DNA of 64,000 bases, from contig JAJDCA010000044.1 in assembly GCA_029261055.1 (NCBI GenBank), forward strand, positions 77,867-141,866. Reading direction: 5' to 3'. The notes below the pieces were generated by a model, which was not told where the DNA came from, searched no databases, and was given only the letters and a program-made list of their open reading frames with translations. Made by a program: the position numbers and the translations under genes. Positions 1-64,000 of this stretch are shown here, piece by piece; position 1 is the first letter of the stretch; each line of letters starts with the position of its first letter. This stretch comes from Candidatus Omnitrophota bacterium. GTDB lineage: Bacteria > Omnitrophota > Gorgyraeia > Zapsychrales > Zapsychraceae.

Positions 1-89
1 GAATAAAGTTATGCGTGGCCCACATCCTGAACGCTCAAACTGCATGCAATGTCATGTAAAAGGGCCAAGGAGGGAATTTTGACAAAATT
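1..89 (+). CDS. 3' end of an upstream gene; C-terminal fragment ends ...NCMQCHVKGPRREF*, containing a CxxCH haem-binding motif (partial, gene starts upstream of window)
   Basis: Frame-2 reading from window start runs without a stop to a TGA at about 87-89 and encodes a CMQCH motif; only the last 29 codons are visible. Confidence 0.25.
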
Positions 90-513
90 AACCATTGAAG
101 ATGGTCGTAATGCCTTAACAGGCCATATTTATGAAAAGGCACTTGCGATTCAAAAAAAATATGGTAATGTAAGTGAATACAACACCTTATGTGAATTGTT
201 GAAAGATTCCGATTTTGTACGCTACCCGACGCGCGTTGAATTTAATTCCGCTCTTATTGAACGAGGCACATTTGCTACGGCACGGTTGGTATCTGACAAA
301 CCGTCTGACGGTTATGTCATATTTGTCCATTCCTATTTTAAAGACAAATTAGAATATGTGCCGCCGCTTGTTTTGTATCATTTGGTAACAGTGAATTACG
401 GTGATTTTGCCTCGTCTACGGATGCCGAACTTTTCGGAGCGACCATTTTAGGTTTAGAAAAAGAAGAATATTATCAATTTATTTGTCAATTAGCAGATCA
501 AATAGAAATATGA
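49..513 (+). CDS. hypothetical protein (154 aa), no recognisable motif; ATGA stop/start overlap with hemA suggests translational coupling
   Basis: ORF track; stop TGA 511-513 overlaps the ATG at 510 of hemA. Confidence 0.45.
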   Translation: MSCKRAKEGILTKLTIEDGRNALTGHIYEKALAIQKKYGNVSEYNTLCELLKDSDFVRYPTRVEFNSALIERGTFATARLVSDKPSDGYVIFVHSYFKDKLEYVPPLVLYHLVTVNYGDFASSTDAELFGATILGLEKEEYYQFICQLADQIEI

Positions 514-1550
514 ACATTATCACCATAGGTATTAATCACAAACACACCCCCATCGCTATTCGGGAAAAGTTTTATTTAACCGAAACCGAGCGCGACCTAC
601 TTTTAAGTGACCTTAAAAATAATCCGGCCGTCATTGAAGCTTTTGTACTTTCGACATGTAACCGCATTGAAATTTATGCCCATGTTTTGGATGTTCAAAT
701 GGATTTAACACCCTTTCTTAAGTTAATCTTTCAAATTAAAAAACAAATCATGCAACAAGATTTGCTGGAACATTTTTACCATTACCGAGGACAAGCGGCC
801 ATTGAACATCTTTTAACGGTTGCGACAAGCCTTGATTCTATGGTGATTGGCGAAAAACAAATTTTGGGACAGGTCAAATCTGCCTTTGAAAGAGCACGAG
901 AGAGAGGCCTTTTTGGAAAATATTTCAACATCCTTTCCAACTCAGCCATTCGTGCCGGCAAAAAAGCGCATAATGAGACGGATATCAGTCATGGCGGTTC
1001 ATCTGTCAGCTGGGCTGCGATTGCCAAGGCGCAAGAAATATTTGGTTCGTTAAAAGATAAATCTATTGTCATCATCGGTGCCGGAAAAATGAGCAAATTA
1101 GCGGCCGGACAAGTTCAAAATAAAGACTTTAAAAAGCTGTATCTCATGAATCGCACACAAGCGAATGCTGAGAAATTAGCTCAACAATATGGTGGGGAGG
1201 CCGTCGGTTTTTCAGATATTAAGGAAATTCTTACTTTGATTGACATCTGCATCTGTTCAGCCGGCGCTCCACATCATATTTTAGATAAAGATACTGTACA
1301 AAAAATCATGAAATTACGTGAAAACCGCCCCTTATTATTCATCGATATCTCCATGCCCCGCAATATCGATCCAAAAGTGGCCGAAATCCCAGGCATCCAA
1401 CTTTACACTATTGACGACCTCCAAGAATTCGTCAACCACAGCATGAAAAGACGCGAAAAATCCATCCACCAAGTCCAATCCATCATCCGCAGCAAAATCA
1501 GTGAATTTTCTGAAAAAATCGAGAAAATTCAGCCTGCATTACAGTCATAA
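510..1550 (+). CDS. hemA: glutamyl-tRNA reductase
   Basis: Translation contains the VLSTCNRIEIY catalytic-Cys motif and the NADPH-binding GAGKM region; the track ORF starts at a TTG at 483, the ATG at 510 (MNIITIG) is the probable start. Confidence 0.9.
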   Translation: MNIITIGINHKHTPIAIREKFYLTETERDLLLSDLKNNPAVIEAFVLSTCNRIEIYAHVLDVQMDLTPFLKLIFQIKKQIMQQDLLEHFYHYRGQAAIEHLLTVATSLDSMVIGEKQILGQVKSAFERARERGLFGKYFNILSNSAIRAGKKAHNETDISHGGSSVSWAAIAKAQEIFGSLKDKSIVIIGAGKMSKLAAGQVQNKDFKKLYLMNRTQANAEKLAQQYGGEAVGFSDIKEILTLIDICICSAGAPHHILDKDTVQKIMKLRENRPLLFIDISMPRNIDPKVAEIPGIQLYTIDDLQEFVNHSMKRREKSIHQVQSIIRSKISEFSEKIEKIQPALQS

Positions 1551-1725
1551 CTCATTAAAATTAAATGTAATTACATCTTTATTTAAAAAAAATACGTTTT
1601 TTTGGCCCCAGACCTTGTTTTTTGGCTTCTCAATATGTTATAGTTAAAATATAGCCATTTTTTGAAAAGAAAGCCTTTTCTTTGAACAACTTATCAAATA
1701 ACTATACTTTCAGGAGAACAAAACC

Positions 1726-4700
1726 ATAATAACCAAAATTCATCAAACGAAAACACATTTAGCATACCGCCTGTTATCCGCCTTTGTAGCCCTAACCTTT
1801 GCCTTCAGCCTCATCATACCGCCTTCATCTATATACGCCCAAAGCGTGCCACAGACTGTGCTTAATCTGCCGGTGCCTGGCGTAATGATATCGGCTACAT
1901 CAACTTTCACTCCAGCGATTATTCAAGGTGTAACAATACATCCGGATAATCCTCTATTATTTGATTTTATTTTGGATCCAGGAGATTCCAATCTTCAAGA
2001 GGAAGAATTGAAAGATGAAGCCACCAAACTTATCAAATATTTTCTGGCTTCACTAACTGTAAAAGAAGAAGACTTCTGGGTGAACCTTTCTCCCTATGAA
2101 AAAGACCGCATTATCCCGCAAGCATTGGGTGATACAGAAATGGGTCGTGATATGCTTGCACAGGATTATCTCTTAAAGCAGCTAACTTCTTCATTAATGT
2201 ATCCGGAGGAGGAAATAGGTGAAGAATTTTGGCAAAGAGTACATGAAAAAGCCTATGAAAAATTTGGCACAACCGATATCCCCATGAATACCTTTAATAA
2301 AATTTGGATTGTACCGGAAAAAGCAGGCATCTATGAACATGAAACTAGCGCCTTTGTTACCGATACTCACCTAAAGGTTATGTTAGAAGAAGATTATGTA
2401 GCATTACAAGAGAATCTTGGTGTTGAAGAATATGGCCTTGATAGTATTACCAAGGAAGAGTCTACTATCATCAGTGGTGTTTCTTCAGAAGTAATTCGTG
2501 ATGTTTTGCTTCCTGAGATAGAAAAAGAGATTAATCAGGGGGCAACCTTTGCTAATCTGCGCCAAATTTATAATTCTATGCTCCTTGCCACATGGTACAA
2601 GATGAGGATCAAAGAAAATCTTTTAGGTAAAGTCTACGTAGACCAGAGCAAAACCAAAGGTATTGATACAGATGACAAACAGATTAACCAAAAAATTTAT
2701 ACTCAATATCTTGAAGCATTCAAAAAAGGTGTGTATGACTACATGAAGGAAGACTATAACCCTAATACGAAAGAAATTATTCCCAGAAAATATTTTTCAG
2801 GTGGGCACGATATTGTACACGTACGAGATAAAATTAAACTCAAGACTGATGATGCCGCCCTTGCTCAAGAAATTGCGATTGATTCTGAGGAAAAAATTAC
2901 GATTAGAGCCGGTTTGGAAGAACATAATAAAAAAATAACCGTGGCTATTAAAAATTTTGATAACGCAGCATTGACTATTCTTGATCATCCATTAAAAGAT
3001 AGTATCAAAGAGGAAACAAGAAAAGATAAATTAGTCGGTCGTTGGGTGAAAGATGCCGAAGTTTCTTACTATAAAATGCTTAATCTTTTTCTTCCTACTT
3101 TTTTAGATCAACATAAGAATAAACTAGAGACAATAAAAGATAAAATTGAAACGGTCGCTGATTATTTAAATAGAGAATTTAGCAAAGAAATGGAAGAAGA
3201 CGGTGTAAAAATTGAAGGAGCTTATAATCTTGAATATGTTAAAAAAGTTATTGAAGCAGAAATGAAGTATACAATCTATAAACCAAAACTTGAGAATTTA
3301 GAAAAAATAAAAGGAATGCATGATCGAAAAGAAATTTTCCCAAATGAAATTAAGCTTAATGATCAATATAAATTAACAATTCCGAAAGGTCTAAAGGTAT
3401 TTAGCACAGGAGTTTGGCCTCAAAAAATTGATCCTTACACGACTGGACATGATGAAATGGGAACAAATTGGATACTGTTGCACAGTTTATCGACGGTTTT
3501 TTACATTGGCGATAAACTTGATTTTAGAAAAGACGAATTAAGTTCTATTTATCTTCGTGAACCAATAATAAAAAGAATGGAAGAAAATGGATTATCACCT
3601 CTGATACGATATCTTCCCATTATGGAAACAGATCAAGATGTGTGGGGTAGCGTGGGAGAACAAACCTTTCTTTTCAAAGTGCTTCCTAAAATTGTTGAAA
3701 CTAATTTGAAAGATATAATGAATTTATTGTTGTTCGAACTAGGTTATGGGGCTGGCGTGGATCATATGCAAATGTTTTATGAAAATAAAGATGGGACTCC
3801 AAATCTAAATAAACCTGATGTTCCTGGAATTTTCTTTAATTTTGTTAAAACTATTCTTGATGTTTATGCTCAGGGTGACAAAAATCACCAATATTATAAA
3901 TTAGCCCAACTTTTGGCTCCACTCTTTTTAAGCGGAAAACTAAAAATACCTTTATTTTTTTCAGGACGCGATGCGGATCGAACAAAATTTACTCCAGAGC
4001 AACTTCAGTCTGTCATAGATAAGGTTAATACTCTCGTTGATGATCAGGGGAAGCCCATAATTAAAATTGCTTATAAATTTCAAAATCCTGCTATTTCTTC
4101 TACAGATATCAGAAAGAATAGACTTTTTTGGAAATTGCCTGATCCTGTAAAATCCGCGATACAAGCATTTAAATTCCCTCGATGGGGATATGAAATAACT
4201 AAAGAAGATGGTGATTTAGAAAACCAACAAAATCAAGTGGCCGAAGAACTTAAAGTAATTTTTAATCAATATTTTACAGGAGTACTTGACCAAGGTTTTA
4301 TTAAAAATACTATTCGTGAAAAATTAAAGAATGCGCTGGGAATAGCCTTAAATGAATTTGACGCCCATTTTCTCAATGAATTGTTAATAGGGTATACGCT
4401 CAAAAAAAGAGATGATGAGAAAGGTCAACCTACGGAATCACTTATTACTTTCGATCATCTTAACGAACGCGGGACAAGGGTGTTAAAGGAGTATAAAGAA
4501 TTAATAAATAAACATAATATAGATAAAAATGGAGAAGAAGAACTTTTAAATTTTATAATAGAAGTCCAAACTGAACTTCTTGCCCCAAGAAGCGTTGAAA
4601 TTTATGAAAAAGGTTCACAAATAATTCCAAAGGAAACTGTTGATGTAGTTGGCCAAAATAGGGTTGACACTATTATAAAAAATACAACTGACTTTCTCGT

Positions 4701-5049
4701 TGATAACGCTTCTATTGCGACTATTAATACAACTGGTGGTATTAATTTTAATCCGGCACAGTATGATTTACAGATTAAGCGGGATATGAGCGGGGCACCT
4801 TTACCTTTTGAAATGCAGCCTTTTGAAAATATTAATGTTGATGGTTTTATTCCTTACATTATCCAACTCGGCCCGGCCAATGTCCCGGCTATCCTTGGGC
4901 TTTCCACACCCTGTTCAGATCAGGAAGAGCAAGACCAGGATTGTGATAATAATACTCCACAGGGACCCAAGCCTGTAGAAGTGAGTTATCAATATTATCG
5001 GGATCCTATGGATGCAAGGCAGGATCACGACTATCTTTCTCTTATTTGA
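1726..5049 (+). CDS. giant secreted paralog P1 (about 1107 aa): conserved N-terminal family domain + unique centre + conserved C-terminal motif; probable ATA (non-ATG) initiation
   Basis: Track ORF 1846..5049 (GTG). The same frame is open back to 1702 and encodes a signal peptide (IITKIHQTKTHLAYRLLSAFVALTFAFSLIIPPSSIYAQS) that aligns residue-for-residue with the signal peptides of P3/P4. AGGAGA at 1712-1717 lies 8 nt before the ATA at 1726. Confidence 0.8.
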   Translation: MITKIHQTKTHLAYRLLSAFVALTFAFSLIIPPSSIYAQSVPQTVLNLPVPGVMISATSTFTPAIIQGVTIHPDNPLLFDFILDPGDSNLQEEELKDEATKLIKYFLASLTVKEEDFWVNLSPYEKDRIIPQALGDTEMGRDMLAQDYLLKQLTSSLMYPEEEIGEEFWQRVHEKAYEKFGTTDIPMNTFNKIWIVPEKAGIYEHETSAFVTDTHLKVMLEEDYVALQENLGVEEYGLDSITKEESTIISGVSSEVIRDVLLPEIEKEINQGATFANLRQIYNSMLLATWYKMRIKENLLGKVYVDQSKTKGIDTDDKQINQKIYTQYLEAFKKGVYDYMKEDYNPNTKEIIPRKYFSGGHDIVHVRDKIKLKTDDAALAQEIAIDSEEKITIRAGLEEHNKKITVAIKNFDNAALTILDHPLKDSIKEETRKDKLVGRWVKDAEVSYYKMLNLFLPTFLDQHKNKLETIKDKIETVADYLNREFSKEMEEDGVKIEGAYNLEYVKKVIEAEMKYTIYKPKLENLEKIKGMHDRKEIFPNEIKLNDQYKLTIPKGLKVFSTGVWPQKIDPYTTGHDEMGTNWILLHSLSTVFYIGDKLDFRKDELSSIYLREPIIKRMEENGLSPLIRYLPIMETDQDVWGSVGEQTFLFKVLPKIVETNLKDIMNLLLFELGYGAGVDHMQMFYENKDGTPNLNKPDVPGIFFNFVKTILDVYAQGDKNHQYYKLAQLLAPLFLSGKLKIPLFFSGRDADRTKFTPEQLQSVIDKVNTLVDDQGKPIIKIAYKFQNPAISSTDIRKNRLFWKLPDPVKSAIQAFKFPRWGYEITKEDGDLENQQNQVAEELKVIFNQYFTGVLDQGFIKNTIREKLKNALGIALNEFDAHFLNELLIGYTLKKRDDEKGQPTESLITFDHLNERGTRVLKEYKELINKHNIDKNGEEELLNFIIEVQTELLAPRSVEIYEKGSQIIPKETVDVVGQNRVDTIIKNTTDFLVDNASIATINTTGGINFNPAQYDLQIKRDMSGAPLPFEMQPFENINVDGFIPYIIQLGPANVPAILGLSTPCSDQEEQDQDCDNNTPQGPKPVEVSYQYYRDPMDARQDHDYLSLI

Positions 5050-5095
5050 GCAAGATATTCTTTACTGTTACTGCTGAACAAGATGAGGAAACTAA

Positions 5096-8000
5096 ATGAT
5101 CTCCACTCGCTTACCAAACAGACTGGTGGTTTTCGTTATTATTCCGGCTTTTTGTTTCAGCTTGATTATTTTCCCGCCAACATCCTACGCTCAAAACGTT
5201 CTTAACCTTCCACAACTGGGAAGTATGGTTTCTATGAGTCCCGGCTTTAATCCAAGCATCATTCGAGGAATCACTGTCCACCATGATAATCCATTACGCT
5301 TTGATTTTATAGTGGATCGGGGTGATAACCAACTTGACGGTGAAGCTCTAAAGGAACACGGACTAAGGATGGTCAAATATTTCTTAGCCGCACTGACGGT
5401 TCCTGAGAATGAATTGTGGGTTAACCTTTCGCCTTACGAAAAAAATCGAATAATACCGGATACTTTAGGTCGAACAGAAATGGGGCGAGATCTTCTTGCG
5501 CAGGATTATTTACTCAAACAACTAACCGCTTCTTTTATGCATCCGGAGGAAATATTAGGCAAAGATTTTTGGGATAGAATTCACAAAAAAACTAGAGATA
5601 TGTTTGGAACGACGGAAATCCTGATCAACACTTTTAATAAAGTTTGGATTGTGCCGAAAAATGCAATTGTGTACGAAAATGGGCCAAGTGCATTTGTTTC
5701 CAATAGTCATCTGACAGTGATGTTAGAGCAAGACTATTTAGCATTACAAAAAGAAAATAATGTGGAATCTCTTAATGGCGTTGTTGCAGATATTATGAGA
5801 GATGTATTATTGCCTGAAATTGAAAAAGAGGTTAATGAAGGTGAACATTTCGCAAAGTTAAGGCAAGTATACAATTCAATGATTCTTGCGATGTGGTACA
5901 AGCGAAATTTGAAAAAAACACTTTTAGGCCACGTATATGTTGATAAAAATAAGGCAAAAGGAATTGATACCGACGATAAAGAAATCAAACAAAAAATTTA
6001 TGATCAGTATATTGAAGCCTTCAAAAAAGGAGTTTACAACTTTATTAGGGAAGATTATGACACGACAACACACGAGATTATTCCAAAGAAGTATTTTTCA
6101 GGAGGAATGGTTAAACCAGAGCATATGACGATTGAACCTGATTATGCACAACTTGCCCCAGATAATGAGGTACCCATTATAAATGAAATTGGAAATTTAG
6201 CTGTTTTGACAGTCCAAGGGTATGAACTCGGATTAGAATCGAATATTACAGCGGCTAAGTCGAATAAAGAATTCAAGGGGTCAGCAGGAAATTTTTTAAA
6301 AGAATTAGAACTAAACGAAAATCAAAATTTATTAAATAGACTTTTATCGGTGGAAGGCGTCGCTTATTCAGAAATATTAAAATTTCGAGAACCAGATGCT
6401 CAAAGGGCATCTGTGGCTTTAGAGTTGCAAATCTTGGCCGAGACAGTTTTTGAACGGTATACAAAGAATGGTAAAAGTTACTATCGGTTCAGGACGGATA
6501 TTCGTGAACTTCAAATATCACTTGCTGATACACGAAAACTTTTGAATGCAATAAGAAGTATTGATTTTGGAAGAAATGCAAAAATCAGAATTGGAGTCCG
6601 GGGCGAAACCAGACCATTCCATCGTGGAAATCCAAAGAAAGATTTAACGGTTGAACAATTAGATACACTTAAAGGGCGGGTTGATGTGCTTATTTTTAAA
6701 GCCAAAGGTGTTCAAGAGGAATTGCTGGCTTTGGTTGATGAAAACGGAAGATATCTGCGGGCTATCCCAAAATCTCAAAGGGAAACAAATAAGAACCCAG
6801 GTGAGTTTACACAAGGTTCAGTGATTATTGTCACTGATCGACAAGGAAATATTTTAATGCAAGAACGCTCAGATTATAAAATGCAAGGTATTACAAATTT
6901 TGGACCTATGGATTGGACGGTCGGTGGTCATCGTAATCCTGGTGAAACAGTAGAAGAAACTGCTTTACGAGAAGGGGGGGAAGAGACTCGAGGAAAAATT
7001 AATTTTAAATCAGAGCAATTATTTGAAATTGATCAGCGTGCTGTCAACCCTGAGCAGGATACCCGCTGGGTACGAAGGACGTATGTTTATGTTGCCACGG
7101 ATAATGAAAGAGAATCCATCAACCAAAATATGGCAGGAAAAAATTGGAGTACGAATGCCAATGCAGAAGTCAAATCTTTTGCATGGTGGTATCCTGATAA
7201 ATTTGAAGGATCGCTAGACAAAAAGTCATGGTCAACAGTTATAGACTTGTTACGTGATCTACCCAATTTTAATGAAATCATTCAAAAAACAATTGCTTTG
7301 TCTGGAAGTGAAAATGATTCTGCACAAATCGCACCAGTATTATTAACATTACGAAATACTTTATTAAGAATAAATTTTGATAAAACTGATGCAAGGTCAC
7401 ATATGTTAGATGCAAGAAAAATCATTGATGATATTGCAGTAAATTTTGATATTACTTTGGATTATTTAGAACAACTTCGTCAAGCGAAGAATCAAAAAAG
7501 AGGTGGCTTTGAAGAACGCATCATTTTGGATACTAAAGATGGGGAGGATGGAAAAGCCACGCCCGTGAGAAAATTAGTTCGTAACAAAATTCCACAAATG
7601 ATGGTTAAAAATGGACAGAAATTTGTGATACATTTTGCCAGTATGGAAGAATATCAAAACGAATTGTTCGCTAAATTATTTGAAGAATTTATGGAAGTCC
7701 AGAAAGCTGCAAGCAAAGGAAATGCGGATGCGTTGAGTGAGGAGCTGGCTGACCTTTTAGAAGTCATTGCTGCCGTGGAAAATCAAATCTCTTTTAAAAG
7801 TCTTTATTCACCAACTGTTGTAGCATTAGCTTCCTTAAGGCATTATTTTCCAGAGAAATTAAATCAAATTGAGGGAGAAGAGACTGCTCTCAATTGGATT
7901 AACGAATGGTTTATTTCAGAAAATATTTATTCCGGGAAAAATGTAAATGTTCAGTTACCCAAAAATACTCCAGCGTCAATAATTATAAGTCTTGATAAAA

Positions 8001-8242
8001 ATTTAGTAGATCATTTTGATTTATCATTTATTCAAGATGCCTCAACTCTTACAAAATCTGTTGGTGGGATCGATTTGAATCCTGTATTTCTTGACCTACA
8101 ATTTAGAAGAAATTCTAAAGGAGCCCTCCTACCTACAGATCAACAGCCGATTTATGATGTGTCAATAGAAGGAATTTTACCGGTTATCATCAATCTTACA
8201 CCAGCGACACACTTGCTTTTAGAGGTTTCGCAAATAAATTAG
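5096..8242 (+). CDS. giant secreted paralog P2 (1048 aa): conserved N-terminal family domain, central Nudix hydrolase domain, conserved C-terminal motif
   Basis: ATG with GAGGA SD; signal peptide ...PPTSYAQNV; the N-terminal 340 aa align with P1/P3/P4; Nudix box GGHRNPGETVEETALREGGEETRG at about nt 6923-6994. Confidence 0.85.
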   Translation: MISTRLPNRLVVFVIIPAFCFSLIIFPPTSYAQNVLNLPQLGSMVSMSPGFNPSIIRGITVHHDNPLRFDFIVDRGDNQLDGEALKEHGLRMVKYFLAALTVPENELWVNLSPYEKNRIIPDTLGRTEMGRDLLAQDYLLKQLTASFMHPEEILGKDFWDRIHKKTRDMFGTTEILINTFNKVWIVPKNAIVYENGPSAFVSNSHLTVMLEQDYLALQKENNVESLNGVVADIMRDVLLPEIEKEVNEGEHFAKLRQVYNSMILAMWYKRNLKKTLLGHVYVDKNKAKGIDTDDKEIKQKIYDQYIEAFKKGVYNFIREDYDTTTHEIIPKKYFSGGMVKPEHMTIEPDYAQLAPDNEVPIINEIGNLAVLTVQGYELGLESNITAAKSNKEFKGSAGNFLKELELNENQNLLNRLLSVEGVAYSEILKFREPDAQRASVALELQILAETVFERYTKNGKSYYRFRTDIRELQISLADTRKLLNAIRSIDFGRNAKIRIGVRGETRPFHRGNPKKDLTVEQLDTLKGRVDVLIFKAKGVQEELLALVDENGRYLRAIPKSQRETNKNPGEFTQGSVIIVTDRQGNILMQERSDYKMQGITNFGPMDWTVGGHRNPGETVEETALREGGEETRGKINFKSEQLFEIDQRAVNPEQDTRWVRRTYVYVATDNERESINQNMAGKNWSTNANAEVKSFAWWYPDKFEGSLDKKSWSTVIDLLRDLPNFNEIIQKTIALSGSENDSAQIAPVLLTLRNTLLRINFDKTDARSHMLDARKIIDDIAVNFDITLDYLEQLRQAKNQKRGGFEERIILDTKDGEDGKATPVRKLVRNKIPQMMVKNGQKFVIHFASMEEYQNELFAKLFEEFMEVQKAASKGNADALSEELADLLEVIAAVENQISFKSLYSPTVVALASLRHYFPEKLNQIEGEETALNWINEWFISENIYSGKNVNVQLPKNTPASIIISLDKNLVDHFDLSFIQDASTLTKSVGGIDLNPVFLDLQFRRNSKGALLPTDQQPIYDVSIEGILPVIINLTPATHLLLEVSQIN

Positions 8243-8268
8243 GTGAAGAATATACCTACAAAATCAAA

Positions 8269-8297
8269 GTTGACAAACAACGAAGCATATTACATAA
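8269..8297 (+). promoter_or_regulatory. sigma70-like promoter for the toxin-antitoxin operon: TTGACA, 17 nt, CATAAT
   Basis: TTGACA at 8269-8274, 17-nt spacer, CATAAT at 8292-8297. Confidence 0.5.
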
Positions 8298-8324
8298 TTA
8301 ATTAGAGATAATTAGAACTAATTA
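8298..8324 (+). promoter_or_regulatory. three TAATTAG direct repeats phased at exactly 10 bp (8298, 8308, 8318), probable antitoxin operator
   Basis: Seen in sequence immediately downstream of the -10 box and upstream of the antitoxin start. Confidence 0.45.
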
Positions 8325-8353
8325 GTTGTGATGAATATTAAGAAAGGTTGATT

Positions 8354-8644
8354 ATGACAATAAATACTATACCGGCTTTAAAAGCACGTACACATTTTGG
8401 AGAAATTATGAAACGTTCATTTAAAAATGGAGAACACTTTGTTGTTGAAAAATCAGGTATTCCCATGATTGCTATCATTAATGCTAAAGAATATGAAGAA
8501 TATACGCGAATTATGGGGAGCCGAGAGGAACATTTTAAAATTATTGACACAATACGAAAGAAAGCTCCTAATATTCCTTCGCATGAAATAGAAAACGATA
8601 TCAACGAAGCTATTACGAATGTGCGAAAGTCAAAGCGTGCTTAA
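8354..8644 (+). CDS. type II antitoxin, Phd/YefM-like
   Basis: Small acidic protein MTINTIPALKARTHFGEIM... typical of Phd/YefM; overlaps the downstream PIN gene; track start TTG 8348, ATG at 8354 preferred. Confidence 0.7.
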   Translation: MTINTIPALKARTHFGEIMKRSFKNGEHFVVEKSGIPMIAIINAKEYEEYTRIMGSREEHFKIIDTIRKKAPNIPSHEIENDINEAITNVRKSKRA

Positions 8645-9068
8645 AGTTGTTATTGATACAAATAATTTTGTGAGTAGCCTTATTAACAAACGAGGGCTTT
8701 CCGCCCAATTGATTGATTTCTGGAGGCATGGGTATTACACACTTGTCATATCCGATGAAATTCTTGAAGAAATACAACGGGTTTTAACATATCCCAAAAT
8801 TTTCAAAAAGTATAATTTATGCAAAACAGATATTAAGCAGTTTATTTATACCTTAACTGAAGAAGCAACAATTTTACCTGTAGCATCTCAAGTAAACATT
8901 GTCAAAGAAGATCCCGATGATAATAAATTTCTAGCATGTGCCATAGATGCACAGGCAGACTATATTATATCTGGAGATCAACACCTGCTAAAACTTAAAA
9001 AATATCAAAGTATTCCAATTCTAACAGTAAGAGAATTTCTTGAGCTGTTAAAGAAAATGCCTAAATAA
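8619..9068 (+). CDS. vapC: PIN-domain ribonuclease toxin (VapC-like)
   Basis: N-terminal VVIDTNNFV acidic motif and a later ISGDQHLL motif characteristic of PIN; overlaps the antitoxin stop. Confidence 0.75.
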   Translation: MCESQSVLKVVIDTNNFVSSLINKRGLSAQLIDFWRHGYYTLVISDEILEEIQRVLTYPKIFKKYNLCKTDIKQFIYTLTEEATILPVASQVNIVKEDPDDNKFLACAIDAQADYIISGDQHLLKLKKYQSIPILTVREFLELLKKMPK

Positions 9069-9105
9069 AAGAAAATCTTGCCTTTGCAACGACTTATGGT
9101 AATAT

Positions 9106-10470
9106 TTGGACATGTTGATTTCGAGTTTTCAAGACCATCCTTACCTTACACTCTCACTTTTAGCTGTTTTAATTAACATTCCCCTCGGGTACATTCGTGA
9201 AAACTGTCCAAGATTTTCGTTCAAATGGTTTTTTTGGATTCATGCGTCTATCCCGTTTATTGTGTATTTACGTATTGCTTTGGGGACAAGTAAGTTGTTT
9301 ATTCCGATGAGTATTTTTTTGGCAATCATTGGGCAGATGATTGGAAGTCGTTGGCGGCATAAGACAATGACTACGCAGGAATGGGACAAACTCAATCAGA
9401 TAGATTTAACCGTAAACGAACCTCGTAGGTTCGGAAATCCGAACCTACGAGGTTCGTTTACGGTTGTGCTTTTGAACATGGGGGGGCCGCGGACTAATGA
9501 AGATGTTCGGGATTTTCAGATTCAGTTGTTTTCTGATGCGCGGCTTATTCGGTTTCCGCTTTCGAAATTATTGCAGCCTTTATTTGCTCGTTTGCTATCA
9601 ACCCTCCGCAATCACAATGCCAAAGCCCGTTATCAACTTATCGGAGGTGGCAGCCCTATATTTAAATCAACGAAACAGCAGGCCCAGGCTTTGGACAAAG
9701 AATTAAAACAGCGAGGCATCAAGAACACCAACGTAACTTTTTCATTTAATTACAGTGAACCCTTGCCTGAAACAACTATTGAAGAGGTCAAGAAATCCGG
9801 AAAAGAATACATCTTACCTTTAAGCCTTTATCCGCATTATTCCGAAGCAACCACTGGTTCTAATATTCATTATTTAAAAAAGGCCGCACAAAAAATTTAT
9901 CCAGAAGTTCAATTTTTGCCTACGCCATCTTATTATTTACATGACGGCTACATTCAGGCTTTTGTGGATCGGATTCATGAACAAATTACACCGGAAGCAG
10001 GGGAGAACTTGGATGATTATTATTTGCTGTTCTCTGCACATAGCTTGCCGCTGTATTTTCTAAAAGAAGGCGATAAATATCCGTTTCAAATCGCGCAAAC
10101 TGTGGGACAAGTCGTTACAAAGCTCGGACGCAAAGATAATTGGAGCATTTCTTACCAGAGCGCTGTCGGGCCTTTGCAATGGGTTAAACCGTACACAGAA
10201 AATATGATCGCGGCCTTAGCAAAAAGAGGGGTCAAAAAACTTTTGATTGTGCCTATTTCATTTGTTACCGACCATATTGAAACATCCTGTGAAATTGACA
10301 TTGAATATCGCCATATGGCGGAAAATTTGGGAATACATGATTTTCGTATGTCCAAAGCCATTGAATGTCATGCCGGATTCATTAAGGCCCTAGCTGATTG
10401 TGTAGAAGACGTTGTCGCGCATGAAAAATCTTCCCAAAGAAAAGTTGAAAAAGAAAAGGTGATTTGCTAA
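9106..10470 (+). CDS. hemH: ferrochelatase with an N-terminal membrane extension of about 110 aa (454 aa total)
   Basis: C-terminal 330 aa carry ferrochelatase signatures (VVLLNMGGP, LSLYPHYSEATTGS, SAHSLP); the N-terminus has 2-3 predicted TM helices; a 27-bp perfect palindrome sits at the domain junction. Confidence 0.8.
   Translation: MDMLISSFQDHPYLTLSLLAVLINIPLGYIRENCPRFSFKWFFWIHASIPFIVYLRIALGTSKLFIPMSIFLAIIGQMIGSRWRHKTMTTQEWDKLNQIDLTVNEPRRFGNPNLRGSFTVVLLNMGGPRTNEDVRDFQIQLFSDARLIRFPLSKLLQPLFARLLSTLRNHNAKARYQLIGGGSPIFKSTKQQAQALDKELKQRGIKNTNVTFSFNYSEPLPETTIEEVKKSGKEYILPLSLYPHYSEATTGSNIHYLKKAAQKIYPEVQFLPTPSYYLHDGYIQAFVDRIHEQITPEAGENLDDYYLLFSAHSLPLYFLKEGDKYPFQIAQTVGQVVTKLGRKDNWSISYQSAVGPLQWVKPYTENMIAALAKRGVKKLLIVPISFVTDHIETSCEIDIEYRHMAENLGIHDFRMSKAIECHAGFIKALADCVEDVVAHEKSSQRKVEKEKVIC
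9408..9465. repeat. perfect 25-27 bp inverted repeat (ccgtaaacgaacctcgtaggttcgg / aaat / ccgaacctacgaggttcgtttacgg) lying in-frame inside hemH
   Basis: Arms 9410-9434 and 9439-9463 verified as exact reverse complements; GC-rich relative to surroundings; encodes ...TVNEPRRFGNPNLRGSFTV... linking the membrane domain to the ferrochelatase domain. Confidence 0.85.
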
Positions 10471-10479
10471 AGTAACACC

Positions 10480-12174
10480 ATGCCAACACTATCCGAACAT
10501 GATGTTTTTATCTTTGTAGCGCAACTGGGCGTTATTCTTATTTCCGCAAAAATTTTCGGTGAAATTGCCCGAAAATTAGAACAACCCATTATTGTCGGCG
10601 AAGTGATTGCAGGAATCCTGCTTGGGCCGATGTTATTCGGAAAATTTCTTCCAACCTATTACAATTTCTTATTTCCAAATACCGGGGCGCATCAATATCT
10701 TTTACAAGGCATCTCCTGGTTATGTGTTTTATTTTTACTCATGATTACCGGTTTGGAGATTGACTTCAGAGCCTCGATTAAAGAAGGGAAGCAGTGCTTT
10801 TTGATTTCAATCTTTGGACTTGTAATATCCTTAGGTGGCGTATTTCTTGTCACGCCGCTTTTGCCGGATTATTTCTATCCTGATGGGGTCAATCGATTCC
10901 ATGTCAATATGCTCATCAGCATTGCTTTGTCTGTGGTGGCTATCCCAGTCATTGCTAAAATTCTTTTTGATCTCAAAATTTTACGTTCTGAAGTTGGTGT
11001 CAAAATTTTGACGTCAGGAGTTTTAAGTGATATATGGGGATGGACCATCCTTGCGATTGCTATTTCTCTCATAGCCAGCGGCACCATTACAGCCGCCGTC
11101 ATTTTAAAACCGCTGATTACCATGATTCTTTATTTAACGGTTACGTTGACGATTGGCCGTGTCATTATTGATAAAATGCTAGATCTTTTTGGGTACAAAG
11201 AATTAGACACCACGCTGGCCATATCCTTGTTATTTTCACTTATGTTATTAAACGGCGCCGTGGCACATCTTTTAGGAATACATGTTATTTTTGGCGCTTT
11301 TATTGCCGGGGTCATGGCCGGTGAATCCACTAAAATTTCAGAATACATTCGACAATGGACGCAGGAATTTATTTTTGCCGTGTTTGCGCCCATATTTTTT
11401 GTGCTTATCGGTATGCAACTTCAATTTACAAAAGGGGAGATCTGGCTGCCGATCCTTATTTTATTTATTGCATCTTCAATCTGTAAAATTGCCGGCATGT
11501 TTTTCGGAGGTGTCTTGGGAAAAATGGGCCGAAAAAATGCCTTTGCGGTTGCCTGTGGGTTAAATACCCAGGGGACAATGGGTATTATCGTTGCGCTTAT
11601 TGCCTATGACATGGGAATATTTAATGATCATTTATTTTCGACTATTGTTGTTATTTGTATTTTAACCTCCCTTTTTGTCGGTCCCCTTTTGAAATGGGCC
11701 ATCGCAAGAGTGAAAAGGCCTTTGGCTAAATTTTTTGATCAAGAGCATGTTTTCTTAAATGTAGAAGGCGATTCAAAAAAGAAAGTTATCGAAAATATCG
11801 CAAAATTAATGGCTGAACGAAAAATTATTGATAATGAAGAATACATCCAGAAAATGATTTGGGAACGGGAACGTGTCATGAGTACGGCGATTGGGGATGG
11901 CATTGCCGTTCCACATGCCCGTATTAAAAATTTAAAAGAACCTATTCTATGTTTTTTTCGGCTCAAAGATCCCGTAGACTTTGCCAGCCCGGATAATCTT
12001 CCGGTGCAGTTATTGTTTTTAGAATTAACCGATCGCAATGATGATGGTATGCAATTAAATCTTATTGCTCAAATTGCCCGATTTATTTCAGCGGCAGACA
12101 ATCGTCAGCGCCTGCTCGATTGTGAAAAAGAAGAAGACATCCATCACATCCTAAGTTTTGATGAAAAAGTCTGA
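10480..12174 (+). CDS. monovalent cation:proton antiporter (CPA-type, about 12 TM) fused to a C-terminal PTS EIIA(Ntr/fructose)-type regulatory domain
   Basis: N-terminal 400 aa polytopic Na+/H+ exchanger-like; C-terminal 150 aa has the EIIA-2 signature DGIAVPHARI with a conserved His. Confidence 0.8.
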   Translation: MPTLSEHDVFIFVAQLGVILISAKIFGEIARKLEQPIIVGEVIAGILLGPMLFGKFLPTYYNFLFPNTGAHQYLLQGISWLCVLFLLMITGLEIDFRASIKEGKQCFLISIFGLVISLGGVFLVTPLLPDYFYPDGVNRFHVNMLISIALSVVAIPVIAKILFDLKILRSEVGVKILTSGVLSDIWGWTILAIAISLIASGTITAAVILKPLITMILYLTVTLTIGRVIIDKMLDLFGYKELDTTLAISLLFSLMLLNGAVAHLLGIHVIFGAFIAGVMAGESTKISEYIRQWTQEFIFAVFAPIFFVLIGMQLQFTKGEIWLPILILFIASSICKIAGMFFGGVLGKMGRKNAFAVACGLNTQGTMGIIVALIAYDMGIFNDHLFSTIVVICILTSLFVGPLLKWAIARVKRPLAKFFDQEHVFLNVEGDSKKKVIENIAKLMAERKIIDNEEYIQKMIWERERVMSTAIGDGIAVPHARIKNLKEPILCFFRLKDPVDFASPDNLPVQLLFLELTDRNDDGMQLNLIAQIARFISAADNRQRLLDCEKEEDIHHILSFDEKV

Positions 12175-12361
12175 TCCTCAACCAACAATACCGGCCATCT
12201 CATTAGGCCTGAACATGGCAGGAGGGATGACTTTCTTTACACTCCTTGGATACTGGATGGGAAAAAAGTTTAATCACGAATATTGGCTTTTAGGTGGCAT
12301 ATTTTTAGGCCTCTTTTATTGCGGTTACGAAGTATGGAAATTAATTAGAAATAATGGATAA
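12158..12361 (+). CDS. small membrane protein preceding atpB (AtpZ/AtpI-like)
   Basis: 67 aa, two hydrophobic helices, positional analogy with atpI/atpZ at the head of the operon. Confidence 0.45.
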   Translation: MMKKSDPQPTIPAISLGLNMAGGMTFFTLLGYWMGKKFNHEYWLLGGIFLGLFYCGYEVWKLIRNNG

Positions 12362-13118
12362 TTCTTTTAACCTCGATCAATACATCAAACATCACGTCCT
12401 GGACAGCCAGGAATGGAAGCTCCCATTTTTGCCAACCATTCATCTCCCTGAATTTTTGAGTCTGCACGGTCTGATGCTCATGCTGTGCAGCTTTTTTTTA
12501 ATTATTATTTTTTGTGTGTTGTACGACAAGAAAAAACGCGTCCCCACAGGATTAACCAATGTCCTTGAAATATTCGTGCTCTTTATTCGTAACGAAATTT
12601 CCATCGCCAACCTTGGAGATAAAGATGGCCGAAAAATGGCGCCATTATTTTGTACATTTTTCTTTTTTATTCTAGGGCTTAATCTTATGGGAATGATCCC
12701 ATTATTTTCCACAGCCACGGCTAATATCAATGTCACCGGAGGACTTGCCTTAATCACGCTGAGTGTCATGATTTTTGGTGCTATTTTAAAGAATGGGCCC
12801 CATGGATTTTTTAAAGCATTAAAACCCTCTGGCGTTCCTGTCCCAGCATTGTTAATTATTGTCCCGGTTGAATTTCTTGGATTATTTATTAAAGCTATTG
12901 CGTTGACAATACGACTTTATGCCAATATGCTGTCAGGGCACATTGTCATTATTGCCATGTTAGGTACTGTTATCCTTATCGGAGCTGGTGCTTTACCAGC
13001 CGTTGGCCTTGCTGTATTTATCAGCTTATTAGAAATTTTAGTCGCTTTTTTACAAGCCTACATTTTTACATTATTGTCAGCCATGTTTATTGGGCAAATT
13101 CATCATCCAGATCATTAA
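12354..13118 (+). CDS. atpB: F0 ATP synthase subunit a
   Basis: IALTIRLYANMLSGH motif with the essential Arg; 5-6 TM. Confidence 0.9.
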   Translation: MDNSFNLDQYIKHHVLDSQEWKLPFLPTIHLPEFLSLHGLMLMLCSFFLIIIFCVLYDKKKRVPTGLTNVLEIFVLFIRNEISIANLGDKDGRKMAPLFCTFFFFILGLNLMGMIPLFSTATANINVTGGLALITLSVMIFGAILKNGPHGFFKALKPSGVPVPALLIIVPVEFLGLFIKAIALTIRLYANMLSGHIVIIAMLGTVILIGAGALPAVGLAVFISLLEILVAFLQAYIFTLLSAMFIGQIHHPDH

Positions 13119-13200
13119 AAATCTATGCCTTCTACTTTACACAAGAGAAATAAATAAGTATAATTTACAACCATTGTCAACATACTTTTAAAAGAAAGGA

Positions 13201-13437
13201 ATGAAACTCATGAGTGAATTATTACCCGGATCATTAGCAACTATCGGTGCAGGTATTGTAACCGTTGGAGCCTCATATGGCATTGGAAAATTAGCTACTG
13301 CAGCCATGGATGGTATGGCGCGCCAACCCGAGGCAAGCCCAAAAATTCAAACCAGTATGATCATTGCCGCAGCGCTTATTGAAGGTGTAGCTTTATTGTG
13401 TGGTGTTGTTTGCCTTCTAGCCGTATTAAATTCGTAA
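13201..13437 (+). CDS. atpE: F0 ATP synthase subunit c
   Basis: Hairpin proteolipid with AIGAGIVTVG and MDGMARQPE...IEGVAL motifs; the true start may be the ATG at 13210. Confidence 0.9.
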   Translation: MKLMSELLPGSLATIGAGIVTVGASYGIGKLATAAMDGMARQPEASPKIQTSMIIAAALIEGVALLCGVVCLLAVLNS

Positions 13438-13439
13438 TT

Positions 13440-13982
13440 ATGAAAAATAACAACGATTCCATTCATACTTCGGAAGAACAGCCGTCGACGCATCATGAAA
13501 AACCTTTTATAAGCCCTGATGTGGGCATGATGCTGCTAACATGGGTTACGTTTTTTCTCCTTTTTGCTGTTTTACAAAAGTTTGCATGGAAACCGATTTT
13601 AGCCTTATTAGACTCGCGAGAAAAAGATCTTCGTCAGTCTTTGGAGAATGCCGATAAGGTCCAAAAAGAATTGTCGGAGCTTGATGAAACGCGTAAAGAA
13701 ATCATTGCCAAGGCAGAGTCTAAAGGGCAAACGCTTCTTGATCAATCGCGTAAGGCCGCTGTAGAAGCCGCCAAAATCATTGAACGTAAAGCACGTGAAG
13801 AGAGTCAAATTATGTTGGAAAATACTTTGCGAGAAATTAAAGACGAAAAAGAAAAAGCGCAATCTAGTCTACGAACCGAAAGCGCCCAAATTGCTATTGC
13901 ATTAGCCGGGAAGTTAATCGAGAAAAATTTAGACGACAAAAAGAATCGTGACTTGGTTGACCAATTTATTCAGGAAATTTAG
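13440..13982 (+). CDS. atpF: F0 ATP synthase subunit b
   Basis: Single N-terminal TM then a long charged coiled coil; operon position; the track ORF begins at 13398 inside atpE, the ATG at 13440 is preferred. Confidence 0.8.
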   Translation: MKNNNDSIHTSEEQPSTHHEKPFISPDVGMMLLTWVTFFLLFAVLQKFAWKPILALLDSREKDLRQSLENADKVQKELSELDETRKEIIAKAESKGQTLLDQSRKAAVEAAKIIERKAREESQIMLENTLREIKDEKEKAQSSLRTESAQIAIALAGKLIEKNLDDKKNRDLVDQFIQEI

Positions 13983-13983
13983 A

Positions 13984-14060
13984 TTAGGCCGCCCTCGGCG
14001 GCAACTTATGTGTCGCACGTCTCTCGTAAAAAAAACGAGTCACGCGCAACGAGTCACATT
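13984..14060. repeat. GC-rich intergenic element between atpF and atpH: hairpin gccgcc-ctc-ggcggc (13988-14002) plus a tandem direct repeat aacgagtcac x2 (14034-14043, 14048-14057)
   Basis: Seen in sequence; the cgagtcac motif recurs as gtgactcg inside the palindromic element within P4. Confidence 0.5.
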
Positions 14061-14081
14061 AAAATCCTTTGACACAAAACT

Positions 14082-14618
14082 ATGATCAATACAACCTCAC
14101 GAAGATATGCCCAGGCATTCTTTGATAGATGTCAGGACCGTAACGAACTGGAACTGGTTCATGAAGACATACTCAAAATTGCTACGTTCATTAAAAGCTC
14201 CAATGAATTGCAAAATTTTCTCAGCAATGAAGGTATCCCTTCGAAAACACGCCAAGAAATACTCAAAAATGTGTTTCGTGAAAAATTAAAACCTTTGAGC
14301 TTTGTATTTTTATTATTTTTGGAAAAGAAGGGACGACTCAATTTGATTTCCCATATTTGTATTATTTTTCAAGAGTTGTACCTGCATGCAAAAAATATTC
14401 TGCATGTCAAAATTACAAGCAGCATCGAACTCAAAAATACACAAATAACCAAAATCATGGCTCAGTTAAAACACAAATTTAAAAAAGATATTAAACCAGA
14501 ACCTTGCGTTGATCCGAAAATATTGGGCGGTATTAAAATCAAGGTCGGTGATACCATTTACGATTACAGCTTTCAAGGAGAACTCGAACGATTTCGAGAA
14601 AAACTAGTACATTCTTAA
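14082..14618 (+). CDS. atpH: F1 ATP synthase subunit delta (OSCP)
   Basis: 178 aa, operon position between b and alpha, OSCP-like length and charge. Confidence 0.8.
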   Translation: MINTTSRRYAQAFFDRCQDRNELELVHEDILKIATFIKSSNELQNFLSNEGIPSKTRQEILKNVFREKLKPLSFVFLLFLEKKGRLNLISHICIIFQELYLHAKNILHVKITSSIELKNTQITKIMAQLKHKFKKDIKPEPCVDPKILGGIKIKVGDTIYDYSFQGELERFREKLVHS

Positions 14619-14630
14619 AAGGACAATCCT

Positions 14631-16142
14631 ATGGCCGAGACGATCAAACCAGATGAAATATCTACAATTTTAAAACAACAATTAGCGGATTTTGAAAAAC
14701 GATCCGAGGTGTATGAAACCGGCACTGTTTTAAATGCCGGGGATGGGATCGCCCGTGTCCACGGATTAGTCAATGTCATGGCGGGTGAACTCGTTGAGTT
14801 TTCCGATGGCATTATGGGCATGGCTCTGAATTTGGAAGCAGAGAATGTTGGGGTGGCCGTGTTTGGCGATATTGCAAAGATTAAAGAAGGGGATGAAGTT
14901 AAGCGGACTAAACGGATCGTTTCGGTCCCTGTCGGTGAGAAGCTGATTAGCCGCATTGTCGATGCCCTTGGGGTTGCCATTGACGGTAATGCCCCCATTG
15001 ATACCGAAGAACATCGTGAAATCGAAGTCAAAGCCCCTGGCATTATTGAACGTCAAAATGTTCATGAACCTTTACAAACAGGGATTAAAGTCATTGATGC
15101 TTTAACACCGATCGGACGCGGACAACGCGAGTTAATTATTGGAGATCGTAAAACAGGAAAAACGGCTTTAGCCATTGATACGATTATTAATCAAAGAGGC
15201 AAAGATGTCTTTTGTTTTTACGTGGCTATTGGTCAAAAACGCTCAACAGTGGCGCAAGTCCATGAAACCTTAAAAAAATACGGTGCCATGGAATACACCA
15301 CGATTATTGCCGCAACCGCTTCAGACCCGGCCCCAATGCAATTTTTAGCCCCGTATGCTGGATGCGCCATGGCGGAATATTACCGTGACAGTGGCCGCCA
15401 TGCCTTAATTATTTTTGATGACCTTACGAAACAAGCCCAAGCGTATCGCCAATTATCTCTGCTATTACGCCGTCCTCCAGGCCGTGAGGCTTTTCCTGGA
15501 GATATTTTTTATTTGCATAGCCGGCTTTTGGAACGGGCTGCCAAAATGAATGATAAACTGGGGGGAGGAAGTTTGACGGCCTTGCCTATTATTGAAACAC
15601 AAGCCGGAGATGTTTCTGCCTACATTCCAACAAATGTTATTTCCATTACAGATGGCCAAATATTTTTAGAATCTGATTTGTTTAATTCCGGACAACGTCC
15701 TGCGATTAATCCCGGCCTTTCGGTTTCCCGCGTAGGGGGTGATGCACAAATAAAAGCCATGAAACAAACATCCGGGACCTTACGTTTGGATTTAGCTCAG
15801 TACCGTGAGCTCGAGGCCTTTTCGCAATTTGCCTCTGATCTTGATGAAGCCACACGAAAACAATTGGAACGGGGTAAACGTCTGATGCAAGTGATCAAAC
15901 AAGGTGTACACGAACCGCTTCCCGTCGAAAAACAAATTGCCATTATTTATGCCGGTATCCATGGTTATTTAGATGATGTTGATGTCGCACGCATTGGCGC
16001 ATTTGAAGAAAAATTATTTGAAGCTTTAGATTCACTGTATGTTGATTTTGTTAAACTTCTAAACAAAGAAAAATCCTTCACAGATGATGTAAAAACGGCA
16101 TTGAATAAATTGTTAACCGAATTTAAAGGAAAGTTTTCCTAA
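14631..16142 (+). CDS. atpA: F1 ATP synthase subunit alpha
   Basis: Walker A GDRKTGKT, typical alpha-subunit sequence throughout. Confidence 0.95.
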
Positions 16143-16144
16143 TT

Positions 16145-17014
16145 ATGCCCTCGATTAAAGAGCACGACACAAAAATTAAAAGTCTTAAAAATACGCAAAA
16201 AATTACAAAGACTATGAAGATGGTAGCTGCGAGTAAACTACGCAGAGCGCATGAAGCCCAGACCAATGCCAAATTGTATGCGAACAATCTTACCGCACTG
16301 ATTTCCCGCATATCGGCTTCCGTCCAGGCGGATATGCATCCTTTATTGGTCGCCAGGGAGCAGGTGAAGCGTGTTTTAGTTCTCGTGGTTACCTCAGACA
16401 AAGGCCTGTGTGGGGCGTTTAATCACAATGCTAACAAACATGTCGAGGCCTGGGTCGAAAAGCAAGGTCACCGTTTTGAACAAATTGATTTGAGTTTTTG
16501 TGGTAAAAAAGGATGGACCTATTTTAAAAATCGACATAATGTGAATAAATATTATGAAGGGGTGACTGAGAATCCAAAATTTCTGGATGCCAAAACAATA
16601 GGAACTGATTTAACTCAGGCTTTTCTTAACGGGGAATATGATGAGGTGTACATTGACTACAATCAATTCTTTAGCCCGCTTTCTCAAGAAACAATTTTTG
16701 AAAAAATTTTACCGCTCGATCCTCAAAGATTGATCAAAGAAAAAGTAGAAAAACCAACCGAATACATTTTTGAACCGGAAGCTGCGAAACTTTTGGAATT
16801 CCTTATTCCACATTTTCTCTATTTTAAAATTTATTTTGCACTATTAGAAAATGCCGCTGGAGAACATGGGGCACGCATGACGGCCATGGATAATGCCACC
16901 CGTAATGCTTCAGATCTTATCAACCGAACCACATTATTACGTAACCGCGCCCGACAGGCCTCTATTACAACTGAACTGACGGAAATTGTGGCAGGAGCAG
17001 AGGCCTTAACATGA
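16145..17014 (+). CDS. atpG: F1 ATP synthase subunit gamma
   Basis: 289 aa, conserved C-terminal helix ...ITTELTEIVAGAEAL. Confidence 0.9.
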   Translation: MPSIKEHDTKIKSLKNTQKITKTMKMVAASKLRRAHEAQTNAKLYANNLTALISRISASVQADMHPLLVAREQVKRVLVLVVTSDKGLCGAFNHNANKHVEAWVEKQGHRFEQIDLSFCGKKGWTYFKNRHNVNKYYEGVTENPKFLDAKTIGTDLTQAFLNGEYDEVYIDYNQFFSPLSQETIFEKILPLDPQRLIKEKVEKPTEYIFEPEAAKLLEFLIPHFLYFKIYFALLENAAGEHGARMTAMDNATRNASDLINRTTLLRNRARQASITTELTEIVAGAEALT

Positions 17015-17324
17015 GCGAACAAGATCGCCTAATTGCCCAAGAGTTAAAAATAAAAATATCACAATTTGTAAAATTTGTAGATTTTAGAGTTTTTGGTTCC
17101 CGTGCAAAGGGAAACAATGTCCCGGAATCCGATATGGATGTATTTATGGAAGTGGAATCTCTAAACAAAGAAATAAAAAATAAAATTTATGATGCCTCTT
17201 GGGAAGTAGGTTTTGAAAACTTTATGGTTATTTCACCTCTAATTTTTACTTTCGACGAAGTGACAAATTCTCCTTTGCGAGCGTCCCCGATCTTAAAAAA
17301 TATTCTTTCAGAGGGAATTCAAAT

Positions 17325-17328
<4 letters not shown>
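17011..17328 (+). CDS. nucleotidyltransferase (MNT-type antitoxin)
   Basis: FGSRAKGN...ESDMDVF = GS-x(n)-DxD minimal nucleotidyltransferase motif; ATGA overlap with the atpG stop. Confidence 0.75.
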
Positions 17329-19130
<1,802 letters not shown>

Positions 19131-19131
<1 letters not shown>

Positions 19132-19391
19132 TGGGTACGTACACACTGACCATCATAACGCCCAACGGCAAAATATTTGAGGACCCTATTGAATCGCTCA
19201 TGGCACCGGGCACGGAAGGTTCTTTTGGCATTTTCGCTAATCATGCACCGCTGATAGCCTCTGTTAAAGATGGCCTGTTAACCGTCAAACACGAAGGCTC
19301 CCGTGAACAATTCACCATTGGCCCCGGCACATTGGAAGTTGATGATCAACACAATGTCCTTCTCCTATGTGATAGAGCTACACCATCATGA
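19131..19391 (+). CDS. atpC: F1 ATP synthase subunit epsilon
   Basis: 86 aa beta-sandwich-sized protein, operon position; overlaps the atpD stop. Confidence 0.85.
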
Positions 19392-21097
19392 AATTTCTTA
19401 AACCCATCCTCATAGGTTTGCTTGTTGTTATTATCCTTTTGTTTGTTGGCGTCGCTATCTTCATTAAAACACTTGATGTCGATAAAATAAAAAATGACAT
19501 AGCCAAAAAAATCAGTGATAGCATAGGGCGTGAAGTTGCCATAGAAAAACTTTCTTTTCATTTTGATGCCCCACGAAATCTTACGCTTAAAATACGCAAT
19601 CTATCCATTTACGAAAGTGCTGAATTAAAATCTGCTCCGCTTGCCGTCATTGAATCTATTGATAGCACCTTGGATTTAGGTACTTTTATGAAAAAGCGTC
19701 AAATCCTTATTTCCAACATTGACATAAAATCTCCACGGATTGATGTGGTTAAAAATGGTGTTGTGCCGTTTACCGGCAAAGAAATTTCGGACATAAAAGA
19801 TTTATCCGCCACTCAGCTAAGATTACAAATCCCTAATTTCTCATTAAATCAATCTGTCCCATTTAAGCTAGATTTTGCCCTTCTAAGCGAAAAACAAAAC
19901 ATTCATTTAAAAGGAGTTGTAACAACTTTTGAAGAAAAAGAAACCGTACGCCTCGATGAATTCCACATAACAACCAATTTATCTGAATTAAGTTTAAATG
20001 ATCTTAAAAATTCAATGCCCTCATTAAATGACATCCCATTAACAGAGTCGCTCCAGGGACATTTTGAAATAATCATTGAACAAATGGTGGTCGGCCATGA
20101 AGGAATTCTGCTTTTGTCCGCCCATGGTAACTTAAGGGAGGGGCGCGTGGCTATTGATTATTTAACGAACCCCCTTGAACAAGTGCAAATGCATTTCACG
20201 ATTTCAGAATCAGATATTAATATTAACACCTTTGACCTTTCTCTTGGACAAGGGACAATGTCCGGTAAAGCGCGTATTCAGGATTATTCTGGGGAACAAA
20301 AAATTTCAGTCAATATGGACATTAAGGAAATTCCGGCTGAGATGATTAAAATACCAGACGTCGACATGACTATTTACGGAAAAATATCCGGACAAATGTC
20401 AGGGCAAGGAAAAGGACTGTCTGAATCAATGTTGACAGAAACATTTAAGGGGGACGGCATTATTTCTATGCAAGATGGTCGCATAGCCGATGTGAATATT
20501 TTAAAAACAGTTCTCAGTAAAATTACGTTTGTCCCTGGGCTCGCTGAAAAAGTCGAAAACAATTTGCCGGAAAAATACAAACAAAAATTAAAAAATAACG
20601 ACACTATTCTCGAAGAGGTCCAATTAAAAATTGAAATACAAAATGGCCTGATGACTTACCAGCCGTTAACGATCAATGCTGACGGTTTTATTCTTACATC
20701 AAACGGCTCGGTAGACAAAGAATCTAATTTGAAATTCAATGGCCATATGGTGATCCCCGAAGATTTATCTTCCAGCATGATTGAAACTGTTGAAGAATTA
20801 TTGCCTCTTTCTGATTCAAATAATCAAATACGGATTCCGTTTCGTTCTTACCAGGGGAAAATAAAAGATTTTGTTCCTTATCCGGATATTGAAGATGTCG
20901 CCAAAGAAGCCCTTAAAAATAGAGGGAAGGATGAACTTAAAGACTTAATTTTCAAAGCACTTGATATTGAAGAAGAAAAAATTGAAACACAAAATGGTGA
21001 GGATCCCTCGGCGGATTCTCAAGAACAACAAGAGGAACGTCCCGAGCAAATCCTCATCGAGAATGTTCTGGATTCCCTATTTAAAAAACTAGACTAA
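19388..21097 (+). CDS. AsmA-family membrane-anchored protein
   Basis: N-terminal TM anchor followed by the characteristic AsmA N-region (DVDKIKNDIAKKISDSIGREVAIEKLSF); acidic C-terminus. Confidence 0.55.
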   Translation: MKFLKPILIGLLVVIILLFVGVAIFIKTLDVDKIKNDIAKKISDSIGREVAIEKLSFHFDAPRNLTLKIRNLSIYESAELKSAPLAVIESIDSTLDLGTFMKKRQILISNIDIKSPRIDVVKNGVVPFTGKEISDIKDLSATQLRLQIPNFSLNQSVPFKLDFALLSEKQNIHLKGVVTTFEEKETVRLDEFHITTNLSELSLNDLKNSMPSLNDIPLTESLQGHFEIIIEQMVVGHEGILLLSAHGNLREGRVAIDYLTNPLEQVQMHFTISESDININTFDLSLGQGTMSGKARIQDYSGEQKISVNMDIKEIPAEMIKIPDVDMTIYGKISGQMSGQGKGLSESMLTETFKGDGIISMQDGRIADVNILKTVLSKITFVPGLAEKVENNLPEKYKQKLKNNDTILEEVQLKIEIQNGLMTYQPLTINADGFILTSNGSVDKESNLKFNGHMVIPEDLSSSMIETVEELLPLSDSNNQIRIPFRSYQGKIKDFVPYPDIEDVAKEALKNRGKDELKDLIFKALDIEEEKIETQNGEDPSADSQEQQEERPEQILIENVLDSLFKKLD

Positions 21098-21111
21098 GAG
21101 AGCCATTCCTA

Positions 21112-21948
21112 ATGACACAAAAAAACGAAAAATCATTTTTCCAAGTAATCGTACATTCCTTTTTTATCATCCCATTTTTCATCGCAATCTTTTGCATCTT
21201 ATTATTTTCTGGTGTGCATTTGATGACCAGGGAAGATAAAAATATCTATGATTATCTCGAGGACGTTAAAATAGGAAGTCTAAGCAAACGCTGGCAGGCG
21301 GCTTTTGAATTATCGAAACGATTAGATAATCCCAATGCCTTAGCAAAAGAAGACCGCTTTGCAAAAGAATTAATGACGGCCTTTAAACAGTCTGCCCACG
21401 ATGACAATCGTGTGCGTCAATATTTGGCCTTAGCCATGGGGCGATTAAAAAATGAAAAATTTGCTGACATCTTAACCCAAGCACTCGCCGAGGAAAAAGA
21501 AGAAAACCTTCCTGCACTTATTTACGCCCTCGGTATGTTGAAACAAAAACAGAGTGCGATGTATCTTCACACATATGCAGAGGAACATCCAAACGCCAGA
21601 GTGCGGTCTATCGCCGTTGCCGCCTTAGGAGAAATCGCTGATGAAAAATCGAAATTTATTTTGAAAAAAACCTTGAACGATAAAGAACCTAATGTACAAT
21701 GGGTTTCAGCTATTTCCCTCGCAGGAATGGGGGATGAGTCAGGCAAAAAAATTCTTTTGAAATTATTACATCGCGATTATTTTATAAATTTTTCAGAAGT
21801 GGATCAACAGGAACAAAAAGGGCTCATGCTAAAAACAATTGAAGTCGCGTCCCAATTGAATGACCCTGCACTAAAGACACAACTAAATCTCCTGGCCGAA
21901 ACAGATCAGGATATGGAAATTCGAAAAGCAGCAAAAAAGTTTTTGTAA
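21112..21948 (+). CDS. HEAT/PBS-lyase-type repeat protein with an N-terminal TM anchor
   Basis: Repeated ...VR..A..ALG.I.D... HEAT-like units. Confidence 0.55.
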   Translation: MTQKNEKSFFQVIVHSFFIIPFFIAIFCILLFSGVHLMTREDKNIYDYLEDVKIGSLSKRWQAAFELSKRLDNPNALAKEDRFAKELMTAFKQSAHDDNRVRQYLALAMGRLKNEKFADILTQALAEEKEENLPALIYALGMLKQKQSAMYLHTYAEEHPNARVRSIAVAALGEIADEKSKFILKKTLNDKEPNVQWVSAISLAGMGDESGKKILLKLLHRDYFINFSEVDQQEQKGLMLKTIEVASQLNDPALKTQLNLLAETDQDMEIRKAAKKFL

Positions 21949-21958
21949 CTTTCGTATT

Positions 21959-22474
21959 ATGTCTACACCAAAACCTCAAACAGAACAATCTACAGAACGC
22001 CGAACTTTTATTAAATGGTTCGCCATAGGGTGGGCAGCATTTGCAGCTATTGTCGGCGGCTATGCAACACTCATCTTGCGCTATTTATTTCCCAATGTTT
22101 TATTTGAACCGAAACAGTCTTTTCGTGCAGGAGCGACCAATGAGTATGCCCTCGGTGAAGTTTCCGAACGTTTTAAAGATAAACATGGCGTTTGGATTGT
22201 CCGGGATCAAGAAAAAATTTACGCCTTAGCCACCGTGTGTACACATTTAGGATGCACGCCTAATTGGTTTCCGAATGAAAATAAATTTAAATGCCCTTGT
22301 CATGGTAGTGGATTTTACACAACCGGTGTTAACTTCGAAGGTCCAGCCCCTCGACCGTTGGAGCGCTACAAAATTGCCTTAAATGATGATGGGGAAATTA
22401 TTATTGATAAAACAAAAAAATTTCAACAAGAAAAGGGAGAATGGTCTGATCCGGATTCATTCTTATTAGTTTAG
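21959..22474 (+). CDS. Rieske [2Fe-2S] subunit of the cytochrome bc/b6-type complex (Tat signal RRTFIKW)
   Basis: CTHLGC and CPCHGS boxes. Confidence 0.85.
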
Positions 22475-22479
22475 TCCTT

Positions 22480-23253
22480 ATGTTAGAAAAATTTAAACAA
22501 ACTCAATTCTACCGTGCCATTTTCCGAACCGGGGGCGCACCGATTGCAACACATAAACAACGCATCCTCGTTACGTTAAATAATGTTTTTTTACATCTTC
22601 ATCCAGTCCGCATTCCGAAACATGCCGTTAAAATAAAATACACATGGTGCATGGGTGGTTTGTCATTTTTTGTATTTCTCGTTCTGACGGTCACAGGTAT
22701 TCTTTTAATGTTTTATTACCGGCCAACCATTGAATATGCGTATGGTGACGTTATTGATATGAAGGAGCAAGTTCCATTGGGCTTGATGCGTGAAATTCAC
22801 CGTTGGAATGCTCACTTGATGGTTATTACGGTTTGGCTTCACATGTTTCGTGTTTTTATGACAGGTTCTTACAAACCACCACGTGAATTTAACTGGATGG
22901 TTGGTGTCGTATTACTTATTTTAACCATGCTTTTAAGTTTTACAGGATATCTTCTTCCATGGGATCAATTAGCTATTTGGGCTATTACGGTCGGATCCAA
23001 CATGGCGGGGGCGACACCCATGGTTGGGGCCGCAGGACCAGGATCCTCTTTATTAGCGATTGGCGATGTTAATTTTGTGCACTCAGCCAGTGATGCACGT
23101 TTTGTCATGCTGGGTGGCCGCTTTGTTGGGGAAGGGGCTTTATTACGATTTTACGTTTTACATTGTATTGCTTTGCCGTTTGTCATCATGATTTTTATGA
23201 TCGTCCATTTTTGGCGCATCCGTAAAGACGGCGGCATTTCAGGACCAACTTAA
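22480..23253 (+). CDS. cytochrome b6-like subunit (N-terminal half of split cytochrome b)
   Basis: About 257 aa, 4 TM, conserved His pairs in helices B and D ([18 protein letters not shown]), PEWY-less b6 architecture. Confidence 0.85.
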
Positions 23254-23256
23254 TCT

Positions 23257-24372
23257 ATGGAAAATTTTAAAGAAATAATTAATTTTATTGCGGCTCCGCA
23301 AATTATGTTTACGGCGCTTTTGGCGGTATTCTTTTTTATTTTTCCGCCCACCGATTGGTTGTATTCGATTAATCGAAAGTTAGGCCTACATAAATTGTGG
23401 ACCAAGGGTGGCGGAATATTTTTACTGGTAGTAACGTTAGGCTTTTTTATCTTTGGCCTGACTGATGAAAATTTTCGTTTGATTGTAACTAAAGCTGACA
23501 ATGTGCCTATTGTCGGACTTCTTTTCTTGGTCATATTTCTATTGTGGTTGTGTTTGTTCCAAGCCGAAAATAATGACAAGCGCATTGCCGAAGGTAAAGG
23601 GCCGATGGAAGCTGAAGATGCTAAAGAAAAGGTTCTTGTTTGGCCTGATTTAGTCTACATTGAACTCATTGCTTTGGTGATTGTAAGTGCCCTTACCTTA
23701 ATATGGGCCATATCCTTACCGGCACCGCTTGAAGGACCAGCTAATCCTACAGTTTCTCCAAATCCTTCAAAAGCGCCATGGTACTTTTTAGGATTACAAG
23801 AAATGCTCGTGTATTTTGATCCTTGGATTGCCGGGGTGTTATTCCCAACGGTCATCATCATCGGATTCATGGCTATTCCCTTTATTGACAACAATCCAAA
23901 AGGAAGTGGGTACTACACATTTAAAGAACGTAAAATGGCTATTTCCATTTTTCTCTTTTTGTGGCTCCTTTTGTGGCTTTTCCTCATCATGACAGGAACG
24001 TTCTTACGGGGTCCCAATTGGAATTTCTTTGGACCGTTTGAATATTGGGACATTCATAAAGTCGAAGTTTTGACCAACATCAATCTTTCTGAACTTGTGT
24101 ACATGATTTGGCAAAACAAGGCGCTTCCAGACAATATTTTCATTCGAGAAATGTACGGATTTGCAGCGTTGGGTATTTATTTTGGCCTTCTGCCGCTTAT
24201 TTTAGCCAAAACTGTATTTCGAAAAGTGTACGACAGTCTGGGCCCTTTCCGTTACAGTGTCTTTATTGTACTTCTTCTTTTAGCTGTGAGTTTACCGATT
24301 AAAATGTTTTTACGGTGGGGTTTTAACATTAAATACATTGTCGCCATACCGGAGTTCTTCCTTAATATCTAA
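23257..24372 (+). CDS. subunit-IV-like protein (C-terminal half of split cytochrome b), extended to 371 aa
   Basis: Polytopic membrane protein immediately after b6 with a 4-nt gap; no CxxCH. Confidence 0.65.
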   Translation: MENFKEIINFIAAPQIMFTALLAVFFFIFPPTDWLYSINRKLGLHKLWTKGGGIFLLVVTLGFFIFGLTDENFRLIVTKADNVPIVGLLFLVIFLLWLCLFQAENNDKRIAEGKGPMEAEDAKEKVLVWPDLVYIELIALVIVSALTLIWAISLPAPLEGPANPTVSPNPSKAPWYFLGLQEMLVYFDPWIAGVLFPTVIIIGFMAIPFIDNNPKGSGYYTFKERKMAISIFLFLWLLLWLFLIMTGTFLRGPNWNFFGPFEYWDIHKVEVLTNINLSELVYMIWQNKALPDNIFIREMYGFAALGIYFGLLPLILAKTVFRKVYDSLGPFRYSVFIVLLLLAVSLPIKMFLRWGFNIKYIVAIPEFFLNI

Positions 24373-24383
24373 AATATCTGATC

Positions 24384-27317
24384 ATGTCTAAAAAACCTGA
24401 AAGCCATTACAATCTAGATAAACTTCACATGATTTTTGCCATTGCGGCATTGATTATGTTAGCTGCTTTTGGTGGCCTTTTTATGAAAGATTACGATCGA
24501 TCATGGAAGGATTACCAACGCGATTTCAATGGCTATGAAATGGAAAAGACCCGTGTCAAACATGATTCGGAATACAATGCTTTAAAAAATAACAAAGAAT
24601 ACACTACGCTTTTAAGTGAAATTGAAAAAGCTGAAAAAGAATTAAGCTCAAATTGTTCCGACATGGCGGATTTAGAAAATGAAATCGTCCAATTGAATAC
24701 TGAATACGACCTGATTAACCAAAAAGCTAAATTTACTAATGCCGAGGTTGATGCCGCCAAATATCAATTTGAAACAGCGGTTGGCCATCATCAAGGAGAT
24801 GCGGCTGCCACCAAAACGACCTTTTACAATTTAAAAAATAAGGGAGATGCGCTTAAAAATGATTTAGAAACCGCCAAAATTAAACTTGATGACAAAGTTG
24901 CCGCTAAAAAAAATTGTACCGCAAAACTGGATGATTTAAATCGTAAAAAGCGTAATTTATCTACCAAGGAAACTCTGCTTTTGCGCAAATTAAAAACAAT
25001 TGACCCCGAACAAATGTCCTTTATTACACGCATTGGAAACATCATTCGTGATCTTCCCGTCATTGATATGTCGAACCCAACGGTTAAGATAAAACAAGTT
25101 GTTCTCAAGGACATCACGGATGATCGTATTTTGACACAAGTTCCTAAGGTGGATCGATGTATGACGTGCCATTTGGGCATTGATGATCCAGGATACGCCA
25201 CCTTCCAACAACCCTTTAAGACCCATCCCAACCTTGAACTTTACTTGAGCAATGATTCGGAACATCCTGTAGAAGAATTTGGGTGTACCGTGTGTCATTC
25301 CGGTCGGGGAAGAGGTACGAGTTTTAATACGACCTCGCATGCCCCTTCATCTGAAAAACAAAAAGAAGAATGGGAAGAAAAATATGATTGGAAAGTGGAT
25401 CATCATTGGGAAGAACCCATGCTTCCAATTCAAAATGCGCAAGCCGGATGTTTTAAATGTCACAGTGAACAAACGCCTATTAAAGGTGCCGAAAAGTTAA
25501 ATTTAGGATTACAAATAATAGAGAAAGCTGGTTGTTACGGTTGCCATGACATCAAAAAATACAAAGACTGGCCAAAGGCTGGACCAGATCTTACAAAAAT
25601 TGCTTCAAAAACATCCAAAGAGTGGAGCTACAAGTGGATTCAAGATCCACATAAATTCCGCAAAAATACCTGGATGCCGGCATTTTTTAACCAATCCAAC
25701 AATAATGATGCTGCTTCTGTTAAACGCTCCCGTCAAGAAATTCATGCCATGGTGGAATATTTATTTAAAAATAGCGAAGCTTTTAAATTAAAAAATATTC
25801 CTTTTAAACGGGAACCTAAAAATGGAGAAAAGCTTGTTTCGTCTTTAGGGTGTTTAGCCTGCCATCAAATTGATCCGAAGGACACCCCAACCACACGGGA
25901 TTCTTTACGCCAACAGCATGGACCGAATCTGCTTGGATTAGGATCCAAGACATCAAAAGTCTGGCTTTTTCATTGGCTCAAGGATCCTAAACGGTACCAT
26001 CCTGAAACACGCATGCCTTCATTGAGACTTACGGATCAAGAAGCCGCCGACATTGCAGAATTCTTGGGTAATGACTCAAAAAAAGATTTTGACAAAACCC
26101 TCGTTCCTCCGGTAGACAAGACAGTGATCAATGAGATGACGTTTGATTTTCTCCACAAAATGGAACCAGCCCCGACCGCTAAAGCAAAATTAGCTAAGAT
26201 GTCGTTGAACGAAAAACTTGTGTACTCCGGCAAAAAATTAATCAGCCAATATGGATGTTACGCCTGTCATGACATCACAGGATTTGATGGGGCCAAGCCG
26301 ATTGGGACAGCGTTAACAGAAGAAGGCGAAAAGTCCCTGCATAAATTTGATTTCGGTTTTGTCCATATTGATCATTCAAAACATGCCTGGTTTGATCAAA
26401 AATTAAAAGACCCCCGTAGTTTTGATAAAGACAAAGTGAAAACAGCCCATGACAAATTAGTCATGCCTAATTTTGAACTGAGTGAAGAAGAACGTGAAGC
26501 GGTTGTAACGGCACTTTTAGGTTTTGTTTCGGAACGTACTGTTAAAAATAAAAAGAAAGCGCGTACACCTGAAAATTTAATGGTCGAAAAAGGACAAACC
26601 TTGGTGCGTCAGCTTAATTGTAAAGGCTGCCACATCATGGAAGATGAAGGTGGTTCTATTCAGCAAAGTATTATTGATTGGTTAGTCAAATACAAAGAAT
26701 ATGAACGGGGAGAAGCCCAAACCATTGTTACCAGCTTTGCACCACCGAATTTAATCGGCGAAGGCAAGAAGGTTCGACCACAATGGCTTTTTGATTTTCT
26801 CCATCATCCCACACCGATTCGCCCATGGTTAAACACACGTATGCCGACGTACACCTACACAGCCTCCCAACTGAACGGTTTACTTAAATATTTTACAGCC
26901 CTGGATGACGAAGAATTTCCGTTTACAGATAAAGTTGACACCCACATGTCGAAAGCAGAATTTGAAGCCGGCGAAAAATTATTTTCCAATGACTACTTTG
27001 GCTGTGCTAAATGCCACATTGTCGGTGACAAAATGCCAGGCGGATCCCCAGACAGCTGGGCGCCTAATTTTGCACTTTCAAAAGAACGTCTTAAACCGGA
27101 ATGGATTATTGAATGGATGATGAACCCAGCCGACCTTTTACCGGGAACCAAAATGCCGACCTATTTTGATCCAGACAACTTCGATGTCTCCGGACCCGAT
27201 GATTTACTTAATGGCGATGAACATGAACAAATACGTGTACTCCGAGACTATTTAATGAGTTTGTCAGAAAATCCCGAAACGTCACCCCAAAATGAATCAA
27301 CACCACCTACCGAATAA
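24384..27317 (+). CDS. membrane-anchored octahaem c-type cytochrome with a 200-aa N-terminal coiled coil
   Basis: Eight CxxCH motifs (CMTCH, CTVCH, CFKCH, CYGCH, CLACH, CYACH, CKGCH, CAKCH); N-terminal TM helix; 4-nt gap after the subunit-IV gene. Confidence 0.85.
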   Translation: MSKKPESHYNLDKLHMIFAIAALIMLAAFGGLFMKDYDRSWKDYQRDFNGYEMEKTRVKHDSEYNALKNNKEYTTLLSEIEKAEKELSSNCSDMADLENEIVQLNTEYDLINQKAKFTNAEVDAAKYQFETAVGHHQGDAAATKTTFYNLKNKGDALKNDLETAKIKLDDKVAAKKNCTAKLDDLNRKKRNLSTKETLLLRKLKTIDPEQMSFITRIGNIIRDLPVIDMSNPTVKIKQVVLKDITDDRILTQVPKVDRCMTCHLGIDDPGYATFQQPFKTHPNLELYLSNDSEHPVEEFGCTVCHSGRGRGTSFNTTSHAPSSEKQKEEWEEKYDWKVDHHWEEPMLPIQNAQAGCFKCHSEQTPIKGAEKLNLGLQIIEKAGCYGCHDIKKYKDWPKAGPDLTKIASKTSKEWSYKWIQDPHKFRKNTWMPAFFNQSNNNDAASVKRSRQEIHAMVEYLFKNSEAFKLKNIPFKREPKNGEKLVSSLGCLACHQIDPKDTPTTRDSLRQQHGPNLLGLGSKTSKVWLFHWLKDPKRYHPETRMPSLRLTDQEAADIAEFLGNDSKKDFDKTLVPPVDKTVINEMTFDFLHKMEPAPTAKAKLAKMSLNEKLVYSGKKLISQYGCYACHDITGFDGAKPIGTALTEEGEKSLHKFDFGFVHIDHSKHAWFDQKLKDPRSFDKDKVKTAHDKLVMPNFELSEEEREAVVTALLGFVSERTVKNKKKARTPENLMVEKGQTLVRQLNCKGCHIMEDEGGSIQQSIIDWLVKYKEYERGEAQTIVTSFAPPNLIGEGKKVRPQWLFDFLHHPTPIRPWLNTRMPTYTYTASQLNGLLKYFTALDDEEFPFTDKVDTHMSKAEFEAGEKLFSNDYFGCAKCHIVGDKMPGGSPDSWAPNFALSKERLKPEWIIEWMMNPADLLPGTKMPTYFDPDNFDVSGPDDLLNGDEHEQIRVLRDYLMSLSENPETSPQNESTPPTE

Positions 27318-27523
27318 TTTCATAAACCTTTACATATTAAAAATCACGCAAGTCTAAATTACGGTTCCTTTATCGACAAAAAATATCATGAAAGACATGA
27401 AATCGCTTTTAAGCAAAGATTAACGCATTCGGTTCAGAGGAGATCTCCTTCTGGTCGATCTCCAATTCACCTCATGCGCCAATCTTTGCTTTGAGCGATT
27501 GCGACGCTTAATTTGAGACCTTC

Positions 27524-27647
27524 GGTCAACCCGTCTTAACGAGAGGTTTTGTTAAAGCCTGTAGGCGAATTGGACGCAGCTCCCCGCAGGGGAGACCGTC
27601 CTCTGAGCCGAAAGGTTTTAACAAAACATCCAATAGACGGGTTGACT
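27524..27647 (+). ncRNA. candidate structured RNA / cis-regulatory element of about 125 nt
   Basis: 12-bp outer stem gtcaacccgtct(27525-27536)/agacgggttgac(27635-27646), 11-bp inner stem gttttgttaaa/tttaacaaaac, internal hairpins gcct-gt-aggc and ctcccc-gca-ggggag; local GC well above background; lies in the 470-bp gap upstream of the ECF sigma gene. Confidence 0.3.
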
Positions 27648-27788
27648 AAAAGTGTACTTTAATTTGACTTCACCCTAAATTCATGACTGGTTTACCAAAT
27701 ATTTATTTTTTAAAAATTTTCTGTAACTTTTTGCCTTTGTGTGCGTTTAATCTAGTGAGCCAAGGAGAAACTTAAAGGACGTAGCAAT

Positions 27789-28367
27789 ATGGAACAAAAA
27801 GACGAAGACCTAATGCTGCAATACCAAGCCGGTGATGACAAAGGAGTCGCCATGATTTTTCATCGGTACAAAACCAGAATTCTTAACTTTTGCCTGAGGA
27901 TCCTAGGTAATCGGGCAGATGCAGAGGATGTCACCGGAGATGTCTTCTTGGCTTTATTTGACAAAAAGTATGCCTTTACGCCTAAGGCAAAATTTTCAAC
28001 TTGGCTTTTCACGATTGCGCGCAACCGCTGCATTAGCCGGATGCGTAAAAAGAAAAATTTGGTCAATTTGTGGTTTACTAATAGAGAAAGCGGCAAAGTT
28101 GACCAATGGGATATTCCAGATACACAAGCATCATCACAAGAGGCCTTAGTTAAAAGGGAAGCCGCTGTTGCCGTTAAACAGGCCATCAGCCATCTTCCCT
28201 TGGCCCAAAAAGAAGCACTCGTTCTTCGAGAGTATCAAAAGTTTAGTTACCAGGAGATCAGTAAAATTCTTAATTGCAGTTTAGAAAATGTCAAAGTGCT
28301 TATCTTTCGTGCAAGAGAACAATTACGCAATGATCTTGCATCCTTCATAAAGGAGGGAGAGAAATGA
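27789..28367 (+). CDS. ECF-family RNA polymerase sigma factor
   Basis: Sigma-70 region 2 (FSTWLFTIARNRCI) and region 4 (YQEISKILNCSLENVKVLIFRAREQLR). Confidence 0.85.
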   Translation: MEQKDEDLMLQYQAGDDKGVAMIFHRYKTRILNFCLRILGNRADAEDVTGDVFLALFDKKYAFTPKAKFSTWLFTIARNRCISRMRKKKNLVNLWFTNRESGKVDQWDIPDTQASSQEALVKREAAVAVKQAISHLPLAQKEALVLREYQKFSYQEISKILNCSLENVKVLIFRAREQLRNDLASFIKEGEK

Positions 28368-30559
28368 CAGATCATACTCAAATAAAACAATTAATCTCAG
28401 CGCAATTAGATTGCGCAACCACTTCGGAAGAGAATAAGCTCATTACTGAGCATTTAAATACATGTGCATCCTGCCGGCAATACGCCGCAGAGCTTAACAA
28501 CCTTTCAATCGTATTCAAACAATGGCCGGACGAAGATTTATCTCCGGACCTACAACACAAGCTCGGCAGGGCTCTTCCGCAAGAGAATTCTAAGGGAGGC
28601 CGACCCATGAAACCAAAAAGTAATTTATTTAAAACAACCGTAGGTGGCGGTGTTTTAGTCACCATTATTGTTGGGATATTTGTTTTACAAATGTATTCAC
28701 AGAGGGCAATAAAAGTAGAGTTAAGAGATGGTTCAGTAAGAGACCTCATTGCCAGTGGTGAATTAGCACAATATGAGCCTTATTATTTAAAATCAAATTA
28801 CGAAATTAAAGAAGAAATTGCAAATCAACCCAGCACTCCAAGGGTGGATAAAATTGCTAAGCTAGATCAAAAATACTCTGAGGTAGACATGTTTGCTGCA
28901 GGTAAATCAAGTACACCTAAGAAAATTATGCCACAAAGTAAAAAGAAAACTACGTATGCCAAACAGGAAAAACGCCAAAGGGTTCAAAAGGGCATGCAGG
29001 TCGCTGAATACGATGCGCAATTACTTCGCGGTGAGGATAGGATTGCTGGATTTAGGAGTGTAGATGGTGTACCGACGGACTCTTTCGTGGCCTCCATCAT
29101 GCCGTATCCGCAAGAAAATTTTAACACGGAACAGTACAGTCACATCTCCGAAAATCAATTCCTTGAGGTTACGGAAAATCCATTGTCCACATTCTCCATT
29201 GATGTAGACACAGCGAGCTACAGCAATGTTCGTCGCTTCCTTAATAGTGGACAAATGCCACCGGAGGATGCGGTACGGATTGAAGAAATGATTAATTACT
29301 TTACCTACGACTATCCGGAACCAGACGGGAAAGATCCTTTCTCCATCACAACCAACGCAGCGGTCTGTCCGTGGAATACCGAACATCAATTAGTCCGCAT
29401 TGGATTACAGGGTAAAACTTTACAGTCAGAGAGCGTTCCGCCAAGCAATTTAGTTTTTCTCATGGACGTCTCCGGCTCCATGAATTCGGCCAATAAATTA
29501 CCCCTTCTAAAAAATGCCTTCAAAATGATGGTCAATCAACTCAGTGGCAAAGAGCGTGTGGCTATTGTCGTGTACGCCGGGGCTGCTGGCATTGTCCTGG
29601 AATCCACGCCGGGAGACAATAAACATAAAATCTTGGCGGCCATTGACCAATTAAGTGCCGGAGGTTCTACCGCCGGTGGGGCAGGGATTCAGTTAGCTTA
29701 CACTATTGCCAAAACCAATTTCATCAAAGGCGGCAACAACCGTGTCATCCTGGCCACCGATGGTGATTTTAATGTGGGTATGAGCAGTGATGGTGAACTG
29801 GTTCGCCTGATTGAAGAAAAACGTCAAGATGGTATTTTTCTGACGGTGCTTGGTTTCGGCACAGGCAATTACAAAGATGCCAAAATGGAACAATTAGCAA
29901 ACAAGGGTAATGGCAATTTCTATTACATTGACAATCAAAAAGAAGCCAGGAAGGTGATGATCAGTGAATTAGGTTCGACCCTTTTTACCATTGCCAAGGA
30001 TGTTAAACTTCAAATTGAATTCAATCCAGCACAAATCAAAGCTTACCGTCTTGTGGGTTACGAAAACCGGATGCTCGCTAAAGAAGACTTTAACGATGAC
30101 ACCAAAGATGCCGGTGAGTTAGGGGCTGGACATTCTGTCACCGCCCTTTACGAAATTGTCCCGGCGGATTCTGAAGAAGAATTCAAAGTTATTGATGATC
30201 TTGTCTACCAAAAAAGAGAGAGGATCGCAAGCAATGACCTCATGACCGTCAAATTACGTTACAAAGAACCTGATGCTAATAAAAGTAAACTTCTGAAACA
30301 AACAATTACTCAATCAGACTTAACTGAAGCGCCAAAGGGTGACTTCCAATTCGCCTCTGCCGTAGCCGAATTTGGCCTCATTTTACGCAATTCCACATTC
30401 AAATCCAAGGCCACCTACGAACAGGCTCTTCAGAATGCTCAAGCTTCTAAAGGAAAAGACGCCTACGGCTACCGCCAAGAATTCATCAACCTCATCCAAA
30501 AAGCTCAAACACTGGATACCCGTCCAAACACACCTGGAATTATTTTTAAAGGGCAATAA
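28364..30559 (+). CDS. anti-sigma factor (zinc-finger N-terminus, single TM) fused to a von Willebrand factor A domain (YfbK-like)
   Basis: HLNTCASCRQY zinc-binding anti-sigma motif; ATGA overlap with the sigma gene; TM at about aa 90; vWA MIDAS LVFLMDVSGSM...ATDGDFNVG. Confidence 0.8.
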   Translation: MTDHTQIKQLISAQLDCATTSEENKLITEHLNTCASCRQYAAELNNLSIVFKQWPDEDLSPDLQHKLGRALPQENSKGGRPMKPKSNLFKTTVGGGVLVTIIVGIFVLQMYSQRAIKVELRDGSVRDLIASGELAQYEPYYLKSNYEIKEEIANQPSTPRVDKIAKLDQKYSEVDMFAAGKSSTPKKIMPQSKKKTTYAKQEKRQRVQKGMQVAEYDAQLLRGEDRIAGFRSVDGVPTDSFVASIMPYPQENFNTEQYSHISENQFLEVTENPLSTFSIDVDTASYSNVRRFLNSGQMPPEDAVRIEEMINYFTYDYPEPDGKDPFSITTNAAVCPWNTEHQLVRIGLQGKTLQSESVPPSNLVFLMDVSGSMNSANKLPLLKNAFKMMVNQLSGKERVAIVVYAGAAGIVLESTPGDNKHKILAAIDQLSAGGSTAGGAGIQLAYTIAKTNFIKGGNNRVILATDGDFNVGMSSDGELVRLIEEKRQDGIFLTVLGFGTGNYKDAKMEQLANKGNGNFYYIDNQKEARKVMISELGSTLFTIAKDVKLQIEFNPAQIKAYRLVGYENRMLAKEDFNDDTKDAGELGAGHSVTALYEIVPADSEEEFKVIDDLVYQKRERIASNDLMTVKLRYKEPDANKSKLLKQTITQSDLTEAPKGDFQFASAVAEFGLILRNSTFKSKATYEQALQNAQASKGKDAYGYRQEFINLIQKAQTLDTRPNTPGIIFKGQ

Positions 30560-30617
30560 TTCAAATATCTGACGATTGAATTATTGTAACCTACTGAAAA
30601 TAAACAATAAAATACGA

Positions 30618-30651
30618 CTTATGAAATTGCCCCACGGGGCAATTTCATAAG
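30618..30651 (+). other. perfect 15-bp-stem hairpin cttatgaaattgcccc-acg-gggcaatttcataag
   Basis: Exact inverted repeat downstream of the vWA gene. Confidence 0.7.
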
Positions 30652-30654
30652 TCA

Positions 30655-30683
30655 AAAGTACGTACGCACGTACGTACTTTTTC
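30655..30683 (+). terminator. Rho-independent terminator: aaagtacgtacg-cac-cgtacgtacttt followed by a T-tract
   Basis: 10-bp stem followed by tttttc. Confidence 0.6.
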
Positions 30684-30684
30684 T

Positions 30685-30707
30685 ATTCTTGACAAGTTGT
30701 CAAGAAT
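30685..30707 (+). promoter_or_regulatory. 23-bp palindromic operator attcttgacaa-g-ttgtcaagaat embedding a TTGACA -35 hexamer, 15 nt upstream of the antitoxin start
   Basis: Exact inverted repeat centred at 30696. Confidence 0.5.
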
Positions 30708-30722
30708 ATTCCATACTTAAGT

Positions 30723-30962
30723 ATGAAAACATTCAACGTTGGAGAATTAAAAGCAAATTTTTCTCAAGTCCTTGAAGACGTAAAAAATGGAGAAAAAATT
30801 ACTATTTCTTTTGGTAAGAAAAAAGAAAAGGTTGCTGTTATTGTGCCCTACAAAAAATATGCCGTGCCCAAAAAACGAAAACTTGGTCTATTTGAACACA
30901 AGGTAAAATACAAAATTCACAAAGATTTTAAGATGACTGAAGAAGAGTTTCTTAACTCATGA
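30723..30962 (+). CDS. type II antitoxin (Phd/YefM or AbrB-like)
   Basis: 79 aa, lysine-rich, ATGA overlap with the downstream PIN gene. Confidence 0.6.
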   Translation: MKTFNVGELKANFSQVLEDVKNGEKITISFGKKKEKVAVIVPYKKYAVPKKRKLGLFEHKVKYKIHKDFKMTEEEFLNS

Positions 30963-31360
30963 AAATTTTACTGGATACGCACATCCTTTTGTGGGCCTTA
31001 TTTGATGCAAAAAAACTTAACAAAAATGAACAAATTATTTTAGAAGACAATGCTACTGAAATTTTTGTAAGTAGCATTAGTTTATGGGAAATTTCATTAA
31101 AGTATGCTTTAAAAAAACTTGATTTAGAACATGGCTCACCTGAAGACATCCCCAGCTTCGCACGCCAAACAGGTTTTGACATTATTCAAATGACTGAAAC
31201 TGAAGCCTCAACTCACTTCAAATTACCACCGTTATCTCACAAAGACCCATTTGACAGAATGCTCATATGGCAGGCTATTAACAGAGAGTTGTGTCTAATG
31301 ACGCATGACAAAGAATACAATGCCTACACAAAATGGGGATTAAAACTGCTCAACAAGTAA
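30959..31360 (+). CDS. vapC: PIN-domain toxin (VapC-like)
   Basis: ILLDTHILLW N-terminal Asp motif, ...MTHDKEY C-terminal acidic motif. Confidence 0.75.
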   Translation: MKILLDTHILLWALFDAKKLNKNEQIILEDNATEIFVSSISLWEISLKYALKKLDLEHGSPEDIPSFARQTGFDIIQMTETEASTHFKLPPLSHKDPFDRMLIWQAINRELCLMTHDKEYNAYTKWGLKLLNK

Positions 31361-32680
31361 AGGTTTGCCTTCGTAGGTAAATTGGCCAGTTTCTTCATCA
31401 AAAGATTCTAATTTCGGTAGGATGAGTTCTTCTTTAGGGAAGGAACAGGCATTGCCGGCATGCGATTCAAATTCTTTCGGGAATTTGTCAAGCATACTCG
31501 TACACAACACAGCGGCCTGCGTAGGAAGGAAGCAGCGGGTTTGATTGGTGCAGCGTCCGCATTCTAAACGGATGGCTTCGATATCCGTCATCGAACCTTG
31601 ACCTTGTTCTAAATTGTCCAAATGTCCAGCCATGATGCGGGTACCCATGTTACAAGGGATGCATTGTCCACAAGAGGACGCGGCTAGAAAATGCAAAAAT
31701 AATCGTGTCACAGCGACCATGCAACGGCTTTCATCGTAAACAATAAATCCACCGGAGCCAAGTCCACACCCGACAGCGCGCATGGAACCAAAGTCAATTT
31801 TGGTATCAAATAAATCCGGCGTCATCACACGATTGGCCACACCGGAAAACATGGCTTTAAAAGGATGTTTACCTACCGGGCCACCGGCTAAATCATACAA
31901 AGCTTCACGCACGGTTAAACCTGTTTCAACTTCATACATCCCAGGACGCTTCACATCACCGCAAAGAGAAAGTGTAATTGTTCCCGCAGTATCGTCGGTG
32001 CCAAGTGATTTAAACCACTCAACCCCATTACGTAAAATATGCGCCAAATGGGCCATGGTCTCGGCATTATTAACGACTGTTGGATTATTTTCTGTGGGGG
32101 TGTAACGTGCTCCGACTAAGAAGGGAGGGAAGTTCCGTGGCATTGGATCTCGCCCATCGATGACTTCCAACATAGCTTTTTCTTCACCTAATAAATATTC
32201 ATTCGGCCCTAAAACCAATTCAATGTAGCCTTCAGGAATAAGCTTGGCTTGTTCAAATTCAGCAATGGCTTCGCTAATACGTTTGACAATCGGCGTGTAT
32301 TTTTCTTTCGTACAAATAATCGCTTTATGCGCCTTAACAGCATGCGCCGAAATCAGCATACCTTCCAATAATTGGTAAGGATTCTTCTCGATGGTGTACC
32401 GATCTTTGTAAGTACCCGGTTCACCTTCAGCCCCATTACAGACAATATATTTGTAATTACTAGGATCATTGTAAACCGTTGTCCACTTAATCGCGATGGG
32501 AAATCCTGCCCCACCACGACCACGAAGACCGGATTGTTTGACCAATTCAATAAGTTCCTCGCTAGACATCTCACGCGATTTCTTTAAACCTTTAATACCA
32601 CCACGGGCGGCATAATCTTGTAAAGAGGTTATGGGTTTTAAATCTTCAGGAAGTAAAATACGTTTTTCTAATGGGTGCAT
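31340..32680 (-). CDS. NuoF-like NADH-binding flavoprotein subunit (FMN, 4Fe-4S), stand-alone
   Basis: GRGGAGFP FMN/NADH motifs, 4Fe-4S motif CGQCIPC...C. Confidence 0.85.
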   Translation of the reverse strand: MHPLEKRILLPEDLKPITSLQDYAARGGIKGLKKSREMSSEELIELVKQSGLRGRGGAGFPIAIKWTTVYNDPSNYKYIVCNGAEGEPGTYKDRYTIEKNPYQLLEGMLISAHAVKAHKAIICTKEKYTPIVKRISEAIAEFEQAKLIPEGYIELVLGPNEYLLGEEKAMLEVIDGRDPMPRNFPPFLVGARYTPTENNPTVVNNAETMAHLAHILRNGVEWFKSLGTDDTAGTITLSLCGDVKRPGMYEVETGLTVREALYDLAGGPVGKHPFKAMFSGVANRVMTPDLFDTKIDFGSMRAVGCGLGSGGFIVYDESRCMVAVTRLFLHFLAASSCGQCIPCNMGTRIMAGHLDNLEQGQGSMTDIEAIRLECGRCTNQTRCFLPTQAAVLCTSMLDKFPKEFESHAGNACSFPKEELILPKLESFDEETGQFTYEGKPLLVEQF

Positions 32681-32862
32681 GAATGTCTCCGACTTGTTAA
32701 GTAAATAAGTAAACCAATATTACAATGGCTTTGTACTTCGATCAAGATAAAAATCAAAATAATAATTTCGATTCTTGACAAAATACAGAGGGTGTAGTAG
32801 CTTAGGCATGTCTTAAAACTTCGAAAAACTTTGTCATACAACTCCTAACCGAAAGGCAAAAA

Positions 32863-33585
32863 ATGCATAATCGTAAATGGATTCCAACTGTTTTTACCAT
32901 CCTATCCTTCTTAATAATAACATCTTCCACTTTTGCCGCAAGTATTTCCGGCACTATTACTTACGACGGTAAAGCCCCTAAATTTAAACCCATCAAAATG
33001 GATGCCGATCCAATGTGCGTGGCTAAACATTCTGGGGAAGTTATGCCTCAAAGTCTTATTCTTGGAGAAGGCAATACCATGGGCAATGTTTTTGTTCACG
33101 TAACCGGTGGACTACCCAACAAAACCTTTGAAGCTCCCGCAGAACCTGTTACCCTTGATCAAAAAGGATGCCTTTATGAACCCCATATCTTAGGCGTCAT
33201 GGTCGGTCAACCCGTTAAAATTCTTAACCCCGACGGTACCCTTCACAATGTTCATGCCATCAGCAAAGTTAATCCTGAATTTAATTTGGCTATGCCAAAA
33301 TTCCGTAAAGAAACAACAAAAACATTTGAAAAAGCAGAATTTATGTTTCCTATTAAATGTGATGTTCATCCCTGGATGGTCGCCTGGGTTTCTGTCATGG
33401 AGCATCCCTATTTTTCAGTGACAAAAGAGGATGGTCAATTCACATTAGACAATCTTCCGGCTGGTACCTATGAAATCGAAGCCTGGCATGAAAAATTAGG
33501 GACAAAGAAAATGAGTATTACGTTAACCGGTGATGAAACTAAAGAGGCTGATTTCACCTTCAGCCGTCCTTCCAAAAAAAATTAA
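32863..33585 (+). CDS. secreted copper-binding candidate (cupredoxin- or PCuAC-like segment followed by a carboxypeptidase-regulatory-like beta-sandwich)
   Basis: Signal peptide; ...LHNVHAIS...(35 aa)...CDVHPWM gives a His...Cys-x2-His-x2-Met spacing like amicyanin-type type-1 Cu sites and also near the PCuAC H-x(n)-M-x(n)-H-x-M pattern; sits directly upstream of ctaD. Confidence 0.45.
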   Translation: MHNRKWIPTVFTILSFLIITSSTFAASISGTITYDGKAPKFKPIKMDADPMCVAKHSGEVMPQSLILGEGNTMGNVFVHVTGGLPNKTFEAPAEPVTLDQKGCLYEPHILGVMVGQPVKILNPDGTLHNVHAISKVNPEFNLAMPKFRKETTKTFEKAEFMFPIKCDVHPWMVAWVSVMEHPYFSVTKEDGQFTLDNLPAGTYEIEAWHEKLGTKKMSITLTGDETKEADFTFSRPSKKN

Positions 33586-33601
33586 TCAAGGGATAATTCA
33601 T

Positions 33602-35326
33602 ATGAGTAAAAATCATGATGCAGAGTTAGGCTTTTGGCGAAAATATGTTTTTTCAACAGATCACAAAGTCATTGGAATTCAATACGGATTGACCGCATTG
33701 TGTTTTCTCCTGTTTGGATTTGCTCTTATTTTGGTTATGCGCTGGCAATTGGCATTTCCCGGCGAACCTATTCCATGGCTAGGGAAATTGCTCGGTGAGG
33801 GAAGAGCCGCCGGAGGCGTTATGCTGCCGGAATTCTACAATGAACTTGGTGCTATGCATGGCACAATCATGGTATTTTTGGGCGTTGTCCCATTGGTCGT
33901 CGGAGCTTTTGGTAACATTGTTATGCCGTTACAAATCGGCGCACCGGATATGGCCTTTCCTAAATTAAATATGGCTAGCTATTGGGTTTTCCTTTTAGGC
34001 GGTATCACCATGATTTTCAGTTTCTTTATGCCGGGTGGGGCCGCTAGTTCAGGTTGGACCTCGTATCCGCCATTAGCTAATCTTGCCACCGTTGGACAAA
34101 CCGTTTGGATTTTGGGAATGGTTTTTCTTATTACATCTTCATTACTCGGCGCCATCAATGTTATTGTTACTATTTTTCAATTACGCGCAGAAGGCATGAC
34201 ATTTATGCGGTTGCCATTTTTCGTGTGGTCTCAGCTTGTCACCGCATTTCTCCTGGTCTTGGCTTTTCCTCCATTAGAAGCGGCGGGTATTCTACAATTA
34301 CTGGACCGGGTTATCGGGACCAGTTTTTTTATGCCTAGCGGTCTTGTCGTCAGTGGAGAACCTTTAGACATAAGTGGTGGAGGGAGCGTCCTGTTGTGGC
34401 AACATTTGTTTTGGTTTTTGGGACATCCGGAAGTGTATGTCATGATTTTGCCAGGCATGGGTATTGTAGCCGAAATTCTTGCTAATAATACGCGTAAACC
34501 ACTTTGGGGTTACAGAACCATGGTTTATTCCATTGTTTTTCTTGGATTTGTTTCATTTATTGTCTGGGCCCATCACATGTTTTTAACGGGCATGGGCACG
34601 GCCTTAAGTGGATTCTTCCAAGCGACCACCATGATCATTTCCGTTCCATCTGTTATTATTTTGACCGCCTTTTGTATTTCCCTTTGGGGTGGATCCATTC
34701 GCTTTAACACACCCATGCTTTTTGCATTAGCCTTTATTCCCATGTTTGCAATCGGAGGCTTAACAGGATTGCCGCTTGGTATCGCGATGACAGATATCTA
34801 TTTGCATGACACCTATTATGTCATTGGTCATTTTCACTATGTTGTTGCACCATCGCTGATTTTTGCTATTTTTGGCGGTATTTACTATTGGTTTCCAAAA
34901 TTTACAGGCCGAAAGTTAAATGAATTTCTTGGGAAATTACATTTTTGGCCATCTTTATTTTTTATGAATTGTGTTTTTATGCCGATGTTTGCCCAAGGCC
35001 TTGCAGGTATGTCTCGACGTCTTTATGATGGGGGAGAGACCTACGCATTTCTTGAACCGGTTATTGCCCTTAATAAAATGATTTCTTATTCTGCTTGGGC
35101 TTTGGCGGCTGTTCAGGTTATTTTTATTATTAATTTTCTGTGGAGTCTTTTCCAAGGCGAAAAAGTTACATCGGACAATCCTTGGGACTCGACGACCCTT
35201 GAATGGCAAACGCCGACACCTCCACCGCATGGAAACTTTTTAACATTACCTGTGGTTTGCCGTGGGCCTTATGAATACAGCGTCCCTGGAGCATCAAAAG
35301 ATTATTCACCCCAGAATGAAAAGTAA
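33602..35326 (+). CDS. ctaD: cytochrome c oxidase subunit I (A-type haem-copper oxidase)
   Basis: 12 TM, CuB/haem ligand histidines (WFFGHPEVY, HHMF), typical length; the track ORF starts upstream at 33530, the ATG at 33602 is preferred. Confidence 0.9.
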   Translation: MSKNHDAELGFWRKYVFSTDHKVIGIQYGLTALCFLLFGFALILVMRWQLAFPGEPIPWLGKLLGEGRAAGGVMLPEFYNELGAMHGTIMVFLGVVPLVVGAFGNIVMPLQIGAPDMAFPKLNMASYWVFLLGGITMIFSFFMPGGAASSGWTSYPPLANLATVGQTVWILGMVFLITSSLLGAINVIVTIFQLRAEGMTFMRLPFFVWSQLVTAFLLVLAFPPLEAAGILQLLDRVIGTSFFMPSGLVVSGEPLDISGGGSVLLWQHLFWFLGHPEVYVMILPGMGIVAEILANNTRKPLWGYRTMVYSIVFLGFVSFIVWAHHMFLTGMGTALSGFFQATTMIISVPSVIILTAFCISLWGGSIRFNTPMLFALAFIPMFAIGGLTGLPLGIAMTDIYLHDTYYVIGHFHYVVAPSLIFAIFGGIYYWFPKFTGRKLNEFLGKLHFWPSLFFMNCVFMPMFAQGLAGMSRRLYDGGETYAFLEPVIALNKMISYSAWALAAVQVIFIINFLWSLFQGEKVTSDNPWDSTTLEWQTPTPPPHGNFLTLPVVCRGPYEYSVPGASKDYSPQNEK

Positions 35327-35344
35327 AGAGGAGAACAATACCCT

Positions 35345-35938
35345 ATGTTAATTCCATACACTGTTAAACCAAGAGAAGATACCGGTATGTACAATGCCAA
35401 ATTGGGCATTTGGCTATTTTTAGCTTCCGAAGTCATGCTGTTTGGTGGATTATTTTCTGCTTACGTTATTCTTCGCGTCGGAGCCGGTGATGCTTGGCCT
35501 GTTGGGGCCAGTATTTTAAATGTACCCATTGGAGCTTTTAACACACTTCTTCTCATTACATCAAGTCTGACCATGGTCTTTTCGTGGATCGCCTTAAAAC
35601 AAAAAAATCTTGATAAATTCAAAAGAAACATGGGGATAACCATCCTGCTAGCCTTGGCCTTTCTGGTCATCAAAGGCTTTGAATACAATGCAAAATTTTC
35701 CCATCAGATGTTCCCTAGTAAAAGCACATTTCTCGCCATTTATTTTACGTTAACAGGTTTACATGCCCTTCACATTATTGGCGGCATAATCGTTAATGCT
35801 TATTTCTGGGGACCGGGAAGAAAAATGTGGTACAGCGATCCAGAAAGATTCACAAATCGTATTGAAATTGCCGGCCTGTATTGGCATTTTGTGGATTTAG
35901 TTTGGATATTCTTATTTCCAGTACTCTATTTATTGTAA
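35345..35938 (+). CDS. ctaE: cytochrome c oxidase subunit III
   Basis: 5 TM, 197 aa, position after subunit I. Confidence 0.8.
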   Translation: MLIPYTVKPREDTGMYNAKLGIWLFLASEVMLFGGLFSAYVILRVGAGDAWPVGASILNVPIGAFNTLLLITSSLTMVFSWIALKQKNLDKFKRNMGITILLALAFLVIKGFEYNAKFSHQMFPSKSTFLAIYFTLTGLHALHIIGGIIVNAYFWGPGRKMWYSDPERFTNRIEIAGLYWHFVDLVWIFLFPVLYLL

Positions 35939-35951
35939 AAAGGAGACCATT

Positions 35952-36305
35952 ATGGCATCAGGTTCACATGACATAACAAGCGAAATTAAAAAATTTAAAG
36001 GCATTTACATTGGGCTGCTATTTTTAACCGTTGTGACCGTCGCTGTTTCATATTTAACTGTTGGCGTATGGGCCGCCATTACTATTGCCCTTGTTATTGC
36101 CACATTTAAAGCCTCGCTTGTCGCCGGTTATTTCATGCATTTATTCAGTGAAAAAAAGTTAATTGTTACTTTAATTGGCTGTACCATTTTCTTTTTCATA
36201 TCCATGATGATTCTAATTTTTGCAGGACAATTCAATGTCCCGGAGGGATTACAGTATCTACCGACAGAACAGCATGTACCGGAGGGATCACACCATGTCT
36301 CTTAA
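35952..36305 (+). CDS. cytochrome c oxidase subunit IV (bacterial caa3/aa3 type small subunit)
   Basis: 117 aa, 3 TM, position. Confidence 0.6.
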   Translation: MASGSHDITSEIKKFKGIYIGLLFLTVVTVAVSYLTVGVWAAITIALVIATFKASLVAGYFMHLFSEKKLIVTLIGCTIFFFISMMILIFAGQFNVPEGLQYLPTEQHVPEGSHHVS

Positions 36306-36489
36306 AGATTTTCATATTGTTTTTATCCTTAGCTCAATTCTTTTGTTATTTGGATTTTCCTACTGGGGATGGCAAAATTTTACACATCATCCTATTGCAG
36401 CGTATTTGTGGACAGCTATTTTATCAGGAATCAGCGCATCTGCATTAATTGCCTATGAAATTTTATTTATTAAAAAAGTGAATGCCTAA
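36296..36489 (+). CDS. small two-TM membrane protein of unknown function
   Basis: Internal ATG of track ORF 36220..36489; overlaps the subunit IV stop; hydrophobic. Confidence 0.3.
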
Positions 36490-36800
36490 GAATATGCTCC
36501 AGAAATTAAAAAATATTCCATTTGCCTGTAGTGTATGTTTTTCCGTCGTTAAAGATGATCCGATGAATGTGGCCTTAAGAGCATCGGTTCTTTGTCTGTT
36601 AGCAATTCTTTTAGTCACTTTAGGCTGTTTTGTAAAATTCTTTCTGGGCGTCCGTAAACGGGCTAAAGTAACGACATAAAAGAAGCAAGATGTAGAGAAT
36701 CAAGAAGCAGCGAAGACAAAAATAAACTAATTTAATTCCTTATTTTTTCTCTGCGTCTTGCGACTTTACTTCTCTGCATCTTAAAAAGAGGGGAGAGATA

Positions 36801-37583
36801 ATGAATTTACGTGAGTTGTTATTTTTACCAATTAATGCTTCTGCGCATGGGCATGAAATTGATTTTGTTAATTATTTATTTCATATTTTTATGGTCGTGC
36901 TTTTGATCGGATGGGGTCTTTTTTATTTTCTCTGCCTTTTTAAATTTAACAAACGCGCTAACCCCAAAGCAAGCTACACAGGGGTCACATCTCACACCTC
37001 GACTTGGCTTGAAATTGCCGTGGTTGTTTTTGAAGCCGTTATCCTACTTGCATTTGCCATCCCTTTTTGGTCGAAACAAGTGAATGCTTTTCCAAAACGA
37101 CCAGACGCCATGCAAGTCCGGGTTATTGCGGAGCAGTACGCTTGGAATGTTCACTATTCCGGAGCAGATGGCGTTTTTGGCAAAACCAACCTAGAATATT
37201 TTGATAAACAATCTAATCCGTTGGGTATTGATCCAAATGATCCTGCTGGAAAAGATGATATTCACATGATCAATCAATTACATCTTCCTAAAGGAAAACC
37301 AGCCATTATTCATTTAACATCCAGAGATGTGGTTCATAGTTTTTCTCTTCCGCATATGCGTGTAAAACAAGACGTCATTCCAGGCATGAGTATTCCTACA
37401 TGGTTTACACCCACCAAATCAGGACAATTTGAAATTGCCTGTGCCCAATTATGTGGCCTTGGGCATTACCGAATGAAAGGTTATCTCACGGTTGAAGACC
37501 AAGAGACATTTGATCAATGGTTAGCAAATCAAACAACGGCAGGCGGTGATGGGGATGAAGAATTTGATGACTTCTGGAACTAA
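36801..37583 (+). CDS. ctaC: cytochrome c oxidase subunit II (CuA centre, no fused cytochrome c domain)
   Basis: Two N-terminal TM then a cupredoxin fold with CuA ligands H...CAQLCGLGHYRM; strong SD GAGGGGAGAG. Confidence 0.9.
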   Translation: MNLRELLFLPINASAHGHEIDFVNYLFHIFMVVLLIGWGLFYFLCLFKFNKRANPKASYTGVTSHTSTWLEIAVVVFEAVILLAFAIPFWSKQVNAFPKRPDAMQVRVIAEQYAWNVHYSGADGVFGKTNLEYFDKQSNPLGIDPNDPAGKDDIHMINQLHLPKGKPAIIHLTSRDVVHSFSLPHMRVKQDVIPGMSIPTWFTPTKSGQFEIACAQLCGLGHYRMKGYLTVEDQETFDQWLANQTTAGGDGDEEFDDFWN

Positions 37584-38541
37584 CACCTGGCTACGTCGAC
37601 TTTCCAAGCTCACATGCTTTTCCACACTATTATTAATTTTTATCGGTGGCATGGTTACAAGCACAGGTTCCGGCTTATCCGTCCCTGATTGGCCCTTATC
37701 CTACGGTATGTTTTTTCCTCCCATGGTTGGCGGTGTTTTTTATGAACATGGCCACCGCATGGCCGCTACGCTTGTCGGATTCTTCATGCTTTGTTTAGCC
37801 GTATGGCTAGGATTTAAAGAACCCCGAAAATGGATACGTTGTTTAGGGTTCTGGGCTTTAGGTGCCGTGATCTGTCAAGGCGTCTTAGGTGGCGTAACTG
37901 TATTATTTTTTCTACCAACCCCTGTGTCTGTGGCCCATGGTGTCCTGGCACAAACATTCTTTATTTTAACCATTGTCATCGCTTACAGCCTTTCTGTTGA
38001 ACGTAAACAAAGAGAAGGGACGGAAGAACAAACCCACCCCATGATTCTTAAGACTATTTTTATGTTTACGACACTCATTTACATACAACTCATCCTCGGC
38101 GCCATTATGCGCCATTCACATTCTGGGTTGGCTGTTTTAGATTTCCCAAAAATGGGAGGTTATTGGATACCACCTTTTAATCAAGATATGCTTCATACAC
38201 TTAATGATTGGCGTTTTGATTTGAATTTAGACCCTGTGTCCATGAGCCAAGTTGTCATCCATATTATTCACCGCGCATGGGCTGTATTTATTTTAGTTAT
38301 GCTGGCTATGTTAAACGCCGTGGGCAGAAAATATGCCTCAAAGAATAAAGACGTTATGCGAACACTTTTGATGTTAAACAGCTTTGTTGCTTTACAAATC
38401 ATTTTAGGCATTGCAACTATCTTAACGCAAAAATCTCCACAGATAACAAGCTTTCATGTCGTAACAGGCGCCGCAACTTTGGGGGTATCCGTGCTATTAC
38501 TTCTACGTGCCGCACCGTTAAATTGTTCCAAATTAAAATAA
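37549..38541 (+). CDS. ctaA: haem A synthase
   Basis: 8 TM with paired His/Cys-containing loops; overlaps the subunit II stop; track start GTG 37546. Confidence 0.7.
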   Translation: MGMKNLMTSGTNTWLRRLSKLTCFSTLLLIFIGGMVTSTGSGLSVPDWPLSYGMFFPPMVGGVFYEHGHRMAATLVGFFMLCLAVWLGFKEPRKWIRCLGFWALGAVICQGVLGGVTVLFFLPTPVSVAHGVLAQTFFILTIVIAYSLSVERKQREGTEEQTHPMILKTIFMFTTLIYIQLILGAIMRHSHSGLAVLDFPKMGGYWIPPFNQDMLHTLNDWRFDLNLDPVSMSQVVIHIIHRAWAVFILVMLAMLNAVGRKYASKNKDVMRTLLMLNSFVALQIILGIATILTQKSPQITSFHVVTGAATLGVSVLLLLRAAPLNCSKLK

Positions 38542-38553
38542 AGAATTCCTGCC

Positions 38554-39420
38554 ATGAAAAAAGAATCTATCATTTCTTCATACATTGAACTCACAAAACC
38601 ACGTATTACAGCTTTAGTATTGGTAACAACAACATTGGGATTTTATTTAGGAGGCGAGGGGATAAACTCTTTTTCATTACTGTGTTCGCTTTTAATCGGT
38701 GCATGGCTGGTCTGTGCTGGCTCGTCAACATTAAATCATTATTTGGAACGCGAATTTGACAGCAAAATGACGCGGACAAAAAATAGACCTATTCCATCCG
38801 GAAAAATCCCTCCAACCCATGCGCTTAATTTCGGAATATTGTGTACTTTATTAGGCCTTTTTATGCTGTATGTAACCGTAAATATTCTTACTGCTTTTTT
38901 AAGCCTTTTGACAACATTTCTTTATGTTTTGGTTTACACCCCTATGAAAAGAGTGAGCTGGTTAAATACAACCGTAGGGGCCATTCCAGGGGCTATTCCA
39001 CCATTAGGAGGGTGGGCCGCGGCGACAGGTACACTAAATTTTGATGCCGGTGTTTTATTTCTAATTTTATTTTTGTGGCAACACCCACACTTTTACGCCA
39101 TTGCCTGGATGTTTAAAGAAGATTATGCGCGCGGCGGATTTAAAATGCTTCCAATCGTTGATCCCGATGGCCAACGGACGTTTAAACAGGTTTTAATGTA
39201 TTCGATCGCATTAATTCCAATTTCATTGATTCCAGCCGTAACAGGGCTTTCAGGACCCATTTATTTTGTAGGCACATTGATGGCGGGTCTTTGGCTTTTA
39301 GGAATTAGTCGAAAGTTTATTCGCTCAGCTTCGGTAGCTAATGCCCGGCACCTCTTAAAAGCGACCGTTATTTACTTACCTTTATTACTTCTATTAATTG
39401 TAGTTGATGCTCAATTTTGA
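38554..39420 (+). CDS. ctaB: protohaem IX farnesyltransferase (haem O synthase)
   Basis: UbiA-family polyprenyltransferase motifs (NxxxDxxxD-like ...NHYLEREFD..., second D-rich loop), 9 TM. Confidence 0.85.
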   Translation: MKKESIISSYIELTKPRITALVLVTTTLGFYLGGEGINSFSLLCSLLIGAWLVCAGSSTLNHYLEREFDSKMTRTKNRPIPSGKIPPTHALNFGILCTLLGLFMLYVTVNILTAFLSLLTTFLYVLVYTPMKRVSWLNTTVGAIPGAIPPLGGWAAATGTLNFDAGVLFLILFLWQHPHFYAIAWMFKEDYARGGFKMLPIVDPDGQRTFKQVLMYSIALIPISLIPAVTGLSGPIYFVGTLMAGLWLLGISRKFIRSASVANARHLLKATVIYLPLLLLLIVVDAQF

Positions 39421-39421
39421 T

Positions 39422-40015
39422 ATGAACCTTTTTCTAAAACGCCAATTTCTTTTTTTAATTATTGTAACGGTTGCCTGCGCAATTGCCTTTACCCTGTTTA
39501 CTTTAAAAAAAGAACTCGCCAAACCAAACCTTCCTGTCTTGGGACAAATTCATGATTTTTCGTTAACCGACTCCAATAACAAAAACTTCTCGGTTAAAAG
39601 CCTTCAAGGAAAGGTCTGGGTAGCTGATTTTATTTTTACAACATGTGGCAGCATTTGCCCAATTATGTCTGGAAATATGGCGTCTTTAGCGCGGTCATTT
39701 GATTTAGAAAAGGACGCCGCCTTTGTATCGATTACCGTGAACCCGGAATATGATTCTCCCGAAGTACTCCGAAATTACGCGAAGAAATATGATGCCTACA
39801 CATCAAAGTGGCATTTTCTAACGGGTCCACGCGAAAAAATTAGAGAAATTCTTATTAAAAATTTTAAATTGGGAGATATGGAAGAGCCCATTTTTCACAG
39901 CTCATATTTCACACTCGTTGATCGAAATGGCATGGTTCGTGGCTATTATGACGGAACACAAAAAGAAGCTGTACGTAAGTTATTTAAACATTTGTCTGTC
40001 ATTCTTAAAGAGTAG
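39422..40015 (+). CDS. sco1: Sco1/SenC copper chaperone (thioredoxin fold)
   Basis: CGSICP (CxxxCP) motif, a downstream His, N-terminal TM anchor. Confidence 0.8.
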   Translation: MNLFLKRQFLFLIIVTVACAIAFTLFTLKKELAKPNLPVLGQIHDFSLTDSNNKNFSVKSLQGKVWVADFIFTTCGSICPIMSGNMASLARSFDLEKDAAFVSITVNPEYDSPEVLRNYAKKYDAYTSKWHFLTGPREKIREILIKNFKLGDMEEPIFHSSYFTLVDRNGMVRGYYDGTQKEAVRKLFKHLSVILKE

Positions 40016-40044
40016 GAACCTAAGGATGCTGTCTTAAATAGACT

Positions 40045-40461
40045 ATGGATATTCACTCATTACCCACCCTAAATGCCTGCCTAAATGCCACCGCATTTAT
40101 TTTTTTATGCTCTGGGTGGTTAGCGATTAAAAACAATAAAAAAAAACTTCATCGCACCTTAATGATTGGTGCTTTGATCGCATCAGGACTATTTTTGTCT
40201 TCCTATCTGACCTACCATGCCTTAGTCCCGGGTGTGACACGATACACAGGACAGGGCATAGCTAGAATCATCTATTTCACCATTCTCTTAACCCACACAC
40301 CCTTAGCCACCATTATTGTCCCATTCTGCGCTATGGCCGTCTACCATGCCATTAAAAAGAATTGGACAAAACACACACAAATCACCCGCTGGCTCATGCC
40401 GATCTGGATGTATGTCTCTGTAACAGGGGTGTTGATTTATTTGATGTTGTACATTTTGTGA
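40045..40461 (+). CDS. DUF420-like 4-TM membrane protein commonly found in cytochrome oxidase clusters
   Basis: 138 aa, 4 TM, position. Confidence 0.5.
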   Translation: MDIHSLPTLNACLNATAFIFLCSGWLAIKNNKKKLHRTLMIGALIASGLFLSSYLTYHALVPGVTRYTGQGIARIIYFTILLTHTPLATIIVPFCAMAVYHAIKKNWTKHTQITRWLMPIWMYVSVTGVLIYLMLYIL

Positions 40462-40513
40462 TATGTGGTATACTTAGAATGTACATAATTCAGTACATAT
40501 GAAAGGAGGACAC

Positions 40514-40768
40514 ATGAAAACATTAACCGCAACAGATGCCAGAAATAACTGGTTTAAACTTCTTAAAGATTCTGTTAGCAGTCATCGTATTTATCAAATA
40601 ACTTCCAAAGAGGGTGATGCTGTTATTCTTTCTAAAGAAGATTATGAAAGCCTCATTGAAACACTTGAACTGCTTTCAATTCCAGGGATGTTAAAAAGTA
40701 TTAAACAAGCTGACAAAGAAATTGCAGAAGGAAAAACCCGAACAATGGAAGAGGTTTTTGGTGATTAA
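40514..40768 (+). CDS. yefM: YefM/Phd-family antitoxin
   Basis: MKTLTATDARNNWFKLL...AVILSKEDYESLIETLE is a canonical YefM sequence; AGGAGG SD at 40504-40509; the palindrome atgtac-ataattca-gtacat sits just upstream. Confidence 0.8.
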   Translation: MKTLTATDARNNWFKLLKDSVSSHRIYQITSKEGDAVILSKEDYESLIETLELLSIPGMLKSIKQADKEIAEGKTRTMEEVFGD

Positions 40769-41027
40769 AAAAACGCATTATGCTATTAAATTCAGCAAGC
40801 AGGCTGAAAAAGATTTACAAAAATTAGACCCCCACCTGAAGAAAAAACTTCATGATATTCTTAAAAAGATTATTGCCGTTAATCCTTATGAGGGAAAAAA
40901 ATTAATTGGTGAACTTTTAGGGAATTATTCATATCGTTTAAGCTTCAAAGATCGCATAGTTTATGACATCATAGAAAATAAAAAAATTATTAATCTTAAA
41001 AGGGTAAGAACTCATTACGGTGATTGA
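40761..41027 (+). CDS. yoeB: YoeB/RelE-family toxin
   Basis: About 89 aa basic protein ending ...LKRVRTHYGD; overlaps the antitoxin stop; GTG start (track gives a longer TTG/ATG-extended ORF from 40722). Confidence 0.7.
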   Translation: MIKKTHYAIKFSKQAEKDLQKLDPHLKKKLHDILKKIIAVNPYEGKKLIGELLGNYSYRLSFKDRIVYDIIENKKIINLKRVRTHYGD

Positions 41028-41299
41028 TAGTTTATTAAAAAATAAATACCGAAAGCGAGGAGGAGAATAGCGGTGACGATGAGGACGAAGATCATCTTCT
41101 TAAAACCGTCAGCGCCGGTGTCGAATTTAAGAATGGTGCGCATATCTTTATTTTTTCCTTTCCAACAACCATCCAACCACAAAAAGTAAAGTACCTATTC
41201 CGAGAATCTTTCTATCCATTAGGGTTGGAAAATTTCTTAAAAAATCAATTAGGATAATGGTTAACCCGACAGCTTGTGCTAATTTTGCAGCATAGTGTA

Positions 41300-41785
41300 T
41301 CAAACTTTGGCCTCAGACATTTTAAGGATGATATCTGTATTTTCACGAAAAGAGGCATTTTGGATCAAAAGTAATTTAAAGAAATGCAGGACAATCCCTA
41401 CAAATAAAAGACGATATCCCCATAGAGGAAAACGTCCCGTATCGACGGCTCCAGCCAAAACAACCAAAACCATCATGGCCAATAGGTTCATCATAAGAGA
41501 AGGGAATAGCTTTTTTTTAATCTGTTTCGTTCTTTCGTGATAACAAATGTCAATCTTATGTGCCTGCGTGTATTCTTTCACACTGATCCCTGTACCAACG
41601 AAAAAAAAGATATTTAGTGTTTCCGTAAAAAAATAAATGATGCTGAGGAGCAACATAATACTCATATGATTTACGGAGAAAATTGTAAATTGAAAAAAAC
41701 TTTGGGTAAGGGCAACGAGGAGAGCGATGCTGGTGAAAAAACTAAAAACATAACATAAAATCATGAAAAGCCACATTGTACACAA
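41300..41785 (-). CDS. hypothetical polytopic membrane protein (161 aa)
   Basis: ORF track; 4 hydrophobic helices. Confidence 0.4.
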   Translation of the reverse strand: MCTMWLFMILCYVFSFFTSIALLVALTQSFFQFTIFSVNHMSIMLLLSIIYFFTETLNIFFFVGTGISVKEYTQAHKIDICYHERTKQIKKKLFPSLMMNLLAMMVLVVLAGAVDTGRFPLWGYRLLFVGIVLHFFKLLLIQNASFRENTDIILKMSEAKV

Positions 41786-41959
41786 CTCACTAAATAGTGG
41801 TTAGACCATTTGATTTTTTGATATTATTCAACATTAACAGCGATAAGCTTTAATTCTAAAATTGGAAAGAATTAATTTGTCTAACCACTAGTTAGTCATC
41901 AGACATCAGCTTTCAGCATTTATTTCTTTACCGACGACTGATGTCTGATGACTTAAAAA

Positions 41960-42238
41960 TTAGTCCTTCGCTAACGGTTCTTTCTTCTCAGTAATCACAG
42001 GTAACTCAGCAGCCTTAGTGGCGTTAAGTTCAACGTAACTTTTCCATTGTTCTGGGGTATCTTCATCACTGAAAATAGCTTGAACAGGGCACTCAGGAAT
42101 ACATGCCCCACAATCAATACAAACTTCCGGATCAATCACAAGCATTTCTGCATCTTCGTGAAAACAATCCACTGGACACACGGTTACACAATCCGTGTAT
42201 TTACATTTTACACAAGGTTCAGCGACGATATGAGCCAT
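41960..42238 (-). CDS. ferredoxin with two Fe-S cluster motifs (7Fe FdxA-like)
   Basis: [14 protein letters not shown] and [12 protein letters not shown] cysteine clusters. Confidence 0.85.
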
Positions 42239-42403
42239 GAAAAATCTCCTTTATTTTTATTAAGTTGAATATTTTTACAGAATATATCAGTTAACCGTCT
42301 GTTTGTCAAATAAGGAGTTGTAAATAAATAACCATTGCATATTAGATACAATATATTGTCAATAAAGCAATTAAAGGTACCCTGGTTATTTATTTGCAAT
42401 CTC

Positions 42404-43930
42404 TTAAACTGCAGCCGTTTTTTTAGGCTTTGTGCTGTCAGGATTTGAATCATTCGACGGGGAATGCGCATCTTTATTTGATTGCTTAAAAATCTTTTTA
42501 AAAAAATAATCAACAAATGCTTTAAATCCATGCAACTTACGCAGGACGTCGCCGAGCGAACGAATAGAAATTAACATTTGCCACATTTGTTTCGGACGTA
42601 AATAAAATTCTTTTAATCCTTTATCAATGAAACCATCAATTTCCTGACTCGATAACTGAGGATAACTTAAAAGGGTTCGCTGTTCTTTAGCAGCGGTAAG
42701 CCATTCGCGCCAATCATTAGCTCTAAGATAATTATTTTCTTTAGCCCATTTATAAATGGAGGTGCCTGGATAAGCCGCTACGCCTGTAATTTGCACGGTA
42801 TCTAAAGGTAACGACTTGGCATAATCAATGGTTTTTTGCGCTGTTTCGTGTGTTTCCCCAGGAGCCCCTATCATAAAACAACCATGAATGGTAAATCCTA
42901 AATCATGGGCACGGTGCGCATAGGTCTTTGCACTGGCCACGCTGACGCCGCCTTTTTTAATGGCTTTAAGACCTTCATCATATCCAAATTCAAAACCTGT
43001 CATAAGCATACGGCAACCGGCTTCGCGCATTAATGGTAGGACCTCTAAATGCGTATCGGTCCGCATATTGCACGACCATGTGATCCGTTTATGCAAACCA
43101 CGTTTCATGATTTCATTACACACGTCTTTAACATGCGCTGGCGATGCGGCAAAGGTATCCGTTTCAAACATAATTTCACGAATTTGCGGATGAACTTTCA
43201 AACCATATTCCATTTCATCGACAACCTTATTTGCCGTGCGGTTACGTAATTTGTACCCATACATCAACTGGGGATCTCGGCAAAACGTGCACTGATTATT
43301 ACAACCGCGGCCTGTCACCAATGTAAGAAAAGGAAATTCTTTGCCCCCGTCGGGGTACCATTCCGGCTCAATTAATTGCCAGGCAGGAAAAGGAAGTTCA
43401 TTAACATCCAGCTGAGGTCGAGTAAGATTATGAACTACTTTTTCTCCATTCCACCACACCATGCCCAAAACTTTTGCCGGGGCCAACCCGCCCGCTAAGT
43501 CACGCAAAGTAAAATCATATTCACCCAGTAAAATAAAATCAACCACGCCAAGCCCAATACTAAACGTATTGTCTGGCTCTGCAGAAACATGCTGTCCTAC
43601 AAATGCAACTTTACAATTCGTGCGTTTTTTAATTTCTCTGGCTTGTTCAATATCATTGTAAATAGAAGGGGTTGTTGCATGGATAACTAATAGGGAAGGC
43701 GTATCTGATGCAGCAAGAAATTCTTGAACAATATCATACGATTGTTCCGGTGTAAAATTACGTGCAGCCGCTTCAATAAATGTAACATCATGCCCAGCGT
43801 CAATCAACACCTGTGCCGCCGTCAATAAATATTCCGGATGCCGCTGCACACGCCCACGCGATTTTGCTGCCCATCGCGCCACACGTACAAAGTCTTCACC
43901 AAAGGAAGGATTAAGAATAGAAATTTTCAT
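42404..43930 (-). CDS. B12-binding radical SAM enzyme (class B rSAM; BchE/HpnJ-like)
   Basis: N-terminal cobalamin-binding domain, CNNQCTFC (CxxxCxxC) radical SAM motif. Confidence 0.8.
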   Translation of the reverse strand: MKISILNPSFGEDFVRVARWAAKSRGRVQRHPEYLLTAAQVLIDAGHDVTFIEAAARNFTPEQSYDIVQEFLAASDTPSLLVIHATTPSIYNDIEQAREIKKRTNCKVAFVGQHVSAEPDNTFSIGLGVVDFILLGEYDFTLRDLAGGLAPAKVLGMVWWNGEKVVHNLTRPQLDVNELPFPAWQLIEPEWYPDGGKEFPFLTLVTGRGCNNQCTFCRDPQLMYGYKLRNRTANKVVDEMEYGLKVHPQIREIMFETDTFAASPAHVKDVCNEIMKRGLHKRITWSCNMRTDTHLEVLPLMREAGCRMLMTGFEFGYDEGLKAIKKGGVSVASAKTYAHRAHDLGFTIHGCFMIGAPGETHETAQKTIDYAKSLPLDTVQITGVAAYPGTSIYKWAKENNYLRANDWREWLTAAKEQRTLLSYPQLSSQEIDGFIDKGLKEFYLRPKQMWQMLISIRSLGDVLRKLHGFKAFVDYFFKKIFKQSNKDAHSPSNDSNPDSTKPKKTAAV

Positions 43931-43939
43931 ATTTATGTA

Positions 43940-44212
43940 CTAAAGAGAACGATAAGCCGTTCGCCTATGTTCAATATTATAAATCTTTATAAGACATTTT
44001 TCATGATAAATCCAATACAAAATACGATAATCTCCGGATCGCTCTTTGCATAAGCCTTTTAAATCATCCGGTAAATTAGAAAGTTGGTGGTGAATTATCT
44101 GATTGGCATTTTCGGATAACCAATCAATTTTCTGCACAACTCTCGATTGAATTTCTTTATCAATTTTTTTAAATGATTTTTGTGCTTCAGGAAGGATAAT
44201 TATTTGATACAT
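43940..44212 (-). CDS. RelE/ParE-family toxin
   Basis: 90 aa; ...GDYRILYWIYHEKCLIKIYNIEHR conforms to the RelE/ParE C-terminal region; overlaps the upstream small gene. Confidence 0.6.
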   Translation of the reverse strand: MYQIIILPEAQKSFKKIDKEIQSRVVQKIDWLSENANQIIHHQLSNLPDDLKGLCKERSGDYRILYWIYHEKCLIKIYNIEHRRTAYRSL

Positions 44213-44403
44213 ATTTCCTTCTTAAATTCTTTCCAACTTTTTCCTTTGCCTTGCAAATCATCTTCCCGGGATTTACGCATCCTTTTGATAAAAGATGGAT
44301 TATGCGCTAAAAGCCAATTTTCTAGGTCGCTTTTTGAAGATGCTGTCTGAAAAACAGCTATTGGAAAAGTTATTGTTTTAGTTGCTTTCTTAGTAGTTGA
44401 CAT
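44200..44403 (-). CDS. putative antitoxin partner
   Basis: 67 aa, 13-nt overlap with the RelE-like gene. Confidence 0.45.
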   Translation of the reverse strand: MSTTKKATKTITFPIAVFQTASSKSDLENWLLAHNPSFIKRMRKSREDDLQGKGKSWKEFKKEICIK

Positions 44404-44698
44404 TTTTATCTCCTTACATCACAAGAATAACATATTATTATAAAAAATCAATCATTGTTCATAATCTTTCCTTCATATTTTGTGATAATAATACCAATTC
44501 CATTAAATAATGGCCATAATCCATTTGGCTTTTCTCGAACGCTTCTACGAGAATAGCCACTACCAAAAGAGGAATTATTTAATGGATTTGGTATAATCAC
44601 ATAATACGTCCGAATAATGTGATATTATTCACGTTTTTGCATAAATAATTTTCTCAAATTTTTTACAAAAACTTTCCCAGAAATTGGCATTTCGCTAA

Positions 44699-44713
44699 AA
44701 AATATGGCATACT
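44699..44713 (+). promoter_or_regulatory. 15-nt motif AAATATGGCATACTT (extended -10-like TGGCATACT) upstream of P3; identical copy upstream of P4
   Basis: Exact 15/15 identity at 44699-44713 and 55593-55607. Confidence 0.4.
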
Positions 44714-44836
44714 TGCAGTATCTATGAACAATTTACGTAAAAACTGTATCAAAATGGAATAGAAGAAATGCATCGATAAATCCGTCTACCCGTCGAGGAA
44801 CGAATAATAAATTACAATAAATAGGAGCCACGGACT

Positions 44837-47800
44837 ATGAATATTTATCTCGAAAAAAGAAAGACCTGTTTGCTGTACCGCATTCTTGCCGCTTTTATTT
44901 GTTTCACCTTTATTTTTAGCAGCATCATACCCCCACAAAGGGCCCAGGCCCAGGTTATGCCTACTTCAGGAACCATTTTGAATCTACCGGTGCCGGGAAC
45001 CATGGTACCGGCAACCGATGCCTACCAGCCACCGATTATCCGTGGCGTAGCGCTCAACCCGGAAGATCCTCTCAACCTTAATTTCATCATCGACCGTGGC
45101 GATAACAGATTGGAAGGCAAAGACTTAGAAAATGAATCCCAAAAACTTATCAAATATTTCCTGGCTGCTCTTACTGTACCGGAAGAAGAAATGTGGGTTA
45201 ACCTTTCCCCCTATGAAAGTGACCGTATCATCCCCAATACCTTTGGCGACACCGAGATGGGGCGCGACCTTCTAGCACAAGATTATATGCTTAAACAACT
45301 TACAGCATCACTCATGTATCCGGAAGAAGAATTAGGTGAAGATTTTTGGGCCAAAGTGTATGATCGCGCTTATGAAGAGTATGGCACCACCGATATTCCC
45401 ATGAATACCTTTAATAAGGTCTGGATTGTACCGGAAGAGGCCGAAGTGTATGAATATGATGCCAATGCTGTGGTCACCAAAAGCCGCCTCAAAGTCATGC
45501 TGGAGGAAGATTATGTGGCCTTGCAGAACAATCTGGGTGTCGATGAATTTGGCCTCAATAGCCTTTCTGCCGAAGATGCCGGCATTACCAGTGGCATTTC
45601 GTCTGAAGTCGTCCGCGAAATCATCCTGCCAGAAATCGAATGGGAAGTGAACCATGGCAAAACATTTGCCAACCTACGCCAAATTTACAACTCCATGATC
45701 CTGGCCACCTGGTACAAAGAAGCCCTGACAGAAAGTTTTTTAGGTCAAGTTTATATCGATCAAAACAAAACCGAAGGCGTGGACACCCAAGACAAACAGA
45801 TCAACCAAAAAATCTACAAACAATACGTCGAAGCCTTTAACAAAGGTGTGTATGACTATATTAGAGAAGATTATGACCCCACCACAGAACTGATTGTGCC
45901 GAGACGATATTTTTCCGGGGGAGCGGCAATGAGGACGAGTAAAAAATTAAACGTTATCGATATCGCGATGCTCCCTACTAGTTTTATTAATCGTGCTGCT
46001 GCTGGTGTAAGCGAATTACAACTACCAATACTTGAAGACACCGAAACCGTGCCGGACGATCTTACGGAAATGGATAAAATTGATCCTCTCGCTAGCGAAA
46101 GCGTGCCGGATTATCTTTCAGAAACAGATATCCCAGTACAGCCATTGACTCTCTCCGAAAAATTCTCTGAATTTACTAAATCTCTCGAGGGAGGAGATAT
46201 TGTCAGTGCTTCAAAAGAACTCGGAGAACTAAAAGGTCATATTGATAATCTACAGAATGTTGAACGTAAAAAAGTAGCTAAAAGTTTGAATAAAAAATTA
46301 AATAACTTTAAAAAACAACTTGATAAACTCGAAAAAATAAACAGAACTATTATAAAGAAAAGAGTCCGCGACATAAAAGATTTAAATGCTATGCCAATGG
46401 GCATAGAAAATAGCGAAGAAATTAACTATTTGATCAGCAAATTAGAAAATTTTCTGGCAACTGGAGAATTAAATTTAAAAGAATTAGAAGAATTCAAAAC
46501 ATCTTATAGCACCTCAGGGTTTAAAAGCATACGTGAATTTATTGCAAACCACCCCCGCCTAGAAAAAGGATCTAAACTTGCTGTTTTAACTGTTATCGCG
46601 CTAAGCACCGCCGTGTCCATGGGCGCTGCGGCAACTCAAAGTGAAAGCCCACAAGAATTTATCAAAAATTTAATTAATGTAGACACAGATCTAAACAACA
46701 CAGCCGTAGCTAATCTCCTTGAAATCCCTGAAATTAAAGAACTCGGCGAACGGTATCTCGCGGGAGAACTCACAGAAAAAGAATATGAAAGTCTAGCCGA
46801 AACCCTAAAAAATGGAAATCCAGAAATACAAAAACTTATTGTCACAATTTATCAAACCGCCCTTGCCCAAAATATCGATCTTGATGAACAGGGAAGCGAA
46901 GCCTTACAAGAAAACCAAAGCAACCCTCTAAGTCTCTTTGCACGTACAGAAAACTGGGTGTCCAATCAGCTTGATTCAGACCTTGAGGCTGGAGCACTTA
47001 CTGAGGATTCCCCTGCAAACATCCATACCTTAAATCCCCAAGAAGTGCGTAACGTTATGGATGGACTTGATGATATTGATTATGAAGAATCACCTGATGC
47101 AATTAAAAAAGCTATTAAAGTTGTAACTAATTATCTTAATTTGGACTCAACCGACCCTACTAACGATAAAGTTACTCAAGGTAATATTAAAATAGCTTTT
47201 AAAATTTTGGATAAAATTGTTGATCAGAATGAAAATAACATGACTCCTGATATGAAAGCAGCAACATCAGCAGATTTAATATCGTATATACAAGACTCAC
47301 AAAATTCAGCTGACAATATAATTTCTGCTATAAAATTGGTGTCTGAAATCGGGGGGGAAAATAATTTAGAAGAATTAAAAACATTTAATAAAGATTTAAA
47401 AAATAAATACGAGAAATCAGTAAATGAAGGCAAACAATTAGAACAAGAACTTAAACAACTTAAACGAAATTTAGATAATAATCCTTATCCCAAGGGGAGC
47501 TTCGCACGTGATATAGATCAAAATACTTACGATAATACATTGGAGAGTCTAAAAGTAAATCAAGATAATATTAAAAACTTAGATAAAATCATCGACACAA
47601 TGGGTGATGTTATTAACGACATAACTGAACGGGAAGGAATAGTTGATCACCAGAAGATTAACGAACTAAAAAGCCAAGAAACTAAACTACAAAAAGAAAT
47701 CGAACAATCAGTTTCAGAAGTCAAGCAATTAAAAGAAGAACTCAAGCAACTCAAACAAAATTTAGATAATAATCCTTACCCCAAGGGGGACTTCGCACGG

Positions 47801-50800
47801 GATATAGATCAGAATACTTACGATAATACAAAAGATGCGTTAGAAGATAAAGAAGGTGACTTAAAAAAACAGCAAGACCAATTAAAAGTTGTTGAAAAAT
47901 CACTTAAGCAAATTGAAAAAGGTAACCAAGGAGACGGACTACTAACGCGAGGAGTTAAGGCCGTTACAGGTGCAGCTAAAACTGTGGTTAATGTCATCAG
48001 CGGGGATGATACACAAGAATCACCCACCGCTGAGACAATAGAAAAAATACGTGCTGATTTACAGAAAAAGGCGTTGTCAGACTTAAGATCTAATGAATCT
48101 AGTGTCCGGCGTGCAGCGGTGAATCTACTGAGTGATATTGGAGACGAAGAGGCTATAAAAAGACTCGATAAAATAGCAAACAATGACACAAACCCTGTAA
48201 TCAAAATCGAAGCTAGTACAGCTTTGGATAACATACAAGAAAGAGCTGGTGAACCTCCTTCGACAATCGCTACCGATGAAGTTATCAAGCAACTTGAGTC
48301 TAAACTGCAGCAGCTGGAAGAAGACGCCCCCCTAAACCCAGATGGCACGACCAAGACATTATCAGACTTTCCCCATCCCGGGGGGACGAAGGCGAACTAC
48401 GGAGACTTTATGGAATATGGCCGACAACGTGCTGCCATCGATGAATTACAGTCACAGATTGACGACCTTAAAGAAATTCTTGCCTCATTTACCACCGCAT
48501 CTGCAGGCGGCGAAGCAGCCGGAGGAGGCGATGGAAGCGGTGGTCCAGATGATGATGATAAAAAATCTAAAGAAGCTTTGAAAACACTACCTTCTGTTTC
48601 ACAAATAACAAGTACGCATATAGCAAATATAGAAAATTCATCAGATGAATCGGTAAAACAAGAGTCTCTTAAAGTATTAACTCGTGCAGCTCTAGATGGC
48701 ATACTCTCTGAAAAAGATATTAAAAACGTGATAGCGACAATAGAGGAATTACCTACCCCGGATGGCATAATTGAAAAGGAACAGGCGTATACCATTAAGA
48801 TGCAAACAAAAGTTCTAGAACTTATGCAAGATATTTTAAACCGGATGGATTCTGATAATGATAGGCAGAAATCCCTGTCAACAGTAACAGAACTCAGCAA
48901 GTCTGATTTGGGAATACCTGCGAATTCTTCCGTAAACACACTTGGCACTGGCCAATTTGCTGGTAATATTGAGAACGTAAAGGATCTCTTTGTTGATAGC
49001 TTTAAAACGGCTGGAGACTCCTTGCCTGAATTAATGAAAATGTCTGCTTCCCCTACTAATACTCTTAGTAACCCACGCATTGGGAGTAGCTTTTTTTCAG
49101 AATCCGGCGTCGAAAAATTTGCTGACATTCCATTTGATTTAAATGATTCCTCCGACCGCTGGCTTCTCAATAAGGTTGTATCTTTTTTAGAAACAAATGT
49201 CATATCTTCCGATGTCGACGACTACTTCAAAACGAACATTATTAAAGCTTTAACAGCGTTAGGATTACCCCGAAGCATTGACGTTATATCCAGCATAGAT
49301 ACGACGGATATCGATCTAAAACAAGACATTGAAAAAACTATCACCACATTGCAACAACGCTGGGGAATAACTCCCCCCAGTAACATTGTTCCAGAAACTG
49401 AAGACCAGGCTAATACGAAACTGACAGAAAGACTTCATCAATTTGATAATTCTAAAGTTAGAGCCTTAACCCCAGACATCGTAAATGATGCTATAAAAGG
49501 AATGGATCATCCGGATAACGAAACAAAACAAACGGCCATACACATCATAGGGGACGTTTTGGGTTCGAAGATACCTGTCCCTGATGAGGTCATAGATAAA
49601 CTTATTGCAAGCACAGGCACCTCCACACCTGAACTGCAAGTGCCATCCTTTAAAGCGCTCTTTGAAGGAGCGCTAAACAATAAAATTTCGCAAGAAAATA
49701 TCGAAACAGTACAAAGTATGCCCTATGATCCAACCTCTGATGCGCAAAATAGAGATAGAGAAATTCTTATTGAAATTTATCAAGTGAAACAAAATATAAC
49801 GGATGTACAGATGAACAATGATGCACCGCTTGTTCAAAAAACAGCCATCACGGATTTAGAAGAAAAAATAAAAAAAACAACTGGTAGTAATATTCCAATA
49901 CTTAGAGATCGTCTAATACCCGAAGCCCTGGAAACCTTAGTGGCACAAACTTATAATCCGAATGTTGAGACCTCTGTTCGTGAACACGCTATCATCTCTG
50001 TAGGCAATCTAGCTGATTCAACTCCTGGTATTACGCATGAAAATTTTAAAAACTACATACCGGAAGGATCTAATAAGTCTATTGGAGAAACATTAACCTA
50101 TCTGGCAACAAATGATCTGGATGAAGGCGTTCAAAACGCAGCCAAGGAGGCTCTGAAAAAAATTGATCTTGTTTCGACTGCTCCAACCGTGATACTATCT
50201 CCAAAACCAGTAGAAATTCCCACACCAACAGAAAATGCAGAAATCAAAGCACAAATCAACGAAATATCCTCAATAGATCCTACAAATTTCACAAGCGATG
50301 ATATCACAGCTGTCGTAGCAGGAATTGAGCATCCTACAAAAGAAATACAAAAAGCAGCTGTGGAAAAGGCGGGGGACATAATTGAAAATAATAAAAAACC
50401 TCCTCAGCAACTGGTCGATGGATTTATAAAGAACCTAACAGATGATACGGGGAAGAATAATATTCCAATATATAATGAATTACTCAATGCCATAAGGCAA
50501 GATAAAGTACTTACCGACCAGGGTGATACTCTTCGTAAAATTGCAAACGATGATAATGATCCGCGCAGCTCTGTAGCAAAAAACTTTCATGATGATTATC
50601 TCTTGCACCAAGAAATTTTTAAATTATCCTCAGATTCATTAAAAGACAATAGTTTTGGGCGAACGACTATTATATACAATTTACAAGAATTTATAATTAA
50701 TAGCCAAACACTTGAGCACCTCTCGGGAATAGATGCTATTGCCAAGTTGGCAATTGACGATAGTAATTTCCTTGTGAGAGAAGTAGCCGTAACTGTTTTG

Positions 50801-53800
50801 GGCAGCCTCACCGATGTCGACAGGTTTTCAAATATTAAAGATCATAAACCCGAAGGAGTAGGTGGTACGATCGAAGATATTGTCAAAGCTATCGCAACCG
50901 CCAGCATTGAGTCAGGATTAACCAACGATGAAAAAGAAGCGGCCCAAGATCTAAAAACAGCGGCCCAGGAGGCATTAGTTAAGCTTCAATCATCTACTCA
51001 AAGCGCGAAACCGACAATAACACCGGGGCCGACAGAAACAGCATCGCCTACACCAACACCAGGACCATCCCCAACTCCAAACGCGACTCCAGATCCGACA
51101 TCAACTGATGATACGGCTAATTTAGAAAACTTTAATACTAAAATTTCAAAAATTAATGATGAGATGAAAATTTTTAAACATAAATATGCTAACAAGGATA
51201 TACCTGAAGCTGAAGCACAACAAATACAAATACTTTTAAAAGAAATGAAAAATCTTGTCAAAAATACAATAGAAAAAGGCAACGTAACTCCAGAAATGGT
51301 AGATCAAATAAATACTACTAGTAGTACATTTAATATTCACGGTGTTTTGAAAGTCGATTCGCATGAAGACTATACAGGAACACACGGGGAAAAATTAAAT
51401 ACAAATTTAGTTATATATCTAGATAATGACGGATATATTACTGCAGACAAAATTGAAATACCTGATCCTTCACCTACTCCGAGCGCAACACCGACATCAA
51501 CACCAATAGTGACACCAACACCAACTCCGGAAGGTAACATGCAGCTATTGGCGAACATATATGCAAACATGAAACCCAAGGATGCGGCAAACCTTATGTC
51601 TAACATGGATACTGAAACAGCAAAAAAAATGATCCCTTTAATGCCTCAAGAAAAAGTAACAAAAATTCTTGAATTGATGGATCCCCTACAAGCAGAAAAT
51701 ATCAATCCTCAAACAACACCAACCACGGAAGCAGAAATCGGCTCTAAAATTGACGATTTACTTGAGTCTCTTAGCAAGCCGATTGATGGTAAAAAAGATC
51801 CAAAAAATTATGGTACAGACAAAAAGCCCATGTTTGCCCTTTCTATCGTGGGAATTTCTCCTGACACGCAATCGCGAGAAAGCGTTATCGATGAACTTGT
51901 TGTATTGGCTAAGAATAACCCAGAGGCTACGAATCAAATATTAACGAAGCTTTTTGATCACAAGTATATCCAAAGTCATCTCGACAAAAACAATCAATCC
52001 TTAGCCCCCTTGATCAGTATACTTGAAAGAATTGATCCAGGATTAAAGCTGGTGGAGGATAAAATTCAAACGTTAATCAATTCACCAAACCTGGATGTTT
52101 CCACCGCTGGAAATATTTTTCTTCTCTCGCAAACCCTTGAGGTTAAAGGGATTTATGAAGAGTTTAAAAATGTATTGAGTGCAATAGACCGTTCAGACAC
52201 AAACAGTTTAAAAAACGATATAGAAGCACTATTGCGTGAAGTATTTCAATTTTTCTATGATGACAATCAAGACAAAAAGGATCTCCGCATTGAAAAAAAT
52301 GTACAAGATAATATTGTAAAAATTGGCAACCTACTCAAAGATATGGCAAAGCAGAATCCTGAGCAACTGACAAGCGCTAAGGCGTATGACATCATCGATA
52401 ACGCGGATTATTTAACCCTGGACGATAAAAATAGAATCAAAGCTCAAATTTCAACTGGGCAGGGTTATTATGCTATTGTATATTTACTTCTAGTCGGCGT
52501 CGTCGGCAGTATAAGCGGAGCTATTTTAATACAAAGAAAGAAATCTTTTAACAAAAAGCTAGCCGCTATCCATGACGCTATTGTAAAGGACAAACATTAT
52601 TTAACAGCCATAACTCTTTTTAATGATGAAAAATTTAAGGGCCGAAAACGCCGCCAAGTCATACAACATATTCAAACTATTGCTGATAATCAAAACAATC
52701 AGTTTGAACGTACTGTACAGTCACTCGCTCAAAGCATTTTGCAAGAAATTCAATCTGGCGGTGATGATAACGACCTTAAAAAAATTGTTGTTAAGACGCC
52801 TTCCAATACCTCAACTGATGGCGGAGAATCAGAGGAGAAAACTGCTGTAGACTTGATCTCTCGGGGAGAAACTCAAATTACTGAGGTACTGAACCTTGTT
52901 AGTACTTCAAAATGGACAAACGAGAAAGCGACTTGGATAAGAAGCAGTGCGGCACTTTTGCGTAAATTAAGAAATAATTTTGAAAAACAATTAACCTTAC
53001 TTAATCCCACAGATGCAAAAAAAGCAAAAATTATGTTAATGTCTCAACTTAAAACTCTTTCTAAATATTCAAACCTACAATGGACGAAAGAAAATTTTAA
53101 AAATGAAAAAAAATTCTTAGAATCAGTCGTTAACACTTATCAATCTTCGATTGAATCGAGCACACAATTTTCCATACATCAACAACAGCTCCAAACTATT
53201 AGTATGCTTAACACCTTATTCCTCTTTATGGGACGAACACATGAGTTGCCTCATTCTGAAATAACCTTAGAGCCAAAAGAGAAAATTGTGGATGGATTTA
53301 CAGGCTTACCACCAGAGGAAGTGACAGAAGTACATAAAGATATTTTCTCTATCCTCAATGATTGGGCGGTTGACACTGTTGTTGGTAAAGCAGCTTTAAA
53401 AGTACCGGGTTTTGCTACGAAAGACTCTGTTATTGGAATTGAATATAATGGAGAGGCCTTTGCTATTCGTATGAAAGAAAATAACAAGCATGAAGGTATA
53501 AATGTTGTTGTGGGTGGTAAAAAATTTATTGTCCCAGTATGTCCTCTTTGTCAATATGTCGCCTTTGACGCAGATGATCTTGCCAAAAACATGGGGTTTG
53601 AAGGAGAAGATGTGGTTGGCTTTGTTTCCGGACTTTTACGGCAAACTGGCCTTAATCATCCAAATGGTTTCGGTGTAATGCTTTTAGGTGAACGTAGTTC
53701 ACAAAATTTGATTTCCTTACACAAAAGAATGTTTCTCACCGGCCCTAACAAAGGAGAACCACTTAAGGTCCATCCAATTACACTCACAACATTAAATGAA

Positions 53801-54517
53801 TGGATTCAATCATATCCAGAAACAAAAGTATTAACTGATACCGGCTATTTAGACAAAGATTATAGTGCAGAAAATCCTTATAAATTAAAACATCAAAAAG
53901 ACTATGTAGTTGAGATAGGGACAAAAACAGTTGCTTTTTCTCAGGATTATCTTCAAAAATTACATAAAAAAATCGGAAAAAATATTGAAAAAATACAAAC
54001 AAAAAATTCCGGTTTTTTATATATCAAATTCAAAAATAATAAAAATATCCCCGTTTTTACTAGCGATAAAGAAGGTCAAATAACACTTCCTAATTTTATT
54101 GCTCTTCGGGAACCTTGGAGAACTAATCTTCATCCTGAAACCGAACTTTTCGATTCTGCCATGATCAATATCAAAAACGCCCCCCAAGAAGGTGGTATCA
54201 ACCTTAACATGGCGGCGGCGCAGTTTAAGAGGGTAAAGGATCAAAACGGTGGGGTGGCGCCTTTGTTGAGCAATCAGGAATTGCTCAATCTAAATATTCC
54301 TGGACTGATTCCGAAGCTGCGTAGCCTGACACCATTTATCATTCCACCCGGACTCCCAGCCCTCATCGGCCCAACCGGTTGGTTAAATACTGTACCGGGA
54401 GACAGCACAGATACAACCATCCCCGACCAATTCTCCGCCCTGGGGCCTATGGAGAAAAGACAGCGGTTAATCCTGGTTTCACCCAAGCAATCTTTTGTAA
54501 CGCATGTTATAGGTTAA
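44837..54517 (+). CDS. giant secreted paralog P3 (3226 aa): conserved N-terminal family domain, coiled coils, HEAT-like repeats, MgtE-N-like segment, Pro/Thr linkers, one TM helix near aa 2540, conserved C-terminal motif
   Basis: Single intact ORF in the track; AGGAG SD at 44822-44826; signal peptide ...SSIIPPQRAQAQV; the N-terminal 340 aa align with P1/P2/P4. Confidence 0.85.
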   Translation: MNIYLEKRKTCLLYRILAAFICFTFIFSSIIPPQRAQAQVMPTSGTILNLPVPGTMVPATDAYQPPIIRGVALNPEDPLNLNFIIDRGDNRLEGKDLENESQKLIKYFLAALTVPEEEMWVNLSPYESDRIIPNTFGDTEMGRDLLAQDYMLKQLTASLMYPEEELGEDFWAKVYDRAYEEYGTTDIPMNTFNKVWIVPEEAEVYEYDANAVVTKSRLKVMLEEDYVALQNNLGVDEFGLNSLSAEDAGITSGISSEVVREIILPEIEWEVNHGKTFANLRQIYNSMILATWYKEALTESFLGQVYIDQNKTEGVDTQDKQINQKIYKQYVEAFNKGVYDYIREDYDPTTELIVPRRYFSGGAAMRTSKKLNVIDIAMLPTSFINRAAAGVSELQLPILEDTETVPDDLTEMDKIDPLASESVPDYLSETDIPVQPLTLSEKFSEFTKSLEGGDIVSASKELGELKGHIDNLQNVERKKVAKSLNKKLNNFKKQLDKLEKINRTIIKKRVRDIKDLNAMPMGIENSEEINYLISKLENFLATGELNLKELEEFKTSYSTSGFKSIREFIANHPRLEKGSKLAVLTVIALSTAVSMGAAATQSESPQEFIKNLINVDTDLNNTAVANLLEIPEIKELGERYLAGELTEKEYESLAETLKNGNPEIQKLIVTIYQTALAQNIDLDEQGSEALQENQSNPLSLFARTENWVSNQLDSDLEAGALTEDSPANIHTLNPQEVRNVMDGLDDIDYEESPDAIKKAIKVVTNYLNLDSTDPTNDKVTQGNIKIAFKILDKIVDQNENNMTPDMKAATSADLISYIQDSQNSADNIISAIKLVSEIGGENNLEELKTFNKDLKNKYEKSVNEGKQLEQELKQLKRNLDNNPYPKGSFARDIDQNTYDNTLESLKVNQDNIKNLDKIIDTMGDVINDITEREGIVDHQKINELKSQETKLQKEIEQSVSEVKQLKEELKQLKQNLDNNPYPKGDFARDIDQNTYDNTKDALEDKEGDLKKQQDQLKVVEKSLKQIEKGNQGDGLLTRGVKAVTGAAKTVVNVISGDDTQESPTAETIEKIRADLQKKALSDLRSNESSVRRAAVNLLSDIGDEEAIKRLDKIANNDTNPVIKIEASTALDNIQERAGEPPSTIATDEVIKQLESKLQQLEEDAPLNPDGTTKTLSDFPHPGGTKANYGDFMEYGRQRAAIDELQSQIDDLKEILASFTTASAGGEAAGGGDGSGGPDDDDKKSKEALKTLPSVSQITSTHIANIENSSDESVKQESLKVLTRAALDGILSEKDIKNVIATIEELPTPDGIIEKEQAYTIKMQTKVLELMQDILNRMDSDNDRQKSLSTVTELSKSDLGIPANSSVNTLGTGQFAGNIENVKDLFVDSFKTAGDSLPELMKMSASPTNTLSNPRIGSSFFSESGVEKFADIPFDLNDSSDRWLLNKVVSFLETNVISSDVDDYFKTNIIKALTALGLPRSIDVISSIDTTDIDLKQDIEKTITTLQQRWGITPPSNIVPETEDQANTKLTERLHQFDNSKVRALTPDIVNDAIKGMDHPDNETKQTAIHIIGDVLGSKIPVPDEVIDKLIASTGTSTPELQVPSFKALFEGALNNKISQENIETVQSMPYDPTSDAQNRDREILIEIYQVKQNITDVQMNNDAPLVQKTAITDLEEKIKKTTGSNIPILRDRLIPEALETLVAQTYNPNVETSVREHAIISVGNLADSTPGITHENFKNYIPEGSNKSIGETLTYLATNDLDEGVQNAAKEALKKIDLVSTAPTVILSPKPVEIPTPTENAEIKAQINEISSIDPTNFTSDDITAVVAGIEHPTKEIQKAAVEKAGDIIENNKKPPQQLVDGFIKNLTDDTGKNNIPIYNELLNAIRQDKVLTDQGDTLRKIANDDNDPRSSVAKNFHDDYLLHQEIFKLSSDSLKDNSFGRTTIIYNLQEFIINSQTLEHLSGIDAIAKLAIDDSNFLVREVAVTVLGSLTDVDRFSNIKDHKPEGVGGTIEDIVKAIATASIESGLTNDEKEAAQDLKTAAQEALVKLQSSTQSAKPTITPGPTETASPTPTPGPSPTPNATPDPTSTDDTANLENFNTKISKINDEMKIFKHKYANKDIPEAEAQQIQILLKEMKNLVKNTIEKGNVTPEMVDQINTTSSTFNIHGVLKVDSHEDYTGTHGEKLNTNLVIYLDNDGYITADKIEIPDPSPTPSATPTSTPIVTPTPTPEGNMQLLANIYANMKPKDAANLMSNMDTETAKKMIPLMPQEKVTKILELMDPLQAENINPQTTPTTEAEIGSKIDDLLESLSKPIDGKKDPKNYGTDKKPMFALSIVGISPDTQSRESVIDELVVLAKNNPEATNQILTKLFDHKYIQSHLDKNNQSLAPLISILERIDPGLKLVEDKIQTLINSPNLDVSTAGNIFLLSQTLEVKGIYEEFKNVLSAIDRSDTNSLKNDIEALLREVFQFFYDDNQDKKDLRIEKNVQDNIVKIGNLLKDMAKQNPEQLTSAKAYDIIDNADYLTLDDKNRIKAQISTGQGYYAIVYLLLVGVVGSISGAILIQRKKSFNKKLAAIHDAIVKDKHYLTAITLFNDEKFKGRKRRQVIQHIQTIADNQNNQFERTVQSLAQSILQEIQSGGDDNDLKKIVVKTPSNTSTDGGESEEKTAVDLISRGETQITEVLNLVSTSKWTNEKATWIRSSAALLRKLRNNFEKQLTLLNPTDAKKAKIMLMSQLKTLSKYSNLQWTKENFKNEKKFLESVVNTYQSSIESSTQFSIHQQQLQTISMLNTLFLFMGRTHELPHSEITLEPKEKIVDGFTGLPPEEVTEVHKDIFSILNDWAVDTVVGKAALKVPGFATKDSVIGIEYNGEAFAIRMKENNKHEGINVVVGGKKFIVPVCPLCQYVAFDADDLAKNMGFEGEDVVGFVSGLLRQTGLNHPNGFGVMLLGERSSQNLISLHKRMFLTGPNKGEPLKVHPITLTTLNEWIQSYPETKVLTDTGYLDKDYSAENPYKLKHQKDYVVEIGTKTVAFSQDYLQKLHKKIGKNIEKIQTKNSGFLYIKFKNNKNIPVFTSDKEGQITLPNFIALREPWRTNLHPETELFDSAMINIKNAPQEGGINLNMAAAQFKRVKDQNGGVAPLLSNQELLNLNIPGLIPKLRSLTPFIIPPGLPALIGPTGWLNTVPGDSTDTTIPDQFSALGPMEKRQRLILVSPKQSFVTHVIG
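47437..47841 (+). repeat. internal tandem duplication in P3: two roughly 110-nt near-identical segments about 291 bp (97 codons) apart, encoding ...LKQLK(R/Q)NLDNNPYPKG(S/D)FARDIDQNTYDNT...
   Basis: Nucleotide and protein repeats seen directly; hand-derived coordinates are approximate (a few nt). Confidence 0.7.
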
Positions 54518-54572
54518 ATAGTTATCAAAATAAAAGAATGGAAGCTCATTAAAAATAGTGTATACTTTAAAT

Positions 54573-55046
54573 ATGAAAAAGTTACGAATATACATGGACA
54601 CATCAATTTACAACTTTGTGATTGCTGATGATGTTCCCCGCGAAAGGGAAGTCACATTAAAACTGATTGACGAAATTAAACATGGTAAATATGAAGTGTT
54701 TATCTCTGATGTTGTTGTACGTGAAATAAACGACGCCCCGGATAATATTGCGTTAAAATTACGAGATGTGATCAATGAGGTCAGCCCAACAGATATTCCT
54801 ATTGATGAAGAAGTGGAAACTTTGGCGGACAAATATGTGGCCGAAAAAATTATTCCTGAAAAATATCGCGACGATGCCCTTCATATAGCTGCAGCATCTA
54901 TTCATAATATGGATGTTATTGTTAGCTGGAATTTTAAGCATATTGTCAAATTAAAAACAAAAAAAGAAGTTGTCGGCATTAATTCATTAATGGGATATAA
55001 AGAAATTGAAATATATTCCCCTATGGAGGTTATTGAAAATGATTAA
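54573..55046 (+). CDS. PIN-domain protein (VapC-like toxin) cassette inserted after P3
   Basis: IYMDTSIY N-terminal Asp motif, DDALHIAAAS and VSWNFKHIV PIN signatures; the TATACT at 54561-54566 lies only 6 nt upstream of the ATG, too close to act as a -10 for this start. Confidence 0.65.
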   Translation: MKKLRIYMDTSIYNFVIADDVPREREVTLKLIDEIKHGKYEVFISDVVVREINDAPDNIALKLRDVINEVSPTDIPIDEEVETLADKYVAEKIIPEKYRDDALHIAAASIHNMDVIVSWNFKHIVKLKTKKEVVGINSLMGYKEIEIYSPMEVIEND

Positions 55047-55209
55047 AGAACCCAAACCTATGCAAGAAATTCATGCCATTCAAGAAAAAATTTATGAGGA
55101 AGAAAAAAATCTAACAGTCAAAGAAAAATTAAATCGTCTTCATGAAAAAGCAATGGCTGCAAAAAACCGATTGGGGTTAAAAATTAAAACTTTATCTCAA
55201 ACTGTATAA
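55006..55209 (+). CDS. small charged helical protein, possible cognate antitoxin (overlaps the PIN gene end)
   Basis: 67 aa, coiled-coil-like, 41-nt overlap. Confidence 0.3.
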   Translation: MKYIPLWRLLKMIKEPKPMQEIHAIQEKIYEEEKNLTVKEKLNRLHEKAMAAKNRLGLKIKTLSQTV

Positions 55210-55216
55210 AAGGCTT

Positions 55217-55474
55217 CCGCCTTTGTTGAGTAATCAGGAATTGCTTAATTTGAATATTATCGGACTCGTGCCTGACCTCCGTAGTATCACACCATTTATC
55301 GTTCCCCCCGGACTCCCAGCCCTCATCGGCCCAACTGGTTGGCTGAACACTGTACCGGATGACACGCAAGACACAACCACCCACGACCAGTTCTCCGCCC
55401 TAGGGCCTATGAAGAAAAGACAGAGGTTAACTCTAGTTTCGCCAAAACGATTCTTTGTGGCGAATGTTGTATAA
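55217..55474 (+). pseudogene. orphan duplicate of the last 85 codons of P3 (about 85% nt identity to 54255..54517), no upstream gene body
   Basis: Direct nucleotide comparison: LSNQELLNLNI.GL.P.LRS.TPFI.PPGLPALIGPTGWLNTVP...FSALGPM.KRQRL.LVSPK... Confidence 0.65.
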
Positions 55475-55592
55475 AGTGCAATTATCCAGCCTTCATTGGC
55501 TAAACTGATTACCCATTTCCACAATTTCACCGACGAGATATATCCTAAATTCCAAAATTATCGACCAAGAAATAAATTGGCGCAGCGCCTTG

Positions 55593-55607
55593 AAATATGG
55601 CATACTT
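55593..55607 (+). promoter_or_regulatory. second copy of the AAATATGGCATACTT motif, 39 nt upstream of the P4 start
   Basis: Exact match to 44699-44713. Confidence 0.4.
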
Positions 55608-55645
55608 TTACTAAAGTTATAAAACCATAATACAATTTTAGAACT

Positions 55646-58600
55646 ATGAATAATTATTTACATTTCAGACAAAAAAATTTAGGTTATCGTATTTTAGCTG
55701 TTTTTGTGTGTTTTACATTTATAGCTGCTACGCTGACACCGCCGCAATACGCCCACGCGCAGGTTGCGCCTACCGCCGGGACTGTTCTTAATCTTCCTTT
55801 CCCCGGAAGCATGATTCAATCGACCGATGCGTTTACGCCTGTTTCTCTGTGGGGCATAACGCTTGATCCTCAGGATCCATTTAAATTTTATTTCACACTC
55901 GATAAAGGGCATACCGGTTTATCCGGTGAGGATTTGGAAGCGGAGGCGACACAATTGGCGAAATATTTTCTGGCGGCCTTAACCGTTCCGGAAGAAGAAA
56001 TGTGGGTAAATCTTTCGCCGTATGAAAAAAATCGTATCATTCCGCAAAGCTTCGGGGATACCGAAATGGGACGTGATCTATTGGCCCAGGATTATCTTTT
56101 AAAGCAACTCACCGCCTCGTTAATGTATCCAGAAGAGGATATTGGGGAAAATTTTTGGGAACGCATTTACGCCAAAGCCTATGAAAAGTATGGGACAACC
56201 GATATTCCGATGGATACGTTTCACAAGGTCTGGATCGTGCCGGAGCGTGCGCGTGTGGTGGAGGAAGGTAACAGTGCGTATATTGTGGATAGTTATTTGA
56301 AGGTGATGTTAGAGGATGATTATGTTGCTGCGCAACATAATCGTGGCGCGTCGCTCGTGACTCGTGACTCGGAAATAAAATCAAATTTGAAACGCGCCAC
56401 GCGTCACGAGCGACTAGCGACGAACCTTATCCGCGAAATAATCATTCCCGAAATCGAACGCGAGGTCAATGAAGGCGCAACATTCGCGAAGTTACGGCAG
56501 ATTTACCAATCCATGATTCTGGCCACATGGTACAAAATCCGCATGGAAGAAAGCCTGCTCGGTCAAATTTATGTCGATCAAAACAAAACCAAAGGTGTCG
56601 ATACGCATGATAAAAAAATAAATCAAAAAATCTACAATCAATATATCGCCGCCTTCCAGGAAGGCGTTTACGACTACATCAAAGAAGACTACGACCCAAT
56701 CACCCAAACCATTGTCCCGCGTAAATATTTTTCGGGGGGATTTTCTGGAAAACTAAGAAATTTCCTTATTATTATGAGCGCTACAGCAGCAATTAGTGCG
56801 GGCATCATATTCTCCAATTTAGGAATATCCAACGCAGGTACTTTTGATAGCCCAGGAAAAGAAACAGTTGCTGTAAGTCTGGTTAGTACTTCAAATAAAG
56901 GTCCTTCTACAATTAGAGATAGAAATAATGAAATACGTAAAAAACGCCATTCTAATAAAACCACTGTTGTTCAAAAAAAGGAAACCTTAAAAAAACCCCA
57001 AGAACAGAGTAATCCAATAAAAAACCTTACTTGGCAATTTAATGACAGTCTCAATGAAATAACAAAAAATAAGAAACAGGTCTCATCAACAACTGTAATT
57101 CAGCCCAATGATCCGTTGACTCCACTCGCAGATAATAAAATAACGCCTGAAACAAAAACAGACGACAATCAAGAAATTTCGAAACCGAAAGTGACAGTAG
57201 TTGATGAACCTCAGGATAATAACCTGAATGAATCAAATGAAATAAAAGTAACCGAAACATCGATAAAACAATCAAACGAAACCACTGAGCAGCCATCCAT
57301 ATCCGATGTCGACACTACTACTGAACAAAATGTCCAAACCACTCAAAATGATACTCTGGAAATCCAACCCCTGTCCATAGAAACTGACACTACGAAAGAG
57401 GAAAAATCCTCTTCAGGAAGTGACATACAAATTACAGAAACTATCAAAGAACCTACTACCAGCACCCAAGAACTAGTAAACCAATTTAAAAAAGATATTT
57501 CCGGAAACATTGATATTGAAGAAAATAAGCTTGCTGCAATACCTATTGCTCAACATTTAAAAGACAATCCTACTGATTGGGATGAATTTGCAAATATGGT
57601 TTTAACTGACCCAGATTATGATACGATCACCAAAATACTTCCCAATTTGTATTCGGTAGTTGATTTTGATAAATTGGAAATTTTACTTAAAAATCTTTCC
57701 GAAAGTCTATACGGCTATTGGAATTCCGTATTACAAAATAAGGCCACGAAAATACTCGAAGACCTCCAGCAGAAAGAATTCGACAGGATAATAAATAACT
57801 TCGTTAGTACCATTATTAATGGTGAATTAAATGATTATGACACTCACGAATACCCATTGATTGCCTTCGTAAAAAAACATCGCTTTCTATACCCAAAAAT
57901 GCAAGACACCTTATCTAATTATGACAATCAAGCAGTTAGAAAAATTTACCAACAGGATATTCTTCCGGAATTTGAAAATAGTGCAATCAAGACTATTAAA
58001 AATAAAGTACCGGAAAATGTCGACAATAAAGCCTCACAATTTATTAAAGAAAGACTTCCTGGTGATGAAGTTGAATCCATTAATATCGATATCAATAACC
58101 TTATGCCTTCCGGAGGTGTGGGGGAAACCTTATTAACAAATTATTTAAAAGAAAAAGGCATATACCTAATTTCTCTATTGTTAGGCGTAGGGAGCCTTGG
58201 CTTTTTTATATTGATTTGGGGGAAAAAATGGATATCAGAATTTTTTATGAAAAGAACATCTGTTAACTCTACTACATCAAGAAATATTAATAAAACATCA
58301 AACAAACAAATGCAAATTAATCCTATCAAAACCAATTTTCCACCGAATAACTCTCCAAAATCTATTGAAGATCCTAATAATGCACCTACTTTTCTAAATA
58401 CAATTCAACGTAAACCTTCTTGGATCATTGATGTACCGTCATCGATTTATGATGTACAAATGAAATTATCCCAAAAAAATATCAAACTAAAAAATGATTT
58501 ACTAAATATCATTGTAAATGTGGCAAAACCCACCAGATCTGATCTAAATACTGTCAAAGCTATCAAAATAGCACAAAAACTTGATTTTCACATTGCAAGC

Positions 58601-59590
58601 GATGTCTTGTATTATTTGATACTTAGAGAAGGGGACAGTGATGAAATTAAAAATGTATTTAAAGGCATTGCCAAAATAGCCAGGTTTATCCTTGAAGAAA
58701 GTAAAATTGAGAAGACATATTTTGACTCATTGTTGAAAGGTACTGTTAACGAATCTGCACGTGGAATAACTCCAGAAATGATTACTGTTTGGATAAACAA
58801 TTTAACGTCTTCTGATGTTAAAATAAATCATGAAGCAGCCGATCACCTTATTGAAGTTGTCGCAGGGATGACCACTGAAAGTAGTACAACGTTGCTGCCA
58901 CAGGAAAAAATTTCACAAATTATTGCAAATCTAAATACTCATTCTCCAGGGACTGTTTTTTATTCAAGCATGGTTCTGCGCGCATTGCTTTACAAGAGTA
59001 TTTATGTGATTAAACAATTGCAGAATAATAAAAATGAAAAAACCAATTTAGTTTTGAATGATGCTATCGACCAAATTGAAATTATCCAAACACGCGGACA
59101 TAATGCAATTGTTAATGATAAAAATACAATGCCTTTAAGGTTACCTTTCCTAAATGGTTACCCATCAGAATTAAAAAAGGTGATATCCATGGAAAAATTA
59201 AGGAAATCTAATATTAGAAATCGAGCAGTCACTAATCGATTAGATGAAGTAGTGAAGCATGCTGACGATCTGGCTGTTGATATTGCCATGCACGTAAACC
59301 AAGACGAAGAGTTAGGCTACGGTGGTATCAACCTGGACCGTGCAATGATGGATTTTGTGATTGAGCGGGATGCGGAAGGGATGCCATTGCCGGTCAGCCA
59401 ACAGCCAGTGGAGCATATCCGTATGAATCTGGAAGGTTTCCGACCGATCGTGGAAATCGCTCCGTTGATCTTGCCGGCGTTCTTAAGTTTACTTGATCAA
59501 AACGCCCCCAACACACATCCCAACCAGGATGAACTTTCCGCCCTAAGCCCCGTAGATAAAAAAAATCTAATAAACTCCGCAGCATTTTAA
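55646..59590 (+). CDS. giant secreted paralog P4 (1314 aa): conserved N-terminal family domain, Ser/Thr/Glu-rich low-complexity region, two hydrophobic segments, conserved C-terminal motif
   Basis: Signal peptide ...TLTPPQYAHAQV; N-terminal alignment with P1-P3; C-terminal GGINLD...LPVSQQPVEHIRMNLEGFRPIVEIAPLILP motif. Confidence 0.85.
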   Translation: MNNYLHFRQKNLGYRILAVFVCFTFIAATLTPPQYAHAQVAPTAGTVLNLPFPGSMIQSTDAFTPVSLWGITLDPQDPFKFYFTLDKGHTGLSGEDLEAEATQLAKYFLAALTVPEEEMWVNLSPYEKNRIIPQSFGDTEMGRDLLAQDYLLKQLTASLMYPEEDIGENFWERIYAKAYEKYGTTDIPMDTFHKVWIVPERARVVEEGNSAYIVDSYLKVMLEDDYVAAQHNRGASLVTRDSEIKSNLKRATRHERLATNLIREIIIPEIEREVNEGATFAKLRQIYQSMILATWYKIRMEESLLGQIYVDQNKTKGVDTHDKKINQKIYNQYIAAFQEGVYDYIKEDYDPITQTIVPRKYFSGGFSGKLRNFLIIMSATAAISAGIIFSNLGISNAGTFDSPGKETVAVSLVSTSNKGPSTIRDRNNEIRKKRHSNKTTVVQKKETLKKPQEQSNPIKNLTWQFNDSLNEITKNKKQVSSTTVIQPNDPLTPLADNKITPETKTDDNQEISKPKVTVVDEPQDNNLNESNEIKVTETSIKQSNETTEQPSISDVDTTTEQNVQTTQNDTLEIQPLSIETDTTKEEKSSSGSDIQITETIKEPTTSTQELVNQFKKDISGNIDIEENKLAAIPIAQHLKDNPTDWDEFANMVLTDPDYDTITKILPNLYSVVDFDKLEILLKNLSESLYGYWNSVLQNKATKILEDLQQKEFDRIINNFVSTIINGELNDYDTHEYPLIAFVKKHRFLYPKMQDTLSNYDNQAVRKIYQQDILPEFENSAIKTIKNKVPENVDNKASQFIKERLPGDEVESINIDINNLMPSGGVGETLLTNYLKEKGIYLISLLLGVGSLGFFILIWGKKWISEFFMKRTSVNSTTSRNINKTSNKQMQINPIKTNFPPNNSPKSIEDPNNAPTFLNTIQRKPSWIIDVPSSIYDVQMKLSQKNIKLKNDLLNIIVNVAKPTRSDLNTVKAIKIAQKLDFHIASDVLYYLILREGDSDEIKNVFKGIAKIARFILEESKIEKTYFDSLLKGTVNESARGITPEMITVWINNLTSSDVKINHEAADHLIEVVAGMTTESSTTLLPQEKISQIIANLNTHSPGTVFYSSMVLRALLYKSIYVIKQLQNNKNEKTNLVLNDAIDQIEIIQTRGHNAIVNDKNTMPLRLPFLNGYPSELKKVISMEKLRKSNIRNRAVTNRLDEVVKHADDLAVDIAMHVNQDEELGYGGINLDRAMMDFVIERDAEGMPLPVSQQPVEHIRMNLEGFRPIVEIAPLILPAFLSLLDQNAPNTHPNQDELSALSPVDKKNLINSAAF
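56344..56420. repeat. GC-rich palindromic element in-frame inside the P4 N-terminal domain: 12-bp inverted repeat gtcgctcgtgac(56350-56361)/gtcacgagcgac(56403-56414), outer tggcgcg/cgcgcca, tandem tcgtgac x2
   Basis: Seen in sequence; coincides exactly with the only segment of the family domain where P4 diverges from its paralogs (RGASLVTRDSEIKSNLKRATRHERLATN). Confidence 0.7.
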
Positions 59591-59643
59591 AACTTGACAT
59601 TTCCCTCTAATATGTCATACTTTGTATGACGGAGGTGATAAAA

Positions 59644-59898
59644 ATGAGAATAAATGCACGATTAGACTCAATTTATGAAGATAAAATCAAGCGCCTTGCC
59701 CATGAAACAAAAGAAAATGTCACAAATGTTTTAAAAAAGGCGATTGACTTGTATTATCAACATATCCAAAATACAACAAAACAACATACAGATATTATTC
59801 TTAAATCTACCTTTATCGGCTGCGCCGATGGTGACAAAAATCTTTCTAGCAATTACAAAAAACTCTTAAAAACATCATTAAAGAAAAAATGGTCATAG
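59644..59898 (+). CDS. ribbon-helix-helix (CopG-like) antitoxin
   Basis: MRINARLDSIYEDKIKRLAHETKENVTNVLKKAIDLYY; GGAGGTG SD; overlaps the PIN gene start. Confidence 0.6.
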   Translation: MRINARLDSIYEDKIKRLAHETKENVTNVLKKAIDLYYQHIQNTTKQHTDIILKSTFIGCADGDKNLSSNYKKLLKTSLKKKWS

Positions 59899-60308
59899 TC
59901 GATACTGGATTTTGGTTGGCTTTAGCGAACAATCGTGATCGATTTCATGATAAAGCGATTAACGTTTTAGAAAATTTATCCGAATCACTCATCACTACAT
60001 GGCCTGTTTTAACAGAAACATGCCATCTTTTGCTTAATCAACTAGGTCATCCCGCCTTGGAGAATTTTCTTCACATGTTTAGTCAAGGAGCTTTTTCTAC
60101 ATTTCCTTTAACGGATGAACATGCTTCACGGATAGAAAAACTTATTAAGAAATACAAAGATCTTCCTATGGACTTGGCTGATGCCTCCTTAGTGATCCTT
60201 GCTGAAGAACTGGGCCAAGGAAGAATTCTTTCAACGGATTTAAGAGATTTCCACACATATCGATGGAAACAGCATAAACCTTTTAAAAATCTTCTGATTG
60301 AAAATTAA
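59889..60308 (+). CDS. vapC: PIN-domain toxin (VapC-like)
   Basis: MVIVDTGFWLAL N-terminal motif, ...ILSTDLRDFHTY C-terminal motif. Confidence 0.75.
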   Translation: MVIVDTGFWLALANNRDRFHDKAINVLENLSESLITTWPVLTETCHLLLNQLGHPALENFLHMFSQGAFSTFPLTDEHASRIEKLIKKYKDLPMDLADASLVILAEELGQGRILSTDLRDFHTYRWKQHKPFKNLLIEN

Positions 60309-60348
60309 CATTCAAGAAATTGTCCAAAAGTAATTTAGACAACTCCTA

Positions 60349-61497
60349 ATGAAAAATTACACTCAAGATTTTCACCCATTCAAAGATCATATTTGGCTCA
60401 ACGCAGCCAGTGAAGGGCCTTTGCCTGTTTGTGCGGCTAAGGCCTTAGAAGAAGCTGTGCATTGGAAAAGCCTGCCGTACCTACTGGATATTCCAAAATT
60501 TGCTTCTGTCCCTGTCGGGCTTAAATCCAGTATCGGTAAACTGATTGGTGTGCCAGGGCGTGATGTGATTTTGGCCAATAGCGCCAGTTACGGTTTGCAT
60601 TTGTTGGCCAACGGGCTTCCCTGGCAAAAAAGGGATGAAATCCTTTTGATGCAAAATGATTTTCCAACGGATATCCTTCCGTGGCTGGCTCTTGAAAAAC
60701 AAGGCGTTAAAATTTCTCAAATCCCACCCAAAAAACATCTCCTGACACCGGATGAACTCCTGGCAAATATCACACCCCAAACAAAACTTGTCTGCCTGTC
60801 GCACGTCCATACATTTTCCGGGTTTATTTTAGACATACCAAAAATTGCCAAAATCTGCCAAGACAAAGGCATTTTGTTTGTCTTAAATATTTCTCAATCC
60901 GTAGGAAGCCTGCCGGTGGATATTTCCCAATTCCCTGTGGATGCGGTTGTGTCGGCCGGTTACAAATGGCTCTGTGGTCCGTACGGCACAGGGTTTTGCT
61001 GGATCAAGCCGGAGGTGAGGGAACAGCTTAACCTGAACCATGCTTATTGGGTTTCGCTAATGTCAGAACAAGATTTAAAAAGCACAGGTCCGCTATCCCT
61101 GAAGGAAGATACTTCGGCGCGAAAATTTGACATGTTCGGCACCGCAAACTTTTTTAATTTTGTCCCATTCAAAACAGCCATTGATTATTGGCTGGATATT
61201 GGATTAGAAAACGTCGCCACACACAATCAAAATTTAATCGATTACTTCATTGATCAACTCCCTGAAAGCACTTATGATTGCATCAGCCCGAAAGAGAAAG
61301 TTGAGCGATCTGGGCTAGTAGTGATTTCTCACAAAACTAAAGGGAACAATGCTAGAATATGGAGTAACGTGACGGCCAAAGGTATTCATACGGCTCTTTG
61401 GAAAAACAATATCCGCATCAGCCCTCATGTGTACAATACACAGGCCGAAATGGATATGTTGCTTGAAACTTTAAAAAAGGAATCGAAATGCACATAA
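60349..61497 (+). CDS. class-V aminotransferase-fold PLP enzyme (cysteine desulfurase/epimerase-like)
   Basis: 382 aa; SAGYKWLCGPYGTGF contains the PLP-lysine in the characteristic context. Confidence 0.75.
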   Translation: MKNYTQDFHPFKDHIWLNAASEGPLPVCAAKALEEAVHWKSLPYLLDIPKFASVPVGLKSSIGKLIGVPGRDVILANSASYGLHLLANGLPWQKRDEILLMQNDFPTDILPWLALEKQGVKISQIPPKKHLLTPDELLANITPQTKLVCLSHVHTFSGFILDIPKIAKICQDKGILFVLNISQSVGSLPVDISQFPVDAVVSAGYKWLCGPYGTGFCWIKPEVREQLNLNHAYWVSLMSEQDLKSTGPLSLKEDTSARKFDMFGTANFFNFVPFKTAIDYWLDIGLENVATHNQNLIDYFIDQLPESTYDCISPKEKVERSGLVVISHKTKGNNARIWSNVTAKGIHTALWKNNIRISPHVYNTQAEMDMLLETLKKESKCT

Positions 61498-62375
61498 CAT
61501 TATTTACCATTATTACTTTATTGCTATTTTCTTCACCAGTATTCGCCCAAAGAGATTTTACAAACGTAGTCATTAATACAATCCCTGTCAGCGGAAATAT
61601 TTACATGTTGGAAGGATCTGGCGGAAACATTGGCGTATCGGTAGGAGAGGACGGCATTTTGTTGGTGGATGATCAGTTTGCACCTCTTTCGGATAAAATT
61701 CAAAAGGCCCTAACCGACATCAAAGATGTCCCTGTCAAATTTGTCCTGAATACGCACTGGCATGGTGATCACACAGGCGGCAATGAACATTTTGGGGCTT
61801 CCGCCACGATTATTGCGCATGACAATGTGCGTAAACGACTTTCCGAAAAACAAGTAATTGAACTTTTTGATAGTGTCAAAGAACCTTCGCCTAAAGGGGC
61901 ATTGCCTGCCGTAACTTTTTCTAAAAATTTATCGGTTCATTTCAACGGGGAAGAAATCAAAGTTATCCATTTCCCCAATGGACATACCGACGGTGATAGT
62001 GTCATATTCTTTACGCAATCCAATGTCGTGCATATGGGAGACCATTTCTTTGCCGGACGATTTCCATTTATTGATTTATCCAGCGGTGGTAATGTGAAAG
62101 GATACACGGCTAATGTCGCAAAACTCATTAAACAAATTCCGAACAATGCGAAAATCATCCCGGGCCATGGCGAATTAGCCACAAAAAAAGAATTAGAAAC
62201 ATTTCATCAAATGCTCACAAAAACAACTCATATTATTCAATCTAAAATTGCGGAAAAAAAGTCACTCGAAGAAATTCAAAAAGAAAGCCTGCCCGATACA
62301 TGGAAATCCTGGGGAACAGGATTTATTAATACAGAATCTTGGATTAAGATTGTTTACAATAGTTTAACACAATGA
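61488..62375 (+). CDS. secreted metallo-beta-lactamase-fold hydrolase
   Basis: Signal peptide; HWHGDHTGG (HxHxDH) zinc motif. Confidence 0.8.
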   Translation: MHITLFTIITLLLFSSPVFAQRDFTNVVINTIPVSGNIYMLEGSGGNIGVSVGEDGILLVDDQFAPLSDKIQKALTDIKDVPVKFVLNTHWHGDHTGGNEHFGASATIIAHDNVRKRLSEKQVIELFDSVKEPSPKGALPAVTFSKNLSVHFNGEEIKVIHFPNGHTDGDSVIFFTQSNVVHMGDHFFAGRFPFIDLSSGGNVKGYTANVAKLIKQIPNNAKIIPGHGELATKKELETFHQMLTKTTHIIQSKIAEKKSLEEIQKESLPDTWKSWGTGFINTESWIKIVYNSLTQ

Positions 62376-64000
62376 TACCTAACAAACGCGACCACACAAA
62401 ACTTATCTGCGACATTGGTGAATTAACGAATCTGTTTACAGATTCTTCCGACCTCGAGAATTTTTTACAAAAAACTGTCGAAATGATTGCGCATCATATG
62501 TATGCCGATGTCTGCTCGATTTATTTGTATTATGCGGATACACGTGAGCTTGTATTAAATGCCACAACCGGTCTCAACCCGGATTTTATCGGCAATATCA
62601 GCTTAAAATTGGGAGAAGGGCTTAGCGGGCTTGCCCTTAAAGAATTACGCCCTATCTGCGAACGTCAAGCCAGTACCAATCCAAATTTTAAATTCTTTCA
62701 AGGCTTGGGAGAAGAAAAATTTGAGTCGTTTTTAGCGGTACCGATTTCTCGGGGGACGACAAAAATTGGTACGATGGTTGTTCAAAACACCAAAAAGAAT
62801 TTTTTTCAACCGAACGACATTCACGTTCTCAAGGCTATTACGACCCAGCTGGCTAATACCATTGAAATGACCCGCCTTATTTTATCTATCGAAGAAAATC
62901 ATGATCTCAAACGTGATTTTCTTGATGATACCGAAGTTGATTTCTCTCTCATTAAGGGAAAAGTGGGATCAACCGGTGGAGACATATCCGGATTTGTGAT
63001 GGCAAAAAGTTACACGTTGTCAGACTCCTCAGACACTTTTTCAGTTTCACCGGAACAATTCCCCGCATGCTCCCTTGATGATTTTTATGCGGCGGCTAAA
63101 CGTTCTGAGCAACAATTAGAACAGATGCAAAAACGTGTTGAGGAACAACTATCCGATGTAGCTTCTTTAATTTTTACAGCCCAAATTTTGATGCTAAAAG
63201 ATAAAGCCTTTATGAATGCTATGGTCGATCTTATTAAAAATGATATCAATCCGCCTGAAGCTGTTATTCAAATAACAAAACTCTACATTGAAAAATTTAA
63301 GAAATTGCCACAAAGTTATTTGCGAGAAAAAAGCCATGATGTTTTTGATGTTGGTAAACGATTATTAGAAAACCTCACAGGACAGGGCGCACACCTTCCA
63401 ACATGCGAAGGACATATTGTCATTGCACCACAACTTCTCCCATCTGATGTCTTAAAATTAGCCTCCCAAAATGTGTGTGGTGTCATCCTATTAAGTGGTG
63501 GTGTCACCGGCCATGTGGCTATTCTCGCGCGTTCTTTGGCTTTGCCGGTTGTTATTGTAAATATGCCGCAGATCATGGATATTCCTCACGGGACAAAAAT
63601 TCTTTTTGATACTGTTTCGGGAAATATCTATGTTGATCCTTCAAAACAGATCATCAAAACATATCAGGATAAAAAATCTGCCGGTGCCCACGCCCAAATT
63701 AAAGAAGGTAAAGTTTCTGTTTCAAAAATCACAAAAACACGTGATGATGTAAAAATAAACCTCCTGGCCAATGTAAATCTTTTAAGCGATTTGCGCATTG
63801 CTAAGGCTTTTAGAGCCCAAGGAGTGGGGCTTTACCGCAGTGAATTTCCATTTATTGTCCGACGTAATTTTCCCAGTGAAGAAGAACAGTTTCTCATTTA
63901 TCAAAAGCTTATCGACATCATAGACGGCCAGCCATTGACATTTCGGACATTAGATATCGGGGGGGATAAGGTTTTATCTTACTTTCAGGATTATTCGATG
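62372..64000 (+). CDS. ptsP: phosphoenolpyruvate-protein phosphotransferase with an N-terminal GAF domain (EI-Ntr type), 3' partial at window end
   Basis: Not in the track (no stop inside the window). Frame open from the ATG at 62372 (ATGA overlap with the upstream stop) to 64000; GAF-like N-terminus; PEP-utilising enzyme motifs GGVTGHVAILARSLALP and GLYRSEFPF. Confidence 0.8.
   Translation, partial: MIPNKRDHTKLICDIGELTNLFTDSSDLENFLQKTVEMIAHHMYADVCSIYLYYADTRELVLNATTGLNPDFIGNISLKLGEGLSGLALKELRPICERQASTNPNFKFFQGLGEEKFESFLAVPISRGTTKIGTMVVQNTKKNFFQPNDIHVLKAITTQLANTIEMTRLILSIEENHDLKRDFLDDTEVDFSLIKGKVGSTGGDISGFVMAKSYTLSDSSDTFSVSPEQFPACSLDDFYAAAKRSEQQLEQMQKRVEEQLSDVASLIFTAQILMLKDKAFMNAMVDLIKNDINPPEAVIQITKLYIEKFKKLPQSYLREKSHDVFDVGKRLLENLTGQGAHLPTCEGHIVIAPQLLPSDVLKLASQNVCGVILLSGGVTGHVAILARSLALPVVIVNMPQIMDIPHGTKILFDTVSGNIYVDPSKQIIKTYQDKKSAGAHAQIKEGKVSVSKITKTRDDVKINLLANVNLLSDLRIAKAFRAQGVGLYRSEFPFIVRRNFPSEEEQFLIYQKLIDIIDGQPLTFRTLDIGGDKVLSYFQDYSM

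Follow-up and report, generated by a model that had tools for sequence, protein, structure and literature searches.

The N-domain loop of P4 and its paralogues

P4, which occupies positions 55646–59590 on the forward strand of the window (i.e., the whole 64-kb stretch of DNA analyzed in this study), is an intact ORF of 1314 amino acid residues. Its product belongs to the N-domain family of Omnitrophota, a largely uncultured and possibly predatory phylum, and has a hydrophobic N-terminus that is a putative signal peptide. Judged from sequence, the members of the family in the window possess hydrophobic, signal-peptide-like N-termini. The N-domain family is found phylum-wide in Omnitrophota, is unannotated and has more than 1,200 members. 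A search of the N-domain fold against the PDB yielded no significant match.

The loops of P1 (2410–2493, forward strand) and P3 (45527–45610, forward strand) are of the canonical length of 28 residues, and that of P3 is unstructured (z +0.2 to +0.8) and represents the ancestral state. The loop of P2 (5750–5794, forward strand) is shortened to 15 residues and, therefore, this loop tolerates deletion. In P4, the corresponding loop-coding segment (56336–56428, forward strand) is replaced. It is flanked by the conserved anchors LEDDYVAAQ and IREIIIPEIEREVN and encodes 31 residues, HNRGASLVTRDSEIKSNLKRATRHERLATNL, which are unrelated to the canonical loop. In the DNA alignment with the paralogues, 93 nt stand in for the canonical 84 nt, so the P4 reading frame is kept. 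This peptide contrast between P4 and its paralogues had been described correctly in the initial annotation of the region. No P4-like loop peptide was found among 120 homologues. Loop length ranged from 15 to 72 residues across the homologues, and the confidence of the AlphaFold model of the P4 domain dips at the loop (pLDDT 64–67 at residues 191–210). Thus, the N-domain loop is a permissive site.

The P4 hairpin and related sequences in the window

The replaced segment contains an imperfect hairpin (56341–56423) with GC-rich arms of 31 nt that are 81% complementary and enclose an AT-rich loop of 21 nt. The left arm (56341–56371) consists of the degenerate heptamers TCGTGGC GCGTCGC TCGTGAC TCGTGAC TCG and the right arm (56393–56423) of the complementary heptamers CGCGCCA CGCGTCA CGAGCGA CTAGCGA CGA, and the apical loop between them is GAAATAAAATCAAATTTGAAA (56372–56392). 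The GC contents of the left arm, the right arm and the loop are 68, 71, and 14%, respectively, compared with 39% for the window. A perfect core is formed by GTCGCTCGTGAC (56350–56361), which pairs with GTCACGAGCGAC (56403–56414). As RNA, the hairpin has an MFE of −41.3 kcal/mol (z −5.63), and none of 200 dinucleotide shuffles was equally stable; as DNA, it has a folding energy of −23.3 kcal/mol (z −3.64).

Each arm comprises ~4.5 degenerate 7-nt units, as compared with the at least three units of heptanucleotide long SSRs and STRR-like repeats. The period-7 scores are 0.76 for the left arm and 0.73 for the right arm versus 0.38 or less at all other periods, and this periodicity was matched by 0 of 20,000 shuffles at any of the periods 4–11. 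Only two of the units are perfect and adjacent. The GC-rich block of inverted repeats and the tandem TCGTGAC that had been reported before were both found, the latter within the 4.5-unit degenerate heptamer array. Although the palindrome was recognized in the initial annotation, its defining feature, the heptanucleotide periodicity, was missed. Moreover, the inverted repeats that had been called nested are interleaved instead (A B ... A' B'): they are one periodic pair of arms with two pairing registers 21 nt, or three heptamers, apart.

Several other structures were considered for this sequence. A pseudoknot made from the interleaved repeats was rejected because its loops 1 and 3, of 0 and 1 nt, respectively, are sterically impossible. 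The reverse complement of the apical loop matches the FDFI codons of the family over 15–19 nt (empirical p ~0.05), but this resemblance is probably due to chance because matches to the family were also obtained at 4–6% with AT-rich 21-mers used as controls. The hairpin is not an intrinsic terminator either, as it is located within an intact ORF with ACCTTATCC next to it downstream, not at a gene end with a T-run. Finally, comparison of the whole window with the families of Rfam 15 gave no match at the gathering threshold.

Within the 64-kb window of the source genome, the TCGTGAC-type unit of P4 is found at one further locus, the spacer between atpF and atpH. The element there (14010–14058) is an imperfect hairpin, GTGTCGC ACGTCTC TCGT(A)8 ACGAGTC ACGCGCA ACGAGTC AC, the end of which is 24 nt ahead of the atpH start. 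It is weaker than the P4 hairpin and has the unit type, but not the whole element, in common with P4. CGAGTCAC occurs four times in the window, compared with 0.46 expected, as two tandem pairs, one in the P4 element and the other in the atp spacer. The 64-kb window contains no other full-length copy of the P4 element, and no near-identical full-length copy was found in 1.8 Mb of related DNA. The palindrome of hemH (9408–9465), which had been suggested as a member of the same family, was rejected: it lacks heptamer periodicity (period-7 score 0.33) and lies upstream of the start of the Pfam ferrochelatase domain. The exact sequence of the P4 protein is on record from an NCBI assembly as well as from a Logan assembly, and the independent Logan assembly of SRR15505515 contains an identical atp spacer. 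Thus, the P4 hairpin is not an assembler artefact.

Heptanucleotide elements in Omnitrophota loci

The survey sample consisted of 1.82 Mb of DNA from ~160 Omnitrophota loci. Because these loci were picked for carrying the N-domain family, comparisons with non-loop DNA refer to the neighbourhoods of N-domain genes. The z-scores from the analysis scripts were based on mononucleotide shuffles, and hairpins with z ≤ −3 were regarded as strong. The sample contained 78 period-7 tracts versus 4–17 tracts at each of the other periods between 4 and 15, and shuffled survey DNA contained three period-7 tracts. Over-representation of period 7 relative to other periods within a lineage is also a feature of heptanucleotide long SSRs. 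The elements were ~60–130 bp in size without a consensus beyond the heptamer unit, and the units were so diverse that no core motif universal to all of them emerged. This class pervades Omnitrophota genomes, mainly in short 5' leaders and intercistronic spacers and in permissive N-domain loops.

Heptanucleotides are the commonest long SSRs in bacteria, for which slippage has been proposed as the cause, and those described so far, such as the STRR of cyanobacteria and the TAACTGA repeats of Beggiatoaceae, Cyanobacteria, and Bacteroidetes, usually have 2–7 tandem copies of genome-specific units (PMC4679880, PMC4692102). Omnitrophota are not mentioned in this literature (PMC4679880, PMC4692102). 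Similar to these repeats, the Omnitrophota elements consist of tandem, genome-specific 7-nt units with period 7 in strong excess, are mostly intergenic, are often directly upstream of start codons and are sometimes found at permissive positions of ORFs (PMC4679880, PMC4692102). For instance, the element at 104–151 of the Omnitrophota locus L039 is made of TAACTGA/CAACTGA units. Different from the long SSRs and STRR, however, the Omnitrophota arrays are degenerate rather than perfect, typically occur as inverted pairs that give rise to long hairpins and repeatedly replace, in frame, a particular loop of one protein family. Inverted pairs of four to five heptamers that are able to form stem-loops, in genic as well as intergenic DNA, are also shared with Geobacter metallireducens, in which MTYCTGA is repeated five times in strand-switching pairs and GGACCGG four times within and between genes, and with Xanthomonas, which has paired GGGAATC arrays (PMC2700814, PMC4692102). 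These arrays, in contrast, are multicopy with one consensus per genome and were interpreted as regulator binding sites, and no protein family with a recurrent in-frame hot spot has been described for them.

The N-domain loop is a hot spot of the class, and ~30% of the heptamer elements sit in roughly 1% of the sampled DNA. Strong hairpins were present in 28 of 85 loops of non-canonical length but in only 1 of 80 canonical-length loops (Fisher p 1.3e-8), which had a mean z of −0.23 (n = 80). Likewise, heptamer arrays were found in 18/85 and 0/80 of these loops, respectively (Fisher p 3e-6). At least nine heptamer types were identified at this loop in different lineages, the nearest relatives of which often have canonical loops, so the heptamer hairpins arose independently in several lineages. 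Given that the length and sequence of the loop are highly variable, the P4 palindrome might be regarded as having arisen by chance in a loop that evolves fast and without constraint. The shuffling results for its stability and periodicity and the recurrence of strong hairpins in non-canonical loops refute this explanation, the probability of which is negligible. The same counts uphold the earlier proposal that a discrete element, and not ordinary fast divergence, replaced a conserved segment of P4.

All 178 N-domain loops examined were in frame and free of stop codons. The initial annotation had suggested that in-frame residence is tolerated or selected for. The in-frame copies were confirmed, but selection for them is not needed because survivorship predicts their in-frame status. 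Phase variation, in which the gain or loss of a unit would shift the frame and switch a possibly secreted paralogue off and on, was also considered. The unit length of 7 nt is not divisible by three, the host family is large and paralogous with signal-peptide-like N-termini in the window, and the phylum is thought to be predatory or parasitic; heptamer SSRs also drive phase variation in some pathogens (PMC4692102). The arrays are degenerate, however, P4 has only its two perfect adjacent units, and no OFF allele was found among the 178 loops, all of which render a contingency site of this kind highly improbable.

Similar to Rickettsia palindromic elements (RPEs), the P4 element is palindromic, resides in frame within an intact ORF at a fold-compatible position and is translated as an extra peptide (PMC10969869). 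RPEs, however, are ~150 bp long, have a conserved consensus and encoded peptide and are found in many unrelated genes, whereas the Omnitrophota elements cluster in a single loop of one family. No conserved consensus or peptide was found among the hairpin-bearing homologues, the loops of which were unrelated at both the peptide and the DNA level. Moreover, no folding preference for the sense strand was seen among 29 loops, in 23 of which the antisense strand folded equally well or better. The hairpins are thus DNA-level palindromes.

A common 9-mer was found in 16 of 64 pairs of elements within genomes (25%) but in only 55 of 1766 pairs between genomes (3%). The proposed link between P4 and the atpF-atpH spacer, where the same heptamer forms the weaker hairpin, therefore holds as a case of general unit sharing within genomes. 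For instance, SMAG_U7936 has one unit type at two loops and two intergenic sites, and units are also shared between sites within L104 and within L126. In addition, P4 and an intergenic hairpin of L082, which is from a related MAG, have 17 nt in identity, compared with 0.015 expected. Comparison of paralogues revealed that the elements were 78–86% identical and their flanks 59–73%, and in UBA10174, 25 of 25 nt were identical in three paralogues. The elements are therefore better conserved than their coding flanks.

Conservation above the flanking codons and repetition of the same unit within one genome are expected if the heptamer hairpins are functional cis-elements under nucleotide-level selection, for example, as arrays of sites for a genome-specific RNA- or DNA-binding protein or as stem-loops for mRNA stability or processing, with the P4 copy modulating expression of its paralogue. 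Of the 28 intergenic members, 18 have their end no more than 60 nt ahead of an ORF start, similar to the TAACTGA repeats proposed as sites for a translational regulator (PMC4679880), and the atp element separates two cistrons with different requirements for expression level. Nearly half of the loops in the family (80/165) are unstructured, however, and the gene family therefore has no need of the hairpin. Furthermore, the units vary from genome to genome and even among near-identical paralogues, the sense strand has no folding advantage and an Rfam match is absent. We thus regard a cis-regulatory role as rather unlikely.

The differences between paralogues are illustrated by a pair from the same assembly, which have nearly identical flanking DNA and unrelated repeat hairpins at the N-domain loop, demonstrating a fast turnover. 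At 1825–1852 of L087, a clean palindromic insertion of 18 nt is evident against a same-assembly paralogue, also with nearly identical flanking DNA. It bears out the earlier suggestion that small GC-rich palindromes enter coding sequences in frame in this phylum. One arm of the insertion copies the adjacent native GGGACA(A/G)GTC, giving an arrangement of X, reverse complement of X, and X, which is a signature of template switching. Array starts fall inside the conserved Y-L-A-L/Q codons, for example, TTAGCTC TTAGCTC ATCGCTC and GCGCAGA GTGCAGA GGGCAGA. The arrays were thus seeded locally.

These features bear on whether the P4 element is a conventional non-autonomous transposable element of the MITE, REP, or REPIN type that a transposase inserted, as in Rickettsia. 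Its arms look like terminal inverted repeats, similar to those of MITEs (31 nt, 81% complementary), the families are genome-specific, and RPEs provide a precedent for the in-frame insertion of palindromic elements (PMC10969869). Perfect GTAG...CTAC palindromes of the REP type are present in the Omnitrophota loci and in the N-domain family itself. Similar to REPs and REPINs, the Omnitrophota elements are short, GC-rich imperfect palindromes that are genome-specific and mostly extragenic (PMC3116915, PMC3733652). REPs and REPINs are characterized by a GTAG or CGTC tag at one end of a palindrome of 20–40 nt and by a cognate RAYT. Different from them, however, the P4 arms have an internal 7-nt periodicity and, by direct reading, contain neither GTAG nor an end-positioned CGTC. 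The 12-nt similarity between CGCAACATAATC (56331–56342) and CGCGAAATAATC (56432–56443), which flank the element, is not a target-site duplication because it sits in codons homologous to those of the paralogues. Copies vary in unit number and order and are not full-length replicas, a second full copy is absent from the 64 kb, and the arrays begin within native codons. A classification as MITE or REP thus fails on target-site duplication and full-length copies, and transposition appears distinctly unlikely.

Proposed origin and significance

Our results suggest that 56341–56423 is probably a heptanucleotide-repeat palindromic element, similar to STRR and long SSRs, that owes its formation and spread to slippage, template switching, and ectopic conversion and is a translated passenger of P4. 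Two inverted arrays of TCGTGAC-type units around an AT-rich loop have taken the place of the canonical 28-residue loop, and the ribosome would read them as 31 unrelated residues. Replication slippage may create and lengthen the arrays in the 7-nt register known from bacterial long SSRs; in P4, with its only two perfect adjacent units, any ongoing slippage is hypothetical. Intrastrand template switching, or quasi-palindrome correction, may then make the arrays palindromic and keep them so. Quasi-palindrome template-switch mutagenesis, associated with Ripley (1982) and the Lovett laboratory, reportedly perfects and extends imperfect inverted repeats in situ. It accounts for the arrangement at 1825–1852 of L087. 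Template switching is, however, a mutational process and not an element family, and alone it leaves the 7-nt register and the sharing of units between unlinked sites unexplained. Ectopic recombination or gene conversion may carry the units between sites within one genome. Genic copies would survive only if they alter the length by a net multiple of three, introduce no stop codon and are tolerated by the protein. The peptide that they encode would then be a passenger that presumably is neutral and has no required function.

Slippage alone fails to explain the recurrence of units at unlinked intergenic and coding sites or the conservation of elements above that of their flanking codons, both of which also fit a nucleotide-level function or an active copying mechanism. 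In the latter case, genome-specific heptamer hairpins would be actively written or copied into one exposed loop of a very large effector-like family, the loop would serve as a site of programmed hypervariability or contingency, and the arrays of 5' leaders would be part of the same system. Such activity is compatible with our results because the elements outconserve their coding flanks, units are common to coding and intergenic sites, and so small a part of the DNA holds so many of the elements. A dedicated enzyme or targeted gene conversion could conceivably be the agent. We consider this scenario to be of low probability.

For the reading as translated repeat elements, heptanucleotide arrays, an under-studied class of repeats, can be palindromic and can repeatedly reshape a protein-coding loop while keeping its frame. 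They would provide a second and mechanistically different example of selfish DNA within genes, beside the RPE paradigm of Rickettsia. Canonical loops, seeded arrays, and full hairpins form a natural before-and-after allele series, in which palindrome birth by slippage and template switching can be tested against transposition. Knowledge of the recurrent insertion loop of the N-domain family also helps to annotate genomes, to keep frameshifts or pseudogenes from being called falsely and to type strains. Finally, if the hairpins are functional or actively targeted, they would constitute a new regulatory or diversification device in Omnitrophota.

The P4 hairpin and its host family

P4 is encoded by an intact ORF of 1314 aa (55646-59590, + strand) and shares an N-domain of ~350 aa with its paralogs P1 (1846-5049), P2 (5096-8242) and P3 (44837-54517). 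Homologs of these large proteins were almost exclusively from Candidatus Omnitrophota; the N-domain family (window 1846-8242 and 44837-59590; proteins P0001-P0120) has >1,200 homologs, nearly all of them from this phylum. The C-terminal parts of the family differ, with NUDIX/MazG in P2, HEAT/DUF3179 in P3 and ankyrin repeats in P0107. A Pfam search with the N-domain returned no match, and its model had no significant match among PDB folds. The best non-significant matches (E 0.19) were the ClyA-type alpha-pore-forming toxin components NheA, MakB and SmhA.

Between the conserved anchors VMLE(E/D)DYVA and (I/V)RE..(I/L)PEIE.EVN lies a loop of 28 aa in P1 and P3 (ENLGVEEYGLDSITKEESTIISGVSSEV and similar), 15 aa in P2 and 15-72 aa among homologs. 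In P4, the loop consists of 31 residues unrelated to those of its paralogs (encoded by 56336-56428). In the confident AlphaFold2 model of the P4 N-domain (70-sequence alignment, pTM 0.81), the start of this replaced segment (modelled-domain residues 193-223) falls in an internal stretch where confidence is among the lowest (block means of 64-67, residues 191-210).

The DNA of the P4 loop contains a hairpin with 31-nt arms (56341-56371 and 56393-56423) that are 81% complementary and separated by a 21-nt hairpin loop. Its folding energy was -41.3 kcal/mol as RNA (z-score against shuffles, -5.6) and -23.3 kcal/mol as DNA (z-score, -3.6), and no shuffle was equally stable in either case. The GC contents of the arms and the hairpin loop were 68-71% and 14%, respectively, and that of the window was ~39%. 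The GC-rich palindromic segment reported by the initial annotation at the site of P4 divergence thus stands. That annotation overlooked, however, that the arms are degenerate heptamer arrays, in register TCGTGGC GCGTCGC TCGTGAC TCGTGAC TCGG, aaataaaatcaaatttgaaa, CGCGCCA CGCGTCA CGAGCGA CTAGCGA CGAAC. Their period-7 self-matches were 0.76 and 0.73, whereas those at all other periods from 3 to 11 were ≤0.38; when periods 4 to 11 were scored, none of 20,000 shuffles was as periodic. The inverted repeats described as nested are actually interleaved: a single pair of periodic arms can pair in either of two registers, offset by 21 nt. A pseudoknot formed by them is sterically impossible. The AT-rich hairpin loop (56372-56392) is also the reverse complement, over 15-19 nt, of the family's conserved P-L-x-F-D-F-I codons ~470 nt upstream, which were compared at window ~1959 and ~30 loci, ~100 nt into the N-domain. 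This match is probably due to chance, because AT-rich 21-mers taken as controls also matched the family, at 4-6%.

Loop hairpins in other Omnitrophota

Loci encoding the N-domain were fetched from metagenomes (80) and named MAGs (78), totaling 1.82 Mb with the window. The best hit among representative genomes was 65%, and the source genome is not one of them. All 178 loops identified were in frame and free of stops. The 165 distinct loops were classed by length. Among the 80 loops of modal (canonical) length, the mean folding z-score was -0.23, one loop had a z-score ≤-3 and none had heptamer periodicity, while the corresponding values for the 85 loops of other lengths were -2.0, 28 and 18 (Fisher p: hairpins, 1.3e-8; heptamers, 3e-6). 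The hairpins of different relatives showed no sequence kinship to one another, and their heptamer units included ACGAAGG/ACGAGGG (L069), GCAGAGG (L039), AGCGATA (L075), CGAGCAT (L047), TAGCTCA (UBA10174), GAGACCA (L068), CAGTCAT/CAGACGT (SMAG_U7936) and GGTCCGT (L126). Moreover, the closest relatives of hairpin-bearing loops by flank identity frequently had canonical loops, and the paralogs L099 and L087, which are from one genome assembly and have nearly identical flanking DNA, carried quite different repeat hairpins. The loop is therefore a site at which palindromic sequence recurs and turns over fast.

Non-periodic GC-rich palindromes were also found in the loop, including the AESRAPARD type (L026/L027/L034) and the CCCCCTCTTT...AAAGAGGGGG type (L043). 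The loop takes repeat registers other than 7 too, as the arms of the L087 loop hairpin (1597-1722) are of period 8 (GGTCACAA AGTCACAA AGTCACAA G). Just upstream of the loop, L121 (~10520-10570; equivalent to L054 3520-3570, UBA10174) has a 48-nt in-frame insertion with a duplicated L-x-x-D-Y anchor (LAVDYEAQ... then LEQDYLAR) and an internal hairpin, CGCCGTTG...CAACGGCG. A second in-frame hot spot of the N-domain precedes the main loop by ~220 nt; there, heptamer hairpins with GACGTTA/GACGCTA units take the place of the ...YGTTDIP.NTFNKVW segment (L094 10058-10127 and L153 14216-14246).

Heptamer elements and other palindromes outside the loop

The 1.82 Mb contained 78 period-7 tracts, compared with 4-17 tracts for each other period from 4 to 15 and 3 in shuffled DNA. 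After grouping, they formed 63 elements, ~30% of which were in the family loops that make up ~1% of the sampled DNA (our arithmetic). Other in-frame elements were found elsewhere in family proteins (L041 5840-5966). About 28 of the 63 were in apparent intergenic DNA, and many of these were long hairpins, such as that of L039 (20-151; ~-66 kcal/mol), whose CAGTTAT/CAGTTGT arms contain literal TAACTGA units. Of the 28 intergenic elements, 18 end upstream of an ORF, within 60 nt of its start. The heptamer hairpins may, with rather low probability, be functional cis-elements.

Elements of one genome shared a 9-mer in 16 of 64 pairs, compared with 55 of 1,766 pairs between genomes. Same-genome sharing of units was found between P4 and the atp spacer in the window, among two loops and two intergenic sites in SMAG_U7936, and between one loop and one intergenic site in each of L104 and L126. 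Between genomes, P4 and an intergenic hairpin of L082 had 17 identical bases in common (GCTCGTGACTCGTGACT; chance expectation, 0.015), and the L082 MAG ranks near the top in family-protein identity to the window. Among paralogs, elements were 78-86% identical, compared with 59-73% for the conserved coding flanks, and in UBA10174 the left arm was identical at 25 of 25 bases across three paralogs.

In the window, CGAGTCAC occurred four times (0.46 expected), with two tandem copies at the P4 element and two at the atpF-atpH spacer. The spacer forms an imperfect hairpin (14010-14058), GTGTCGC ACGTCTC TCGT-A8-ACGAGTC ACGCGCA ACGAGTC AC, of the same unit type as the P4 arms, and it ends 24 nt before atpH begins. 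The proposed relation of P4 to the atp spacer is real. The spacer was identical in the independent Logan assembly of SRR15505515 and the exact P4 protein is on record from both NCBI and Logan, which argues against an assembler artifact.

The family of small GC-rich palindromic elements suggested by the initial annotation is partly supported, as a family-like class that includes the atp link, but the class is one of heptanucleotide-repeat hairpins and the hemH palindrome (9408-9465) probably does not belong to it. The latter has perfect 28-nt arms, a 2-nt spacer and no heptamer periodicity (p7 0.33). It is in frame in ORF 9106-10470; because it is upstream of the Pfam ferrochelatase match (from residue 119), its site would be either an N-terminal extension/linker after a hydrophobic segment of ~90 aa or, if the start is GTG 9466, a 5' leader. 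The Logan contig with the atp operon starts almost exactly at the center of this palindrome (window ~9436, our arithmetic). Imperfect inverted repeats are also clustered in the 470-nt gap between ORF 24384-27317 and ORF 27789-28367, where there are three long ones (27411-27491, 27518-27653 and 27543-27630). The cluster matched no Rfam family at the gathering threshold, and the end of the same Logan contig falls within it (window ~27463, our arithmetic). Directly after ORF 28364-30559, two adjoining perfect palindromes with 18-nt arms (30616-30653) and 13-nt arms (30654-30681) may be a bidirectional terminator.

Known systems and origin of the hairpins

Cyanobacteria possess STRRs, which occur in RNase P RNA, and the Nostoc tRNA-Leu intron contains a heptanucleotide stem. 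Heptanucleotides are the commonest long SSRs of bacteria, for which polymerase slippage in a 7-nt register was proposed (Mrazek et al., 2007, as cited in PMC4679880 and PMC4692102). TAACTGA arrays are found directly upstream of start codons and now and then at the permissive ends of ORFs (PMC4679880). In Geobacter metallireducens, heptanucleotide families of 4-5 units are both genic and intergenic, and some of them are depicted as strand-switching pairs (PMC2700814), while Xanthomonas has inverted paired GGGAATC arrays (PMC4692102). The classic in-frame palindromic inserts are the RPEs of Rickettsia (PMC10969869). Different from RPEs, the heptamer-hairpin elements lack a consensus shared among copies; different from MITEs, the P4 element has neither a target-site duplication nor full-length copies in the window or the related DNA sampled. 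Any assignment to the REP elements would be putative. The present case unites known features: inverted heptamer arrays that recur in frame at a single loop of a single family specific to the phylum. Two Omnitrophota studies of giant proteins make no mention of such repeats.

The arrays start within conserved anchor codons, such as TAT TTA GCT CTT AGC, which reads as TTAGCTC TTAGCTC ATCGCTC ATAGCTC, and TTA GCG CAG AGT, which reads as GCGCAGA GTGCAGA GGGCAGA. Slippage seeded by native heptamers would be expected to give this pattern. The difference between L062 and L152 is about two units, for which the other arm shows compensating changes. In L087 (CAYIQK01), a perfect 28-nt GTAG...CTAC palindrome (1825-1852; GTAGGGACAGGTCG|CGACCTGTCCCTAC) represents, by comparison with L099, a clean in-frame insertion of 18 nt, and its left arm duplicates the neighboring native GGGACA(A/G)GTC. 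Judged from its sequence, this arrangement of X, reverse-complement-X and X has the signature of a template switch. Two more perfect palindromes, of the GTAGGGGC type, are at L096 6853 and L107 7961.

As RNA, the antisense strand folded equally well or better in 23 of the 29 hairpin-bearing loops (Wilcoxon p 0.04), and the strand comparison for P4 gave -46.2 against -48.0 kcal/mol. As a set, these loops showed no sense-strand folding advantage. The loop hairpins are palindromes at the DNA level, not mRNA structures under selection. The antisense-favored folding could reflect avoidance of very stable mRNA structure or codon constraints. We consider it fairly probable that the hairpins would arise by replication slippage, then template switching and then ectopic conversion, and that in-frame copies would survive within the permissive loop; this is the likeliest mechanism. 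The loop hot spot is a tractable natural series for how palindromes arise inside genes.
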